Of a stretch of 64,000 nt of DNA, positions 1-64,000 are shown piece after piece (the stretch's first letter is position 1; every line of letters starts with the position of its first letter). Origin of the DNA: Eledone cirrhosa. Lineage: Eukaryota. The notes under the pieces are model-generated. The model saw only the letters and a list, made by a program, of their open reading frames with translations, did no database searches and was not told where the DNA came from. The position numbers and the translations under genes were made by a program. Where the stretch lies: positions 352,036,001 to 352,100,000 of the forward strand of contig OZ024743.1 of the NCBI GenBank assembly GCA_964016885.1. Reading direction: 5' to 3'.

Positions 1-616
1 AAGTGGCTGACATGGATGTTCAGCAAAAAACTGTTTCAGATTTGATCGCGATGGACGTTGGAAGATTCCAGTAGCTGATCTTTCATTTTCTTGAAAAGGT
101 TCATTTACAGAATGTGCTTCAGAAACCAAGTCATTTATGTCTGAAGTAATATCTGACCGCTTAGCTGACTCCTGCCTTTCTGGTTCATGTCACTCTTTAC
201 ATTTCAGTGATCCAGATTTGTGCTTTTTATTTTCCATTTGGTAGGGGTAATATTCTTGATATTCAAGGTTAAAACTTAATTAAAAATACCCCATATTGGT
301 AAAAATGAATATACACAATTTTTCAATATGTAATTACTAATACATTACTAGGATTACTAGAGTAAATACACTACTAATATATATTTTCAAAATAATATTT
401 TAGTTACTGTTTAACCATACTGGTTGAATGGTTGATATAAATTAAACCAGGTAAAATATTAATATTCCTCCTCATAACCTTATATTATCATTTGTTATGC
501 AAGTGATATGAAAAAATAAAATTTGGAACATTATCTCCTTCGACTTTTTCTCTTCAAGAAATGGCTTGACTATGAGCAATAATTCTTAAAACCCTTTTGT
601 GTCTGCATTATTTCTA

Positions 617-793
617 TTGGCAGTATCGGTAGAGGGTCGGACGCCATGCTTTGACGCATAGAGTTACGGCCCTTGCCATTCTGAGTTCAAATCCCGCCGA
701 GGTTAACTTTGCCTTTCATCCTTACGGGGTCGATAAAATAAAGTACCAGTAATACACTGGGTAATTGCTGCTCTTGTGCCAAAAGTAGAAACA
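617..793 (+). mobile_element. tRNA-derived SINE
   Basis: A-box-like tggcagtatcggtag, B-box gagttcaaatcc, core tttgcctttcatccttacggggtcgataaaataaagtacc. Flanked by direct repeat attatttcta (607-616, 794-803). Paralogs elsewhere in the window. Confidence 0.85.
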
Positions 794-1132
794 ATTATTT
801 CTACTCTATCTATCTTTCACATTTGCATTTGTAGGTAAAAAGTGAAAATTTGATTTTCCACAACTTTTCTATTGCAATACCTTTTTATGGGTGTCCTACA
901 CATGAATATATTATAATATTTCAACCCTTATGTGAATATAATGGTAACAATGTAAATATTTGGAAAAATACAATAAAAGTAAAAGTGTATAGAAAAAAAT
1001 AAACCCTATGTTATAATACTATTAGGAATAATTAATTTCATATATATTTCAACAATTTTAAATAATATATAGAAATTTCAATCAAATGATCAAATATCAT
1101 ATAATTTTCAAGATTACCAAACCTCTCTCTCT

Positions 1133-1229
<97 letters not shown>

Positions 1230-1233
1230 GTAT

Positions 1234-1770
1234 GTATAGAAATTTCGTATTTCTAAGGAAACAATATATTTACAGGTAAACATTTAGAAATCCGTAGCTA
1301 TGCAAAAAACACCGGTGCTAACGCCCTCTGCTGGTGTCCAGCAGAAGCAAGGGGGGACAATCGTCGATACACAAATACGAAATTTCTATACATATCTGTA
1401 TACTGCTATGCCTGAACCTAAATCCTATTTCTATTCTATTATAAGTTGAGCCAACTTATGCAGCTTCATATGCACATGAGATTAATCACTTCATTTACAC
1501 AGATGAGAAAACTATGTATTCTCGACTGTTCTCAAGTCCAGCAGTCGCAAGTGTGGTGGGAATCGTCCTGATGATGACCAGTTAAGTCCAAAATGCATCG
1601 ACGTTTGTCCCCCTTGCTTCTGCTGGACACCACCAGAGGGTGGTAGCCCTGGTGTTTTTTGCATAGATATGGCTTTCTAAATGTTTACCTGTAAATATAT
1701 CGTGTTTCCTTAGAAATACAAAATTTCGATAGATATCTGTATACAGCTATACCTGAAGCTAAATCCTAAT
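1234..1770. mobile_element. Penelope-like terminal-repeat relic with inverted segment and degenerate hammerhead
   Basis: 1234-1375 is a diverged inverted copy of ~1597-1735. ~1375-1430 is repeated directly at ~1715-1770. ctgatga core at 1568-1574. Embedded in TA/TG microsatellite. Confidence 0.6.
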
Positions 1771-2948
1771 TATATATATATACTTACACATGCACAATAT
1801 ATATATATATATACTTACACACACTATATATATATACTTACACACACACAATATATATATATATATATATATATATACTTACACACACACTATATATATA
1901 TATATATAGAGAGAGAGAGGGAGAATGGGAGGACACAAGGTGTGTTCAATATATGAGTAGCTTACCTATTTTGGTGTTTTATGGAAATATGTACTGCTGA
2001 AAGAATAATGTTTTATAACTTTATTCAATTATGATTGGTTGATGTAGAATTATAAGATTTTTGATGATACACTTTGTAAGATACTTACCGAGGTAGATAA
2101 CGGTAATTATTACAACCCACTACTAGGATATACCCTCAATTCCACGAATAAAAATGTTCACTTAGAAGAGAATGCTTTAATTATTTAAGAAAATAACCTT
2201 AATAAGACAAAAGTATTAGAAACCTTGGATCAACTTTAAAAACCTCTATTTCATGAGTTAATTTTTGTAGTTAATATTTTCTAACTAATTGACACATTCT
2301 TCAAGTGAAAATTGTATTAAAAATTGTTAAAATATCTTGTGTTGTAGAGGTATAATCATTTTATAGCACATAAACTTTAGAGTAAAGTAAAAATATGAAT
2401 ATCTTTCCTTATCCCTTGCGAAATATACATATCCACTGAGTAGCAATAATGGACTTCTATCTTTCACACTCACTCAATATATATACATGTGTATCTGTGT
2501 GCATGTACATGTGTATATATAGAAAAGAAAAGAATTGTATTGATAAATTCAAACCCAAGATAAATGAACAATAATAACGCCTAGGGGTATTACTTCTACT
2601 ACCACTATGAGCACGACCACTAACAACAACAACAACAACAATAATAATAAAAATAAAAGTGATGTTGATGGTGATGATTAATAGAAAATGCTATTTTCAT
2701 CATTTCAAAAAGCAAAACAATTGATACGTTGGGTATGACTATTGGTCGTTAGCATGCTCAACCAGCCGTGACGCTTAAACCAATCAGCTGTAGTAATTCA
2801 GTGAAACTACACACTGATTGGTCGAAATACAGTTTACAGGGCTTTGCATTCCGGAGCCACTTTTCTCTGTATAAAATGTATAAAAGGTAGTAAATTTACC
2901 CATCTCATTACAGTTGAAAATTGCAAACTCGACTGTCACCACATATCA

Positions 2949-2987
2949 TGAACCTGAAGATTGCGAAAGCATGAAAGTACTTGTTCA
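2949..2987 (+). ncRNA. Minimal type I hammerhead ribozyme in 5' pseudo-LTR
   Basis: tgaac-CTGAAGA-ttgc gaaa gcat-GAAA-gtac-TT-gttca: stem I tgaac/gttca, GAAA-capped stem II, palindromic stem III aagtactt. Confidence 0.8.
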
Positions 2988-3444
2988 ATTAACACTTAGA
3001 ATTTAATATTCTATCATACTATTTCATTATAATACCATATTATATTATATATATTTTAAAGGATTGTAAATAAAACGAGTAAATCAGACAAAGTTGGAAT
3101 TCCTCTTATTAATATAATCTTCTATACACAATCATACACACCCGTGTATATTTACCTATCTATATCTATATATATATATATTCCTATTGTGTATATGCCA
3201 ACATGTCTGGAAAGCAACAAATGAAACCAACAGAATCAGAAAGAATTCTAAAGGAGATATCATCGAAATTATCAACACTTATCACGATGATGGACACACA
3301 ATCCTCTATTTTAAAGGAAATAGAAAAACAATCTACAGACGGAAAACTTATACTGAACATATAAACTCTGAAATTAAGAATTTAGCTGAAATTATACCAA
3401 CAGTTATCAAAGATACAAGATAAAGCCTACCACAACCCCCTTGG

Positions 3445-4551
3445 ATGTCAGAAATAAACGAAAGAAATTTGGAAAACAAAACACATCGAATAAGAAAAGA
3501 AATGTGGAAGACATGGAAAAAATTCCTTAACATAAGAAAACAAAATTTCTGGAAAGCATACAGATGCGAAAAATATGTCGAAACACATTCGAAATGGCTC
3601 TCTCTAACGGCACCCATACTCCCTCGTAAATACCTAATTACAGAAATTGCAGGAGAACCAGAAGAAGAAACAAAACTCCGATGGGAACTTACATTGACAA
3701 AATTCAGGACCGACATCTCCATTTCTGAATGTAAACAATCCCGCTACAAAGCCAAATATGAAGCTATTGATGACCAAATTGAAGTTGAAATTTCAAAGCT
3801 AACGACTGGTATTATAGCTGAAAAACTACAAGAACTATGGATCGGAGATATCTCAAAAGAAGAAACCAAATCAAGAAAGGTATGGCAGCAGAAACAATTA
3901 TTTCTTGATGAATATGCTGCAAATTACGGTAAAGACTCTGGAACCCTGAGAAAAAGCATTAAAAGTGGACAATCTCATCAACACAACATACGCCAGAACA
4001 CGTGCCAACACAAACACTCACCTTACCTTGAATCAAAGAAGAACTACGGTAATAACTCTTCGCTTTTTCTACAAAAACACCCTATCGCACACAACATGAA
4101 CAAAAAGCACAAACACGATAGGTATTCCTTTGACCAGACCATGAGAAGTAGTAAAACCAGGAGATCATTCTCAAGATCTCAACAGAGACTACCAACAAGG
4201 AATGTGGAAACAAAACGTAGAATAACCAGATCACTCTCAAGATCTCAACAGAGATTGCCCACAAGAAACTGGACGAAAAAACGATCTAAACCTGAAAGCA
4301 AACCTAGGTCATTTTCCCAGATTGTTAAAAATAATGCTAACAGGAAGAAAAATAATATACAGAATACCAAAAATAGGACAAAATACATAACGAAACCAAA
4401 TATAATATCACGACCAAAAGTTCATCAAGCGAACACCAACAGGAATATAAATCCTGAACAGAGAAAAATTCATTTTTTAACGTCAGGACAACAAAAACCG
4501 GAAAAAGAAAAACTCCAGGAGGAAACATATCCAAAACAGCTGTACACGTAG
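3445..4551 (+). CDS. Penelope-like element N-terminal ORF (basic, Arg/Ser-rich repeats)
   Basis: 368 aa ORF between the 5' pLTR and the RT ORF. Repeated RS(F/L)SRSQQRLPTRN. Overlaps the RT frame. Confidence 0.65.
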   Translation: MSEINERNLENKTHRIRKEMWKTWKKFLNIRKQNFWKAYRCEKYVETHSKWLSLTAPILPRKYLITEIAGEPEEETKLRWELTLTKFRTDISISECKQSRYKAKYEAIDDQIEVEISKLTTGIIAEKLQELWIGDISKEETKSRKVWQQKQLFLDEYAANYGKDSGTLRKSIKSGQSHQHNIRQNTCQHKHSPYLESKKNYGNNSSLFLQKHPIAHNMNKKHKHDRYSFDQTMRSSKTRRSFSRSQQRLPTRNVETKRRITRSLSRSQQRLPTRNWTKKRSKPESKPRSFSQIVKNNANRKKNNIQNTKNRTKYITKPNIISRPKVHQANTNRNINPEQRKIHFLTSGQQKPEKEKLQEETYPKQLYT

Positions 4552-6783
4552 ATCCTAAAATAATTAATTTATCTAAAAGAGATCTTGACAATGATGAAAT
4601 GCAAATTCTGTCAAAAGGACTGAAATTCACACCGACTCCAACAGTCAACCACCAAGAACTGAAGGAGGATACCCAAGAATTCTGTCGAAAATTACGTCTT
4701 GTAGAATTCTTCGCTGATAAAAATAATGAGAGTGATGAATCACTAGTAAAGAATAAATCAAATTTCACTCCGCCAAAAGGAAGAAATATTTATCTCGACC
4801 AATACATTGACATCCTGTCTAAATTTCCTCTTAGACATAATACTAATGTTAGGCCAAACATTAACAAATCAGAAATGTCTGCACTTAAACGTATACAAAA
4901 TGATAAAACAATAATAATTAAACAAGCAGATAAAGGGGGTGCAGTTGTTATAATGGATACTGAATACTACAAGGATTTGGTTGAGGAACAACTGAAAGAC
5001 ACAACATTCTATCACGAAATACCGTCAAATATAGACCACAACATCATGAAGAAGATCAACAACCTGGCTTCAAAATACCACAACTCATTTACTGATAAGG
5101 AAAGAGACTACATCACCAATTTTGAGCCGAAACCCAGCAACCTGTATGGCCTACCGAAAGTTCACAAGTCAAAAGAAATACAACTGGCAGTAAGAGAACA
5201 AAACAGTGAGTACATTAAATTATTACACCCAAAAGACTTAAAACTTAGACCTATTATAGCTGGTCCAACATGCCCCACTCACCGTCTAAGCAATTTTGTT
5301 GACATTATTTTGAAACCACTATGTATTCACATACCCAGTTTCATCCGGGATGATATCGACTTCCTGTTCCATCTTCCCAAAACCACGGAAACGAATTCAC
5401 TTCTACTCAGTTTTGATGTGGTAAGCCTTTACACCAACATTACACATGATTTAGGAATAAAGGCGGTTAAATACTGGGTGGAAAAACAGAGAAGTGATTC
5501 CCATTAGATTCACAGCGCCATTTATATTAGACGCAGTTAAACTTATTCTGGAAAACAACACTTTCTTCTTCAATGGAAAGAATTACATCCAAATTAGAGG
5601 CACAGCGATGGGAACGAAGTTTGCTCCCGTTTACGCGAACTCTGTAATGGGATACTTAGAACAACAACTCTACCAAGAAATAGAGGAAAAATATAGTACT
5701 GACTTTAGAAAGTACATTGAAAAATCTTGGAAGAGATACCTTGACGACTGTTTCATCATCTGGACAGAATCTCTAGATACTCTGGATGAGTTCAATATCC
5801 TCCTGAATAACCTACACCCATCTCTCCAATTCACAAAAGAGATGAGTAGGACCAAATTACCATTCCTAGATATAATGATAATCAAAAACGACACCACCAT
5901 TACCACGGATATATATTATAAACACAGAGACACCCATCAATATCTGAATTTTAAGTCGTGCCATCCACCTCATACAAAACGCAACATCCCATACTGCCTA
6001 GCCAGAAGAATTTGTACCATTGTAGAAGATACGAATACCAGGTACAAACGCCTAACAGAACTAAGAGAATTTTTGCTCAAACAAAAATACCCATCTCTAC
6101 TTATAGAAAATGGCATACAGCGGGCTATAAAAATACCTATACAACAACTTAGAACAACCCAAGGAAGAAGAAACCAAGAACTGGTCATACCATTTATAAT
6201 GACACACAACCCATGTCACCAGAATATATTCAACACTGCCAAAGCAAACCTACCGATCATTGCTCAAAGTAATGAATTAAAAGGCTTAATCACAGATCGA
6301 TCTTTCACTCTTAGTAAAAGACAGCCAAAAAATTTGAAGCAATTGCTAACAAAAGCAAAGTTTGACCTTAACAACAAAGACCAATCATTCACTGTATCTA
6401 AATGCAATGATAATCGATGCGGCACATGTCAATCCATACACGCCGGTCAATATATGAAAACAAAAACTGGAAAAATATTCCCAAATGCAAATATGAACTG
6501 CAAAAGCAGAAATCTAATTTACTGCATTAAATGCCCGAATTTTGAAGAACTATATGTCGGTCAAACTGGAAATGCACTATCGGAACGTGCACGGGTACAC
6601 CGTCAACAAATCAGAGACCCAAATGTCCGTCAGATACCCCTAAGCGGCCACCTGGCAACATGTGGTCAGGGAATATTTATAATATTCTCATTCTACAAAT
6701 TACACAGCCCTAGTGAAATCAAGAGAAAAATCAAAGAAAAGAATTTTATTGATAAATTCAAACCCAAGCTAAATGAACAATAA
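4458..6783 (+). pseudogene. Penelope-like RT + GIY-YIG endonuclease ORF with one internal frameshift (~5490-5507)
   Basis: ORFs 4599-5507 and 5494-6783 together form one PLE RT/EN. The frame opens at 4458 and contains the IINLS motif before the first ATG. Confidence 0.88.
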
Positions 6784-7157
6784 TAACGCCTAGGGGTATT
6801 ACTTCTACTACCACTATGAGCACGACCACTAACAACAACAACAACAACAATAATAATAAAAATAAAAGTGATGTTGATGGTGATGATTAATAGAAAATGC
6901 TATTTTCGTCATTTCAAAAAGCAAAACAATTGATACGTTGGGTATGACTATTGGTCGTTAGCATGCTCAACCAGCCGTGACGCTTAAACCAATCAGCTGT
7001 AGTAATTCAGTGAAACTACACACTGATTGGTCGAAATACAGTTTACAGGTCTTTGCATTCCGGAGCCACTTTTCTCTGTATAAAATGTATAAAAGGTAGT
7101 AAATTTACCCATCTCATTACAGTTGAAAATTGCAAACTCGACTGTCACCACATATCA

Positions 7158-7196
7158 TGAACCTGAAGATTGCGAAAGCATGAACGTACTTGTTCA
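7158..7196 (+). ncRNA. Hammerhead ribozyme copy in 3' pseudo-LTR, core mutated (GAAA>GAAC)
   Basis: Identical to 2949-2987 except A>C at 7185. Confidence 0.65.
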
Positions 7197-8060
7197 ATTA
7201 ACACTTAGAATTTAATATTCTATCATACTATTTCATTATAATACCATATTATATTATATATATTTTAAAGGATTGTAAATAAAACGAGTAAATCAGACAA
7301 AGTTGGAATTCCTCTTATTAATATAATCTTCTATACACAATCATACACACCCGTGTATATTTACCTATCTATATCTATATATATATAGATTTATATATAT
7401 GCATACATACACACAAGCACACACACACACACACATTTGCAACTCTGCAGCACGTTTATTCTTATATTTACACATATTTTTTTCTCCCGCTATGACCCGT
7501 CTATTTCGTTCTTACTGCTTCCTCTTTCTCTGTTCTTTACCCTCTCTAACAGTCACTCTATCTGTTAGCCTCTTCCTCACCCTTCACTCACTCACTCTCT
7601 GTTACTACCTCTCCTCCTCCTCCTTCTTCCCGTTTGACCTGTGCGTAATTCTTTTCTTTCGCACGCTTGGTCAGGCTGGTTGGCATTTTTTCTCTCTCTC
7701 GTCTACGATTTCACAGAACTTATGTTTACCGAATTCACAGACTAGACCCCTTCTTCCTCCCGTTAGACCTGTGCGAAATTCCTTCCTTGCTCACATTTCA
7801 ACCAGGTTTGATGGTCTTTATTCTCTCTCGTTCACGATTTCACAGAACTTATATTCATGGAAATTTTGGACTTGACTCGCTCTTCCTCACTTTTCGTTGC
7901 TTCACCATCTTTGTTTGTTTACACTCTCGCTGTTCCCTTTATTTACATGTCCCAACGACTTTCTTTTGCTGTTGTTCGCACCAACCGGGGGTATATGGTC
8001 TTTAAAGCGAAGAAATACCGATGATGGTTGGAAGATCACTGATGAAGGGCCACTTTATTC

Positions 8061-8090
<30 letters not shown>

Positions 8091-8092
<2 letters not shown>

Positions 8093-9790
8093 TCCACATT
8101 GCAAGGCAGTGTGTCAATGCAAATCAGGATGTTGTTGGAGATAAATGTGTCCGGGATGATGCCGGTGTACTTAGTGTCACAAATGATCAGAAAAAGGAGG
8201 CCTGGAAATGTCATTATGAGAGACTGATGAATGTGGAGAACGAATGGGAGAGAGAGAAATTACCCTTAGTATATCCAACAGAGGGACCAGCTATTGAGAT
8301 TGACGAATATAGGGTCCAAGAGGCGATTAAGGAAATGAAAAATGGTAAGGCTGCTGGACCATCGGGAATAGTTGCTGAGATGCTGAAGGCATCAGGGGAC
8401 GTAGGCACTAAACTGGTTGCACACATCATCAATCAGGCTATATATGGTGTTGTCATACCCAAGGACTGGTGCAGCAGTATTCTCATAAATTGCTACAAAG
8501 GTAAAGGGGATGCTCTGGAGAGGAGCAATTATAGGGGTATAAAACTGATGGATCAGGTTATGAAAGTGGCAGAAAGGATATTAGCACAACTAATTAGAGA
8601 AAGGGTCAAACTAGATGAGATGCAGTTTGGTTTTGTGCGTGGGAAGAGTACAATAGATGCCCTCTTCTTGGTGAGACAATTGCAAAAGAGGTTCTTAGAG
8701 AAAAATAAGCCACTATACTTAGCCTTTGTTGACCTAGAGAAGGCCTTTGATAGGGTAGCCCGATCTGTCATCTGGTGGTCCCTAAGGAAGCTAGGTGTTG
8801 AGGAATGGCTTGTGAGGACAGTGCAAACTTTGTACAGAGGTACTGTCAGTAAAGTCAGGGTAGGAATGGAGTTTAATGAGGAATTCCAGATACAAGTATG
8901 AGTACATCAAGGTTCGGTCCTCAGCCCGCTCTTGTTCATTATAGTCCTCCAAGCCATAACAGAGGAGTTTAAGACTGATTGTCCATGGGAACTTCTCTAT
9001 GCTGACGATCTGGTTCTTATAGCAGAATCAGTAGAGGAGCTAGAGAATAAATTCTGACTATGGAAACAGCAGTTGGAAGCAAGAGGACTGAGAGTGAACC
9101 TAGCTAAGACAAAAGTGATGATGAGTAGAAAAGAGGACAAAACTGTGATCCCGTCAGGGAAATGGCCATGTTCGATATGCAGAAAAGGAACTGGCATAAA
9201 TTCTATAAAATGCACACAATGCAGATCCTGGGTACACAAGAGATGTAGCGGGATAGCAGGCAAACTAACAGGTAGGGAGAAATATGTATGCAGTAGATGT
9301 ACAGGGAAATTAGACACTAGAAGTCGCATTGATAGACACATTTTTCAAATGCAGCAGGGCGCTATAGAAGTGGTGGATAGCTTCCGGGACCTAGGAGATC
9401 AGATTAGCATGGGAGGAAGGTGTTCCGAGGCCATAGTATCTAGAATAAGGACGGGTTGGAAGAAGTTTAGGGAGCTGCTTCCTCTGCTGACGAAGAAGGG
9501 GTTCTCCCTGCGTACGAAAGGCCGGTTGTATGATGACTGTGTGAGGAGCGTGATGCTGCATGGTAGTGAGACATGGGCAGCAACTGCAGAGGATATGCGA
9601 CGGCTGGAGAGAAATGAAGCAAGCATGCTCCATTGGATGTGCAGTGTAAATGTGCGTGAATGACCCAGCATAAATGTGTTGAGAGAGAAACTGTGGTCTG
9701 ATAGGGATAGAATGTAGTGTACAGGAGAGGAGACTGAGGTGGTATGGACATGTGATGCGCATGGAGAATGACCGATGGGTGAAGAAGTGC
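8091..9790 (+). mobile_element. RTE-clade non-LTR retrotransposon, 5'-truncated and decayed
   Basis: RT motifs KAAGPSG, NYRGIKL, QFGFVRGKST, FVDLEKAFDRV, QGSVLSP, YADD. PHD-like Cys-rich segment (CSIC...CTQC..WVHKRC...CSRC). [11 protein letters not shown]-type tail. In-frame stops. Confidence 0.88.
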
Positions 9791-9954
9791 GTGTGTGTGT
9801 GTGTATATATATATGTGTGTGTGTATATATATATGTATATATATGTATATATATATATATACATATATATATACATATATGTATATATATATATACACAT
9901 ATATATGTATATATATATACACATATATATATATATATTTGTACATATATATAT

Positions 9955-10017
<63 letters not shown>

Positions 10018-10027
10018 TATATATATA

Positions 10028-10095
<68 letters not shown>

Positions 10096-10161
10096 AATAT
10101 ATATATGTATATATATATGTACATATATATATATATAATACATATATATATATATATGTAC

Positions 10162-10193
<32 letters not shown>

Positions 10194-10237
10194 GTATATA
10201 ATACATATATATATATATATTTATGTAAATATATATA
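9790..10237. repeat. (TG)n/(TA)n imperfect microsatellite
   Basis: Direct inspection. Confidence 0.95.
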
Positions 10238-10294
10238 GCAACCAGTAAGACCCCGACGGCTGAGCTCAAGCCGTTTCGACGGCTAATTCATAAT

Positions 10295-10590
10295 TGTGGT
10301 GACAGTCAAGTTTGCAATTTTCAACAGTTGAAAGTTGCAAACTTGACTGTCACCACACATTATGAACCTGAAGATTGCGAAAGCATGAAAGTACTTGTTC
10401 AATTAACACTTAACATTTAATATTCTACCATACTATTTCATTCTAATACCATTATAAATTTTAAAGGATTGTAAATAAAACGAGTAAATCAGACGAAGTT
10501 GGAATTCCTTTTATTAATATCATCATCTATACTCAATCATACACACCCGTGTATATTTATCTATCTCTCTCTATATATATATACATATAT
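10295..10590 (+). mobile_element. Solo Penelope pseudo-LTR fragment (related subfamily) with inverted 5' segment and intact hammerhead 10363-10401
   Basis: Highly similar to 2910-3170. Near-perfect palindrome 10295-10357. Same hammerhead sequence as 2949-2987. Confidence 0.8.
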
Positions 10591-10680
10591 ATATATATAC
10601 ATAGCGAGGGAAAAGTGGTAAGGAACCAGGTGGACCATAACGAACCAAAGTACTCAATATATAGGGTAGTAGAGTGGGTA

Positions 10681-12586
<1,906 letters not shown>

Positions 12587-12956
12587 AAAGTTCTATTTAA
12601 ATTGTTGGGATACAACAAGCAAATATTTTTATAACTGATATAAAGCACTCAACAAATAATTAGAGTAAAAATACGATATTAACAAATGGAAACTATATTT
12701 ATAAAACCATATTTATTTCATTATACATATTTCAAGGACACCAAGTTAAATTATGGTGTGCTTTCATCAGATAAAATATAATATAGAGCAGTTTTATAAA
12801 TAAATATTGACATACTCTTAAAGAATGCAACCATTATTGTTGGAAGCTCCCGGATATATCTTTAATTATACTATTAGGTAAGTTATTATTGGATATTTTT
12901 AAATAAACCGTTGGGTTACGGAGAAAGAGAAAGAGAGAGAGAGAGCAGAACAACAC

Positions 12957-13030
<74 letters not shown>
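12957..13030. repeat. (GA)n microsatellite
   Basis: Direct inspection. Confidence 0.9.
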
Positions 13031-13034
<4 letters not shown>

Positions 13035-13409
13035 AAGAGACAGGAGAGAGAGCGAGAACTCTAAGTCATATCTTGTTGAGTTATCTTGACATTTGAGATG
13101 AAATGAATAAATAAAATTAGAAATGTTAATAATCATGAATGGAAGATACATATATAATATGAGAAATTTAACCATTGTTTAAATATGATTAAATGTTTAG
13201 TTAGTCAGTTAAAATATTGAGATCAATACATTAAAAATTGAGATCTATATATTAAGAAATCTATATATTATTATTAAGACTATATTATTAAAAATCTATA
13301 TATTATATAACACATGCACACGCAAAAATTATTACTAACAATTTTAACTATTTTAACAATTTTAACTATTTTAACAATTTATCAACTATAATAGAAAACC
13401 TTACAATAA

Positions 13410-13610
13410 TTCCGAAAACAAAAAAAGAAATAGAACTAGGAACATATTATGGTTCGCTCCTCCTTTCTCATTAAATATTAAAACCCCTATTGCTAAACTA
13501 TTTTTTAAAGCTCTTGACAAATGCTTCCCTAGAACACATAGATATTATTCAATCTTTAATAGACATACAATAAAATTAACTTATTCTTCCACCAAAAACT
13601 TAGTGCAAAA
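13410..13610 (+). mobile_element. Fragment of another Penelope-like ORF (post-RT region)
   Basis: Manual translation KRNRTRNILWFAPPFSLNIKTPIAKLFFKALDKCFP..YYSIFNRHTIKLTYS resembles the RNIIWFNPPFS region seen in invertebrate PLEs. Confidence 0.55.
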
Positions 13611-13612
13611 TA

Positions 13613-16527
13613 TTATTCGAGGTTCGTAGATGTCGGAGAGATGCGACATTCAAATGTTGTCTGGACTGATGTTAGACCTCTGCCTCCCTGCTTACGTTTC
13701 AAGTAAAGGCGGTATATGTCAATGTTGATGTGGAAGTTTCCGGTGTTGTTCAGTATTTTTCGAGTTCCAACATCAACTGTTCGGATTTCATCTATCGTCC
13801 AATTGAGAATTCCAAACGTTGGTGTTAGGACAGGCACAGCAAACACATTGTGAGCCACTGTTTTGTTTTGCGCAGAGAGTTCCGATGACCAGATCTTTCT
13901 TAATCGGGTGTAGTATTCCCTGGTTACGCGTTCTTTATTACAGATACATTTAATGGATATGTTCTCATCTATACCCAGGTATCTGTAGCAGTCCTCATCA
14001 GATATCGGTGAAACAGTTAGACCACTGATGACAATGGTGCTAGATTGGGTTGTTTTTTTTCCCCACTTTACAGTCATGTATGGGCATTTATCTGGGCCAA
14101 ACTCCATTCCTATATCCTTTGAGAACGTTGTAACCAGGTCAAGATTTTTCTTCATCCCATCCATGTTCTTGGCAAAGAGTTTCAGATCGTCCACAAAGAA
14201 ATTATGGGTTAGGTTCGTATTTATGTCTTCCTGTGAGCCAATGATGTATCCCTCACATTTCTTGAGCAGAAATGACAAGGGCTTTAATGACAAGATGAAT
14301 AATATCACAGAGAGACTGTCCCCCTGAAATATACCCCTGCAATATTTTATTTTATCAGTGAAAATAGAGTCCTCCTTCTTTGTCTTTAACCTTAGGATAG
14401 TAGCCCAAGAAGAAGACAGCCTCTCTATGGCTCTGATAATAATGTCTGGGACTTTAGCAAGTTGGAGGGCCTCTATCATCCAAGAGTGGGGAACAGAATC
14501 GAAAGCTTTCCTGTAGTCCAGCCAGACTGTTGTCATATTCCTCCTAAGTTGTCGCACCTCCGACATCGCAGTTTTGTTGATTAGGAGTTGTTCAGCACAT
14601 CCCCAAACCCCTTTCTTTCCAGCTGCTTGTTCATCTGTGATGATGTTATTATTTTCACAGTGATCTTGGAGGAATAGGTTCAGGCAGGCTGTATACATCT
14701 TATACATCAGGTTCTGGCATGCAATGGGTCGGTAGTTTTTTTGCCAAGTGGGTGTCTTTGTTCTTGGGGACCAGTAACGTTTGTGCTAATGTCAACCATT
14801 CTGGTATAAGTGTATCTCCCTTAAGAACTTGTTGGTAGAGGTCAGTAAGATACCTCCGATAGAATATTAGTTTTTTGTACCAGTAGCCGACAATCATGTC
14901 TCTTCCTGGTGTTTTCTTATCTTGGAGTTTTCCTATCACAGTCTCAAGGGTACCCTCACTTATTTCGTGTGTTTTTGTTGTAGTGTAGGAGCAATAGTTC
15001 TTTCGGATTTCTCTTAGCCACACAGCATCTTGGTTGAAATTCTTCTTTTCACCCCATATTTTTCTCCAAAAGGAATCTATGTCTTTCTTGGAATCTATGT
15101 CTTTCTTTCTCAGCGACACTTATTATTTTGCCTTTCATATCTCTATAGACTGATGTTTGGTTTCGTCTGAATCTTTTATTAAGCATTTTCCTCTCATCTA
15201 CCTTCTTCAGGTATCAGCGTTTTTCGCTAACAGCTCTCAATTCTTCTTTGAGGGTGATCAGCCTATATTGGAGAGTTCTGGTTCTACTGTTACCAAACAT
15301 CGTCTCTATTTTATTTTTCACTCTTTGTTGGTGAGGAGTGAGGTTTTTTGTGTTTGTTTGCATGTAAGGAGCATTGTCACATACATGTCCTATGTTTTTT
15401 CGTAGGTCAGCACTCTTTTTTTATTTTAGTTATATATGATGGTATTTTTGGTGGTGTTTTGTTCTTGTTAATATCTCTGCTATCACCAAGATAATGCTTC
15501 ACTGTCATTGCTAAGGCATATAAACAGGCGTTGATTTGCCAAAATGTTGGGGCTTTTATCCGTCGTAAATATTCATCCCCTATTTCGTCAATAACACGTA
15601 GTATTTCATTATTTGGTTTTTATTCACCATTGTCATTTTAACACGTTCAGCAAGAGAGATATTTATACATGAGTTAATTTCTCTCTGGAAGATTTCGTTG
15701 AGGGAAATTTTCAATTGTTTATACTTTTGATTATCATTATCGATAGTATTTTCCACAACAGTCGAGGTAGACTCGGATGGTATACGTGGTGTCACATTTA
15801 TTCGATTATTATTATTATTTCTTCGATAATTATTATTATCGATAGTGTTTTCCCCAGAATTCGAAGTAGACTTAGATGGTACAGGTGGTGTCAAGTTTCT
15901 TACAGGCATAGTTGGTTCAAGGCACTGTTCGCCCTGGCTGCTAGGGAGTCTAGTAGCATGGTGATCTGTAGCATGTGTTGTTGATTCCATGTTTGTTGTG
16001 GGGGATTTACGATTAATAATATTTATCTTATTTTTACGTTCAACAAACGTCGCTTGTTGGCGTAATTGTTTCGCTGTGAAATAATTTAGCTCTGGGTGCA
16101 TTTCGTCCCAGTGTAGCTTCATTCTATTCATATAGCCAATGGAGGGATTGTTTTTTGCCATTTTATAACAATTAAATAAATCATTATTAAGTTCGCAACT
16201 CCAAGAGAAATGCGTTTTATAATTTCGGTTTCTTCTGTAGCTACAACTGAATACAGTTTGATTACCTTCTTTGTTATTTGTCTTCGATACTTCCTTATTT
16301 TTTTGTTGATGTGTTCAGCCATGCTGTTTGTAGAAAATCCTTGTAAAATGAATTATGTATTTAGTCGGATTTCTCTACGAATTCGAATAAAAGTTGTCTT
16401 CAGAAGGGATAGTTAGAAGAATAACCAGTTATTCAACCGGGCTGTAGTTGTGGCATTATTGTCGGAGATAGTATTCATCTTAAATTTAATAAATAGTCTC
16501 CCACGCCAAAATATGCGACTGATCGCG

Positions 16528-16530
<3 letters not shown>
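13613..16530 (-). mobile_element. R4/Dong-like (RLE-type) non-LTR retrotransposon, frameshifted and 3'-truncated
   Basis: ORF pieces 16161-15580 (GYMNRMKLHWDEMHP..TAKQLRQQA), 15119-14700 (KTPGRD) and 14707-13613 (EQLLIN, WLDYRKAFDSVPHSW, GIFQGDSLS, FVDDLKL, YRYLG, RLYLKRKQGGRGL). No endonuclease domain retained. Confidence 0.82.
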
Positions 16531-16587
<57 letters not shown>

Positions 16588-16599
16588 GCGTGTGTGTGT
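16528..16599. repeat. (TG)n microsatellite
   Basis: Direct inspection. Confidence 0.95.
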
Positions 16600-16849
16600 T
16601 CTGGCTCGTTAATTTAATAACCTGCCATAGAACCACATTGGCATACGGTTGGATAATACATGTGTCCCTATATGCATTTTTTGCATGTAGGAAAACATAC
16701 TTTATTATTATTAATTTCCTCTGGTCGAGATAACATTTTGGTCGTTTTAACTGCTGCTATTTCTAGTGGCAGTACATTGACCTTTCCGCCCTTGCCTTCT
16801 ATCTTTATACACGACACTGTGTGTAAAGAAAAGATGTACATCTACCTAT

Positions 16850-17695
16850 GTTAGCTGGGGTTTCCCCTATCTTGTTCGGCAAGTGGGGAAAAGGAGGATG
16901 TTGCAGCCACCCCGGGTCATTAGGGGTTTTGAGGGCGAAGTAAGTCCTACGCAATCGATGTTTACATGCTGTTACAAGTTCGTCTTTTTTGTTTAGGGGT
17001 TGGTCCTTCGTAAACAGCATTTGTAATGTTTCCTCCGAGCATAAGTTACACGTACGGCGTCCTCCCGTGTAGGAGTTAGCCCCGGAGAATAAAGTTGTAG
17101 GGTGATTTTAAATCCCAGTCCTGGAAGAAATTGATTAGTTGTTTACTGACCCGGTTTGTACTACTGGGGTTGTACCCTTTGAGGGTAAGGAGCCCATCGT
17201 CTCGGTACAATCCACCGCCGAATGCAGGAAACATTTCGGTGAGTTTATGTAGTAGGAATAATTCTATAAGATCGGTCACGTTGGCCGAGTCGGTCACGCC
17301 CATACTGACGTCGAAGGGGGAGTCGGGAGCTCTCTTTATCCATTTGGAGTTGTCGAAAAGAAGGACTGTCTTCCTGGCGTGGAGAATGATGTTTCTTTCC
17401 TGGTCGGTGATGGGTGTAAGTGTTTTGGCAAAGTCCAAAGCGGGCGTAAGTAGCGGTAAGGTAATAGAAGCGTAATAGCTCACTATGTCGAACTGGATGA
17501 ATTTGGTGTCCTGTTTGTCCTCAATATTCCTGAGCCATGAGATGACTTCCTGGGTGCTGACCAAAAGGCTAAGTCTCGCGTTTTACTTAACTTTTGGTAT
17601 AACGTGGTCTAGGATCTGTTTACTGATTCTCCCTATGTCCGACTTCGTCGTTTTCCTCATCAGTTGTCTACTGGGGGTCTCGGATATTTCTACGC
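16850..17695 (-). mobile_element. Internally deleted Penelope-like RT fragment (third family)
   Basis: FIQFDIVSYYASI, FDVSMG, GLYRDDGL, fused to a C-terminal CNLCSEE...LNKKDELVTACKH motif. Confidence 0.7.
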
Positions 17696-17749
17696 TTTAA
17701 AGACAAGATATTTATCCTCAGGGTGTCAATAACTGGATAAGTTATTATT

Positions 17750-18025
17750 ATTGAATCTGAGAGAATCAGTTTTTATCCATGGACAGTTATATATTGGTTG
17801 TTCACGAGTGGGAACATCTAGAAATCTTCATATACTTTGCACAAACGGCAAAACAAAGAATCTGGCGTATTTGGAAGTTTTTTTACTTTTTTTTTTGTCA
17901 CACAGACACATCACGGTTTCGCCTCATACTGTAAACCAGACAACGCATCCAATACAGTCGTTTTCTCTTCTACTTGTCTTCTCTTATTAACTGTTCAGCC
18001 GGGCGAAGCCGGGTACCTCATCTAG
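17750..18025 (+). mobile_element. Helitron 3' end (PIF1 helicase C-terminus, hairpin, CTAG)
   Basis: VFIHGQLYIGCSRVG...NGKTKNLAYLEV, then GC-rich ccgggcgaagccggg and terminal CTAG (18022-18025) followed by T. Confidence 0.8.
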
Positions 18026-18127
18026 TATGATATAATATGCACACTACATATGCTAACAGAAAACCGCCCGGGGTGATCCTTCTGATAGTATTTATAATGT
18101 TATCCTAAAGAAAATCTGTTTTATATG

Positions 18128-19231
18128 TGTAGCGATAGGGTCACGTCCATGTAACTGTTAAAATGTATTCTTCGTAGGATGAATGATAAAAAGAATGATG
18201 AAGAATTGTGATGTCGTTGACAACGTTTATTTTGTAATAATAAAAGTCACTTGTTGGTACATCGAATATTGAGTAATAAAAACGTGAGAATGACAGGAAG
18301 TCAAAAGGTTAGATAAAGTGTATAAGGGACAATAGAAGGAAACCTACTGTGTGTGTGTGTGTTAATCCGTAGCAAACGTGGTTTCTTTAGTAGCGGTCAG
18401 TCCATCTCTCTAATTCCCTGTCTGTCGAGCGAGTAAGAAATGTGAGAGAATAGTAAATAGAAGACTGTATTCGTGAAGAGAATCCATAGTGTTAGTAGAA
18501 CAGTTCTTCTGTCGTCTGTGTTAGCCATTATCTCTAATTTGGTTCTCGTAGCGCTTGTATTTATAAGAATACTATAGCTAGAAGAACGTGTATATGGCTT
18601 TTGAGACAATAGCTAGGCCATTTGCCTATCGTCTGTCACAGGTCAAATGATATATAACATTTATCATAGTTGTAGAGTGTTTTATGACCACTATAGAAAA
18701 TTAATGGTTTGGCCATTTTACTATTTTATTTACTCCAATTTAGAAATAGTATCAGAAGGCGGTAGGCTGCGTTTAATGTCAATTGGATTGGCAGAACGAG
18801 ATCTAGTCGCAACAGTATGAACACAGAATATTTATTTATCGAAGAACATATTTTTCAATCGTGTTTGTGAATGTGAACAAGCAGAATACATTTGAACTTG
18901 TTAAGAGTACAAGGGTGTTTGCGGATAGTACAATGTTACCTCTGCTGGTTGTCAAGACATTATGGATGTCTAATATCCAGTTGGTAGATTAAACATAGCA
19001 CTCTCGGGTTAGGCATATTTCGCGCCACGTGTCGCATGTTGAGGACAGCAAATTATTACGTGTTTCTGGTCTGAAACTATCTGCTCTACTCTTGCTTTCG
19101 GGTTTGGCACAATGCATTACTCATCCGATAGATAGCTGTATCAGATCGTTGGCTGGCTAATAGTTAGGTGAGGTGAGTTAGTGCAACAGGAATTAACGCG
19201 TGTAAATTTACCTATTTATCTGTTCACTACA
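18128..19231 (-). repeat. 3' LTR of the Gypsy element
   Basis: Inverted termini TGTAG...CTACA. Purine-rich tract aaacggaaggtaa immediately upstream on the minus strand. Lies downstream of the integrase. Confidence 0.65.
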
Positions 19232-19499
19232 TTACCTTCCGTTTAGATCGAAGGTCGATATCAATATATAAGCCAAGGCAAAACTATGTGGGTTGCAACT
19301 CTTCACGTATTACATGAGTAGTGCTAAATATGCAATATGTCTACATGACATCAAACAATAAAAAATCATCGGGTACACAGAGAAAAGATACATGCATGAA
19401 TACAACCGAGAAAAATGAAACATAACATAATTGAACAAGCAAAAGTAATTGTTTTCAGAAGAGTCAAAAGTTTGAACAATATCAAAGTTCATATATAGA

Positions 19500-21300
19500 T
19501 TGCTTTACTCAATCTCTGAGGCCAATGCACTCTACGACCACTACGAGTCGTCGTAACATATGTTGGTGAAGGTAAGGAAGGTGTGTGTGATGTTGTGGCT
19601 GAGTATGCTCGTGAAGGTTCAACATGCAATGTATTGTATGTGGGGGTGTATGGGATTCAACTGGTGGAGCGTTTGTAAAGGCCTGTTTAATCCTATCTAC
19701 TGAAACTGTGTATTTCCTACCACAAACGTCTATGGTAGGGTCCTGTATAGGGTGGTACCAGTGGTCCTTTCACTGAGTCTTTACGTAGAAAAACGTGAGT
19801 CCAAGAAGTAGTGTTTTTAGGAACCGAAGCTTTAATTGTCTGTTGACGTGTTCCCATAGGCTTAAGATCATTGAAATATGATCGCAATCGGTTAATATAT
19901 AACGTAGGATCTTCCCGTGATGCGTCGACTGTGACTAACATCTGTCCCGGCAAGGATGAAGGTGTTCCGTACAGCAATTCCGCTGGGGACTATCCGAGAT
20001 CCCCCCTGACCGCCGCGCAACAGCCAAGAAGAACAATTGGTAGATATTCACTCCATTTTTGCTGGTCGGGATAAGCACGCAATGCTGCTTTTAATTGTCG
20101 ATGAAAGCGTTCTATCATGCCATTTGACGCCGGATGGTAACTATAGTTCTAATACGATGTATCCCTAAAATTTTAGAAAGTTCATGGAAGAGATGTCATT
20201 CAAATTGTCCGCCACGGTCAGTGGTGATCGTGGAAGGGACACCGTATCGCGAAATCCAGCCAGACATCAGAGCTCATGCTACCGATTCTGCTGAAATCTC
20301 TTCGAGAGGAATGGATTCAGGCCAACGTGTAAAACGGTCGATACACGTAAGAAGGTATGTGTATATCCATGGCTGACCGGCCAAAGTCCAACTAGGTCGA
20401 TATGAATATGGTCAAAGCGGGCATATGGAGCGTTGAATGTGCCCAGAGGTGCTCGAATGTGTTTGTGCACCTTAGACTTCTGGCAAAGTATGCAGGAACG
20501 AGACCATGCAGTGATATCTCGTCTCATATTTGGCCAAAAGAATCTAGCCGTAATGAGTTTCACTGATGAAAGGATTCCAGGGTATGAGAGGTTGTGTAAC
20601 GTGTCGAAAACTGTTCGCCGATGAAGTTCCGGAACGAAGGGTCGAGATGAATCAGTCGATATGTCATACAGGATGCTTGTGTCAGAATTGTGTAAAGGTA
20701 ATTGTTTGAATTTGCACGTCGCAATTTCGGTTGCAGCTAAATCCAAATCGTCCAAAGCAGGCTGGTTAGCAACGAGCAAACGTAGATCAATATCGGTTTT
20801 TGTCGATAGTGAGTTGATAAGTAAACGAGATAATGCATATGCCGCTAAATTCTGTGATTCAGGAATATGACGTATATCACTAGTGAATTGTGATACATAA
20901 TCTAAATGTCGAGTTTCACGTGGCGAGTATCTTTCGAGTTTCGCTTTGAGAGCAAATGTCAAAGGACGATGGTCGGTGAAAATCGTAAACTGGCGTCCTT
21001 CCAACGAATGCTGGAAGTGTTTGATTGCCAAGTACATCGCTAACAGTTCTCTGCCGAAAGTACTGTATCAGGTTTCAGCGGGTTTAAGTTGTGTTGAGAA
21101 ATATGCAAGTGGTTGCATACTCTAATTGTGATACTGTTGCAAAACTGCACCTACTGCTGTGCTTGATGCGTCAACGACCAGTGAAAACTGGGCATCAGGC
21201 ACAGGATGTGCAAGCAGGGTGACATCAGCTAATTCCTGTTTCACTCTGGAATAAGCTTCGAGGTGAGCAGGGTCTAAAGAAATAGACTCGTTTTTGGCTA
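19500..21300 (-). mobile_element. Ty3/Gypsy pol remnant (RNase H, integrase with GPY motif)
   Basis: LVVDASSTAVGAVLQQ, FTIFTDHRPL, HHCC-like region (H..RFFWPNM..C..CQKSK), [31 protein letters not shown]. Several frameshifts. Confidence 0.9.
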
Positions 21301-21656
21301 GGGGTGTGGTTGAAGAAAATGCAGAAAAAAAGCACATAAAATCATTTACAAACAGGCAAAATGAAAGAAAAAATGCTAAGCAAATTTGTATCAGCTACAT
21401 ATGTATAAGAATTTTTTTTTAATATAATATTAATGTAAATCACTTTTAAGCTATGACGGTGAATCATATTTGTGGTCTACTATATTTCAGAGGCATTCAG
21501 GCGCCATATTCATTTCTATGTTGTCTATAGCATTTATAATAGTATCCAGATAAAGAAATAGTGATTCAAATGAATATAAATAAATATACACAGGTACAAT
21601 ACAACAACCACGAAAGAAAGAATGAAAACACACACACACATGCACAGATGCATGAA

Positions 21657-21695
<39 letters not shown>

Positions 21696-21899
21696 AAAAT
21701 AGAATAGACATTACAACGAGAGGAAATATAAAATCACCCCACATGATTCACAGACGTGTACTGGAATAACTTTAATAGACTATATATATTTTTTTAACCT
21801 CACTCAATCAACGATAAACGTTGATTTCAAGCTAAATTAACAGAAGCGAAAACCAATCCAAATCAAACAGTGAGTGTGTTTTATTATTATTTCTGGCAA

Positions 21900-22085
21900 A
21901 GGGCGGTGGATTGGCAGTGTCGGTAGAGGGTCGGACGCCATGCTTTCCAGCATAGTTACGTCCCTTTACGATCTGAGTTCAAATCCCGCCGAGGTTGACT
22001 TTGCCTTTCATCCTTACGGGGTCGATAAAATAAAGTACCAGTGATGCACTGGTTAATTGCTGGCCTTGTGCCTAAAGTAGAAACA
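21900..22085 (+). mobile_element. tRNA-derived SINE with 17 bp TSD
   Basis: Same family as 617-793. attattatttctggcaa at 21883-21899 and 22086-22102. Confidence 0.88.
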
Positions 22086-23134
22086 ATTATTATTTCTGGC
22101 AATATTATATAACAATATGACACTCCAAATATAACAATGTATATCTGTTAGAACACGAAAAGTGTGAAACAACAGAATGTTCACTTTTCGTGTTCTAACA
22201 TATATGCCTAGCTTCTTTAAAAATTTTTCGGGGATAGCCGTGGTGGTGGTGATCGTATGTCATTGGCTAATTTTCAACCAATCAGAGTACCTCTCTCTAT
22301 ATCTCTTCCACTGTTACTTACGCCTGTTTCTCTCTATCTGTTCCGTCTCTATATATATCTCTTACTCTTTCGCTTTGCACTCCTCCCCTTCAATACCATC
22401 TCTCCCCCTCTCTATATATTTGTTACTCTATCGCTGCACGCTCCTCTCCTTCAATATATCAATTACACACGCTTTACACTCCTTTATCCCCAGCGCCCCT
22501 ATATATACACCCCCCCTCTCCCGCATCTATATTTTAATGTACCGTTGCACCGTGAATATATGTGTCTATATATATATACATATATATTGTATATACACAT
22601 TCATGTATGTATATACACACTCATGTATGTATATACACTGGTTTTATGTGTGTATTGTAAATTTGTACTGTTAAAACACGAAACTAACATTCGATTGACA
22701 CTTTGATTACCTGTACAGGCAATAGTTATTAGAATGCTGTTGAAGTGTGTATATATTTTGGGGGGACATCCTGTATATACACACATTATATATAATACAA
22801 TAAACAGATAAATACACACATATATATATGAGCTTATTTAATTATAAATATTGTGAATTTTTAACTCAGTTCAATTATATATATAAATGGCTTCTACAGG
22901 ACTAGAACTGTTTCATTCGAAAGAAATCATCATAATATTGAGAGGGGGGACTAGATAAAATATTTCAAATCAAATGTGTATAAGTTATAAGTTAAAATGT
23001 ATAAATAGAGACGATAGTGGAGGTATATCTGTTTAGTGGAACAGTAGACGATAGAATTAAATACAGACGAGAATCTCCCTTTAATGAAACAGCAGACGAT
23101 AGAATTAAGGCAATTTAAATTTTAAGCATTTGCA

Positions 23135-23190
23135 TTTTTGCCTTTTATCGTTACGGGGTCGATAAAATAAAGTACCAGTAATACACTGTC
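23135..23190 (+). mobile_element. SINE core fragment
   Basis: tttgccttttatcgttacggggtcgataaaataaagtaccagtaatacactg. Confidence 0.6.
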
Positions 23191-23550
23191 ACTAGACGAC
23201 TTTCAAATTGAATTGTTGGTTCCATTTCTTTAGTATTTTCAATTGTAGTTATCTACTTAAAAAGCGTTACACGGTTAGAGACATAATTCGTAAGTTATAT
23301 CTTCCCTATTAAACCATTGCATTATTTCGCCTACAATAGAACAAAAATGAAATGTTCTTTAAAGAAACAGGAATATAACTTTATAAAAAAAAAAGTTGCA
23401 TCCGCTTCTTTTATCATTGATAATTTTTTCGTTTTCATATTTATTGTTTTTTGTAGTTGTTTATATTAAAAATCTTACTGTAATATTTACTTAAACGAAG
23501 GCAAACATCTAAACTTATAGATTAATCTTGAGCGAAGGACTAGATAAATC

Positions 23551-23602
<52 letters not shown>

Positions 23603-23994
23603 AACGAAGAATGATAAAATTTCAAGCAAAGAGTTTAATTAGGTATATTTTGTAATATTATTAACTAATTATTATAATTAACGCGCATATTTTGCTATCC
23701 TCAAACACGTTTACACATGGCATGAAATATAACTAATCCGAGATGGCTAGGTTTCATCTTCTAACTGGATAAACGAAATCCATTATGTCTTGACAACAAC
23801 ATGAGGTAACATTATGTTATTCACAGACACACTTTGTACACTGTTCCATATCAGAATGTATTTCCTTCGTCACATTCACAAACAGTATTGAAAATATGTT
23901 CTTCGGCAAATAAAAATGTTTTGTTAATAATATTTCAACTAGCGATTGCTCTACTCCACGCACGACCACCATAAATTAATGACCAGCTCAACAC

Positions 23995-24165
23995 AAGTAT
24001 TGGTAGAGCGTCAGACACCATGCTTTGCAGTATTGTTATGGTCCTTTGCATTCTAAGTTCAAATCCTGCCGAGGTTAACTTCGACTTTCATACTTACTAA
24101 TTCGATAAAATAAAGTACCAGTAATGGACTGCCGTAATGGATTTGTGCCGAAAAATAGAAACACT
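23995..24165 (+). mobile_element. Diverged tRNA-derived SINE
   Basis: ggtagagcgtcagacaccatgc...gttcaaatcctgccgaggttaact...cgataaaataaagtacca. Confidence 0.75.
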
Positions 24166-24708
24166 ATTAATGTGCAATAAGAGCAAAATATAACGACATT
24201 GCTCAATTATTTTATCTAATGTTGTAATAACACAAGGAAATGTTGTTTGTGTATTTTTTTTTATATTTGCTCATAGGCTTTTACAATTTCGCTCAGCCAA
24301 CAACTATTAAAAAGTGAGTTGCTTAAGATAACAATTTAATCACAAATTGTTGCTATCTTTTAATACACTCCAACAAGTCATCAAATTATGTACAATAAAA
24401 ACAAATCTTATTAATTTGCTCAGGGAATATAAAGAAAATGTATATACACTGATAATTGCAATTGTATGTAAATATTGTATATTTTATGTTTTCTATTATG
24501 TATAATATATTGATTTAATATTGATTGTTTTTTGTAGTTGTTTATATTAAAAGTCTGAAAATATTTTTATACATCTTACACTAATATTTATAAGATAATT
24601 TATAATAACAATTACATAATCTAATTACATTACAACGATAATTTATTATTAATATATATATCCTGTTTAACTAGAGTTATTACAAGCGTTGCCTTAAAAA
24701 AATATTAA

Positions 24709-25665
24709 ACTAGACATGAAAAATGCGCAAGCTCAAAAGTGCCACAGAATGTTATAATAAACCTTCAAAAGTGTGGGACTAGAGTTGTTGCTAAAAAATA
24801 TTGTAATCATTATATATCGTACATTCTGTGGCATCCTTTATAAAAATAGCTTAAACCAACGAAGCCTTTATTTTTACGCTATTTCACTTAGTTAATTCTT
24901 AGAGTGTAACATATAAAAATAAATACATCTATGTTTAATGTAATAACAGCTATAAATAATTACGTAATATTATTATCATATACTCATAGTAACAAAATAA
25001 TTGTGTTGAAACTTAATATGATGCTTATATGAACGATCAAATCTATAATGATAATTTCTTAAATATACTAATAGTAAAATAATTTAGTTATCTATTGTTA
25101 CATTTTCATAGAACTATAATATTAACAATCGTATTGCATTATCAAATTTTTATCACTACAAACTTTCATATTGGAATTACCTTAAGCCACTTATTATTAC
25201 TTCGCTTTCGTACTTTTACAGCTGTAGATATTGCGCTGTATCTTATATCTAATATCAATATCTCGTGGTAATTTGCATGAAGTGTAAAATAGGTTTATTA
25301 ATAACTTTAATATGAAATGTATTATACAGGGCTGCGGAGTCGGCCAAAAATTGACTGGCTCCAACTCAGGATCCGATACTCCATTATTTCCTAAATTTCA
25401 GCTCCGCAGCTCTGTTATTATATTAATTAATTTATTTTATAGTTGTAAATCATATTTTTATATGTTACACTCTAAGAATTAACTAAGTGAAATAGCGTAA
25501 AAATAAAGGCTTCGTTGGTTTAAGCTATTTTTATAAAGGATGCCACAGAATGTACGATATATAATGATTACAATATTTTTTAGCAACAACTCTAGTCCCA
25601 CACTTTTGAAGGTTTATTATAACATTCTGTGGCACTTTTGAGCTTGCGCATTTTTCATGTCTAGT
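24709..25665. repeat. 213 bp perfect inverted repeat (24709-24921 / 25453-25665) with ~530 bp spacer
   Basis: The arms read as exact reverse complements (actagacatgaaaaatgcgc... / ...gcgcatttttcatgtctagt). Confidence 0.9.
25327..25414. mobile_element. Tiny hAT-like MITE
   Basis: TIRs cagggctgcggag / ctccgcagctctg. 8 bp flanks gtattata / ttattata (7/8 match). Confidence 0.55.
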
Positions 25666-26603
25666 ATATATATGTGTGTATATATTGACAGAACTATAAG
25701 GACATATTAATTTGTCCATTTTTTCTTTCAGACACATACACATACACAGACACACATTGGACACAACCATCCACAACCACCTGATGGTTGTGTATGGTTG
25801 TGTTTAGAAACATTTTGATGACACCCCCATTAGGTCTGTCTGTCTCTCTCTCTCTCTCTCTCTGTGCATATCTCACCCCCCCCTCTCTCTTGCTGCCATA
25901 CCAATTCATCGCATCAATAGAAGTTTAGTAAATACATTTTTAATAATACTTTTGCAAGCAAACACGTATACACATCATACCTTTATAATCAAAAATATAT
26001 AATAATTATTTAAAATAACATAACAGGGGTCGACGTCCTGTTCAATAGGCCGTCCTCGTCAGAGTATTTCTCATTTAAAAAAATATAATTTAATATGTAA
26101 CTATCAAGCAATGACCATGCTGTGAATTATGTTTCAGAGCCATTCAATTAACATATTTACAGGTGAGACAGGTTTTCTTTGTCACACACACACGCATATA
26201 TATACACACACACCTTCCCACCCGGCCCACACCCCACCTCTTCACCTTAGACATTAAATCCCTCTAAACAGTCATTCCCTACGCCGACAGCCTACGCGCC
26301 CTCCGGCACTACCTCGACCTTCGTCCCTCCCCCGTCCCCTCGACCCCACCTCCTCTGCCTCGTCTTTCTGTCTTCCTTCAGTTGCAACGTTTTTCGAAAT
26401 ATTTACTCCTGCGTTCACAGATTGATTTTTTTAGTTTCAGATCCCGTTATGGGTGAAAGCAGCGATTCTTTGCTTAAACTTTAATCTGTTATTTTAATAA
26501 ATATTTGCTCTACGGTACTTATATATTTGATATATATTTATCCTTATCGAGCCCTCTTTGGATTTTAGTCTTCAAATTTATTATTATTACTATATATATA
26601 ATA

Positions 26604-27458
26604 TTTCCAAATTGAAGGATGAGTATTTAAAACTTTATTTTATCATGAGTTAAGGCTCTATTGATTTTTCCCTGGATTTCACTAAATTCTGTTGGATGAA
26701 TCTATATCCTGATTCTTTTTGAATTGAGTTTGAATTATTTTTCCCGCATCTTACGTTAACTATTTTCCCATTTTGACGCTATAGTCACTTATATATTATG
26801 AAATACTGTGTGCTCCTTGCTCATAATAATTTCTATACTTTTCATTTATATTTATACTCGGATTTCTTTCCTAGAGTGCTTAAATTATTTGTGACTAATC
26901 CTGGTCTTTTTTTTTAAAAACCGCGATAATATTGCTTTTTCTGAACTCCTTATTGTAGAGTTTTTTTCGGAATGTTTGTGACTGTTATTTCATGTAAACA
27001 AACATATGTCTCATTCTGACGTCACCAGCCCTGTCTCCACATGTGCGTTTTATTTTCATAATTACGCATGATGTTGAACTAGCCTGCTTTTAAATTCCCT
27101 TTCTGGCATATTATAATCAGTGAGATTTTGGTTATCGTGTTGAGCTCTGCTGATGATCTAATCCAACCGTGACCATCACCACTGAAAGTTTCGTGAAATA
27201 GTCTTTTCAAGACTATACAGAGCATTTGTAGTTTTTCCAAATTGAAGGATGAATATTTTAAACTTTATTTTATCATGAGTTAAGGCTCTATTGATTTTTT
27301 CCCTGGATTTCACTAAATTCTGTTAGATGAATCTATATCCTGATTCTTTTTGAATTGAGTTTGAATTATTTTTCCCACATCTTACGTTAACTATTTTCCC
27401 ATTTTGACGCTATAGTCACTTATATATTATGAAATACTGTGTGCTTCTTGCTCATAAT
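26604..27458. repeat. ~224 bp direct duplication (26604-26827 / 27234-27458)
   Basis: Near-identical tttccaaattgaaggatga...gctcataat. Confidence 0.9.
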
Positions 27459-27558
27459 GGAAAGAATTACATCCAAATTAGAGGCACAGCGATGGGAACG
27501 AAGTTTGCTCCCGTTTACGCGACCTCTGTAATGGGATACTTAGAACAACAACTCTACC
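27456..27558 (+). pseudogene. Penelope RT fragment starting the second copy of the segmental duplication
   Basis: Matches 5572-5674 (NGKNYIQIRGTAMGTKFAPVYA..MGYLEQQLY) with one substitution. Confidence 0.92.
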
Positions 27559-30500
27559 GAGAAAGTTCGCAACCCGCCGGCGAGGCGTATCCGCCGCCGC
27601 CGACCCGTAGGGTTGCGCAACGCCTGCGGGGAATACCACCGAGTAGGGATTTTGCAGCACGGCCAGGGGGTCCTGTCTATTATATAGGGTAGGCTTGATC
27701 GGACGAGCTCGAAGAAAACGATTCCGGGTGCAACCCGTCGAGAGTCGTGAATATTCCGTTTTCAAGACGGGTACGTGCCGGCTTACCCTATGCTATGTCG
27801 GATGTCTCCGCCTCGACGACATGCCGTCTAGAACTCGTCCGCCCCGCCTGCACGTTAACGCCCGCTCTCCGCCTCCGCTCCGTATTCCGCCTCCGATGCG
27901 TGTTTCCGCCGTTAAGGCGTGCCAAGTTGGCCGCCTCCGACCCGTGTGGCTGCAGGGGAATCCAGCCGATGACGACGCCCGGACGGCGGCGTGGTGTTGC
28001 TTGGTCGATGCGACGACAACACGCCGCCAACTTGCCTCCTTCGGGGAGGCCCCGTGTAGACGGCGGAAAGAAATCCATTTCGCCGGCTAAGCGGTTCCGC
28101 CGCCGACCCGTACTTTTACGAGTAGCTGCCGGGAAAGACAGGCGGCAAGACGGCGTGTATACGCGAAGCGAGGCGAAGTTCCCCGACGCGACACGACGCC
28201 TTCCGTCTTCCGCCTCGAACCCGGCAAACGTTCCTTTATTCGTCCACGCCTTCACGCTTCGATCGTGGAAAGAAATCCAATCCGCCGGCTAGGCGGTTCC
28301 GCTGCCGACCCGTACTTTTACGAGTAGCTGCCGGGAAAGACAGGCGGCAAGACGGCGTGTATACGCGAAGTTCCGCCACGCGACACGACGCCTTCCGTCT
28401 TCCGCCTCGAACCCGGCAAACGTTCCTTTATTCGTTCTCGCCTTGCCGCTTCGATCGCGAGAAAGTTCGCAACCCGCCGGCGAGGCGTATCCGCCGCCGA
28501 CCCGTAGGGTTGCGCAACGCCTGCGGGGAATACCACCGAGTAGGGATTTTGCAGCACGGCCAGGGGGTCCTGTCTATTATATAGGGTAGGCTTGATCGGA
28601 CGAGCTCGAAGAAAACGATTCCGGGTGCTACCCGTGTGGCTGCAGGGGAATCCTCCCGATGACGACGCCCGGACGGCGGAAAGAAATCCATTCCGCCGGC
28701 TAGGCGTTTCCGCCGCCGACCCGTACTTTTACGAGTAGCTGCCGGGAAAGACAGGCGGCAAGACGGCGTGTATACCCGTCGCGAGGCGAAGTTCCGCGAC
28801 GCGACACGACGCCTTCCGTCTTCCGCATCGAACCCGGCAAACGTTCCTTTATTCGTCCACGCCTTCCCGCTTCGATCGCGGAAAGAAATCCAATCCGCCG
28901 GCTAGGCGGTTCCGCTCCCGACCCGTACTTTTACGAGTAGCTGCCGGGAAAGACAGGCGGCAAGACGGCGTGTATACGCGAAGTTCCGCGACGCGACACG
29001 ACGCCTTCCGTCTTCCGCCTCGAACCCGGCAAACGTTCCTTTATTCGTTCACGCCTTCTCGCTTCGATCGCGAGGAAGTTCGCAACCCGCCGGCGAGGCG
29101 TATCCGCCGCCGACCCGTAGGGTTGCGCAACGCCTGCGGGGAATACCACCGAGTAGGGATTTTGCAGCACGGCCAGGGGGTCCTGTCTATTATATAGGGT
29201 AGGCTTGATCGGACGAGCTCGAAGAAAACGATTCCGGGTGCTACCCGTTGAGAGTCGTGAATATTCCGTTTTCAAGACGGTTACGTGCCGGCTTACTCTA
29301 TGCTATGTCGGATGTCTCCGCCTCGACGACATGCCGTCTAGAACTCGTCCGCCCCGCCTGCACGTTAACGCCCGCTCTCCGCCTCCGATGCGTGTTTCCG
29401 CCGTTAAGGCGTGCCAAGTTGGCCGCCTCCGACCCGTGTGGCTGCAGGGGAATCTAGCCGATGACGACGCCCGGACGGCGGCGTGGTGTAGCTTGGTCGA
29501 TGCGACGACAACACGCCGCCAACTTGCTTCCTTCGGGGAGGCCCCGTGTAGACGGCGGAAAGAAATCCATTCCGCCGGCTAGGCGGTTCCGCTGCCGACC
29601 CGTACTTTTACGAGTAGCTGCCGGGAAAGACAGGCGGCAAGACGGCGTGTATACGCGAAGCGAGGCGAAGTTCCCCGACGCGACACGACGCCTTCCGTCT
29701 TCCACCTCGAACCCTGCAAACGTTCCTTTATTCGTTCACGCCTTCTCGTTTCGATCGCCAGAAAGTTCGCAACCCGCCGGCGAGGCGTATCCGCCGCCGA
29801 CCCGTAGGGTTGCGCAACGCCTGCGGGGAATACCACCGAGTAGGGATTTTGCAGCACGGCCAGGGGGTCCTGTCTATTATATAGGGTAGGCTTGATCGGA
29901 CGAGCTCGAAGAAAACGATTCCGGGTGCTACCCGTTGAGAGTCGTGAATATTCCGTTTTCAAGACGGGTACGTGCCGGCTTACCCTATGCTATGACGGAT
30001 GTCTCCGCCTCGACGACATGCCGTCTAGAACTCGTCCGCCCCGCCTGCACGTTAACGCCCGCCCTCCGCCTCCGATGTGTGTTCCGCCTTTAAGGGGCGT
30101 GCCCAGTTGGCCGCCTCCGACCCGTATGGCTGCAGGGGAATCCAGCCGCCGATGATGACGCCCGAACGGCAGCGTGGATAAGCTTGGTCGTCGTCGTCGA
30201 CGCGACGACAACACGCCGCCAACTAGCTTCCTTTGGGGAGGCCCCGTGTAGACGGCGGAAAGTAATCGAATCCGCCGGCTAGGCGGTTCCGCCGCCGACC
30301 CGTACTTTTGCGAGTAGCTGCCGGGAAAGAGATGCGGCAAGACGGCGTGTACACGCGACACGACGCCTTCCGCCTTCCGCCTCGTACCCGGTAAACGTTC
30401 CGCCGTTGATGCGTGCCGAGTCGGCCGCGTCCGACCGGCGGTGGCTGCAGGGGAATCCAGCCGACGACGACGCCCGAACGGCGAAGTGGTGTAGCTTCGC

Positions 30501-30678
30501 CGACGACACGCCGCCTTCTATCTCTCTAGCCATTCTAGGTCCCGCATCGACAGCGGGACCGAAGCCAACCCGCCGTCTAGGCGGTTCCGCAGCCGACTCG
30601 TGGCGGGCGGATCGCCCTTGGGGGATTTGCAACGATTCCGGAGGATGCAGCACGACCAGGGGCTCCTGTCTATTATAT
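27559..30678 (+). repeat. rDNA intergenic spacer subrepeats (upstream part) with duplicated promoter-like motifs
   Basis: GC-rich shuffled subrepeats (cccgtacttttacgagtagctgccgggaaagac etc.). Same family recurs at 43830-46094. Confidence 0.88.
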
Positions 30679-30700
30679 AGGGTAACCTCGGTCGAACGAG
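30645..30700 (+). promoter_or_regulatory. Putative RNA polymerase I promoter / start site (TATATAGGG, +1 near 30679)
   Basis: Last and slightly divergent copy of the gcagcacg..cagggg..cctgtctatTATATAGGGta motif before the unique ETS. Resembles TATAT(A)GGG Pol I initiation motifs of plants and arthropods. Confidence 0.55.
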
Positions 30701-32446
30701 CTTAGTGAACGGAAGGGTGTTAGCCGTTGCAGCTTTCGGTTTACTGCGTAGGTTACGGGTTAGGCGTGTTCGGATACCCTATATGCGATGTCGTCATCGT
30801 CCACGACCCGCCCTCACGTTACAGCCCGTACACGCCGCCATCGACGAATTATTGCCTTTACAGACCGCCGCCGTCCGACCGGACCCACGATAGAAGACGT
30901 TCGTTACCGCTGGAGCAACGCAAATTACTCCTAGGTTGACGCCAACAACGAGCGCCTTCCCGTCCGGGCGACGTAAAAGTTCTGAAAGCCTTTTTCGCCG
31001 AACCTCCTCGCGCCGCCTTTTCCTCGCCTATTCTTTTTTCTTTTTTCTCCTTTTCGACGGCTAGCCGCATTTCGTGACCCGCCTTTCGATTGCGCTTCCG
31101 TCGCGGCAAAAGAATTGCCTTTTCAGACCGCCGCCGCCGTCGCCCGACCGGACCCACGATAGAAAACGTTCGTTACCGCCGGAGCAACGCAAATTACTCC
31201 TCGGTTGACGCAAAAAAACGAACGCCTTCCCGCCCGGTCGGCGTAAAATGTCTGAAAAACCTTTTCGCCGAACGCCTCGCCGCTTCCTCCTCGCCTCTTT
31301 TTTTTTTTTTTTTCGGTCGTTCGCTCGCTCGCTCGCCGACCCTCGGCCTCGACGATTATCCGCCTTCCGAACGACCGCCTTTCCGCCGTCACAGCAGTAG
31401 GTACGCGTCCGTCGTAATAGCCGTCATTTTCATGTAGGAGCAACGCCTAAATGCCCTGCAATGCGTTTGACGACGATCTACGACGGCGACGACGCGCGTC
31501 ACTCTTCCTTGCTGCGACGAAGGTTTTCGTTCGGCTTTTCGTCGTGGACCCGGTCAGGTCATGCCGCTGACCTCGCGTTGCGTCGCCACTGCTGCGGCGG
31601 GCTTGGGTATAGCCGTAGCTACCCTCGTTTTGCCAACGGCGACGCGATATCTATGAAAGAAAGCGGCGTCGTCCCTCCCGAAGGGACACTGGCATCAAGC
31701 CCGGGTGTCCCTGCTTGCGCCGCTGCCTTTTATCGGGTCAGCGTCGTCCAAGTTTGCCCCGGCATACCTAGCCGTTAGGTTACGCGACGGCGGCGCTTTT
31801 CGCGTCGTCGTCGTCGTCTTCCTAACTCTCTTCCGTTGACCGCATTCCGCCGCCATGTCGAACCGATTTCTTTTTTCGTCGCAGTAACGGCGACAGCAGC
31901 TGTTGAATCGAAAGCGGAGGGCGCCGCCGCCGCCTACTTGTCTCTCTCCTCTTCTTCGAGGCCGCATGCTGCTGCCGCCCCGGCATCACGCCTCAGCTCG
32001 CACTTACGCCCAGGGAAACGCTTCCGAAAGCGGCTTCGTGCGATGCCATAGGATTGTAAACCGTCTTGCGAGCTCGTTTTCGTTTGTTTCTTTTCTTTTC
32101 TTTCATCGCCGCCGCCGAGGAGGAGGAAGAAGACTAAACGATTGGCCGGCAGTCGGCGGGCGATTTGTTTTCGTATACGCCCGTTTTTTGTCGACGACGT
32201 CGCTGGGAGAGGAGATGATCTGATTAGATTAGTAAATGTCGCCAAACGCGCAGCGCCGCGTCCTTCTTCTTTTCTCTTCGTTTCTTACCTCCACCGGCTC
32301 GTGGACCGGTTGCCGACATTTCCGTATTTTTTTTTTTTTTTGTTACGTTTTCTCATTCCGCCTACAAACGAGACGAGACGAAATTCGCTGCTGCCGCCTC
32401 CATGCGCTTCTGTTCTCGGTCGTCGTTTTGTATTTCGTGCGGAAGA
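30679..32446 (+). other. 5' external transcribed spacer (with internal ~170 bp duplication ~30860-31030 / ~31125-31300)
   Basis: Unique GC-rich region between the putative promoter and 18S. Confidence 0.6.
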
Positions 32447-34319
32447 TACCTGGTTGATCCTGCCAGTAGTCATATGCTTGTCTCAAAGCTTAAGCCATGC
32501 AAGTGTAAGTTCATGCCGTAAACGAATGGTGAAACCGCGAATGGCTCAGAAACCGGACCTAATCCTCGGGACCGTATTCCTCACCGCGAGGAGAGTGGAT
32601 AACTGTGGCAATTCTAGAGCTAATACATGCAACTGAGGCCGCGATCGCAGGTCGCACCCGGGAGTCGGGTTACAAACGCGCTCAGCGTTCCATCGCTGTC
32701 GTCGTTCCGTCTTCCCGCGCGGTCCCAACAGATCGCGTCGACACGGTCGGCCTTTGCATTGGTCGCGGCGCAAATATTAGACTGAGACCGACGACGCGTT
32801 AGATGCCGTCAGCGCCGTTCGCAGTTCGCTGCGTGCCGGTTGCGCGGTGTCGCGCATCAATTCGACTTTGGTGACTCTGGATAACTGTCAGTACGATCGC
32901 ACGGGCTTAGAATCGCTTCTGGCCTTCGCGCGACGGGTCCCCCGCGAGTCCGCCCTATCAACTGTCGACGGCCCGGTAAGTGCCGACCGTGGTGGCAACG
33001 GGTAACGGGGAATCAGGGTTCGATTCCGGAGAGGGAGCATGCGAAACGGCTACCACATCCAAGGAAGGCAGCAGGCGCGCAAATTACCCACTCCCGGCAC
33101 GGGGAGGTAGTGACGAAAAATAACGACGCGGGACTCTGTCGAGGCCCCGCGATCGGAATGAGTACACTTCAAATCCGTTAACGAGGATCGACCGGAGGGC
33201 AAGTCTGGTGCCAGCAGCCGCGGTAATTCCAGCTCCGGTAGCGTATATTAAAATTGTTGCGTTTGAAAAGCTCGTAGTCGGAATTCGGGTCTCGAAAGCG
33301 CGCTGCGTCGTCAGCGCGTTCGGGGCGACGGCGCCGTTGTCGTTCGCGCGCCGCGCGTCGACTTCGGTCGTCCGTTCGCACTCCCGGCCCTATTCGCCGG
33401 TGCGTGCGCGGTCGGGCCGCAGAGCTCTGCGTGCATCGCCGCTCGGCGTCACGGTGCGGACGTCGCGTTTTTACCTTCTTGCCACGCTTCTTGCCGTTCT
33501 TCTTGCCTATTTTCCTTTCCGCGTTCGGGGACGATGCGACGACGGCGCTTTTGCTTTATCGCGGGCGTTTGCCGTTCGCCTCTCGTTTTCGTTGCGGCGC
33601 TCCGGTCAGGGTTTGGAGTGTCGTCTCGCTTGGCTATTCGGTCGGTTCTTACGTCGTCGTGCCGTCACCTCGCCGCGGTCGCGCGTTCACCTCGCGGTTT
33701 TGTTTTTCTCTCCCTGCGCGTTTGCCTTTTTCTTTTCGAAAGGAGAGGTTCGTCGTCGCCAGGGTTGGATACGACGGCGTGATCGGTTTCGTCGTCGCGT
33801 CGTCTCGGCGCGTCGCTTTCCTGCGGCCGCCGTTTTGTCGTCGCGCGCGTCGTTCCGTTTCGCCGCCGATCCGCACGGTTCCTCCGAGGGTGCTCTTTAC
33901 CGAGTGTCCGAGGCGGCCGGTACGTTCACTGTGAAAAAATTAGAGTGCTCAGAGCGAGCCGCACCGGCTTGCATACGAAAAACATGGAATGATGGAAAAT
34001 GGCCTCGTCCGCGCGTCATCCGTCGGTCTCCGTTCACGACGAGGCAATGATCGAAGGGAGCGATCGGGGCCACTCGTATTGCGACGTTAGAGGTGAAATT
34101 CTTGGATCGTCGCAAGACGCACTGCAGCGACGGCGTGTGGCAAGCACGTTTTCCTCGATCAAGAGCGAAAGTCGGAGGTTCGAAGACGATCAGATACCGT
34201 CGTAGTTCCGACCGTAAACGATGCCGACTGGCGCTCCGCCGGCGTTCGCTTCGATGACCCGGCGGGGAGCCTGCGCGGGAAACTATAGTCGGTTCCGGGG
34301 GGAGTATGGTTGCAAAACA

Positions 34320-34365
<46 letters not shown>

Positions 34366-35074
34366 GCGGCTTAATTTGACTCAACACGGGAAAACTCACC
34401 CGGTCCGGACACCGGTAGGATTGACAGATCGATAGCTCTTTCTCGATTCGGTGGGTGGTGGTGCATGGCCGTTCTTAGTTGGTGGAGCGATCCGTCTGGT
34501 TGATTCCGATAACGAACGAGACTCCGGCCTGCTAACTAGCGCGTCGATTAGTGCTTTTCCGGTAGCGTGGCGGCGCCGAAGCCGTCGTCGGTAAGCTGTC
34601 CTGCGTTCGTTTTTTTTCCCTTTTTCTTCGAGCTCGGGCTTCCGTTGCCGTTGCCGTCGTCGTCGCGTCGTCGTCGTCTTCTTCTTTCGCGAGTTCGCTT
34701 GCGGAATGGAGGAATGAAGGCAGCGCTGGCGGAGGCGGCGGTCGGTTTTTCGGGCTCGGGAGGGGGGGACCGGCGCGATCAGCCCCGGCGTCGGCACGTC
34801 GTCGCGTCCGGGCCAGTCGGTTGGCGAACGCAGCGCTTCTTAGAGGGACGGGCGGCAGAAAGCCGCACGAGGCGGAGCGATAACAGGTCTGTGATGCCCT
34901 TAGATGTCCGGAGCCGCACGCGCGCTACACTGGAGGTATCAGCGGGCGCCACTCCCCCGGCCCGAGAGGGTCGGGAAACCTCTGAACCACCTCCCGTGAT
35001 AGGGATCGGGGCCTGGAACCAACCCCGTGAACGAGGAATTCCCGGTAGGCGCGGGTCATCAGCCCGCGTCGATC

Positions 35075-35117
<43 letters not shown>

Positions 35118-35260
35118 CGAACGGTCCGGTGAGGTCCTCGGATCTGGCCGACGAGTTCGCAGGCCGTGCGGCGGCGTTTCGATTCGGCCGTCAGGTCGGT
35201 TCGTTGCCGTCGTCGGTGCGCTCTCTGATGGCCCGGAGAAGACGACCGAACCCGATCGCT

Positions 35261-35318
<58 letters not shown>
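32447..35318 (+). rRNA. 18S rRNA (~2870 nt, strongly expanded variable regions)
   Basis: Starts tacctggttgatcctgccag, contains gtgccagcagccgcggtaattcc and gtacacaccgcccgtc, ends gaacctgcggaaggatcatta. Confidence 0.97.
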
Positions 35319-35849
35319 CCGCGTATATTATATCGTTTATTGCCGACGCTGCCGCCAAACGAAAGCCGCCTTATTTTCGTTATTCGATGATCACAACAAC
35401 GGTCGGGTTCGTCATCTGAAGACGCCTAGCAGACGGCGTAACCCGTTAAATGGAGCGAGCGCCGTTTTGCGAAATCGCCGCCAATATCGCTTACTGCGCG
35501 TCTACAGCCGCCTAAACCGCTCCTACCGTTATTCTTTTCTTTTGCCGGCGCCAGCACGACGCTCGGCTGATAACATTTGCGCATCGTTCGATTTCGTATC
35601 CGAAAGAACGTATTTTTTCGACGTGCCCTTCTTATTTTTCTCCTCCTCTCACCTCGCCCGCGGAAGCAGCAAAGCAGCCAGCAGCAGACAAACCGCAGCG
35701 AGCAGCGAACGTGAAAACCTCCCGTGAATAACGTCGCTGTCGCCGCCGCCGCCGTCCTCCGCCATCGTCTACCGTTGGTTGTTTCTATGCTTTCGCGTTC
35801 ATTTTACCGTGTTTTTTTTTTCGTTTTCGTTTTCGTTTAAAATTGACAA
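35319..35849 (+). other. ITS1
   Basis: Between 18S and 5.8S. Confidence 0.85.
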
Positions 35850-36010
35850 AACCCTGGACGGGGGATCACTCGGCTCGTCCGTCGATGAAGAGCGCGGCTA
35901 TCCGCGTGAACTGATGCGAATTGCAGGACTCAGTGAACATCGACACCTCGAACGCACATTGCGGCCCCGGGATTCCACCGTCCCGGGGCCCCGTCCGGTC
36001 GAGAGGCGGT
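35850..36010 (+). rRNA. 5.8S rRNA
   Basis: ggatcactcggctcg..gtcgatgaagagcgc...gaattgcagga...gaacgcacattgcggc. Ends approximate. Confidence 0.93.
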
Positions 36011-36609
36011 CACGATACAATCGCGATGTCTGCTGTTTCGCCATGCGCCGCCCGCTCACGAGAGTGAGAGATGAAAGAGAGAAACACATCCGCCTTTTGC
36101 GCTGCTGCCGCTGCCCGCCTTAGCGAAGCGCAGTTTCTTTTCTTTTTCTCTTCTCTTTTGCGCCATGGTAACAGCGGGAAGTCGGGAGTCGCAGAAGAAG
36201 CGAGAGTCGTCGCTCGCGGAACGCTCCGTCTCCCGTATTGAAATAATAACTAACACTTTTCGTCGTTATTTTTCTTTATTTCTCGCCGTTCGCTTCGGAG
36301 ATCGTCGCACGGAAAGAGAAAGATTTAGAAGAAGGGAAGACGAGAAGGGTAAAAAGAAACGCAGTAACACAGGCGCGGTCGTTGTTCGTCGGCCGGCGTT
36401 CGCTCTGCGAGTCGCCAAAAACACAAAGCGTTCGTGTCGGCCGACGAGAAACGATTTCGATTCCGCTTCTTTTTTTCCCATTTCTCTCGTCTTTTCCACA
36501 TTCCGCCTTGGCGCCCGCTCTATATCGCCAACCTCTTCTTTATCAATGCCGCCTTCTTCTTACCGTCCTCGTTCTTCGTATTCAGCGTATTCGGCGTATG
36601 CGAATAGCT
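36011..36609 (+). other. ITS2
   Basis: Between 5.8S and 28S. Confidence 0.85.
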
Positions 36610-38101
36610 GCCCTCGACTCGGACGCGACTACCCGCCGAACTTAAGCATATCGCTAAGCGGAGGAAAAGAAACCAACCGGGATTCCCTTAGTAACGGCGA
36701 GTGAACTGGGAGGAGCCCAACGCTGAATCTCGTCGTCCGCAAGCAGGCCGTCGAGAGCTGTGGCGCAAGGGTCGTACACGGTCGTTCGTTTCGCCCGGCT
36801 AGGTTCGGAGTCCCCTCGATCGGGGCTGCCCAAAGCGGATGCCAGGCCCATTCGGAGCCGGCGGCGGTCGACAGTGTCTCTTTCTTCGGCCCGAGAGTCG
36901 GGTTGCTTGGGAACGCAGCCCAAAGCGGGTGGTAAGCTCCATCCAAGGCTAAATACCGGAACGAGTCCGATAGCCGACAAGTACCGCGAGGGAAAGTTGA
37001 AAAGAACTTTGGAGAGAGAGTTCAAGAGACCGTGAAACCGCCCAGGGGTTAAACGGGTAGGACCGTTCACCGTGATCGCGAGGGGACTCAGTCCGCTGCT
37101 GTTTTAAGGCGCCGTCGTCGTCGGCGGCGGTCTCTCGTTTCGACGAGTCGACCGCCGACCGCCTCGCCGGCGTTACGATTCGCAGGGTGCCGGCATCGGA
37201 CGCACTTCCCCTTCGATCCCTCGTCGCGACCCGTTCCCGTCAGGCTGGATGGCGCGCGGTGTCCGCAGGTCGCAGAGCGGCGTCCCGCCTAGAAAACGAA
37301 CCATTCCCGGTTCGCTTTCGAAGCGGGTTTCCGAAAACAGCGCTTCTCTCGACCGGGCCCGTCGCTCGGCGGTGGTTTTCATCGTCCCAGGCACGGCTAA
37401 CAGGCGGGGACGGGACAAACGCGCGTGTTCCTTTATTAGCCGCAGCGCCGTTCGTATATGCTTAGGTTGGTTTTTTTAAATATCCTTTAAAATTTCTGAT
37501 CGGCTTTCGAGAAAGCGGCCGCCTCGTTCGCTCGCCCCGTTTGCTTTTTCTCTTTTGCTCTCTTTGCGGAGCAGGAGGGAGCGGGTCGCTGGGCGGACGA
37601 GGATCGCGAGCCGTCCGCTGCTGCAGGTCTGCGACGAGCATCGGCAACCTACCCGACCCGTCTTGAAACACGGACCGAGGAGTCCCAGTCGGTTGCGAGT
37701 CGTTGGAGCGAAAGAAATCGAATTTAACGAACTCCGACGGCGAAGTGAAAGCGAGAACGTGACGCGTCGTCGACGGCGGCGTTAGAGGCTGGTTTGAATT
37801 GACGGCATGCGGCATGGCCTTCGGGTCGTGTCGCTGTTGTTTTTTTCTTCTTTTTTCCGCGCCGTCGTAGGCGTTTCGAAGCATCGTTCCCGGGTCGGGT
37901 GTGCGCGTCGCGTGGCGGCTTTCGGGCCGTCGGCGCGGCGCGCTCCGACTCAGGTGTAGCAGGCGGCCGGGGACCCGAAAGATGGCGATCCACGCCCGGT
38001 CGGGACGAAGCCAGAGGAAACTCTGGTGGAAGTCCGAAGCGCCTCTGACGTGCAAATCGATCGTCGGAACCGGGTGTAGGGGCGAAAGACCAATCGAGCC
38101 G

Positions 38102-38144
<43 letters not shown>

Positions 38145-40166
38145 CGCCAGCAGCAGACAGAACGACACGCAATTCCGTCCGGTAAAGCGAACGACTGGAG
38201 GCCCCGGGGACGTTGACGGCCTCGATCTACTCTCGAACTCGGAACGGGCGAAACGGGCCGCTCTCTCTCCCGATCGGAGGCGGCCGCCGTCTCGGCGACG
38301 AATGCACGGTGCCAAGTGGGCCACTTTTGGTAAGCAGAACTGGTGATGTGGGATGAACCGAACGTCCGGCTAAGGTGCCCTACGCTTCGCCCATTAGATC
38401 CCCGAAAGGGTGTCGGTCGATATAGACAGCAGGACGGTGGCCACGGAAGTCGGAATCCGCTCAGGAGTGTGTAACAACTTACCTGCCGAATCGACCGGCC
38501 CCGAAAATGGATGGCGCTGGAGCGAGCGACCGATGCCGGACCGGCCAGGCGATAGGCGAAAAAAGGTAACACGACGTAACTTTCTTCGATGCCTGGTCGA
38601 GTAGGAGGGCGCCGCGGCGTGCACGGAAGCCGCGGGCGTGAGCCGGGGTGAAGCCGACCGCGGGTGCAGATCTCGGTGGTAGTAGCAAATATTCGAACGA
38701 GACCTTCGAAGACCGAAGTGGAGAAGGGTTCCGTGCCAACGGCGGTCGAGCACGGGTCAGTCGGTCCTAAGAAGCGGGCGAAAGCTTGTACGAAAGGCGC
38801 CGGATCCGTTGTCGAGAAAGAGGAAAAAAAAAGAAAAACCCCCCCTTTTTTTTTTTGGCTTCTCTGTTTTTGTTACGGCCGGCCTTGCATCGAAAGGGAA
38901 TCGGGTTAATATTCCCGAACCCGTACTCGGAGAGTGCTCGTCCGTCGGTGGAATTTAACGCGTCGTCGCGTCATCGAAGCCGGCGGTCGGGCGAAGCAGC
39001 GGCAACGCAAGCGAGCCCGGAGACGTTGCCGGGAGCCCTGGGAAGAGTTCTCTCTTCTTCGTAAAGGACCGCGTCCGTGGAATCGGCTCGTCCGGAGATA
39101 CGGATATGGTACCTGTAGAGCGCCGCGTCTCGGGCGGCGTCCGGTGCGCTCTCGGCGGCCCTGGAAAATCCGGGTCCGTAACGATTCGCAGCTCTCGAGT
39201 CGGTCCGTACCCACCATCCGCAGCAGGTCTCCAAGGTGTACAGCCTCTCGTCGATAGCGCCAATGTAGGTAAGAGAAGTCGGCAAAATGGATCCGTACCT
39301 TCGGAAGAAGGATTGGCTCCGAGGACCGGGTCGGTCGGGCCGTGTGTGTGTCGGCCTGTCGGCCGTCTTGTTGTTTTTTTCCAAAAACTCGGGATCGGTC
39401 GCGCGGCACGTCTGTACGCGAAGCGGTGAACCGGTACGGGGCTGTAGCGTTGGCGTCGGACTTGACGTTCGAGCGTCGGTCGGGTGGTCGATTTGCGCCC
39501 GTTTCGTTTGCGTTCGTTTCGTTTTTCCTTGCCCTTCTTTCGGTTGGCGGCGAGGAGAGAGAGGAAGAAGGCGGCGGCGGCGGCTGCGGGTTGGTCGCGC
39601 GGAGGCGGACGGGGTTTGTTGAAAGATTACCGCGGAGGAGGGATGAAGGCGTAGCAGTAGACGGGGGGAGAGGCTTGTCGCTCGCAAGGGCGGTTTGTTT
39701 TTTTTTTCGTTTTTCTGCTCGCTTTTGTTTTGTTCTTTCGGTTTTTTTTTCTCTTTCCTTTACTGTTCGTCGCAGTGCCGGCGGCTCGCGCGTCGTCGTC
39801 GTCTTTTTTTCTTCGTTTTCTTCGTTTTTGTCGGTCGGAAACAAAAACGGGGGGCTTGGAGAGGCGCTAGCTTGGCGTTGGCGAGCGGCGTTTCGGTCGG
39901 TTGCTTTTTGCGACGTTCGATGCGTAGTGGGCGCGAACAACACGGCTCCACGCCCGGGACACCGTGGAGCGACACGGTTTCGGGCTCGTTGGCGCGTCGG
40001 TTAGCTTCCTTTCTTTCTTGTTCGCGAGGAGGAGGGCGGTTGCCGAGACGCGCGGCAGGCGTTCGGCCGGCGGCGAACGGTCAACTCGAAACTGGTACGG
40101 ACCGGGGGAATCCGACTGTCTAATTAAAACAGAGCATCGCGTAGCCGGCCGAGCCGCATAGACGCG

Positions 40167-40198
<32 letters not shown>

Positions 40199-40214
40199 AG
40201 TGAAGAAATTCAAC

Positions 40215-40244
<30 letters not shown>

Positions 40245-40253
<9 letters not shown>

Positions 40254-40466
40254 GTCGGCGCTACCCTTGACGTGGGAAGAGAGCTTAAATCCGTGGTTAG
40301 AGCTGTACGAGTGAGTCAACTTGACGCGTACCTTTGGAAGTTTGACTCCTTTCGGAGGTTGGCGCCCTCTTCGAGGGGTCGGTTCCGGGGTGCGGGTTCG
40401 GGTTGGCTCGGCAGGTTTTACCATACTCGGTTGGTCTGCCACATTAAGGATGAACTAATTGGCGCC
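40245..40466 (+). ncRNA. Predicted HDV-like self-cleaving ribozyme spanning the 28S/insert junction
   Basis: P1 ctctctt/aagagag, P2 ggcgcta/tggcgcc, P3 ccc/ggg, L3 ttgacgt, long P4, J4/2 aCTAA. Pairing done manually. Confidence 0.6.
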
Positions 40467-41411
40467 TAAATTATGATTGTAATAATTATATAAAAATCAT
40501 ATATCCGTACGGTAGCTGGGGGCCGTTTTAAAACCAGTAACCGAGGGGTCGGGATGGGCCCCTTAGGTTTACTAACTGCAGCGGGCCGCTGTGGTGGCTC
40601 CATGATCATTACAGCGAACGTGATGGGATGTGGAGTCGCCGTGGTGGCTTGCTGTGGTACTTAACCACCCTCGAGGGCTGACAGGGAGCCGGGATACGCC
40701 CTCTGGATTAGAGCCGGCTCAAACCTTTTTTTTTTTTTTTTTTTTTGTCCTTGTTTTTTTTTGTGTGGGCGCGGAAGTGCCTGGAAACTCTCTTCCTAGT
40801 TTTTTTTTTTTATTAACTCGGTGAGCGGTCGGATATAATATCCGAGAAGGAAAAGTAAGACGTCTCCGCCGTTCCGCTAGTCTGGTGGTTCGCCTTGGGA
40901 AAGCGATAGAACCACCTTATCCCCCCGTTGCAGGGTTACGCGTTGCTTAAAGGAAAGTGCTTTTTTTTATTATTAACAGTTTCGTTAATAATATTTTAGG
41001 AATAGGAAGGGAGTGATGAAATGGCTTCTGGAGCGCCCCACAACTTTTTTTTTTTTTTTTTATAGAGTACAATGTACGGCCAGGGAGTTTGGAGCCTCCC
41101 TGTGCGGGATTCCGGCAACAGGATCTCCGCGCGGGGTTCGGTTCCGGTTGCTTACTTGGTGCGTACAACCAAGTAAGCAACCGGGAGGGCTTAGTGTCTC
41201 GCATGGCTCGCTCGCTGAGGTGGCTCCCAGCCAGCCCTCGCGGGGTCCATGGCTTGGCCTGCTCTCTTGGCGTGACCAACCAAATTTGACAGGGCACGCC
41301 GTTCATGCCATAGTTTGCTTGATGACGTTGGCCCGTGGGACCACCCACTTTAAAAAAAAGGGAAAGGCGGCTTATACTTTGCAAAAAGTATAAGTTAATA
41401 GCCAGCTAAAA
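40254..41411 (+). mobile_element. Non-coding insertion at the R2 target site of 28S (candidate non-autonomous R2, SIDE-like)
   Basis: Left flank gtaactatgactctctt, right flank tagccaaatgcctcgtcatc. Canonical AAGG is missing at the 5' junction. Ends in aaaa. No RT ORF. Confidence 0.82.
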
Positions 41412-41451
<40 letters not shown>

Positions 41452-41486
41452 CGGATCAACGAGATTCCCACTGTCCCTATCTACTG

Positions 41487-41521
<35 letters not shown>

Positions 41522-41528
41522 CGGATCG

Positions 41529-41568
<40 letters not shown>

Positions 41569-42138
41569 TTTTGTGAGGGCACACGGTAGGCGTAGCATAG
41601 GCGGGAGCAATCTTGCGTCTCTCGGCTGGCGGCAGCGTCGTTTGCGGGTCGCTTGCGGCTTTGCGGCGGCGTTCGCCGTCTGTCGGGTACCGTGCGCGTT
41701 TGCGTCGATGAAAAACCGCCACTTCCGTAGTTTCTTCGCTCACTCGATTGAGAAGGGACGGGGCCGTCGCCGAGCGGTGGTTCATTTATCTGGTGCGAAG
41801 CGTGCGGTGCATGTCGCGCGCGCACACGTTGTGCGCCGACGCAGCCGATGCGCGACCCTTAGTCGAGAACAGTGTCGGTCGGGGAGTTTGACTGGGGCGG
41901 TACGTCTGTCAAAGGGTAACGCAGGTGTCCCAAGGCGAGCTCAGCGTGGACGGAAACCACACGTTGAGCAAAAGGGCAAAAGCTCGCTCGATCTCGATTT
42001 TCAGTACGAATACGGACCGCGAAAGCGTGGCCCATCGATCCTTTCCGAATAGCGGCGAGCTATGCGTCCGCCGAGAGGTGTCAGAAAAGTTACCACAGGA
42101 TAACTGGCTTGTGGCGGCCAAGCGTTCGCAGCGACGTC

Positions 42139-42176
<38 letters not shown>

Positions 42177-43180
42177 CGAAGCAGAATTCGCAAAGCGTTG
42201 GATTGTTCACCCACTAACAGGGAACGTGAGCTGGGTTTAGACTGTCGTGAGACAGGTTAGTTTTATCCTACCGATGCATTGCGTGTAGGCGGCGGCGGTG
42301 GCGGCTGCAGCCACCTTCTCGAAGGCGGCTGCGGTCGGCGTCGCCGCCGGCAACGTCAACTCGGCTACGGCTATCCCGTCCAGTACGAGAGGAACCGCGG
42401 GATCAGAGCAACGGTTTGCGCGCTCGCTCGATAGAGCGGTGGTGCCAGGCTGCCTCTGAGCGATAACGGCTGAACGCCTCTAAGCCGGAACCGTAGCCGG
42501 ACCCGAGTTGTTTTTCGAAAGCGTCTCAACCTTCTTAAGGCGCATGCCTTAGTTTGGCGATTGCCGTCCGTTCGGCGAAGTCGCTTCCCTTTTCGGGGTG
42601 CGCGTCGTCGTCGGCGGCAGCGTCAGCGGAATTGCCATTCTGTGACGATTACGACGATTCGTCGTCGTTGTCGTCCGTTCGATTTGTCGAAAGAGATCGA
42701 GACGAAAAGGATCGCTTGTATACGACTCGACTTGCCGTTCGGAGTGACGTGCTTAGTAGAGCAGCTACCACACTGCGATCTATTGAGTCTCTTCTCACGA
42801 ACGACACGATCCGCCCACCGAGGCGGCAGACACCAAAAAAAAAAAAAGAAATTTGAAAAGCGGCTAAGGAAGGAAGGAAGGAAGGAACGAACGAACGAGA
42901 GATAGCAGCAGCAGCAGCAGCAGCTAGCGGGTTGGAGCAATGACTCGGTTTTCTTTCGACGGGTTAGCGTAGCAACAATGACGACGACGACATACAAACA
43001 AGTCCGCTCCTTAGCCGCCGCCAATTGTTAGGTTCGTTCTTTATTACACTTCCACCGCTGCTACTGCAAACCACCAACCACTTTCCGCGCGCCAACTTTT
43101 ACGACGATTTCGCTCGCTCGCTCGCCGCTCGTTTGCCAGGTTGCGCCAACGACCCTCAAGGTCGATTAGCATCGAAAATA

Positions 43181-43800
43181 GAGAGAGTTCGCGGTGAATG
43201 CGACACAGCCTTGGTTCGAGTGCCGCCGATCCGTCTTCCGAGTTGGTTAGTTTTGTGTATGTTACACGTAGTGAGAGAGTTCGCGGTGAATGCGACACGG
43301 CCTTGGTTAGAGTGCCGCCGATCCGTCTTCCGAGTTGGTTATTTTTGCGTGTGTTACACGTAGCCGCCGCCCATCCGTCGTCCGAGTTGGTTAGTTATGT
43401 TTGACGTGTAGCAGGCGGATTCTGTTTTGTGTGTGTGTCTGTGTGTGATACAAGCCGCCCATCCGTCGTCCGAGTTGGTTAGTTATGTTTGACGTGTAGC
43501 AGGCGGCGGATTCTGTTTTGTGTGTGTGTCTGTGTGTGATACAAGCCGCCCATCCGTCGTCCGAGTTGGTTAGTTATGTTTGACGTGTAGCAGGCGGCGG
43601 ATTCTGTTTTGTGTGTGTGTCTGTGTGTGATACAAGCCGCCCATCCGTCGTCCGAGTTGGTTAGTTATGTTTGACGTGTAGCAGGCGGATTCTGTTTTGT
43701 GTGTGTGTCTGTGTGTGATACAAGCCGCCCGTCTTCCAAGTTATGTTTTAAGTGTAGCCGATGGTGTGTGTGTCTGTGTGTGATACAAGCCGCACATCCG
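43181..43800 (+). repeat. Tandem ~90 bp repeats downstream of 28S (two types)
   Basis: 2x gagagttcgcggtgaatgcgacac... (43181-43360), then 4-5x gccgcccatccgtcgtccgagttggttagttatg...gtgtgtgatacaa. Confidence 0.88.
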
Positions 43801-43829
43801 TCGTCCGTCTTCCAAGTTATGTTTTACGT

Positions 43830-46094
43830 GTAGCCGGCGGAAAGAAATCCAATCCGCCGGCTAGGCGGTTCCGCCTCCGACCCGTACATTTACGAGTAGC
43901 TGCCGGGAAAGACAGACGGCAAGACGGCGGCGTGTATACGCGAAGTTCCCGACGCGACACGACGCCTTCCGTCTTCCGCCTCGAACCCGGCAAACGTTCC
44001 TTTATTCGTTCACGCCTACCCGCTTTGATCGCGGAAAGAAATCCATTCCGCCGGCTAGGCGGTTCCGCCGCCGACCCGTACATTTACGAGTAGCTGCCGG
44101 GAAAGACAGACGGCAAGACGGCGGCGTGTATACGCGACGCGAGGCGAAGTTACAAGACGCGACACGACGCCTCCGTCTTCCGCCTAGAACCCGGCAAACG
44201 TTCCTTTATTCGTCCACGCCTTCCCGCTTCGATCGCGAGAAAGTAATCAATCCGCCGTCGAGGCGGTTCCGCCGCCGACCCGTAAGCTTACGGGTCGGCA
44301 GCGGGGAATACGACCGTCCAGGGCCTTTGCAGCACGGCCAGGGGGTCCTGTCTATTATATAGGGTAAGCTTGATCGGACGAGCTCGAAGAAAACGATTCC
44401 GGGTGCTACCCGTCGAGAGTCGTGAATATTCCGTTTTCAAGACGGGTACGTGCCGGCTTGCACTATGCTATGTCGGATGTCTCCGCCTCGACGACATGCC
44501 GTCTAGAACTCGTCCGCCCCGCCTGCACGTTAACGGCCGCCCTCCACCTCCGCTCCGTCTTCCGCCTCCGATGCGTGTTCCGCCGTTAATGCGTGCCCAG
44601 TTGGCCGCCTCCGACCCGTGTGGCTGCAGGGGAATCGAGCCGATGTCGACGCCCGGACGGCGGCGTGTTGTAGCTTGGTCGACGCGACGACAACACGCCG
44701 CCAACTTGCTTCCTTCGGGGAGGCCCCGTGTAGACGGCGGAAAGAAATCCATTCCGCCGGCTAGGCGGTTCCGCCGCCGACCCGTACTTTTACGAGTAGC
44801 TGCCGGGAAAGACAGGCGGCAAGACGGCGTGTACACGCGACACGAAGCCTTCCGCCTCGTACCCGGTAAACGTTCCGCCGTTGATGCGTGCCGAGTCAGC
44901 CGCGTCCGACCCGTGGTGGCTGCAGGGGAATCCAGACGAACGGCGAAGTGGTGTAGCTTCGCCGACGACACGCCGCCTTCTATCTCTCTAGCCATTCTAG
45001 GTCCCGCATCGACAGCGGGACCGAAGCCAACCCGCCGACTAGGCGGTTCCGCAGCCGACCCGTGGCCGGCGGATCGTCCTTGGGGGATTTGCAACGATTC
45101 CGGAGGATGCAGCACGGCCAGGGGGTCCTGTCTATTATAGAGGGTAAGCTTGATCGGACGAGCTCGAAGAAAACGATTCCGGGTGCTACCCGTTGAGAGT
45201 CGTGAATATTCCGTTTTCAAGACGGGTACGTGCCGGCTTACCCTATGCTATGTCGGATGTCTCCGCCTCGAACGACATGCCGTCCAGAACTCGTCCGCCC
45301 CGCCTGCACGTTAACGCCCGCGCTCCGCCTTCCCCCAGCGATGCGTGTTCCACCGTTAAGGCTTGCCCAGTTGGCCGCCTCCGACCCGTGTGGCTGCAGG
45401 GGAATCCAGCCGATGACGACGCCCGGACGGCGGCGTGTTGTGACTTGGTCGACGCGACGACAACACGCTGCCAGCTAGCTTCCTTCGGGGAGGCCCCTTG
45501 TAGACGGCGGAAAGAAATCTATTCCGCCGGCCAGGCGGTTCCGCCGCCGACCCGTACATTTACGAGTAGCTGCCGGGAAAGACAGACGGCAAGACGGCGT
45601 GTATACGCGAAGCGAGGCGAAGTTCCCCGACGCGACACGACGCCCTCCGTCTTCCGCCTCCGACCCGGCAAACGTTACTTCATTTGTCCACGCCTTCCCG
45701 CTTCGATCGCGGAAAGAAATCCATTCCGCCGGCTAGGCGGTTCCGCCGCCGACCCGTACTTTTACGAGTAGCTGCCGGGAAAGACAGGCGGCAAGACGGC
45801 GTGTATACGCGAAGCGAAGCGAAGTTCCCCGACGCGACAGGACGCCTTCCGTCTTCCGCCTCGAACCCGGCAAACGTTCCTTTATTCGTTCACGCCTTCC
45901 CGCTTCGATCGCGGAAACAAATCCATTCCGCCGGCTAGGCGGTTCCGCCGCCGACCCGTACTTTTACGAGTAGCTGCCGGGAAAGACAGGCGGCAAGACG
46001 GCGTGTATACGCGAAGTTCCGCCACGCGACAGGATCCATTCCGTCTTCCGCCTCGAACCCGGCAAACGTTCCTTTATTCGTTCTCGCCTTGCCG
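43830..46094 (+). repeat. rDNA intergenic spacer subrepeats (downstream part)
   Basis: Same subrepeat family as 27559-30678, with promoter-like motifs at 44356 and 45136. Confidence 0.88.
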
Positions 46095-47715
46095 AGTACT
46101 GACTTTAGAAAGTACATTGAAAAATCTTGGAAGAGATACCTTGACGACTGTTTCATCATCTGGACAGAATCTCTAGATACTCTGGATGAGTTCAATATCC
46201 TCCTGAATAACCTAGACTCATCTCTCCAATTCACAAAAGAGATGAGTAGGACCAAATTACCATTCCTAGATATAATGATAATCAAAAACGACACCACCAT
46301 TACCACGGATATATATTATAAACACACAGACACCCATCAATATCTGAATTTTATGTCGTGCCATCCACCTCATACAAAACGCAACATCCCATACTGCCTA
46401 GCCAGAAGAATTTGTACCATTGTAGAAGATACGAATACCAAGTACAAACGCCTAACAGAACTAAGAGAATTTTTGCTCAAACAAAAATACCCATCTCTAC
46501 TTATAGAAAATGGCATACAGCGGGCTATAAAAATACCTATACAACAACTTAGAACAACCCAAGGAAGAAGAAACCAAGAACTGGTCATACCATTTATAAT
46601 GACACACAACCCATGTCACCAGAATATATTCAACACTGCCAAAGCAAACCTACCGATCATTGCTCAAAGTAATGAATTAAAAGGCTTAATCACAGATCGA
46701 TCTTTGACTCTTAGTAAAAGACAGAGAAAAAATTTGAAGCAATGATAATCGATGCGGCACATGTCAATCCAAACAGGCCGGTCAATATATGAAAACAAAA
46801 ACTGGAAAAATATTCCCAAATGCAATTATGAACTGCAAAAGCAGAAATCTGCATTAAATGCCCGAATTGTGAAGAACTATATGTCGGTCAAACTGGAAAT
46901 GCACTATCGGAACGTGCACGGGTACACCGTCAACAAATCAGAGACCCAAATGTCCGTCAGATACCCCTAAGCGGCCACCTGGCAACATGTGGTCAGGGAA
47001 TATTTATAATATTCCCATTCTACAAATTACACAGCCCAAGTGAAATCAAGAGAAAAATCAAAGAAAATAATTTTATTGATAAATTCAAACCCAAGCTAAA
47101 TGAACAATAATAACGCCTAGGGATATTATTTCTACTACCACTATGACCACGACCACTAACAACAACCACAACAACAATAATAATAATAATAAAAGTGATG
47201 TTGATGGTGATGATTAATAGAAAATGCTATTTTCATCATTTCAAAAAGCAAAACAATTGATACGTTGGGTATGACTATTGGTCGTTAGCATGCTCAACCA
47301 GCCGTGACGCTTAAACCAATCAGCTGTAGTAATTCAGTGAAACTACACACTGATTGGTCGAAATACAGTTTACAGGGCTTTGCATTCCGGGGCCACTTTT
47401 CTCTGTATAAAATGTATAAAAGGTAGTAAATTTACCCATCTCATTACAGTTGAAAATTGCAAACTCGACTGTCACCACATATCATGAACCTGAAGATTGC
47501 GAAAGCATGAAAGTACTTGTTCAATTAACACTTAGAATTTAATATTCTATCATACTATTTCATTATAATACCATATTATATTATATATATTTTAAAGGAT
47601 TGTAAATAAAACGAGTAAATCAGACAAAGTTGGAATTCCTCTTATTAATATAATCTTCTATACACAATCATACACACCCGTGTATATTTACCTATCTATA
47701 TCTATATATATATAT
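46095..47715 (+). mobile_element. Penelope-like element 3' part (RT remainder, GIY-YIG, pseudo-LTR with intact hammerhead 47485-47523), duplicate copy
   Basis: Resumes at the base equivalent to 5695 (agtactgactttagaaag). Extra small deletions relative to copy 1. Confidence 0.92.
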
Positions 47716-48420
47716 AGAGAGATTTATATATATGCATACATACACACAAGCACACACACACACACACATTTGCAACTCTGCAGCACGTTTATTCTTATAT
47801 TTACACATATTTTTTCTCCCGCTATGACCCGTCTATTTCGTTCTTACTGCTTCCTCTTTCTCTGTTCTTTACCCTCTCTAACAGTTACTCTCTCTGTTAG
47901 CCTCTTCCTCACCCTTCACTCACTCACTCTCTGTTACTACCTCTCCTCCTCCTCCTTCTTCCCGTTTGACCTGTGCGTAATTCTTTTCTTTCGCACGCTT
48001 GGTCAGGCTGGTTGGCATTTTTTCTCTCTCTCGTCTACGATTTCACAGAACTTATGTTTACCGAATTCACAGACTAGACCCCTTCTTCCTCCCGTTAGAC
48101 CTGTGCTAAATTCCTTCCTTGCTCACATTTCAACCAGGTTTGGTGGTCTTTATTCTCTCTCGTTCACGATTTCACAGAACTTATATTCATGGAAATTTTT
48201 GGACTTGACTCGCTCTTCCTCACTTTTCGTTGCTTCACCATCTTTGTTTGTTTACACTCTCGCTGTTCCCTTTATTTACATGTCCCAACGACTTTCTTTT
48301 GCTGTTGTTCGCACCAACCGGAGGTATATGGTCTTTAAAGTGAAGAAATACCGATGATGGTTGGAAGATCACTGATGAAGGGCCACTTTATTCATATATA
48401 TATATATGTGTGTGTGTGTG

Positions 48421-50119
48421 TGTTCCACATTGCAAGGCAGTGTGTCAATGCAAATCAGGATGTTGTTGGAGATAAATGTGTCCGGGATGATGCCGGTGTA
48501 CTTAGTGTCACAAATGATCAGAAAAAGGAGGCCTGGAAATGTCATTATGAGAGACTGATGAATGTGGAGAACGAATGGGAGAGAGAGAAATTACCCTTAG
48601 TAGATCCAACAGAGGGACCAGCTATTGAGATTGACGAATATAGGGTTCAAGAGGCGATTAAGGAAATGAAAAATGGTAAGGCTGCTGGACCATCGGGAAT
48701 AGTTGCTGAGATGCTGAAGGCATCAGGGGACGTAGGCACTAAACTGGTTGCACACATCATCAATCAGGCTATATATGGTGTTGTCATACCCAAGGACTGG
48801 TGCAGCAGTATTCTCATAAATTGCTACAAAGGTAAAGGGGATGCTCGGGAGAGGAGCAATTATAGGGGTATAAAACTGATGGATCAGGTTATGAAAGTGG
48901 CAGAATGGATATTAGCACAACTAATTAGAGAAAGGGTCAAACTAGATGAGATGCAGTTTGGTTTTGTGCGTGGGAAGAGTACAACAGATGCCCTCTTCTT
49001 GGTGAGACAATTGCAAAAGAGGTTCTTAGAGAAAAATAAGCCACTATACTTAGCCTTTGTTGACCTAGAGAAGGCCTTTGATAGGGTAGCCCGATCTGTC
49101 ATCTGGTGGTCCCTAAGGAAGCTAGGTGTTGAGGAATGGCTTGTGAGGACAGTGCAAACTTTGTACAGAGGTACTCTCAGTAAAGTCAGGGTAGGAATGG
49201 AGTTTAATGAGGAATTCCAGATACAAGTATGAGTACATCAAGGTTCGGTCCTCAGCCCGCTCTTGTTCATTATAGTCCTCCAAGCCATAACAGAGGAGTT
49301 TAAGACTGGCTGTCCATGGGAACTTCTCTATGCTGACGATCTGGTTCTTATAGCAGAATCAGTAGAGGAGCTAGAGAATAAATTCTGACTATGGAAACAG
49401 GAGTTGGAAGCAAGAGGACTGAGAGTGAACCTAGCTAAGACAAAAGTGATGATGAGTAGAAAAGAAGACAAAACTCTGATTCCGTCAGGGAAATGGCCAT
49501 GTTCGATATGCAGAAAAGGAACTGGCATAAATTCTATAAAATGCACACAATGCAGATCCTGGGTACACAAGAGATGTAGCGGGATAGCAGGCAAACTAAC
49601 AGGTAGGGAGAAATATGTATGCAGTAGATGTACAGGGAAATTAGACACTAGAAGTCGCATTGATAGACACATTTTTCAAATGCAGGAGGGCGCTATAGAA
49701 GTGGTGGATAGCTTCCGGGACCTAGGAGATCAGATTAGCATGGGAGGAAGGTGTTCCGAGGCCATAGTATCAAGAATAAGGACGGGTTGGAAGAAGTTTA
49801 GGGAGCAGCTTCCTCTGCTGACGAAGAAGTGGTTCTCCCTGCGTACGAAAGGCCGGTTGTATGATGACTGTGTGAGGAGCGTGATGCTGCATGGTAGTGA
49901 GACACGGGCAGCAACTGCAGAGGATATGCGACGGCTGGAGAGAAATGAAGCAAGCATGCTCCATTGGATGTGCAGTGTAAATGTGCGTGAATGACCCAGC
50001 ATAAATGTGTTGAGAGAGAAACTGTGGTCTGATAGGGATAGAATGTAGTGTACAGGAGAGGAGACTGAGGTGGTATGGACATGTGATGCGCATGGAGAAT
50101 GACCGATGGGTGAAGAAGT

Positions 50120-50120
<1 letters not shown>
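48421..50120 (+). mobile_element. RTE LINE remnant, duplicate of 8091-9790
   Basis: Near-identical sequence with the same stops. Confidence 0.88.
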
Positions 50121-51852
<1,732 letters not shown>

Positions 51853-52236
51853 AAAGTTCTATTTAAATTGTTGGGATACAACAAGCAAATATTTTTATAA
51901 CTGATATAAAGCACTCAACAAATAATTAGAGTAAAAATACGATATTAACAAATGGAAACTATATTTATAAAACCATATTTATTTCATTATACATATTTCA
52001 AGGACACCAAGTTAAATTATGGTGTGCTTTCATCAGATAAAATATAATATAGAGCAGTTTTATAAATAAATATTGACATACTCTTAAAGAATGCAACCAT
52101 TATTATTGGAAGCTCCCGGATAGTGGAGTTATATCTTTAATTATACTATTAGGTAAGTTAGTATTGGATATTTTTAAATAAGCCGTTGGGTTACGGAGAA
52201 AGAGAAAGAGAGAGAGAGAGAGCAGAACAACAGAGA

Positions 52237-52267
<31 letters not shown>

Positions 52268-52268
52268 G

Positions 52269-52335
<67 letters not shown>

Positions 52336-52913
52336 AAGAGACAGGAGAGAGAGCGAAAACTCTAAGTCATATCTTGTTGAGTTATCTTGACATTTGAGAT
52401 GAAATGAATAAATAAAATTAGAAATGTTAATAATCATGAATGGAAGATACATATATAATATGAGAAATTTAACCATTGTTTAAATATGATTAAATGTTTA
52501 GTTAGTCAGTTAAAATATTGAGATCAATACATTAAAAATTGAGATCTATATATTAAGAAATCTATATATTATTATTAAGACTATATTATTAAAAATCTAT
52601 ATATTATATAACACATGCACACGCAAAAATTATTACTAACAATTTTAACTATTTTAACAATTTTAACTATTTTAACAATTTATCAACTATAATAGAAAAC
52701 CTTACAATAATTCCGAAAACAAAAAAAGAAATAGAACTAGGAACATATTATGGTTCGCTCCTCCTTTCTCATTAAATATTAAAACCCCTATTGCTAAACT
52801 ATTTTTTAAAGCTCTTGACAAATGCTTCCCTAGAACACATAGATATTATTCAATCTTTAATAGACGTACAATAAAATTAACTTATTCTTCCACCAAAAAC
52901 TTAGTGCAAAATA

Positions 52914-55947
<3,034 letters not shown>

Positions 55948-55950
55948 TGT

Positions 55951-56009
<59 letters not shown>

Positions 56010-56309
56010 CGTGTGTGTGTGTGCGTGTGCGTGTGCGTGTGCGTGTGTGTCTTCTGGCTCGTTAATTTAATAACCTGCCATAGAACCACATTGGCATACG
56101 GTTGGATAATACATGTGTCCCTATATGCATTTTTTGCATGTAGGAAAACATACTTTATTATTATTAATTTCCTCTGGTCGAGATAACATTTTGGTCGTTT
56201 TAACTGCTGCTATTTCTAGTGGCAGTACATTGACCTTTCCGCCCTTGCCTTCTATCTTTATACACGACACTGTGTGTAAAGAAAAGATGTACATCTACCT
56301 ATGTTAGCT

Positions 56310-57150
56310 GGGGTTTCCCCTATCTTGTTCGGCAAGTGGGGAAAAGGAAGATGTTGCAGCCACCCCGGGTCATTAGGGGTTTTGAGGGCGAAGTAAGTCC
56401 TACGCAATCGATGTTTACATGCTGTTACAAGTTCTTCTTTTTTGTTTAGGGGTTGGTCCTTCGTAAACAGCATTTGTAATGTTTCCTCCGAGCATAAGTT
56501 ACACGGACGGCGTCCTCTCGTGTAGGAGTTAGCCCCGGACAATAAAGTTGTAGGGTGATTTTAAATCCCCAGTCCTGGAAGAAGTTGATTAGTTGTTTAC
56601 TGACCCGGTTTGTACTACTGGGGTTGTACCCTTTGAGGGTAAGGAGCCCATCGTCTCGGTACAATCCACCGCCGAATGCAGGAAACATTTCGGTGAGTTT
56701 ATGTAGTAGGAATAATTCTATAAGATCGGTCACGTTGGCCGAGTCGGTCACGCCCATACTGACGTCGAAGGGGGAGTCGGGAGCTCTCTTTATCCATTTG
56801 GAGTTGTCGAAAAGAAGGACTGTCTTCCTGGCGTGGAGAATGATGTTTCTTTCTTGGTCGGTGATGGGTGTAAGTGTTTTGGCAAAGTCCAAAGCGGGCG
56901 TAAGTAGCGGTAAGGTAATAGAAGCGTAATAGCTCACTATGTCGAACTGGATGAATTTGGTGTCCTGTTTGTCCTTAATATTCCTGAGCCATGAGATGAC
57001 TTCCTGGGTGCTGACCCAAAGGCTAAGTCTCGCGTTTTGCTTAACTTTTGGTATAACGTGGTCTAGGATCTGTTTACTGATTCTCCCTATGTCCGACTTC
57101 GTCGTTTTCCTCATCAGTTGTCTACTGGGGGTCTCGGATATTTCTACGCT
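56310..57150 (-). mobile_element. Penelope-like RT fragment, duplicate of 16850-17695
   Basis: ORFs 57114-56446 and 56542-56258. Confidence 0.7.
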
Positions 57151-57204
57151 TTAAAGACAAGATATTTATCCTCAGAGCGTCAATAACTGGATAAGTTATT
57201 ATTA

Positions 57205-57480
57205 TTGAATCTGAGAGAATCAGTTTTTATCCATGGACAGTTATATATTGGTTGTTCACGAGTGGGAACATCTAGAAATCTTCATATACTTTGCACGAAC
57301 GGCAAAACAAAGAATCTGGCGTATTTGGAAGTTTTTTTACTTTTTTTTTTTGTCACACAGACACATCACGGTTTCGCCTCATACTGTAAACCAGACAACG
57401 CATCCAATACAGTCGTTTTCTCTTCTACTTGTCTTCTCTTATTAACTGTTCAGCCGGGCGAAGCCGGGTACCTCATCTAG
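57205..57480 (+). mobile_element. Helitron 3' end, duplicate
   Basis: Same helicase tail, hairpin and CTAG (57477-57480). Confidence 0.8.
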
Positions 57481-57583
57481 TATGATATAATATGCACACT
57501 ACATATGCTAACAGAAAACCGCCCCGGGGTGATTCTTCTGATAGTATTTATAATGTTATCCTAAAGAAAATCTGTTTTATATG

Positions 57584-60500
57584 TGTAGCGATAGGGTCAC
57601 GTCCATGTAACTGTTAAAATGTATTCTTCGTAGGATGAATGATAAAAAGAATGATGAAGAATTGTGATGTCGTTGACAACGTTTATTTTGTAATAATAAA
57701 AGTCACTTGTTGGTACATCGAATATTGAGTAATAAAAACGTGAGAATGACAGGAAGTCAAAAGGTTAGATAAAGTGTATAAGGGACAATAGAAGGAAACC
57801 TACTGTGTGTGTGTGTGTTAATCCGTAGCAAACGTGGTTTCTTTAGTAGCGGTCAGTCCATCTCTCTAATTCCCTGTCTGTCGAGCGAGTAAGAAATGTG
57901 AGAGAATAGTAAATAGAAGACTGTATTCGTGAAGAGAATCCATAGTGTTAGTAGAACAGTTCTTCTGTCGTCTGTGTTAGCCACTATCTCTAATTTGGTT
58001 CTCGTAGCGCTTGTATTTATAAGAATATTATAGCTAGAACAACGTGTATATGGCTTTTGAGACAATAGCCAGGCCATTTGCCTATCGACTGTCAAGTGTA
58101 TTGGCTCACAGGTCAAATGATATATAACATAGTTGTAGAGTGTTTTATGACCACTATAGAAAATTAATGGTTTGGCCATTTTACTATTTTATTTACTCCA
58201 ATTTAGAAATAGTATCAGAAGGCGGTAGGCTGCGTTTAATGTCAATTGGATTGGCAGAACGAGATCTAGTCGCAACAGTTTGAACACAGAATATTTATTT
58301 ATCGAAGAACATATTTTTCAATCGTGTTTGTGAATGTGAACAAGCAGAATACATTTGAACTTGTTAAGAGTACAAGGGTGTTTGCGGATAGTACAATGTT
58401 ACCTCTGCTGGTTGTCAAGACATTATGGATGTCTAATATCCAGTTGGTAGATTAAACATAGCACTCTCGGGTTAGGCATATTTCGCGCCACGTGTCGCAT
58501 GTTGAGGACAGCAAATTATTACGTGTTTCTGGTCTGAAACTATCTGCTCTACTCTTGCTTTCGGGTTTGGCACAATGCATTACTCATCCGATAGATAGCT
58601 GTATCAGATCGTTGGCTGGCTAATAGTTAGGTGAGGTGAGTTAGTGCAACAGGAATTAACGCGTGTAAATTTACCTATTTATCTGTTCACTACATTACCT
58701 TCCGTTTAGATCGAAGGTCGATATCAATATATAAGCCAAGGCAAAACTATGTGGGTTGCAACTCTTCACGTATTACATGAGTAGTGCTAAATATGCAATA
58801 TGTCTACATGACATCAAACAATAAAAAATCATCGGGTACACAGAGAAAAGATACATGCATGAATACAACCGAGAAAAATGAAACATAACATAATTGAACA
58901 AGCAAAAGTAATTGTTTTCAGAAGAGTCAAAAGTTTGAACAATATCAAAGTTCATATATAGATTGCTTTACTCAATCTCTGAGGCCAATGCACTCTACGA
59001 CCACTACGAGTCGTCGTAACATATGTTGGTGAAGGTAAGGAAGGTGTGTGTGATGTTGTGGCTGAGTATGCTCGTGAAGGTTCAACATGCAATGTATTGT
59101 ATGTGGGGGTGTATGGGATTCAACTGGTGGAGCGTTTGTAAAGGCCTGTTTAATCCTATCTACTGAAACTGTGTATTTCCTACCACAAACGTCTATGGTA
59201 GGGTCCTGTATAGGGTGGTACCAGTGGTCCTTTCACTGAGTCTTTACGTAGAAAAACGTGAGTCCAAGAAGTAGTGTTTTTAGGAACCGAAGCTTTAATT
59301 GTCTGTTGACGTGTTCCCATAGGCTTAAGATCATTGAAATATGATCGCAATCGGTTAATATATAACGTAGGATCTTCCCGTGATGCGTCGACTGTGACTA
59401 ACATCTGTCCCGGCAAGGATGAAGGTGTTCCGTACAGCAATTCCGCTGGGGACTATCCGAGATCCCCCCTGACCGCCGCGCAACAGCCAAGAAGAACAAT
59501 TGGTAGATATTCACTCCATTTTTGCTGGTCGGGATAAGCACGCAATGCTGCTTTTAATTGTCGATGTTCTATCATGCCATTTGACGCCGGATGGTAACTA
59601 TAGTTCTAATACGATATATCCCTAAAATTTTAGAAAGTTCATGGAAGAGATGTCATTCAAATTGTCCGCCACGGTCAGTGGTGATCGTGGAAGGGACACC
59701 GTATCGCGAAATCCAGCCAGACATCAGAGCTCGTGCTACCGATTCTGCTGAAATCTCTTCGAGAGGAATGGATTCAGGCCAACGTGTAAAACGGTCGATA
59801 CACGTAAGAAGGTATGTGTATATCCATGGCTGACCGGCCAAAGTCCAACTAGGTCGATATGAATATGGTCAAAGCGGGCATATGGAGCGTTGAATGTGCC
59901 CAGAGGTGCTCGAATGTGTTTGTGCACCTTAGACTTCTGGCAAAGTATGCAGGAACGAGACCATGCAGTGATATCTCGTCTCATATTTGGCCAAAAGAAT
60001 CTAGCCGTAATGAGTTTCACTGATGAAAGGATTCCAGGGTATGAGAGGTTGTGTAACGTGTCGAAAACTGTTCGCCGATGAAGTTCCGGAACGAAGGGTC
60101 GAGATGAATCAGTCGATATGTCATACAGGATGCTTGTGTCAGAATTGTGTAAAGGTAATTGTTTGAATTTGCACGTCGCAATTTCGGTTGCAGCTAAATC
60201 CAAATCGTCCAAAGCAGGCTGGTTAGCAACGAGCAAACGTAGATCAATATCGGTTTTTGTCGATAGTGAGTTGATAAGTAAACGAGATAATGCATATGCC
60301 GCTAAATTCTGTGATTCAGGAATATGACGTATATCACTAGTGAATTGTGATACATAATCTAAATGTCGAGTTTCATGTGGCGAGTATCTTTCGAGTTTCG
60401 CTTTGAGAGCAAATGTCAAAGGACGATGGTCGGTGAAAATCGTAAACTGGCGTCCTTCCAACGAATGCTGGAAGTGTTTGATTGCCAAGTACATCGCTAA

Positions 60501-60760
60501 CAGTTCTCTGCCGAAAGTACTGTATCAGGTTTCAGCGGGTTTAAGTTGTGTTGAGAAATATGCAAGTGGTTGCATACTCTAATTGTGATACTGTTGCAAA
60601 ACTGCACCTACTGCTGTGCTTGATGCGTCAACGACCAGTGAAAACTGGGCATCAGGCACAGGATGTGCAAGCAGGGTGACATCAGCTAATTCCTGTTTCA
60701 CTCTGGAATAAGCTTCGAGGTGAGCAGGGTCTAAAGAAATAGACTCGTTTTTGGCTAGGG
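57584..60760 (-). mobile_element. Gypsy remnant with 3' LTR (57584-58694), duplicate
   Basis: Near-identical to 18128-21300. Confidence 0.88.
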
Positions 60761-61113
60761 GTGTGGTTGAAGAAAATGCAGAAAAAAAGCACATAAAATC
60801 ATTTACAAACAGGCAAAATGAAAGAAAAAATGCTAAGCAAATTTGTATCAGCTACATATGTATAAGAATTTTTTTTTAATATAATATTAATGTAAATCAC
60901 TTTTAAGCTATGACGGTGAATCGTATTTGTGGTCTACTATATTTCAGAGGCATTCAGGCGCCATATTCATTTCTATGTTGTCTATAGCATTTATAATAGT
61001 ATCCAGATAAAGAAATAGTGATTCAAATGAATATAAATAAATATACACAGGTACAATACAACAACCACGAAAGACAGAATGAAAACACACACACACATGC
61101 ACAGATGCATGAA

Positions 61114-61144
<31 letters not shown>

Positions 61145-61348
61145 AAAATAGAATAGACATTACAACGAGAGGAAATATAAAATCACCCCACATGATTCAC
61201 AGACGTGTACTGGAATAACCTTAATAGACTATATATATTTTTTTAACCTCACTCAATCAACGATAAACGTTGATTTCAAGCTAAATTAACAGAAGCGAAA
61301 ACCAATCCAAATCAAACAGTGAGTGTGTTTTATTATTATTTCTGGCAA

Positions 61349-61534
61349 AGGGCGGTGGATTGGCAGTATCGGTAGAGGGTCGGACGCCATGCTTTCCAGC
61401 ATAGTTACGTCCCTTTACGATCTGAGTTCAAATCCCGCCGAGGTTGACTTTGCCTTTCATCCTTACGGGGTCGATAAAATAAAGTACCAGTGATGCACTG
61501 GTTAATTGCTGGCCTTGTGCCTAAAGTAGAAACA
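61349..61534 (+). mobile_element. tRNA-derived SINE, duplicate of 21900-22085
   Basis: Same sequence and TSD. Confidence 0.88.
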
Positions 61535-63010
61535 ATTATTATTTCTGGCAATATTATATAACAATATGACACTCCAAATATAACAATGTATATCTGTTAG
61601 AACACGAAAAGTGTGAAACAACAGAATGTTCACTTTTCGTGTTCTAACATATATGCCTAGCTTCTTTAAAAATTTTTCGGGGATAGCCGTGGTGGTGGTG
61701 ATCGTATGTCATTGGCTAATTTTCAACCAATCAGAGTACCTCTCTCTATATCTCTTCCACTGTTACTTACGCCTGTTTCTCTCTATCTGTTCCGTCTCTA
61801 TATATATCTCTTACTCTTTCGCTTTGCACTCCTCCCCTTCAATACCATCTCTCCCCCTCTCTATATATTTGTTACTCTATCGCTGCACGCTCCTCTCCTT
61901 CAATATATCAATTACACACGCTTTACACTCCTTTATCCCCAGCGCCCCTATATATACACCCCCCCTCTCCCGCATCTATATTTTAATGTACCGTTGCACC
62001 GTGAATATATGTGTCTATATATATATACATATATATTGTATATACACATTCATGTATGTATATACACACTCATGTATGTATATACACTGGTTTTATGTGT
62101 GTATTGTAAATTTGTACTGTTAAAACACGAAACTAACATTCGATTGACACTTTGATTACCTGTACAGGCAATAGTTATTAGAATGCTGTTGAAGTGTGTA
62201 TATATTTTTGGGGGACATCCTGTATATACACACATTATATATAATACAATAAACAGATAAATACACACATATATATATGAGCTTATTTAATTATAAATAT
62301 TGTGAATTTTTAACTCAGTTCAATTATATATATAAATGGCTTCTACAGGACTAGAACTGTTTCATTCGAAAGAAATCATCATAATATTGAGAGGGGGGAC
62401 TAGATAAAATATTTCAAATCAAATGTGTATAAGTTATAAGTTAAAATGTATAAATAGAGACGATAGTGGAGGTATATCTGTTTAGTGGAACAGTAGACGA
62501 TAGAATTAAATACAGACGAGAATCTCCCTTTAATGAAACAGCAGACGATAGAATTAAGGCAATTTAAATTTTAAGCATTTGCATTTTTGCCTTTTATCGT
62601 TACGGGGTCGATAAAATAAAGTACCAGTAATACACTGTCACTAGACGACTTTCAAATTGAATTGTTGGTTCCATTTCTTTAGTATTTTCAATTGTAGTTA
62701 TCTACTTAAAAAGCGTTACACGGTTAGAGACATAATTCGTAAGTTATATCTTCCCTATTAAACCATTGCATTATTTCGCCTACAATAGAACAAAAATGAA
62801 ATGTTCTTTAAAGAAACAGGAATATAACTTTATAAAAAAAAAAGTTGCATCCGCTTCTTTTATCATTGATAATTTTTTCGTTTTCATATTTATTGTTTTT
62901 TGTAGTTGTTTATATTAAAAATCTTACTGTAATATTTACTTAAACGAAGGCAAACATCTAAACTTATAGATTAATCTTGAGCGAAGGACTAGATAAATCT
63001 CTCTCTCTCC

Positions 63011-63049
<39 letters not shown>

Positions 63050-63442
63050 AACGAAGAATGATAAAATTTCAAGCAAAGAGTTTAATTAGGTATATTTTGT
63101 AATATTATTAACTAATTATTATAATTAACGCGCATATTTTGCTATCCTCAAACACGTTTACACATGGCATGAAATATAACTAATCCGAGATGGCTAGGTT
63201 TCATCTTCTAACTGGATAAACGAAATCCATTATGTCTTGACAACAACATGAGGTAACATTATGTTATTCACAGACACACTTTGTACACTGTTCCATATCA
63301 GAATGTATTTCCTTCGTCACATTCACAAACAGTATTGAAAATATGTTCTTCGGCAAATAAAAATGTTTTGTTCATAATATTTCAACTAGCGATTGCTCTA
63401 CTCCACGCACGACCACCATAAATTAATGACCAGCTCAACACA

Positions 63443-63612
63443 AGTATTGGTAGAGCGTCAGACACCATGCTTTGCAGTATTGTTATGGTCCTTTGCATTC
63501 TAAGTTCAAATCCTGCCGAGGTTAACTTCGACTTTCATACTTACTAATTCGATAAAATAAAGTACCAGTAATGGACTGCCGTAATGGATTTGTGCCGAAA
63601 AATAGAAACACT
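63443..63612 (+). mobile_element. Diverged SINE, duplicate of 23995-24165
   Basis: Same sequence. Confidence 0.75.
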
Positions 63613-64000
63613 ATTAATGTGCAATAAGAGCAAAATATAACGACATTGCTCAATTATTTTATCTAATGTTGTAATAACACAAGGAAATGTTGTTTGTGTA
63701 TTTTTTTTTATATTTGCTCATAGGCTTTTACAATTTCGCTCAGCCAACAACTATTAAAAAGTGAGTTGCTTAAGATAACAATTTAATCACAAATTGTTGC
63801 TATCTTTTAATACACTCCAACAAGTCATCAAATTATGTACAATAAAAACAAATCTTATTAATTTGCTCAGGGAATATAAAGAAAATGTATATACACTGAT
63901 AATTGCAATTGTATGTAAATATTGTATATTTTATGTTTTCTATTATGTATAATATATTGATTTAATATTGATTGTTTTTTGTAGTTGTTTATATTAAAAG

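What the first reader, a model, noticed from the sequence alone, without database searches (positions are those of the whole stretch)
27559..46094. A complete, circularly permuted rDNA repeat integrated into a Penelope RT gene: footprint of an extrachromosomal rDNA circle
Seen: Penelope sequence stops at ...caactctacc (27558 = 5674) and resumes at agtactgac (46095 = 5695). 20 bp of target (aagaaatagaggaaaaatat) are lost and there is no TSD. The 18.5 kb insert begins gagaaagttcgcaaccc and ends ttctcgccttgccg. In the intact IGS subrepeat at 28430-28475 these two strings are neighbours separated by only cttcgatcgc (10 bp), so joining the ends regenerates a continuous spacer. Known: rDNA arrays shed extrachromosomal circles, and end-joining leaves small deletions without TSDs. 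Inference: a unit-length rDNA circle was opened once and captured at a chromosomal break, creating an orphon with promoter and spacers. The uninterrupted pre-insertion allele is preserved 22 kb upstream. The intact CpG-rich sequence suggests recency.
Basis: partly seen in the sequence, partly recalled or inferred. Interest (0 to 1): 0.88.

Follow-up and report, generated by a model that had tools for sequence, protein, structure and literature searches.

The report
Recurrent reinsertion of rDNA circles
One whole ribosomal-gene repeat, whose two ends are neighbours in the normal array, sits pasted into a dead jumping gene and is assembled as three tandem copies; ten of sixteen scattered ribosomal copies checked in this animal genome show matching ends at different places, which is likely the footprint of ribosomal DNA circles reinserting in the germ line, a long-proposed but poorly documented way for these genes to move.

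Summary
Junctions confirmed: an 18,536-bp rDNA unit replaces 20 bp of a Penelope-like RT gene, no TSD. Its ends are 10 bp apart in other rDNA copies and in high-depth read contigs of the array. Corrections: only about 100 bp of Penelope lie on the left, because the insert sits just inside the joint of a 21.9-kb tandem duplication; insert plus duplicated flank form a 39.5-kb unit assembled three times; the unit is a pseudogene (1,158-bp insert at the R2 site, one base lost in the peptidyl-transferase loop in all three copies), and CpG content does not date it. Main new result: 10 of 16 dispersed rDNA inserts of 4 kb or more close end-to-end within 310 bp, at different points (18S, 5'ETS, 28S end, spacer), with different ages; two carry a non-homologous circle-closing joint (combined p about 1e-5). 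Best reading: repeated capture of rDNA circles at breaks (0.72). No read contig bridged this junction (inconclusive). The scan noted one sister locus before (e1-9572623). Circle-mediated duplication is known; a dated series for rDNA was not found in nine literature searches.

The parts
2524..7391 (+). Penelope-like element, uninterrupted copy: 659-bp direct repeats (2524-3182, 6733-7391, 99.1%) around ORFs 3424-4551, 4458-5507, 5461-6783 (frameshifted; RYLDD motif, C-terminal GIY-YIG)
5675..5694 (+). 20 bp of target present in the uninterrupted copy and absent at the insertion
5572..27458 (+). First copy (X0) of the 21.9-kb duplicated segment; a mosaic of retroelement fragments and TA/TG microsatellites
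27456..27458 (+). Tandem-duplication joint with 3-bp microhomology (AAT): end of X joined back to 5572
27456..27558 (+). About 100 bp of Penelope-like RT sequence (=5572-5674) between duplication joint and rDNA; one substitution (27523) shared by all three units
27559..30662 (+). 5' part of the permuted intergenic spacer: subrepeats of about 0.6-0.9 kb, each with a promoter-like motif (27670, 28567, 29180, 29867)
   Evidence: promoter-like label (TATATAGGG) is recalled, not tested
30663..32446 (+). Last promoter-like motif (30663), likely gene promoter, and 5' ETS
   Evidence: function inferred from position
32447..35318 (+). 18S rRNA gene (2,872 bp, expanded); 10 private substitutions in 2,615 otherwise invariant sites
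35850..36008 (+). 5.8S rRNA gene
36609..42814 (+). 28S rRNA gene (6,206 bp with insert)
40254..41411 (+). 1,158-bp insert at the R2 target site of 28S with no long ORF; similar 1.2-1.4 kb inserts in most other copies, also in 2 of 3 array units
42095..42101 (+). One G missing from the conserved 28S loop (peptidyl-transferase centre; label recalled) in 3 of 3 units here; GGG intact in 13 of 13 other copies where readable
43181..46094 (+). 3' repeats (91-92 bp) and 3' part of the permuted spacer, ending 10 bp short of the insert's first base
46095..64000 (+). Second copy (X1) of the duplicated segment, resuming at Penelope position 5695; continues beyond the window into two more rDNA+X units (window-scale coordinates 66903-107011 and 107012-146498)

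Best explanation
This is a dead, circularly permuted single rDNA unit, likely the remains of an extrachromosomal rDNA circle that was opened once in the spacer and end-joined into a chromosome break, likely in the same repair event that duplicated 21.9 kb of the target, and the resulting 39.5-kb composite is assembled as three tandem units, likely multiplied by unequal crossing-over. Steps. Shown: permuted single unit with ends 10 bp apart in the array; 20 bp of target lost; no TSD; 3-bp microhomology at the duplication joint about 100 bp away; three units with identical junctions; lesions in the rRNA core shared by all three, hence older than the amplification. Inferred: (1) recombination between array repeats popped out a monomer circle (seamless, so no closing joint is expected); (2) one break opened it; (3) end joining with small losses on both sides put it into the target; (4) the flanking 21.9-kb direct repeats then let the unit be amplified. 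The Penelope target is incidental: sister inserts sit in other repeats. The same process acted repeatedly over a long time: 10 of 16 dispersed inserts close end-to-end at different points.
For: Closure 10 bp in 37 places in other copies, over 987+1,077 bp in one copy and in read contigs of depth 15,000-20,000. Sister inserts close with gaps of 5, 20, 42-55, 68, 67-80, 135, 259, 288 and 306 bp; three of them are cut in single-copy parts of the unit (28S end, 5'ETS, 18S) with conditional p 0.002, 0.004, 0.010. 10 of 16 within 310 bp against 10% expected (p 5e-7); 4 of 16 with conditional p at most 0.01 (p 2e-5); Fisher combination p 9e-6. Two sister inserts (C2:7.57 Mb, C14:23.82 Mb) have a non-homologous internal joint that closes a linear array fragment, the AB-to-BA signature of a circle. 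Donor gap and target loss are alike where the empty site is known: 10/20 bp here, 20/13 bp and 288/241 bp (n=3). Private substitutions range from 0.05% to 2.0% among inserts, so events are of different age. Variant patterns in X (left: X0 versus X1-3; right: X0-2 versus X3) are what unequal crossing-over between first and last copy gives. Insertion within 103 bp of the duplication joint by chance is about 1%; X0 versus X1-3 divergence (0.74-0.81% overall) is near twice the insert's private divergence of 0.38%.
Against: This insert has no closing joint, and its ends lie in spacer subrepeats where tight closure arises by chance in about 1-3%; gaps of 135-306 bp in the spacer are uninformative (74% of spacer-only random pairs close within 310 bp; 6 of 16 within 80 bp gives only p 0.03-0.08 against that null). 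6 of 16 inserts do not close (gaps 381, 807, 1,121, 6,382 bp, two with none). No contig bridged 46094/46095 among the 24 longest listed of 63 laid from three runs, nor 27558/27559 among 30 listed of 3,112, and the locus-specific base at 27523 was not seen in those contigs. X divergence is uneven (about 1.0-1.2% left, 0.17% right), so simultaneity of duplication and insertion is only roughly supported. Units 1 and 3 differ at 1 of 18,190 rDNA sites, so the third unit may be an assembly duplicate. A reciprocal exchange with the array gives the same sequence.
Confidence: 0.72

Rival explanations
1. No free circle: one break in the rDNA array and one at the target were mis-joined crosswise, and a later crossover between rDNA repeats on the two products restored both chromosomes, leaving a whole number of units with in-register ends; or both target ends copied outward from one site of the tandem array and annealed one unit apart.
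For: Predicts exactly what is seen at this locus: in-register ends, small losses, no closing joint. The nearby duplication joint and short Penelope piece with microhomologies fit replicative template switching. PMC7450558 (passages) says breakpoint features cannot separate end joining from template switching.
Against: Needs two linked rare events for each of about ten inserts on at least five chromosomes; does not predict the closing joints of two sister inserts; would often leave several units, whereas the closing inserts carry one coding region.
Confidence: 0.17
2. A linear array fragment with two independent breaks was captured, and its ends fall in register only because the spacer is made of subrepeats.
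For: Both ends lie in subrepeats; 6 of 16 inserts do not close, so linear capture or heavy trimming also occurs. A weak hairpin (-5.4 kcal/mol) spans the closure point and could favour breaks at the same register.
Against: Closure within 10 bp arises in 14 of 1,500 random draws and 2.8% of spacer-only pairs; break points of sister inserts differ, so there is no shared fragile site; cannot explain closure in 18S, ETS and 28S.
Confidence: 0.06
3. The junctions are an assembly chimera between collapsed rDNA and a Penelope repeat.
For: No bridging contig seen; both partners are high-copy repeats; units 1 and 3 are nearly identical.
Against: The same base-exact junctions stand in unit 2, which differs from units 1 and 3 at 28-29 evenly spread sites (0.15%, 21 transitions) and by an extra 871 bp; the insert has its own 29 shared private substitutions and differs from the array in reads and assembly; the joints lack the long overlaps an assembler needs; contigs drop rare links between high-depth repeats and the runs may be of another individual. 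Inflated copy number (three instead of one or two) remains possible.
Confidence: 0.05

Closest known systems
Duplication through circular DNA intermediates (human cSDPs, PMC7450558, 12 of 28 passages seen; PMC7188851, part 1 of 4 read; cattle translocations as cited there)
   Same: Permuted order relative to the donor, non-tandem position, short indels or 1-3 bp microhomology at the opening point, no TSD.
   Different: Donor is a tandem array, so the circle can close seamlessly and this insert has no novel closing joint; one donor has produced about ten inserts with different opening points; 'rDNA' does not occur in PMC7450558.
Extrachromosomal rDNA circles and the hypothesis that they found new rDNA loci (Proux-Wera et al., PMC3622299, 5 passages seen; ERC reintegration model in PMC10666004, 7 passages seen)
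   Same: Unit-length rDNA outside the array, captured at a break, as PMC3622299 proposed while stating that no experimental evidence for reintegration at new sites existed.
   Different: Here junction-level genomic traces in an animal, at many sites; a monomer, not a multimer, became amplifiable through a flanking duplication; the amplified copy is a pseudogene. PMC10666004 concerns reintegration into the array itself and favours unequal sister exchange.
eccDNA-mediated germ-line insertions in mammals (bioRxiv 10.64898/2026.09.03.749254, 4 passages seen)
   Same: Circularly permuted (AB-to-BA) insertions with terminal microhomology.
   Different: Those are at most 5 kb in source span and 80 of 82 intra-chromosomal; here 4-26 kb rDNA units spread over several chromosomes.
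rDNA orphons / dispersed rRNA pseudogenes (PMC3225859 seen as search listing and abstract start only; otherwise recalled)
   Same: Isolated, decaying copy of a tandem gene family away from its array.
   Different: Whole unit with spacer and promoter-like motifs, permuted, and secondarily amplified with 21.9 kb of captured flank.

Membership tests
Circle-mediated duplication (AB-to-BA) | Ends of the insert are adjacent in the donor | tested here: met
   10-bp gap in other copies and in read contigs
Circle-mediated duplication (AB-to-BA) | Novel internal joint where the circle closed | tested here: inconclusive
   None in this insert (its spacer order is shared with older copies; a recombination-closed circle leaves none); present in 2 sister inserts
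Circle-mediated duplication (AB-to-BA) | Only short indels or microhomology at the insertion point, no TSD | tested here: met
   20 bp lost, 6-of-7 imperfect microhomology left, blunt right; but a 21.9-kb duplication joint lies about 100 bp away
Circle-mediated duplication (AB-to-BA) | Physical circles exist in the germ line of this organism | not testable with these tools
   No circle-seq data examined
rDNA orphon (pseudogene) | Outside the main array, flanked by non-rDNA | tested here: met
   pure tandem units lie at C12:25.05-25.18 Mb next to an assembly gap (taken as the main array, inferred)
rDNA orphon (pseudogene) | Escape from concerted evolution, lesions in conserved core | tested here: met
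   18S private substitutions 10 of 2,615 versus 0 of 2,573 for the array (p 0.002); coding and spacer rates not different (p 0.26); lost G in 28S loop
Active nucleolar organiser | Intact, transcribed rRNA genes | tested here: not met
   Core lesion and R2-site insert in all three units; transcription itself not tested
Penelope-like element (target) | RT plus C-terminal GIY-YIG, flanked by direct pseudo-LTR repeats | tested here: met
   GIY-YIG PF01541 E 1.2e-6 (RVT_1 not hit on these frames), atlas clusters with RVT_1/GIY-YIG at 0.96, RYLDD, 659-bp direct repeats; clade not tested
Retrotransposed rRNA pseudogene | Limited to transcribed sequence, TSD or poly(A) | tested here: not met
   Insert includes about 6 kb of spacer and has no TSD

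The most novel reading that the evidence does not exclude
In this lineage rDNA circles behave as a recurrent germ-line mobile element: most full-length dispersed rDNA copies are reintegrated circles of different ages, and a monomer that lands in a tandem duplication gains flanking repeats that let it grow into a new array, showing step by step how rDNA loci are born (here with a dead gene).
Probability: 0.55. Interest if true: 0.8.

Novelty: new variant of a known kind. Interest (0 to 1): 0.66.

Why it matters
rDNA loci change chromosomal position often in evolution and the mechanism is open; reinsertion of rDNA circles has long been proposed with little direct trace (PMC3622299). One genome with about ten permuted units, opened at different points, of different ages and with readable junctions makes the idea testable: the end-closure test can be run on any long-read assembly, and the inserts are presence/absence markers for population PCR. 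This locus adds the next step, amplification of a single unit through a captured flanking duplication, which removes the need for a multimeric circle. It also warns that such orphon arrays can be mistaken for active rDNA loci.

Tried and rejected
Read support: contigs of three runs of one sample, one further run and one RAD run were laid on both junctions; no bridging piece was listed; contigs show presence, not absence, the best run held 0.44 of the words and lacked the 27523 variant, so this is no verdict. Depth could not test copy number. CpG content as a clock: rejected. TSDs at sister inserts: no word longer than 6 bp shared by the flanks, and no large flank duplication like the one here, in 12 loci examined. 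Empty site of the C4:236.76 Mb insert: no close paralog; the C25 insert lies in a tandem satellite, target loss about 0.4-0.5 kb, uncertain. Site-specific cutting (R2 or other) as source of unit-length pieces: rejected, the ends are not at the R2 site and differ between inserts. Penelope-driven insertion: rejected, sister inserts lie in other repeats. The 1,158-bp insert shows only a 31-bp match to the 4,969-bp RT-bearing insert at the same site in another copy, so I did not establish its R2 origin. Rfam at gathering threshold gave nothing on a 500-bp 18S piece. The script for indels private to this locus printed none although the motif count shows one; the motif count and the Rfam alignment are what I rely on. 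Rows left out of the 16: the C12 tandem array, two old loci whose ends ran beyond the fetched DNA (C7:29.28 Mb, C14:23.17 Mb), 13 short 5.8S fragments, 5 other fragments under 1.5 kb; 2 of 35 5.8S hits and 73 of 113 28S-end candidates were not scored or fetched. Organism: not determined; expanded rRNAs and earlier scan notes suggest a cephalopod (untested).
Full report
Observation. The junctions are as described: Penelope-like sequence stops at 27558 (=5674) and resumes at 46095 (=5695); 20 bp are lost and there is no target-site duplication. Rfam places 18S at 32447-35318, 5.8S at 35850-36008 and 28S at 36609-42814. The target is Penelope-like: 659-bp direct repeats at 2524-3182 and 6733-7391, an RYLDD motif, a C-terminal GIY-YIG domain and atlas neighbours with RT and GIY-YIG. 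The insert's last and first bases are 10 bp apart in 37 places in other rDNA loci of this genome, contiguously over 987 + 1,077 bp in the copy at C2:114.07 Mb, and in read contigs of depth 15,000-20,000, which continue behind 46094 with 10 bases and then the insert's start. The left joint has 6 of 7 matching bases between target and donor continuation; the right joint is blunt.

Only about 100 bp of Penelope lie left of the rDNA. They follow a joint (3-bp microhomology at 27456-27458) that links the end of a 21.9-kb segment X back to its start at 5572. Both rDNA junctions and this joint occur three times, 39.4-40.1 kb apart. The locus is X0, then three times [100 bp Penelope, rDNA, X], then the native right flank. 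The 'intact allele' is X0. rDNA copies 1 and 3 differ at 1 of 18,190 sites, copy 2 differs from them at 28-29 sites and is 871 bp longer. X0 differs from X1-X3 in its left half (1.0-1.2%), X3 differs from X0-X2 in its right part (0.17%), where it shares nine states with downstream paralogs. This is the pattern left by unequal crossing-over between the first and last X. Identical junctions in two diverged units argue against an assembly chimera; the third unit may still be an assembly duplicate.

State of the genes. The 28S carries a 1,158-bp insert at the R2 site (40254-41411); inserts of 1.2-1.4 kb at that site are also in 2 of 3 array units, so this alone does not mark the orphon. All three units lack one G in the conserved 28S loop at 42095-42101, which is intact in 13 of 13 other readable copies (the peptidyl-transferase label is recalled). 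At sites invariant in all other copies the locus has 35 private substitutions in 9,330 (0.38%), 29 shared by all three units; 18S has 10 of 2,615 against 0 of 2,573 in the C12 array (p 0.002), and coding and spacer rates do not differ (p 0.26). The unit decays neutrally and was dead before it was amplified; by these counts amplification falls in about the last fifth of its history. CpG o/e is 1.3-1.5 in every copy and says nothing on age.

Genome-wide test. I fetched DNA around 33 of 35 5.8S hits and nine further loci found with 28S-end and ETS probes. Outside the tandem array at C12:25.05-25.18 Mb, 16 independent inserts of 4 kb or more had both ends readable (two C25 copies with identical flanks counted once). 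Ten close within 310 bp: this one (10), C4:236.75 Mb (5), C2:7.57 Mb (20, at the 28S end), C3:366.04 Mb (42-55), C2:166.88 Mb (68, in the 5'ETS), C14:23.82 Mb (67-80), C1:80.94 Mb (135), C4:153.43 Mb (259), C6:69.58 Mb (288, in 18S), C2:114.06 Mb (306). Six do not. Of the three loci found without 5.8S that span both ETS and 28S end, one closes. Random end pairs on the array unit close within 310 bp in 10% (250 draws), but in 74% if both ends are in spacer subrepeats, so the wide spacer gaps carry little weight. Conditional on each start, closure as tight as observed had p 0.009 (this locus), 0.002, 0.004 and 0.010 for the three single-copy-region cases; 4 of 16 at p at most 0.01 gives 2e-5, the Fisher combination over all 16 gives 9e-6, whereas 6 of 16 within 80 bp against the spacer-only null gives 0.03-0.08. 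Two inserts show the full signature of a circle: at C2:7.57 Mb a non-homologous joint links spacer back into 28S and the 20 bp missing at its ends are present internally; at C14:23.82 Mb the ETS is joined to the 28S end and the piece is opened in the spacer. Empty-site paralogs give target losses of 13 bp (donor gap 20) and 241 bp (donor gap 288), next to 20 bp (gap 10) here, a hint, from three cases, that donor and target ends were trimmed together. Private divergence runs from 0.05% to 2.0%: a series of events, not one burst.

Mechanism. Most likely (0.72) a monomer circle popped out of the array by recombination between repeats, was broken once in the spacer and was end-joined into a break. 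Landing within 103 bp of the duplication joint by chance is about 1%, and X divergence overall (0.74-0.81%) is near twice the insert's private divergence, so I put the odds that duplication and capture were one repair event at about two to one; the short Penelope piece could be a locally templated patch primed by the 6-of-7 match (inference). The 21.9-kb direct repeats then made the unit amplifiable. The chief rival (0.17) is a crosswise mis-joining of an array break and a target break, resolved by a crossover between rDNA repeats, or two-ended copying around one unit; it gives the same sequence here but does not predict the closing joints. Chance register of a linear piece (0.06) and chimeric assembly (0.05) are less likely.

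Read support. No contig bridging the junctions was listed (24 of 63 and 30 of 3,112 pieces shown, longest kept), 26 of 52 RAD reads showed the uninterrupted Penelope form, and the locus-specific base at 27523 was absent from the contigs. Such contigs drop rare links between repeats and may be from another individual, so the junctions are neither confirmed nor refuted by reads.

Comparison. Duplication through circles is known from human and cattle (PMC7450558, passages; PMC7188851, first of four parts) and from short germ-line insertions (bioRxiv 10.64898/2026.09.03.749254, passages). For rDNA, reinsertion at new sites was proposed without evidence (PMC3622299, passages) and is still cited as a possibility (PMC10946416, passages); for reinsertion into the array itself unequal exchange is favoured (PMC10666004, passages). 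In nine full-text searches (top 10-20 titles seen in each, most subscription journals absent, no supplements read) I saw no report of a series of permuted rDNA orphons. Verdict: a real feature as far as the assembly can show, a new variant of circle-mediated duplication, interesting chiefly as one of a dated series and as a monomer that began to form an array.

Noticed in passing
G000:C2:166887574-166892542 (L044:7574-10000, L045:1-2542): 4,969-bp insert at the R2 site of the youngest orphon, with a 1,214-codon open frame (C2H2 zinc fingers and RT): a likely full-length R2 carried along in the orphon.
   Followed up: partly
window 40254-41411: 1.16-kb insert without long ORF at the R2 site; 1.2-1.4 kb relatives in most rDNA copies of the genome, and a 5,957-bp compound insert at C2:251.16 Mb.
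   Followed up: partly
G000:C4:352.18-352.25 Mb (L018-L025): A second tandem duplication with a 27.7-kb period directly downstream, sharing the right 5 kb of X at 98.6%; the region is prone to tandem duplication.
   Followed up: partly
G000:C4:351.986-352.041 Mb (L026-L030 and window 1-5213): Large inverted duplication (96-98%) upstream, including an inverted copy of the Penelope 5' part.
   Followed up: no
G000:C25:19.1-23.8 Mb: A tandem satellite with at least 40 near-identical copies hosts one rDNA insertion present twice with the same flanks, once with one unit (14.6 kb) and once with two (34.1 kb): a second case of unit gain at an orphon.
   Followed up: partly
G000:C12:25104246-25166615: One spacer of the tandem array is expanded to about 62 kb of 0.7-kb subrepeats.
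   Followed up: no
L086 (C2:251167637 onward) and L147 (C14:23824247 onward): Two rDNA inserts end next to telomere-like CCCTAA repeats.
   Followed up: no
G000:C7:29270001-29280148: Old rDNA orphon preceded by at least 10 kb of satellite derived from the 3' 91-bp repeats.
   Followed up: no
13 loci, e.g. C1:148195319, C1:75734274, C1:62761435: Isolated 5.8S fragments of 60-290 bp, several matching the mature 5.8S almost end to end, which suggests RNA-templated copies.
   Followed up: no
window 9058-9663, 7876-8901, 13613-14785, 20279-21067: Fragments with PHD finger, two further RTs and an LTR-retroelement RNase H/integrase region inside the duplicated segment.
   Followed up: no

Follow-up and report, generated by a model that had tools for sequence, protein, structure and literature searches.

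A predicted HDV-like ribozyme with seven host 28S bases at the 5′ end of an ORF-less R2 derivative in Eledone cirrhosa

What is formed at the 5′ end of the insert that splits a 28S rRNA gene of Eledone cirrhosa, and does it free the insert from the rRNA co-transcript? The reading favoured here, at a probability of about three in four, is that the 5′ end of this 1156-nt, ORF-less R2 derivative is a predicted HDV-like ribozyme that includes seven host bases and likely cuts the co-transcript at −11 relative to the R2 site. Both R2 ribozymes built partly from 28S sequence and R2 SIDEs are already established.

An R2 insert and its relatives in the genome

The window, which is the whole 64-kb stretch analysed from this 3-Gb genome, contains one rDNA unit, in which Rfam searches located 18S (32447–35318), 5.8S (35850–36008) and the split 28S gene (Table 1). 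Four nucleotides of the 28S target are absent at the 5′ junction of the insert, its 3′ end meets the downstream 28S precisely at the canonical R2 position, and it lacks an ORF (longest ATG ORF, 125 aa). The 18S (2.87 kb) and 28S (~5 kb) genes of the window have very large expansion segments, and a published cephalopod 18S primer found no match with up to three mismatches allowed (≤3). Retroelement fragments in the rDNA spacer of the window (5461–6783, 13613–14785 and 20279–21067) encode GIY-YIG domain, RT and RNase H/integrase pieces, and a large part of this spacer recurs after the rDNA unit.

Table 1. Features of the split 28S gene, the insert and its predicted ribozyme (positions in the window)
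Feature	Position	Strand	Basis or remark
Host 28S rRNA gene, split by the element	36609..42814	+	Rfam RF02543
28S hairpin rivalling P1 for the 5′ strand	40233..40251	+	−4.8 kcal/mol vs −7.4 for the P1 duplex
P1 5′ strand (host 28S −11 to −5)	40247..40253	+	7/7 Watson–Crick pairs with 40277–83
Non-autonomous R2 element (SIDE), 1156 nt, canonical R2 site	40254..41409	+	Rfam LSU alignment
J1/2 linker, 3 nt, varies among copies	40254..40256	+
P2 5′ strand	40257..40263	+	Several pair types at most of 7 positions
P3 (3 bp, 40264–66/40274–76) closing 7-nt L3 (40267–73)	40264..40276	+
P1 3′ strand	40277..40283	+	Same 7-mer in five other mollusc R2 entries
J1/4: C40284 pairs with G40269 (flipped P1.1); U40285 opposite U40268	40284..40285	+
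P4 domain, 169 nt, branched	40286..40454	+	Folding, alignment fold
J4/2, candidate catalytic C40455, conserved A40458	40455..40458	+
P2 3′ strand, probable one-base bulge after first pair	40459..40466	+
Segment from R2 family A 3′ region	40751..40945	+	74% identity to L029, L016, L018
3′ end from R2 family A 3′ UTR, precise join to downstream 28S	41275..41409	+	78–85% identity

A genome search with the first 466 nt of the insert gave 56 matches. Three insert copies on the contig, 39–40 kb apart, are 99.8–100% identical, which indicates that they arose by duplication of the inserted unit and is uninformative on current activity. The remaining full-length copies are 80–93% identical and lie mostly within 28S pieces. 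Longer elements of ~3.8–4.5 kb share the 5′ ~310 nt of the insert and two 3′ blocks at 69–89% identity. The ORF of the family A copy L029 matches solved R2 proteins (E 1.6e-114), including their zinc-finger and Myb regions, and the starts of the 995 aa ORF and of the nucleotide sequence listed for the octopod element R2-1_ECi in Table S2 of PMC13188248 match those of L029. The full-length relative of the window insert is assigned to this published element. As its ribozyme and 3′ UTR are homologous to those of full-length R2, its ORF is absent and it occupies the R2 site, the insert fits the R2 SIDE definition in the text of PMC3414825. The carrier of the putative ribozyme is thereby identified as a non-autonomous SIDE, which refines the earlier reading; its position, its lack of an ORF and its kinship to full-length R2 are direct observations.

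The RTs of families A and B are ~60% identical, yet the ribozyme core is common to both. The family B copy L068, which lies in 28S and has a 1214-aa ORF, differs from the SIDE in its 3′ UTR. This element (L068:2075–7046) has an uninterrupted ORF, carries the atypical ribozyme core with a P4 that is shorter (100 nt), and is absent from the octopod rows inspected in the published table (PMC13188248). The RT matches included no family A element whose ORF is intact, the longest open frame being the 995 aa of L029. A search of sequencing runs listed three contig runs from one study and none of RNA.

Sixteen SIDE copies display insertion-type junction variation, with five J1/2 variants, duplications and one full copy outside rDNA; in 13 of the 16 an intact P1 strand adjoins the element. 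All 16 fall on a single branch of the tree (100/100), which argues weakly for one origin because the alignment included the P4 expansion peculiar to SIDEs. Screening of 16 further genome stretches for canonical-core R2 families returned two more SIDE copies and nothing else. The 28S downstream flank was fetched for 30 loci, and the 26 classifiable ones comprise one uninserted target, one short and unusual remnant and 24 loci with other 3′ ends, of which 17 are of SIDE/family A type; since the survey scored 40 of 122 candidates and rDNA arrays are under-represented in assemblies, these counts are not an insertion rate. At L108, L112, L114 and L106 there are R2-site 3′ ends unlike 28S, family A or B, for which 5′ ends were not found.

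Several individual arrangements were observed. Family A, family B and SIDE elements stand in tandem at one target in L011–L014 (G000 C18, ~15.04–15.08 Mb), L009/L069 and L024. The family B 5′ end bears duplicated target, and other elements directly upstream part its ribozyme from the host P1 strand. A SIDE subfamily (L024, L026, L027 and L132) harbours upstream 28S sequence internally, at element position ~321, and in L024 a family B element is inserted there. Outside rDNA lie L008, a full-length SIDE that retains a 5-nt 28S remnant within a CA microsatellite, and L028:8705–8954 (− strand), an isolated ribozyme fragment that spans L3 to J4/2 and has a 15-nt direct repeat on its flanks. In the window, the SIDE middle (40660–41245) has long inverted repeats (40668–90/41222–44 and 40681–702/41082–103) and a perfect 17-bp hairpin at 41144–84.

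The predicted fold and its covariation

The predicted elements follow the order of the HDV nested double pseudoknot, P1-P2-P3-L3-P3′-P1′-P1.1-P4-J4/2-P2′, as the earlier note had claimed, and P1, P2, P3, L3, J1/4 and C40455 all lie at the coordinates it gave. P1 directly follows P3′ and has 7 bp, within the 6–7 bp expectation for HDV-like ribozymes. Residues U40267 and G40272 of L3 correspond to the U20/G25 pair in CPEB3 numbering, G40269 stands in place of the usual C22, and an A is present three bases downstream of the candidate catalytic residue (C40455, A40458). The classical purine at +1, which would give an R-Y cleavage-site pair, is missing; the pair is C40247-G40283. Searches against the Rfam HDV-type families returned no match at E ≤ 10 or E ≤ 5.

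An HDV descriptor written by hand, with any Watson–Crick pair admitted at P1.1, was run on both strands of the window and gave a single match, at 40247/40264/40455. It matched 0/5000 dinucleotide shuffles of positions 40200–40500 and, with the 10.4-kb rDNA unit shuffled, found 0.01 cores per shuffle, in a test that is mildly circular because the descriptor was written after the element had been seen.

The P4 domain folds with z = −4.4. From its base, it is predicted to comprise a 3 × 3 internal loop, conserved in 35/38 and 37/38 copies, the helices 40289–92/40448–51, 40293–96/40439–42 and 40308–12/40425–29, and a three-way junction from which a long, variable hairpin (40313–409) and a small, conserved one (40414–22) extend. 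Three of the four P4 helices proposed earlier have pair probabilities of 0.65–0.71, 0.87 and 0.70–0.87. The fourth, 40318–23/40412–17, was rejected, with a probability of 0.00; its bases pair elsewhere, in 40313–24/40398–409 (0.98–1.0, 11/12 pairs) and in the hairpin 40414–16/40420–22, and the alignment fold agrees. Double changes occur at 13 of 30 predicted P4 pairs among 12 sequences. As P4 spans 169–244 nt in full-length SIDE copies versus 65–142 nt in other copies, the long P4 is best described, from sequence comparison, as a peripheral hairpin that is expanded specifically in SIDEs and sits on a conserved three-way junction.

Covariation within this genome was assessed among 38 distinct copies, which are mutually related, include decayed and truncated ones and were extracted with a core-anchored pattern that favoured conserved cores. 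Each P2 position is paired in 29–34 of the 38, through several pair types, and at the base of P4 pairing holds in 33–37 with differing letters. P1′, whose partner is fixed host 28S, is nearly invariant, each position pairing in 36–38 copies. L3 is likewise conserved at U1 (38/38), G3 (37/38) and G6 (36/38), and the candidate catalytic C is found in 38/38 extracted copies, in part as a consequence of how the search was designed. P1.1 is G-C in 36/38 copies, the reverse of the usual C-G orientation, with an adjacent U-U in 37/38. Compensatory change in P3 and P1.1 was absent among these 38 copies. The P2 register first proposed pairs in the window copy, as does an alternative one; its last pair forms in 26/38 copies versus 33/38 for a register that uses the base four after the catalytic C and a one-base bulge.

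Outside this genome, R2 sequences were read by eye from rows of PMC13188248 Table S2, over the first 400 characters per entry. Within these, the 7-nt P1′ of the window element, J1/4 = CU, and an L3 that starts with UUG and has G at position 6 recur in R2s of Octopus vulgaris, O. sinensis, O. rubescens and the scallop M. varia. A C at +1 and a P1.1 of G-C plus U-U are common to the R2s of these four species. Their P2 strands pair through other letters, and the small hairpin of P4 can be made out in them. Where the window has C-G as its first P3 pair, the other mollusc R2s have G-C or G-U. In the R2 of the mussel L. fortunei, this P1′ goes with a canonical UCC in L3 and GG in J1/4 (C-G/C-G). This natural pair swap is the compensatory change expected if P1.1 forms and thus supports P1.1 from one species, the outside covariation of P3 and P1.1 together resting on five sequences. 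Obligate coupling of a C at +1 with the P1.1 flip was considered and dropped, as the mussel combines the same P1′ with canonical P1.1. In two squid or cuttlefish entries and a slug entry the core was not found within the first 400 characters, and the remaining R2s inspected in Table S2 have canonical cores.

Covariation, which the earlier note had named as a check on its proposal, is directly observed at two levels: P2 and the P4 base covary across the R2 families of this genome, and P3, P1.1 and P2 change compensatorily across molluscs. It upholds the earlier picture of an R2-type HDV-like fold with 28S as the P1 5′ strand, a swapped P1.1 and a first base other than G. The modelled HDV-like fold is regarded as real and confirmed. 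Because the flipped core pair also occurs in octopus and scallop R2s, it appears to be a conserved variant of a known ribozyme type and not a broken copy.

Cleavage site, proposed mechanism and alternatives

Cleavage had been placed ~11–13 nt upstream of the R2 site. Comparison of P1′ retains −11, between A40246 and C40247, and discards −13: in the −13-type R2s among the Table S2 entries (a sawfly and a bobtail squid) another 7-mer follows P3 immediately, and this sets the register of the window element at −11. Among the dispersed copies, six have a 28S-like remnant of 5–9 nt that in no case extends past −13; five others are cut or lack a remnant, and one keeps −9 to −1. HDV ribozymes are described as requiring a 5′ purine (PMC11331408), and CPEB3 activity is strongly reduced by G1 changes (PMC8233481), both of which count against activity here. 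Among fungal HDV variants, those whose cleavage-site pair is C-G do cleave, according to the text of PMC5640933. The −29 site of a springtail R2, given as confirmed in the text of PMC3774820, is C by target count, provided that its 28S matches that of the window. For the single P1.1 pair of CPEB3, the text of PMC9901934 reports compensatory rescue in pairwise mutagenesis and compensatory change in general.

By analogy with R2 ribozymes, we infer that the SIDE ribozyme would cleave itself. Pol I would transcribe through the insert to give an rRNA co-transcript, as the text of PMC3774820 suggests for R2. P1′ would then capture 28S −11 to −5 in competition with the host hairpin (−7.4 versus −4.8 kcal/mol), and C40455 would promote the cut before C40247. 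The released RNA would retain 7 nt of 28S and the 3′ UTR, to which a family A R2 protein supplied in trans may bind, leading to mobilisation. Seven nucleotides of 28S on the freed RNA would fit the precise, slipped and duplicated 5′ junctions and the five J1/2 variants.

It is unlikely, in our estimate, that the fold is real and cleaves poorly or not at all, acting as a protective or protein-binding 5′ structure while another nuclease makes the RNA end and copies spread by rDNA recombination. The C at +1, the weak P1.1 (G-C plus U-U) and the identity of the tandem copies would suit such an account, as would the argument that the fold stabilises R2 RNA independently of cleavage (PMC11331408) and the in vitro inactivity of some R2 folds in the text of PMC3774820. 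The 28S hairpin that competes for the P1 strand, which is present in the pseudoknot-free MFE, also speaks for it. This hairpin we take to be H69. Set against these points, the catalytic C, the U20/G25 equivalents and P1′ complementarity are kept in the octopod and bivalve R2s inspected, the P1 strand is intact in 13/16 SIDE copies, and the junctions vary as after separate insertions.

A self-cleaving ribozyme could also cut at G40245 (−13) through a 9-bp P1 with an A-C mismatch. This site is documented for Nasonia and Tribolium B R2 (PMC11331408 and the text of PMC3774820), G40245 could wobble with U40285, and one dispersed copy (L016) keeps the matching GA. Such a P1 is longer than the 6–7 bp of R2 ribozymes in the text of PMC3774820 and would consume both J1/4 bases, leaving no flipped P1.1; those ends are unpaired in duplex folding, in the mussel R2 entry an identical P1′ is followed by GG at these J1/4 positions, and the −13 G is absent from L017 and L132. 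Cleavage at −13 is accordingly rated as improbable. Least credible of all is that the pairings arose by chance, or that the insert is a group I intron or some other type of rDNA intron. The helices are short, the descriptor is post hoc, and the insert presumably lies near a known intron position; however, the descriptor matches 0/5000 shuffles, the Rfam search found no group I match, four target bases are lost, and homology at both ends ties the insert to elements with an ORF that matches solved R2 proteins (E 1.6e-114). The covariation among the 38 copies and the matching cores of the Octopus entries contradict this reading as well. Cleavage at −11 by an R2-type HDV-like ribozyme remains the preferred reading.

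Related systems and meaning

The element resembles the R2 5′ HDV-like ribozymes described in the text of PMC3774820 in position, topology, host-derived P1, variable P4, conserved L3 G and catalytic C, and both show junction duplications of upstream 28S. The sites named in that text are −9, −13, −25, −27, −28, −29, −36 and 0, unlike −11 here, and the C at +1 and the reversed P1.1 also set the element apart from the ribozymes it describes. Similarly, it shares with Drosophila R2 SIDEs (PMC3414825, text) an R2 ribozyme and 3′ UTR, the lack of an ORF, the R2 site, divergence from the parent and an unrelated centre, but is 1156 nt long versus 529 nt and resides in an octopod host. Furthermore, the predicted ribozyme depends on host 28S here, whereas it is fully element-encoded in the Drosophila SIDEs.

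The closest core is that of mammalian CPEB3, as given in the accessible text of 10.1101/2022.09.22.508989 and PMC9901934. In CPEB3, residues U20, U21, C22, A23, C24, G25 and U26 are accompanied by G37 and U38. The 7-nt L3 is the same at 6/7 positions, J1/2 likewise has 3 nt, and P1.1 in both comprises one Watson–Crick pair plus U-U. Unlike CPEB3, the element has G-C for C22-G37, C instead of G at +1, and a large, branched P4. Judged by sequence, the core corresponds to the CPEB3 core with its P1.1 pair reversed. The fungal HDV variants (PMC5640933, text) are alike in the C-G at the cleavage site and the A/G-rich internal loop at the P4 base; unlike them, the element has no extra base between P2 and P3 in the 5′ strand. 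In the fungal variants a loop E motif takes the place of part of P4, for which the 3 × 3 loop of the element is at most a candidate. That text does not put the fungal variants at the head of R2 elements, the position held by the predicted ribozyme of the window.

The main text of PMC13188248 mentions ribozymes twice and octopus or cephalopod never, and neither the SIDE nor this core is described in the passages and table rows covered. An R2 ribozyme with −11, a C start and flipped P1.1 was not found described in the literature covered, which was mostly open-access text. The same mostly open-access literature gave no description of a cephalopod SIDE, nor of this core among loop E or C-G variants in retrotransposons or cephalopod and bivalve R2 ribozymes.

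R2 5′ ribozymes set the amount of rRNA left on the template, and thereby bear on 5′ junctions and on template design for R2-based gene insertion (PMC11331408). The present insert extends SIDEs to a cephalopod. A conserved variant with −11, a C start and flipped P1.1 would widen the sequence space of HDV-like ribozymes and reveal what standard search descriptors overlook. Tentatively, and with the odds somewhat against it, the octopod R2s here and the octopus and scallop entries inspected may represent an undescribed, ancient HDV-like subtype that cuts at −11 before C, has a reversed P1.1 and uses the P4 three-way junction as a peripheral activator. If so, descriptors that demand a purine at +1 and C-G would overlook this ribozyme class entirely in animals, and the mussel and scallop R2s would form a natural test of which core identities matter.

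Follow-up and report, generated by a model that had tools for sequence, protein, structure and literature searches.

The window analyzed here, a 64,000-nucleotide stretch of the Eledone cirrhosa assembly, contains one rDNA unit, in which Rfam places the 18S gene at 32447-35318, the 5.8S gene at 35850-36008 and the 28S gene at 36609-42814 (RF02543). The 18S is 2872 nt long, and the rDNA repeat unit seen at 2500-46500 measures 39-40 kb; its long spacer is AT-rich and rich in microsatellites, whereas that of the C12 units is a ~710-bp tandem repeat. The 28S gene, on the plus strand, is split in two: its upstream part (36609-40253) ends in ...GACTCTCTT, an insert of 1158 bp occupies 40254-41411, and its downstream part (41412-42814) resumes with TAGCCAAATG. 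In agreement with an earlier sequence-only reading, the insert lies exactly at the R2 site, with an exact 3′ junction and with the AAGG of the empty site missing on the 5′ side. The same genome has an empty R2 site with AAGG at C12:25175775, inside a full rDNA unit and 6.7 kb from an assembly gap. The longest stop-to-stop frames of the insert are 152 aa (minus strand) and 133 aa (plus strand), and coding capacity for a reverse transcriptase or endonuclease is absent, tblastn showing only a 14-residue antisense endonuclease remnant. The same reading had likened its GC hairpins and T runs in style to the rRNA expansions. The insert folds strongly (40468-41411, z = -11.8 relative to shuffles, of which 0/20 folded equally well); its sole match to parts of the rDNA is one 38-nt T-rich stretch, and the T runs are positioned where the R2 family described below also carries them.

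Some genome matches to the insert have its two ends separated by 3-4 kb of sequence that includes R2-type frames; we call this family R2A. The R2A proteins contain an RVT_1 domain and match proteins named R2 in Kalotermes, Bombyx and Lasius; the protein search returned no close relative, the best match being at 40%. A profile of 14 SIDE copies, as we call members of the insert's family, aligned to R2A at nt 2-371 (E = 6e-51), in the proximal 3′ UTR (E = 1e-39) and at the terminus (last ~150 nt, E = 9e-37), and to a second family, R2B, in the ribozyme only, leaving the SIDE 3′ end unmatched. The SIDE corresponds to R2A nt ~2-371 joined to the R2A 3′ UTR, with ~3.2 kb of ORF dropped. The breakpoint of this deletion carries a CTCA microhomology (40718-40721, plus strand) that is present on both R2A sides and is followed by a T tract, and it falls at the same place in 14/14 aligned copies. 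At the level of sequence, these comparisons confirm that the 1158-bp insert is an internally deleted derivative (SIDE) of the co-resident R2A, with which it shares its 5′ and 3′ ends. Broken R2 copies are common in the genome, but it is extremely improbable that the insert is a 5′-truncated or simply decayed R2 copy, given that its full 5′ end is kept, the 3′ end of the ORF is missing and one breakpoint recurs in 14/14 copies. An R2A copy at C10:26.69 Mb (L031) has lost ~630 nt that span the endonuclease, and the 3′ UTR spot where this deletion ends almost coincides with that of the SIDE; this common deletion end suggests a template-jump hot spot.

The whole non-autonomous element (R2 SIDE; 40254-41411, plus strand) can be divided into a series of parts, all on the plus strand unless noted. 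The element portion of a predicted HDV-like ribozyme (40254-40466) is followed by a decayed R2A ORF start of ~60 codons (40468-40721, homologous to R2A nt ~185-371), which has an ATG at 40473 with a stop after six codons and now forms long hairpins, with four both-side changes among 11 copies. The earlier description of the insert as ORF-less stands in that no long ORF starts with ATG, but it had overlooked this relic. The Bombyx R2 protein reportedly binds a structured 5′ region (PMC6765202, seen in part), of which the hairpins of 40468-40721 may, by analogy, be the equivalent. Next come a proximal block of the R2A 3′ UTR, about 70% identical (40751-41061), and a structured segment (41062-41197) that has no match in R2A or R2B and occurs only in SIDE copies. 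Within the latter, a long perfect hairpin at 41144-41184 is found only in the subfamily of the window, one of its arms replacing sequence of the other copies. The following segment is a captured, antisense fragment of R2A endonuclease-coding sequence (41198-41271, minus strand; nhmmer E = 2.2e-6), at odds with the claim that no endonuclease remnant can be recognized. This piece of ~75 nt has a local alignment score of 53, compared with a maximum of 34 in 60 shuffles; in 4/4 copies tested against the C11 element the scores were 53-75 and the shuffle maxima 34-39, and in copy C3b tblastn recovered 11/14 residues. It may be a template-jump relic. The element ends in a terminal 3′ UTR module common with R2A (41275-41411, 75-84% identical), which is likely a recognition signal for the R2 protein and has a covarying hairpin at 41366-41403 and no poly(A). 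What had been taken for a short A tail is the variable four-base end of this module, AAAA in the window and AACA, AACC, ACCA, ACAA, ATCA or ATCG in related copies.

A descriptor of the HDV double pseudoknot has a single match in the 64-kb window, at the 5′ end of the insert, with the 5′ strand of P1 starting at 40247 in the 28S, P2 at 40257, P3 at 40264, P1′ at 40277, the J4/2 C at 40455 and the end of P2′ at 40466; shuffling gave a match in 1/300 region shuffles and 0/10 window shuffles. In the predicted structure, the 28S bases -11 to -5 (CTCTCTT, 40247-40253, plus strand), assigned from the descriptor scan and pair counts, form the P1 5′ strand, and the predicted cleavage falls directly before 40247. 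P2 pairs 40257-40263 with 40460-40466, and P3 pairs 40264-40266 with 40274-40276 around L3 (40267-40273). P1′ spans 40277-40283, a single P1.1 pair joins G40269 to C40284, an extended P4 covers 40289-40451, and J4/2 (40452-40459) holds the candidate catalytic C40455. Across 19 SIDE and R2A copies, the ribozyme pairing is kept in 94.6% of 776 cells (slid controls, 34-51%) and 6/41 pairs, including pairs of P2 and P4, have changed on both sides, counts that are inflated by kinship and refer to a structure drawn from the window copy. The fold also exists in R2B, where P2 differs, and the core is intact in all young SIDE subfamilies. We thus predict that the 5′ end of the insert forms a complete HDV-like double pseudoknot with seven 28S bases as P1. 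At E <= 10, the insert matched neither a ribozyme nor an intron family in Rfam, probably because the fold is masked by the long P4 and by P1 being supplied from the 28S, and minimum free energy folding is incapable of showing a pseudoknot. An alternative core centered by eye on 40361-40378 was discarded, being deleted or changed in several copies.

The design of this ribozyme is such that P1 opens with a C-G pair and P1.1 consists of one G-C pair plus U-U. The canonical HDV ribozyme P1 starts with G-U, and our literature searches found no paper testing a C-start HDV-like design. A 9-bp P1 starting with G-U at -13 is less favored, as it requires an A-C mismatch and as its P1.1 bases are, by eye, not kept in one published Octopus element, in the part of that record displayed. 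R2B and metagenome matches retain the 7-bp C-start form: a pattern scan of metagenome contigs gave two matches, and both (2/2) are complete C-start folds in which P1 5′, P2 and J4/2 were outside the pattern, one contig (L088) having four copies with a covarying C-start P1. These four folds (L088:607-672, 1093-1161, 1482-1548 and 1889-1954) lie within 2.4 kb, each before a short ORF, and the fold of the other contig (L087:5981-6061) lies ~250 nt upstream of a ROOL RNA, near tRNAs; both contigs have phage-like ORFs and show the same flipped P1.1, and their folds are uncalled by Rfam. On the model, cleavage at -11 is our best estimate; -13 and -9 are kept as alternatives in view of one junction whose duplication begins at -13 (L027) and of three off-target copies carrying only five 28S bases.

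A search of the genome with the insert returned 73 matches, and the SIDE-specific segment occurs at 18 places, 16 of them in a 28S context and two elsewhere, in a (CA)n repeat at C7:22.1 Mb and in a serial R2 array at C18:15.06 Mb. The 14 full-length copies are 81-100% alike in ungapped columns and fall into several subfamilies. Exact upstream target sites number 18 in the assembly, and the sequence that comes next is a SIDE at 13, R2A at 3 and R2B at 1, the remaining site being empty; this occupancy is not the true ratio, the rDNA arrays of the assembly being collapsed. Because AAGG is absent at 16/16 SIDE or R2A junctions among these sites, the loss of the four bases is better explained by a junction that is fixed and RNA-templated than by damage done at each event. 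We also considered an intron-like (group I-like) insert that all 28S genes would carry and remove by splicing. The presence of an insertion after 17/18 exact upstream target sites would fit such an intron, but with AAGG lost its excision would not restore the rRNA, the insert ends in A and not G, Rfam found no intron family, an empty full unit exists and both insert ends are R2-derived, which leaves this reading with a negligible probability. A Pol III SINE was rejected as well, as the head of the element is the R2 ribozyme and the Rfam search matched no tRNA-, 7SL- or 5S-derived head.

The 5′ junctions vary among close SIDE copies through duplications of upstream 28S (C2:251, C25a/b, C12a). 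One copy (C2:114) has its 5′ truncation at position 539 and has lost ~1.5 kb of the 28S upstream, and the full copy in the (CA)n repeat (C7:22) has five 28S bases before it and none after. Some SIDE copies also share serial arrays with R2A and R2B elements. An rDNA tree was built from 19 units, omitting 3/22 (C12a, rearranged; C10, no match; C3:2.8, too short); in it the 13 SIDE-bearing units interleave with the six others, carrying R2A, R2B or no insert, and a single clade of SIDE-bearing units was rejected (p-AU = 3e-45, at least four changes); recombination of rDNA units could also break up such a clade. Taken together, the varied junctions, the truncated copy, the (CA)n copy and the scatter in the rDNA tree point to movement of the family by retrotransposition in trans. 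With an R2A parent sharing both ends, an HDV-like fold, multiple copies and TPRT-type junctions, the proposal of a non-autonomous, SIDE-like R2 parasite is borne out, and the outcomes that had been named as speaking against it were not encountered, the element being multi-copy, no decayed full ORF and not unrelated DNA.

Several further loci in the genome were noted. A ~32-kb serial array at C18:15.044-15.076 Mb (L036-L039) comprises R2A, R2B and one SIDE on a single 28S target. A ~165-nt ribozyme-only fragment lies outside rDNA at C12:38.41 Mb (L026:1490-1688, minus strand), between direct repeats of 15 bp that resemble a target-site duplication. At C6:50.985 Mb (L054:6402-7986), a ~70-bp piece of 28S starting at the R2 site forms a tandem array, and an old rDNA unit at C1:80.95 Mb (L052:1679-1693) has an R2 site in which 13 foreign bases replace five, like the scar of an aborted insertion.

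The window copy belongs to a set of three C4 rDNA units that lie ~40 kb apart, are 99.8-100% identical and have identical junctions; no further rDNA or gap was found in the 10-20 kb beyond them. They differ by 1.4-1.7% from the C12/C25 rDNA type, which includes the empty unit, and the window SIDE differs by 7.5% from the C12b subfamily. Because of this identity and of the divergence from both the C12/C25 type and the C12b SIDE, we consider the window a stray, older, triplicated rDNA unit, the triplication having occurred at the DNA level with no need for retrotransposition. In read run X1, which may be the sample that was assembled and whose reads were compared with the insert only, 17/17 high-depth substitutions (depth 126-402; selected by us, with the indel-rich stretch 40617-40634 omitted) matched C25c/C12b/C12c and 0/17 matched the window; contigs nearly identical to the window had a depth of 35-49, depth not being copy number. 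A younger SIDE subfamily dominates the reads, and that of the window is older. In a RAD run from another study (X21), 7/15 reads span the end of the element into the downstream 28S. Run X4 is of unrecorded kind and cannot be called RNA; the young subfamily is represented there by one contig of 345 nt at depth 126, in which 50 nt are skipped at an 8-nt repeat. The SIDE family, old and successful, is preserved as an ordered series thanks to stray rDNA units, in which successive subfamilies were frozen.

The identity of the C4 units raises the question of whether SIDEs multiplied with the rDNA by recombination, for which there is a precedent in Bacillus rossius, where R2Br-deg, a non-coding form of R2, has multiplied in rDNA in this way (PMC4370867, seen in part). 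The C4 triplet resembles R2Br-deg in this respect, the trees of SIDEs and rDNA units are broadly parallel ladders and no intact R2A was found among the 60 R2 matches in the assembly, all of which would suit such a process. Unlike the insert, however, R2Br-deg as described there is full-length, ribozyme-dead and never 5′-truncated, whereas the ribozyme core is intact in the young SIDEs. Truncated, off-target and junction-variant SIDE copies exist, the (CA)n copy in particular weakening this explanation, and between the window and the C12 type the SIDE has diverged about five times faster than its flanks (7.5% vs 1.4-1.7%) with its helices kept. We therefore regard recombination with the rDNA as very unlikely to account for the family.

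Among 20 SIDE and R2A copies, 7/25 pairs of the terminal 3′ UTR hairpin have changed on both sides. The 14 SIDEs form one clade in the proximal 3′ UTR tree (support 100/100), but the final 137 nt reject such a clade (p-AU = 0.0035, or 0.0056 once the long branch is removed); in the second 3′ UTR tree, row A_C7 was mistakenly cut from the SIDE part of its locus and is to be disregarded. The 3′ end of C2r, an older SIDE copy, reaches 96% similarity to one R2A end, compared with 82% to that of the window. This alignment, although short, suggests that older SIDEs may have exchanged their own 3′ end for that of their helper. Older copies have another peculiarity: one subfamily (L016, L017, L021/L035, L044) contains at element position ~322 an internal copy of ~75-90 nt of 28S, corresponding to the sequence that lies upstream of the R2 site, with common substitutions. 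In L035 a full R2B sits inside this internal target, and the parasite therefore acted as a decoy site.

As to the identity of the helper, none of the 60 R2 matches has an intact R2A ORF, and no two independent R2A copies are more than 98.3% alike (the similarity rows arr0 and arr1 overlap, their 100% being an artefact). R2B, with 54% protein identity to R2A and an unrelated 3′ UTR, provides the sole unbroken full R2 frame among these matches, of 1214 aa, at L049:2763-6404 (C2:166.89 Mb). This copy sits in a current-type rDNA unit that is 99.8% identical to the empty unit, and its protein matches solved R2 proteins with E = 5e-142. It is absent from the six cephalopod rows of Table S2 of PMC13188248. 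Fragments at C9:0.42 Mb (L055) are 66-69% like R2B with another 3′ end and possibly represent a third R2 family.

We thus weighed the possibility that R2A formerly mobilized the SIDE and died out, the young subfamilies being moved by R2B or drifting with the rDNA. Beyond the intact R2B and its recent unit, this possibility draws on the youngest rDNA clade, which has six units with a SIDE, one with R2B only, one empty and none with R2A (0/8), and on the 3′ ends of young SIDEs, which are 70-83% identical to R2A compared with up to 96% in older ones. Against it, the rDNA arrays are collapsed and an intact R2A may be unassembled, 0/8 vs 3/11 are too few to mean much, and the SIDE 3′ end has no match in R2B; we consider it unlikely. 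The specific version in which R2A has gone extinct and R2B now copies the young, rDNA-dominating subfamily seems distinctly unlikely. If true, such copying would show an enzyme regarded as strict using, in nature, the template of another lineage, and would amount to a helper switch by an element whose 3′ end was earlier matched to its helper by exchange and which once carried its own decoy R2 target. It is more likely that a helper R2A is hidden in the collapsed arrays than that the SIDE is orphaned or has switched helper.

Among known elements, the closest counterpart is R2Dwi_SIDE, an ORF-less R2-site insert of Drosophila willistoni (Eickbush and Eickbush 2012, PMC3414825). As far as the accessible part of that paper describes it, R2Dwi_SIDE likewise combines the 5′ ribozyme and 3′ end of a resident R2 with R2-type junction variation, and its identity to its parent is 64% and 81%, compared with about 66-69% and 75-84% for the insert. 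The two differ in length (529 bp vs 1158 bp) and in the origin of ribozyme P1, supplied by the element in R2Dwi_SIDE and by the 28S in the insert. The insert, unlike R2Dwi_SIDE, has no poly(A), and it retains the ORF start in decayed form as well as a piece of the endonuclease region in antisense. Its family is 81-100% alike, whereas R2Dwi_SIDE shows <3% divergence, and includes copies outside rDNA. Cleavage has been demonstrated for R2Dwi_SIDE, whereas the ribozyme of the insert is known as a predicted fold only. By every feature testable here, all of them features of sequence, the insert belongs with the D. willistoni R2 SIDE. The fly survey in the same paper reports one true R2 SIDE in 39 species and calls survival tenuous; our literature searches found no R2 SIDE outside Drosophila.

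Ribozymes that cut upstream in the 28S are documented for autonomous R2s (Eickbush, Burke, Eickbush 2013, PMC3774820, seen in part), in which 28S bases likewise form the P1 5′ strand and 5′ junctions likewise show fixed small 28S deletions and tandem 28S duplications. The text gives cleavage sites from -9 to -36, compared with the predicted -11 (alternative -13) of the insert, and names -13, -25, -27, -28 and -29; its Figure S2 may list -11. The cases in that paper are all autonomous, unlike the insert. For cephalopods, Table S2 of PMC13188248 lists R2-1_ECi and five other R2s. R2-1_ECi, in the cells displayed, reads like the R2A copy L031 (995-aa frame, 3.8 kb), and in three Octopus R2s, judged by eye, a P3 whose outer pair is flipped is followed by the same P1′ plus C. 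The six cephalopod rows include no short element and no R2B, and "non-autonomous" has 0 occurrences in the main text; in the accessible part of Kojima 2016 (PMC5035012), there were no matches for cephalopod or non-autonomous.

Based on these results, we consider it very likely that the insert is a protein-less R2 derivative with predicted ribozyme release, copied by the R2 protein of full-length elements. The SIDE would be co-transcribed with the rRNA by Pol I, and the predicted HDV-like ribozyme would cut 11 nt upstream of the R2 site. The released RNA would begin with seven 28S bases; by annealing to the next target, these would template the AAGG-less junction anew. An R2A-family protein would bind the 3′ module, and TPRT would insert the copy at a new 28S site. 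Inserted copies also multiply passively with their rDNA unit, and the three identical C4 units arose in this way. A SIDE of this kind is a natural minimal R2 template, showing which 5′ and 3′ RNA parts are kept when the protein is unneeded, and as such is relevant to how templates for R2-based gene insertion are designed (PMC13580325, seen in part). The family also offers a testable C-start HDV-like ribozyme, and the two R2 lineages in one genome constitute a test of how strict R2 is in its choice of template.
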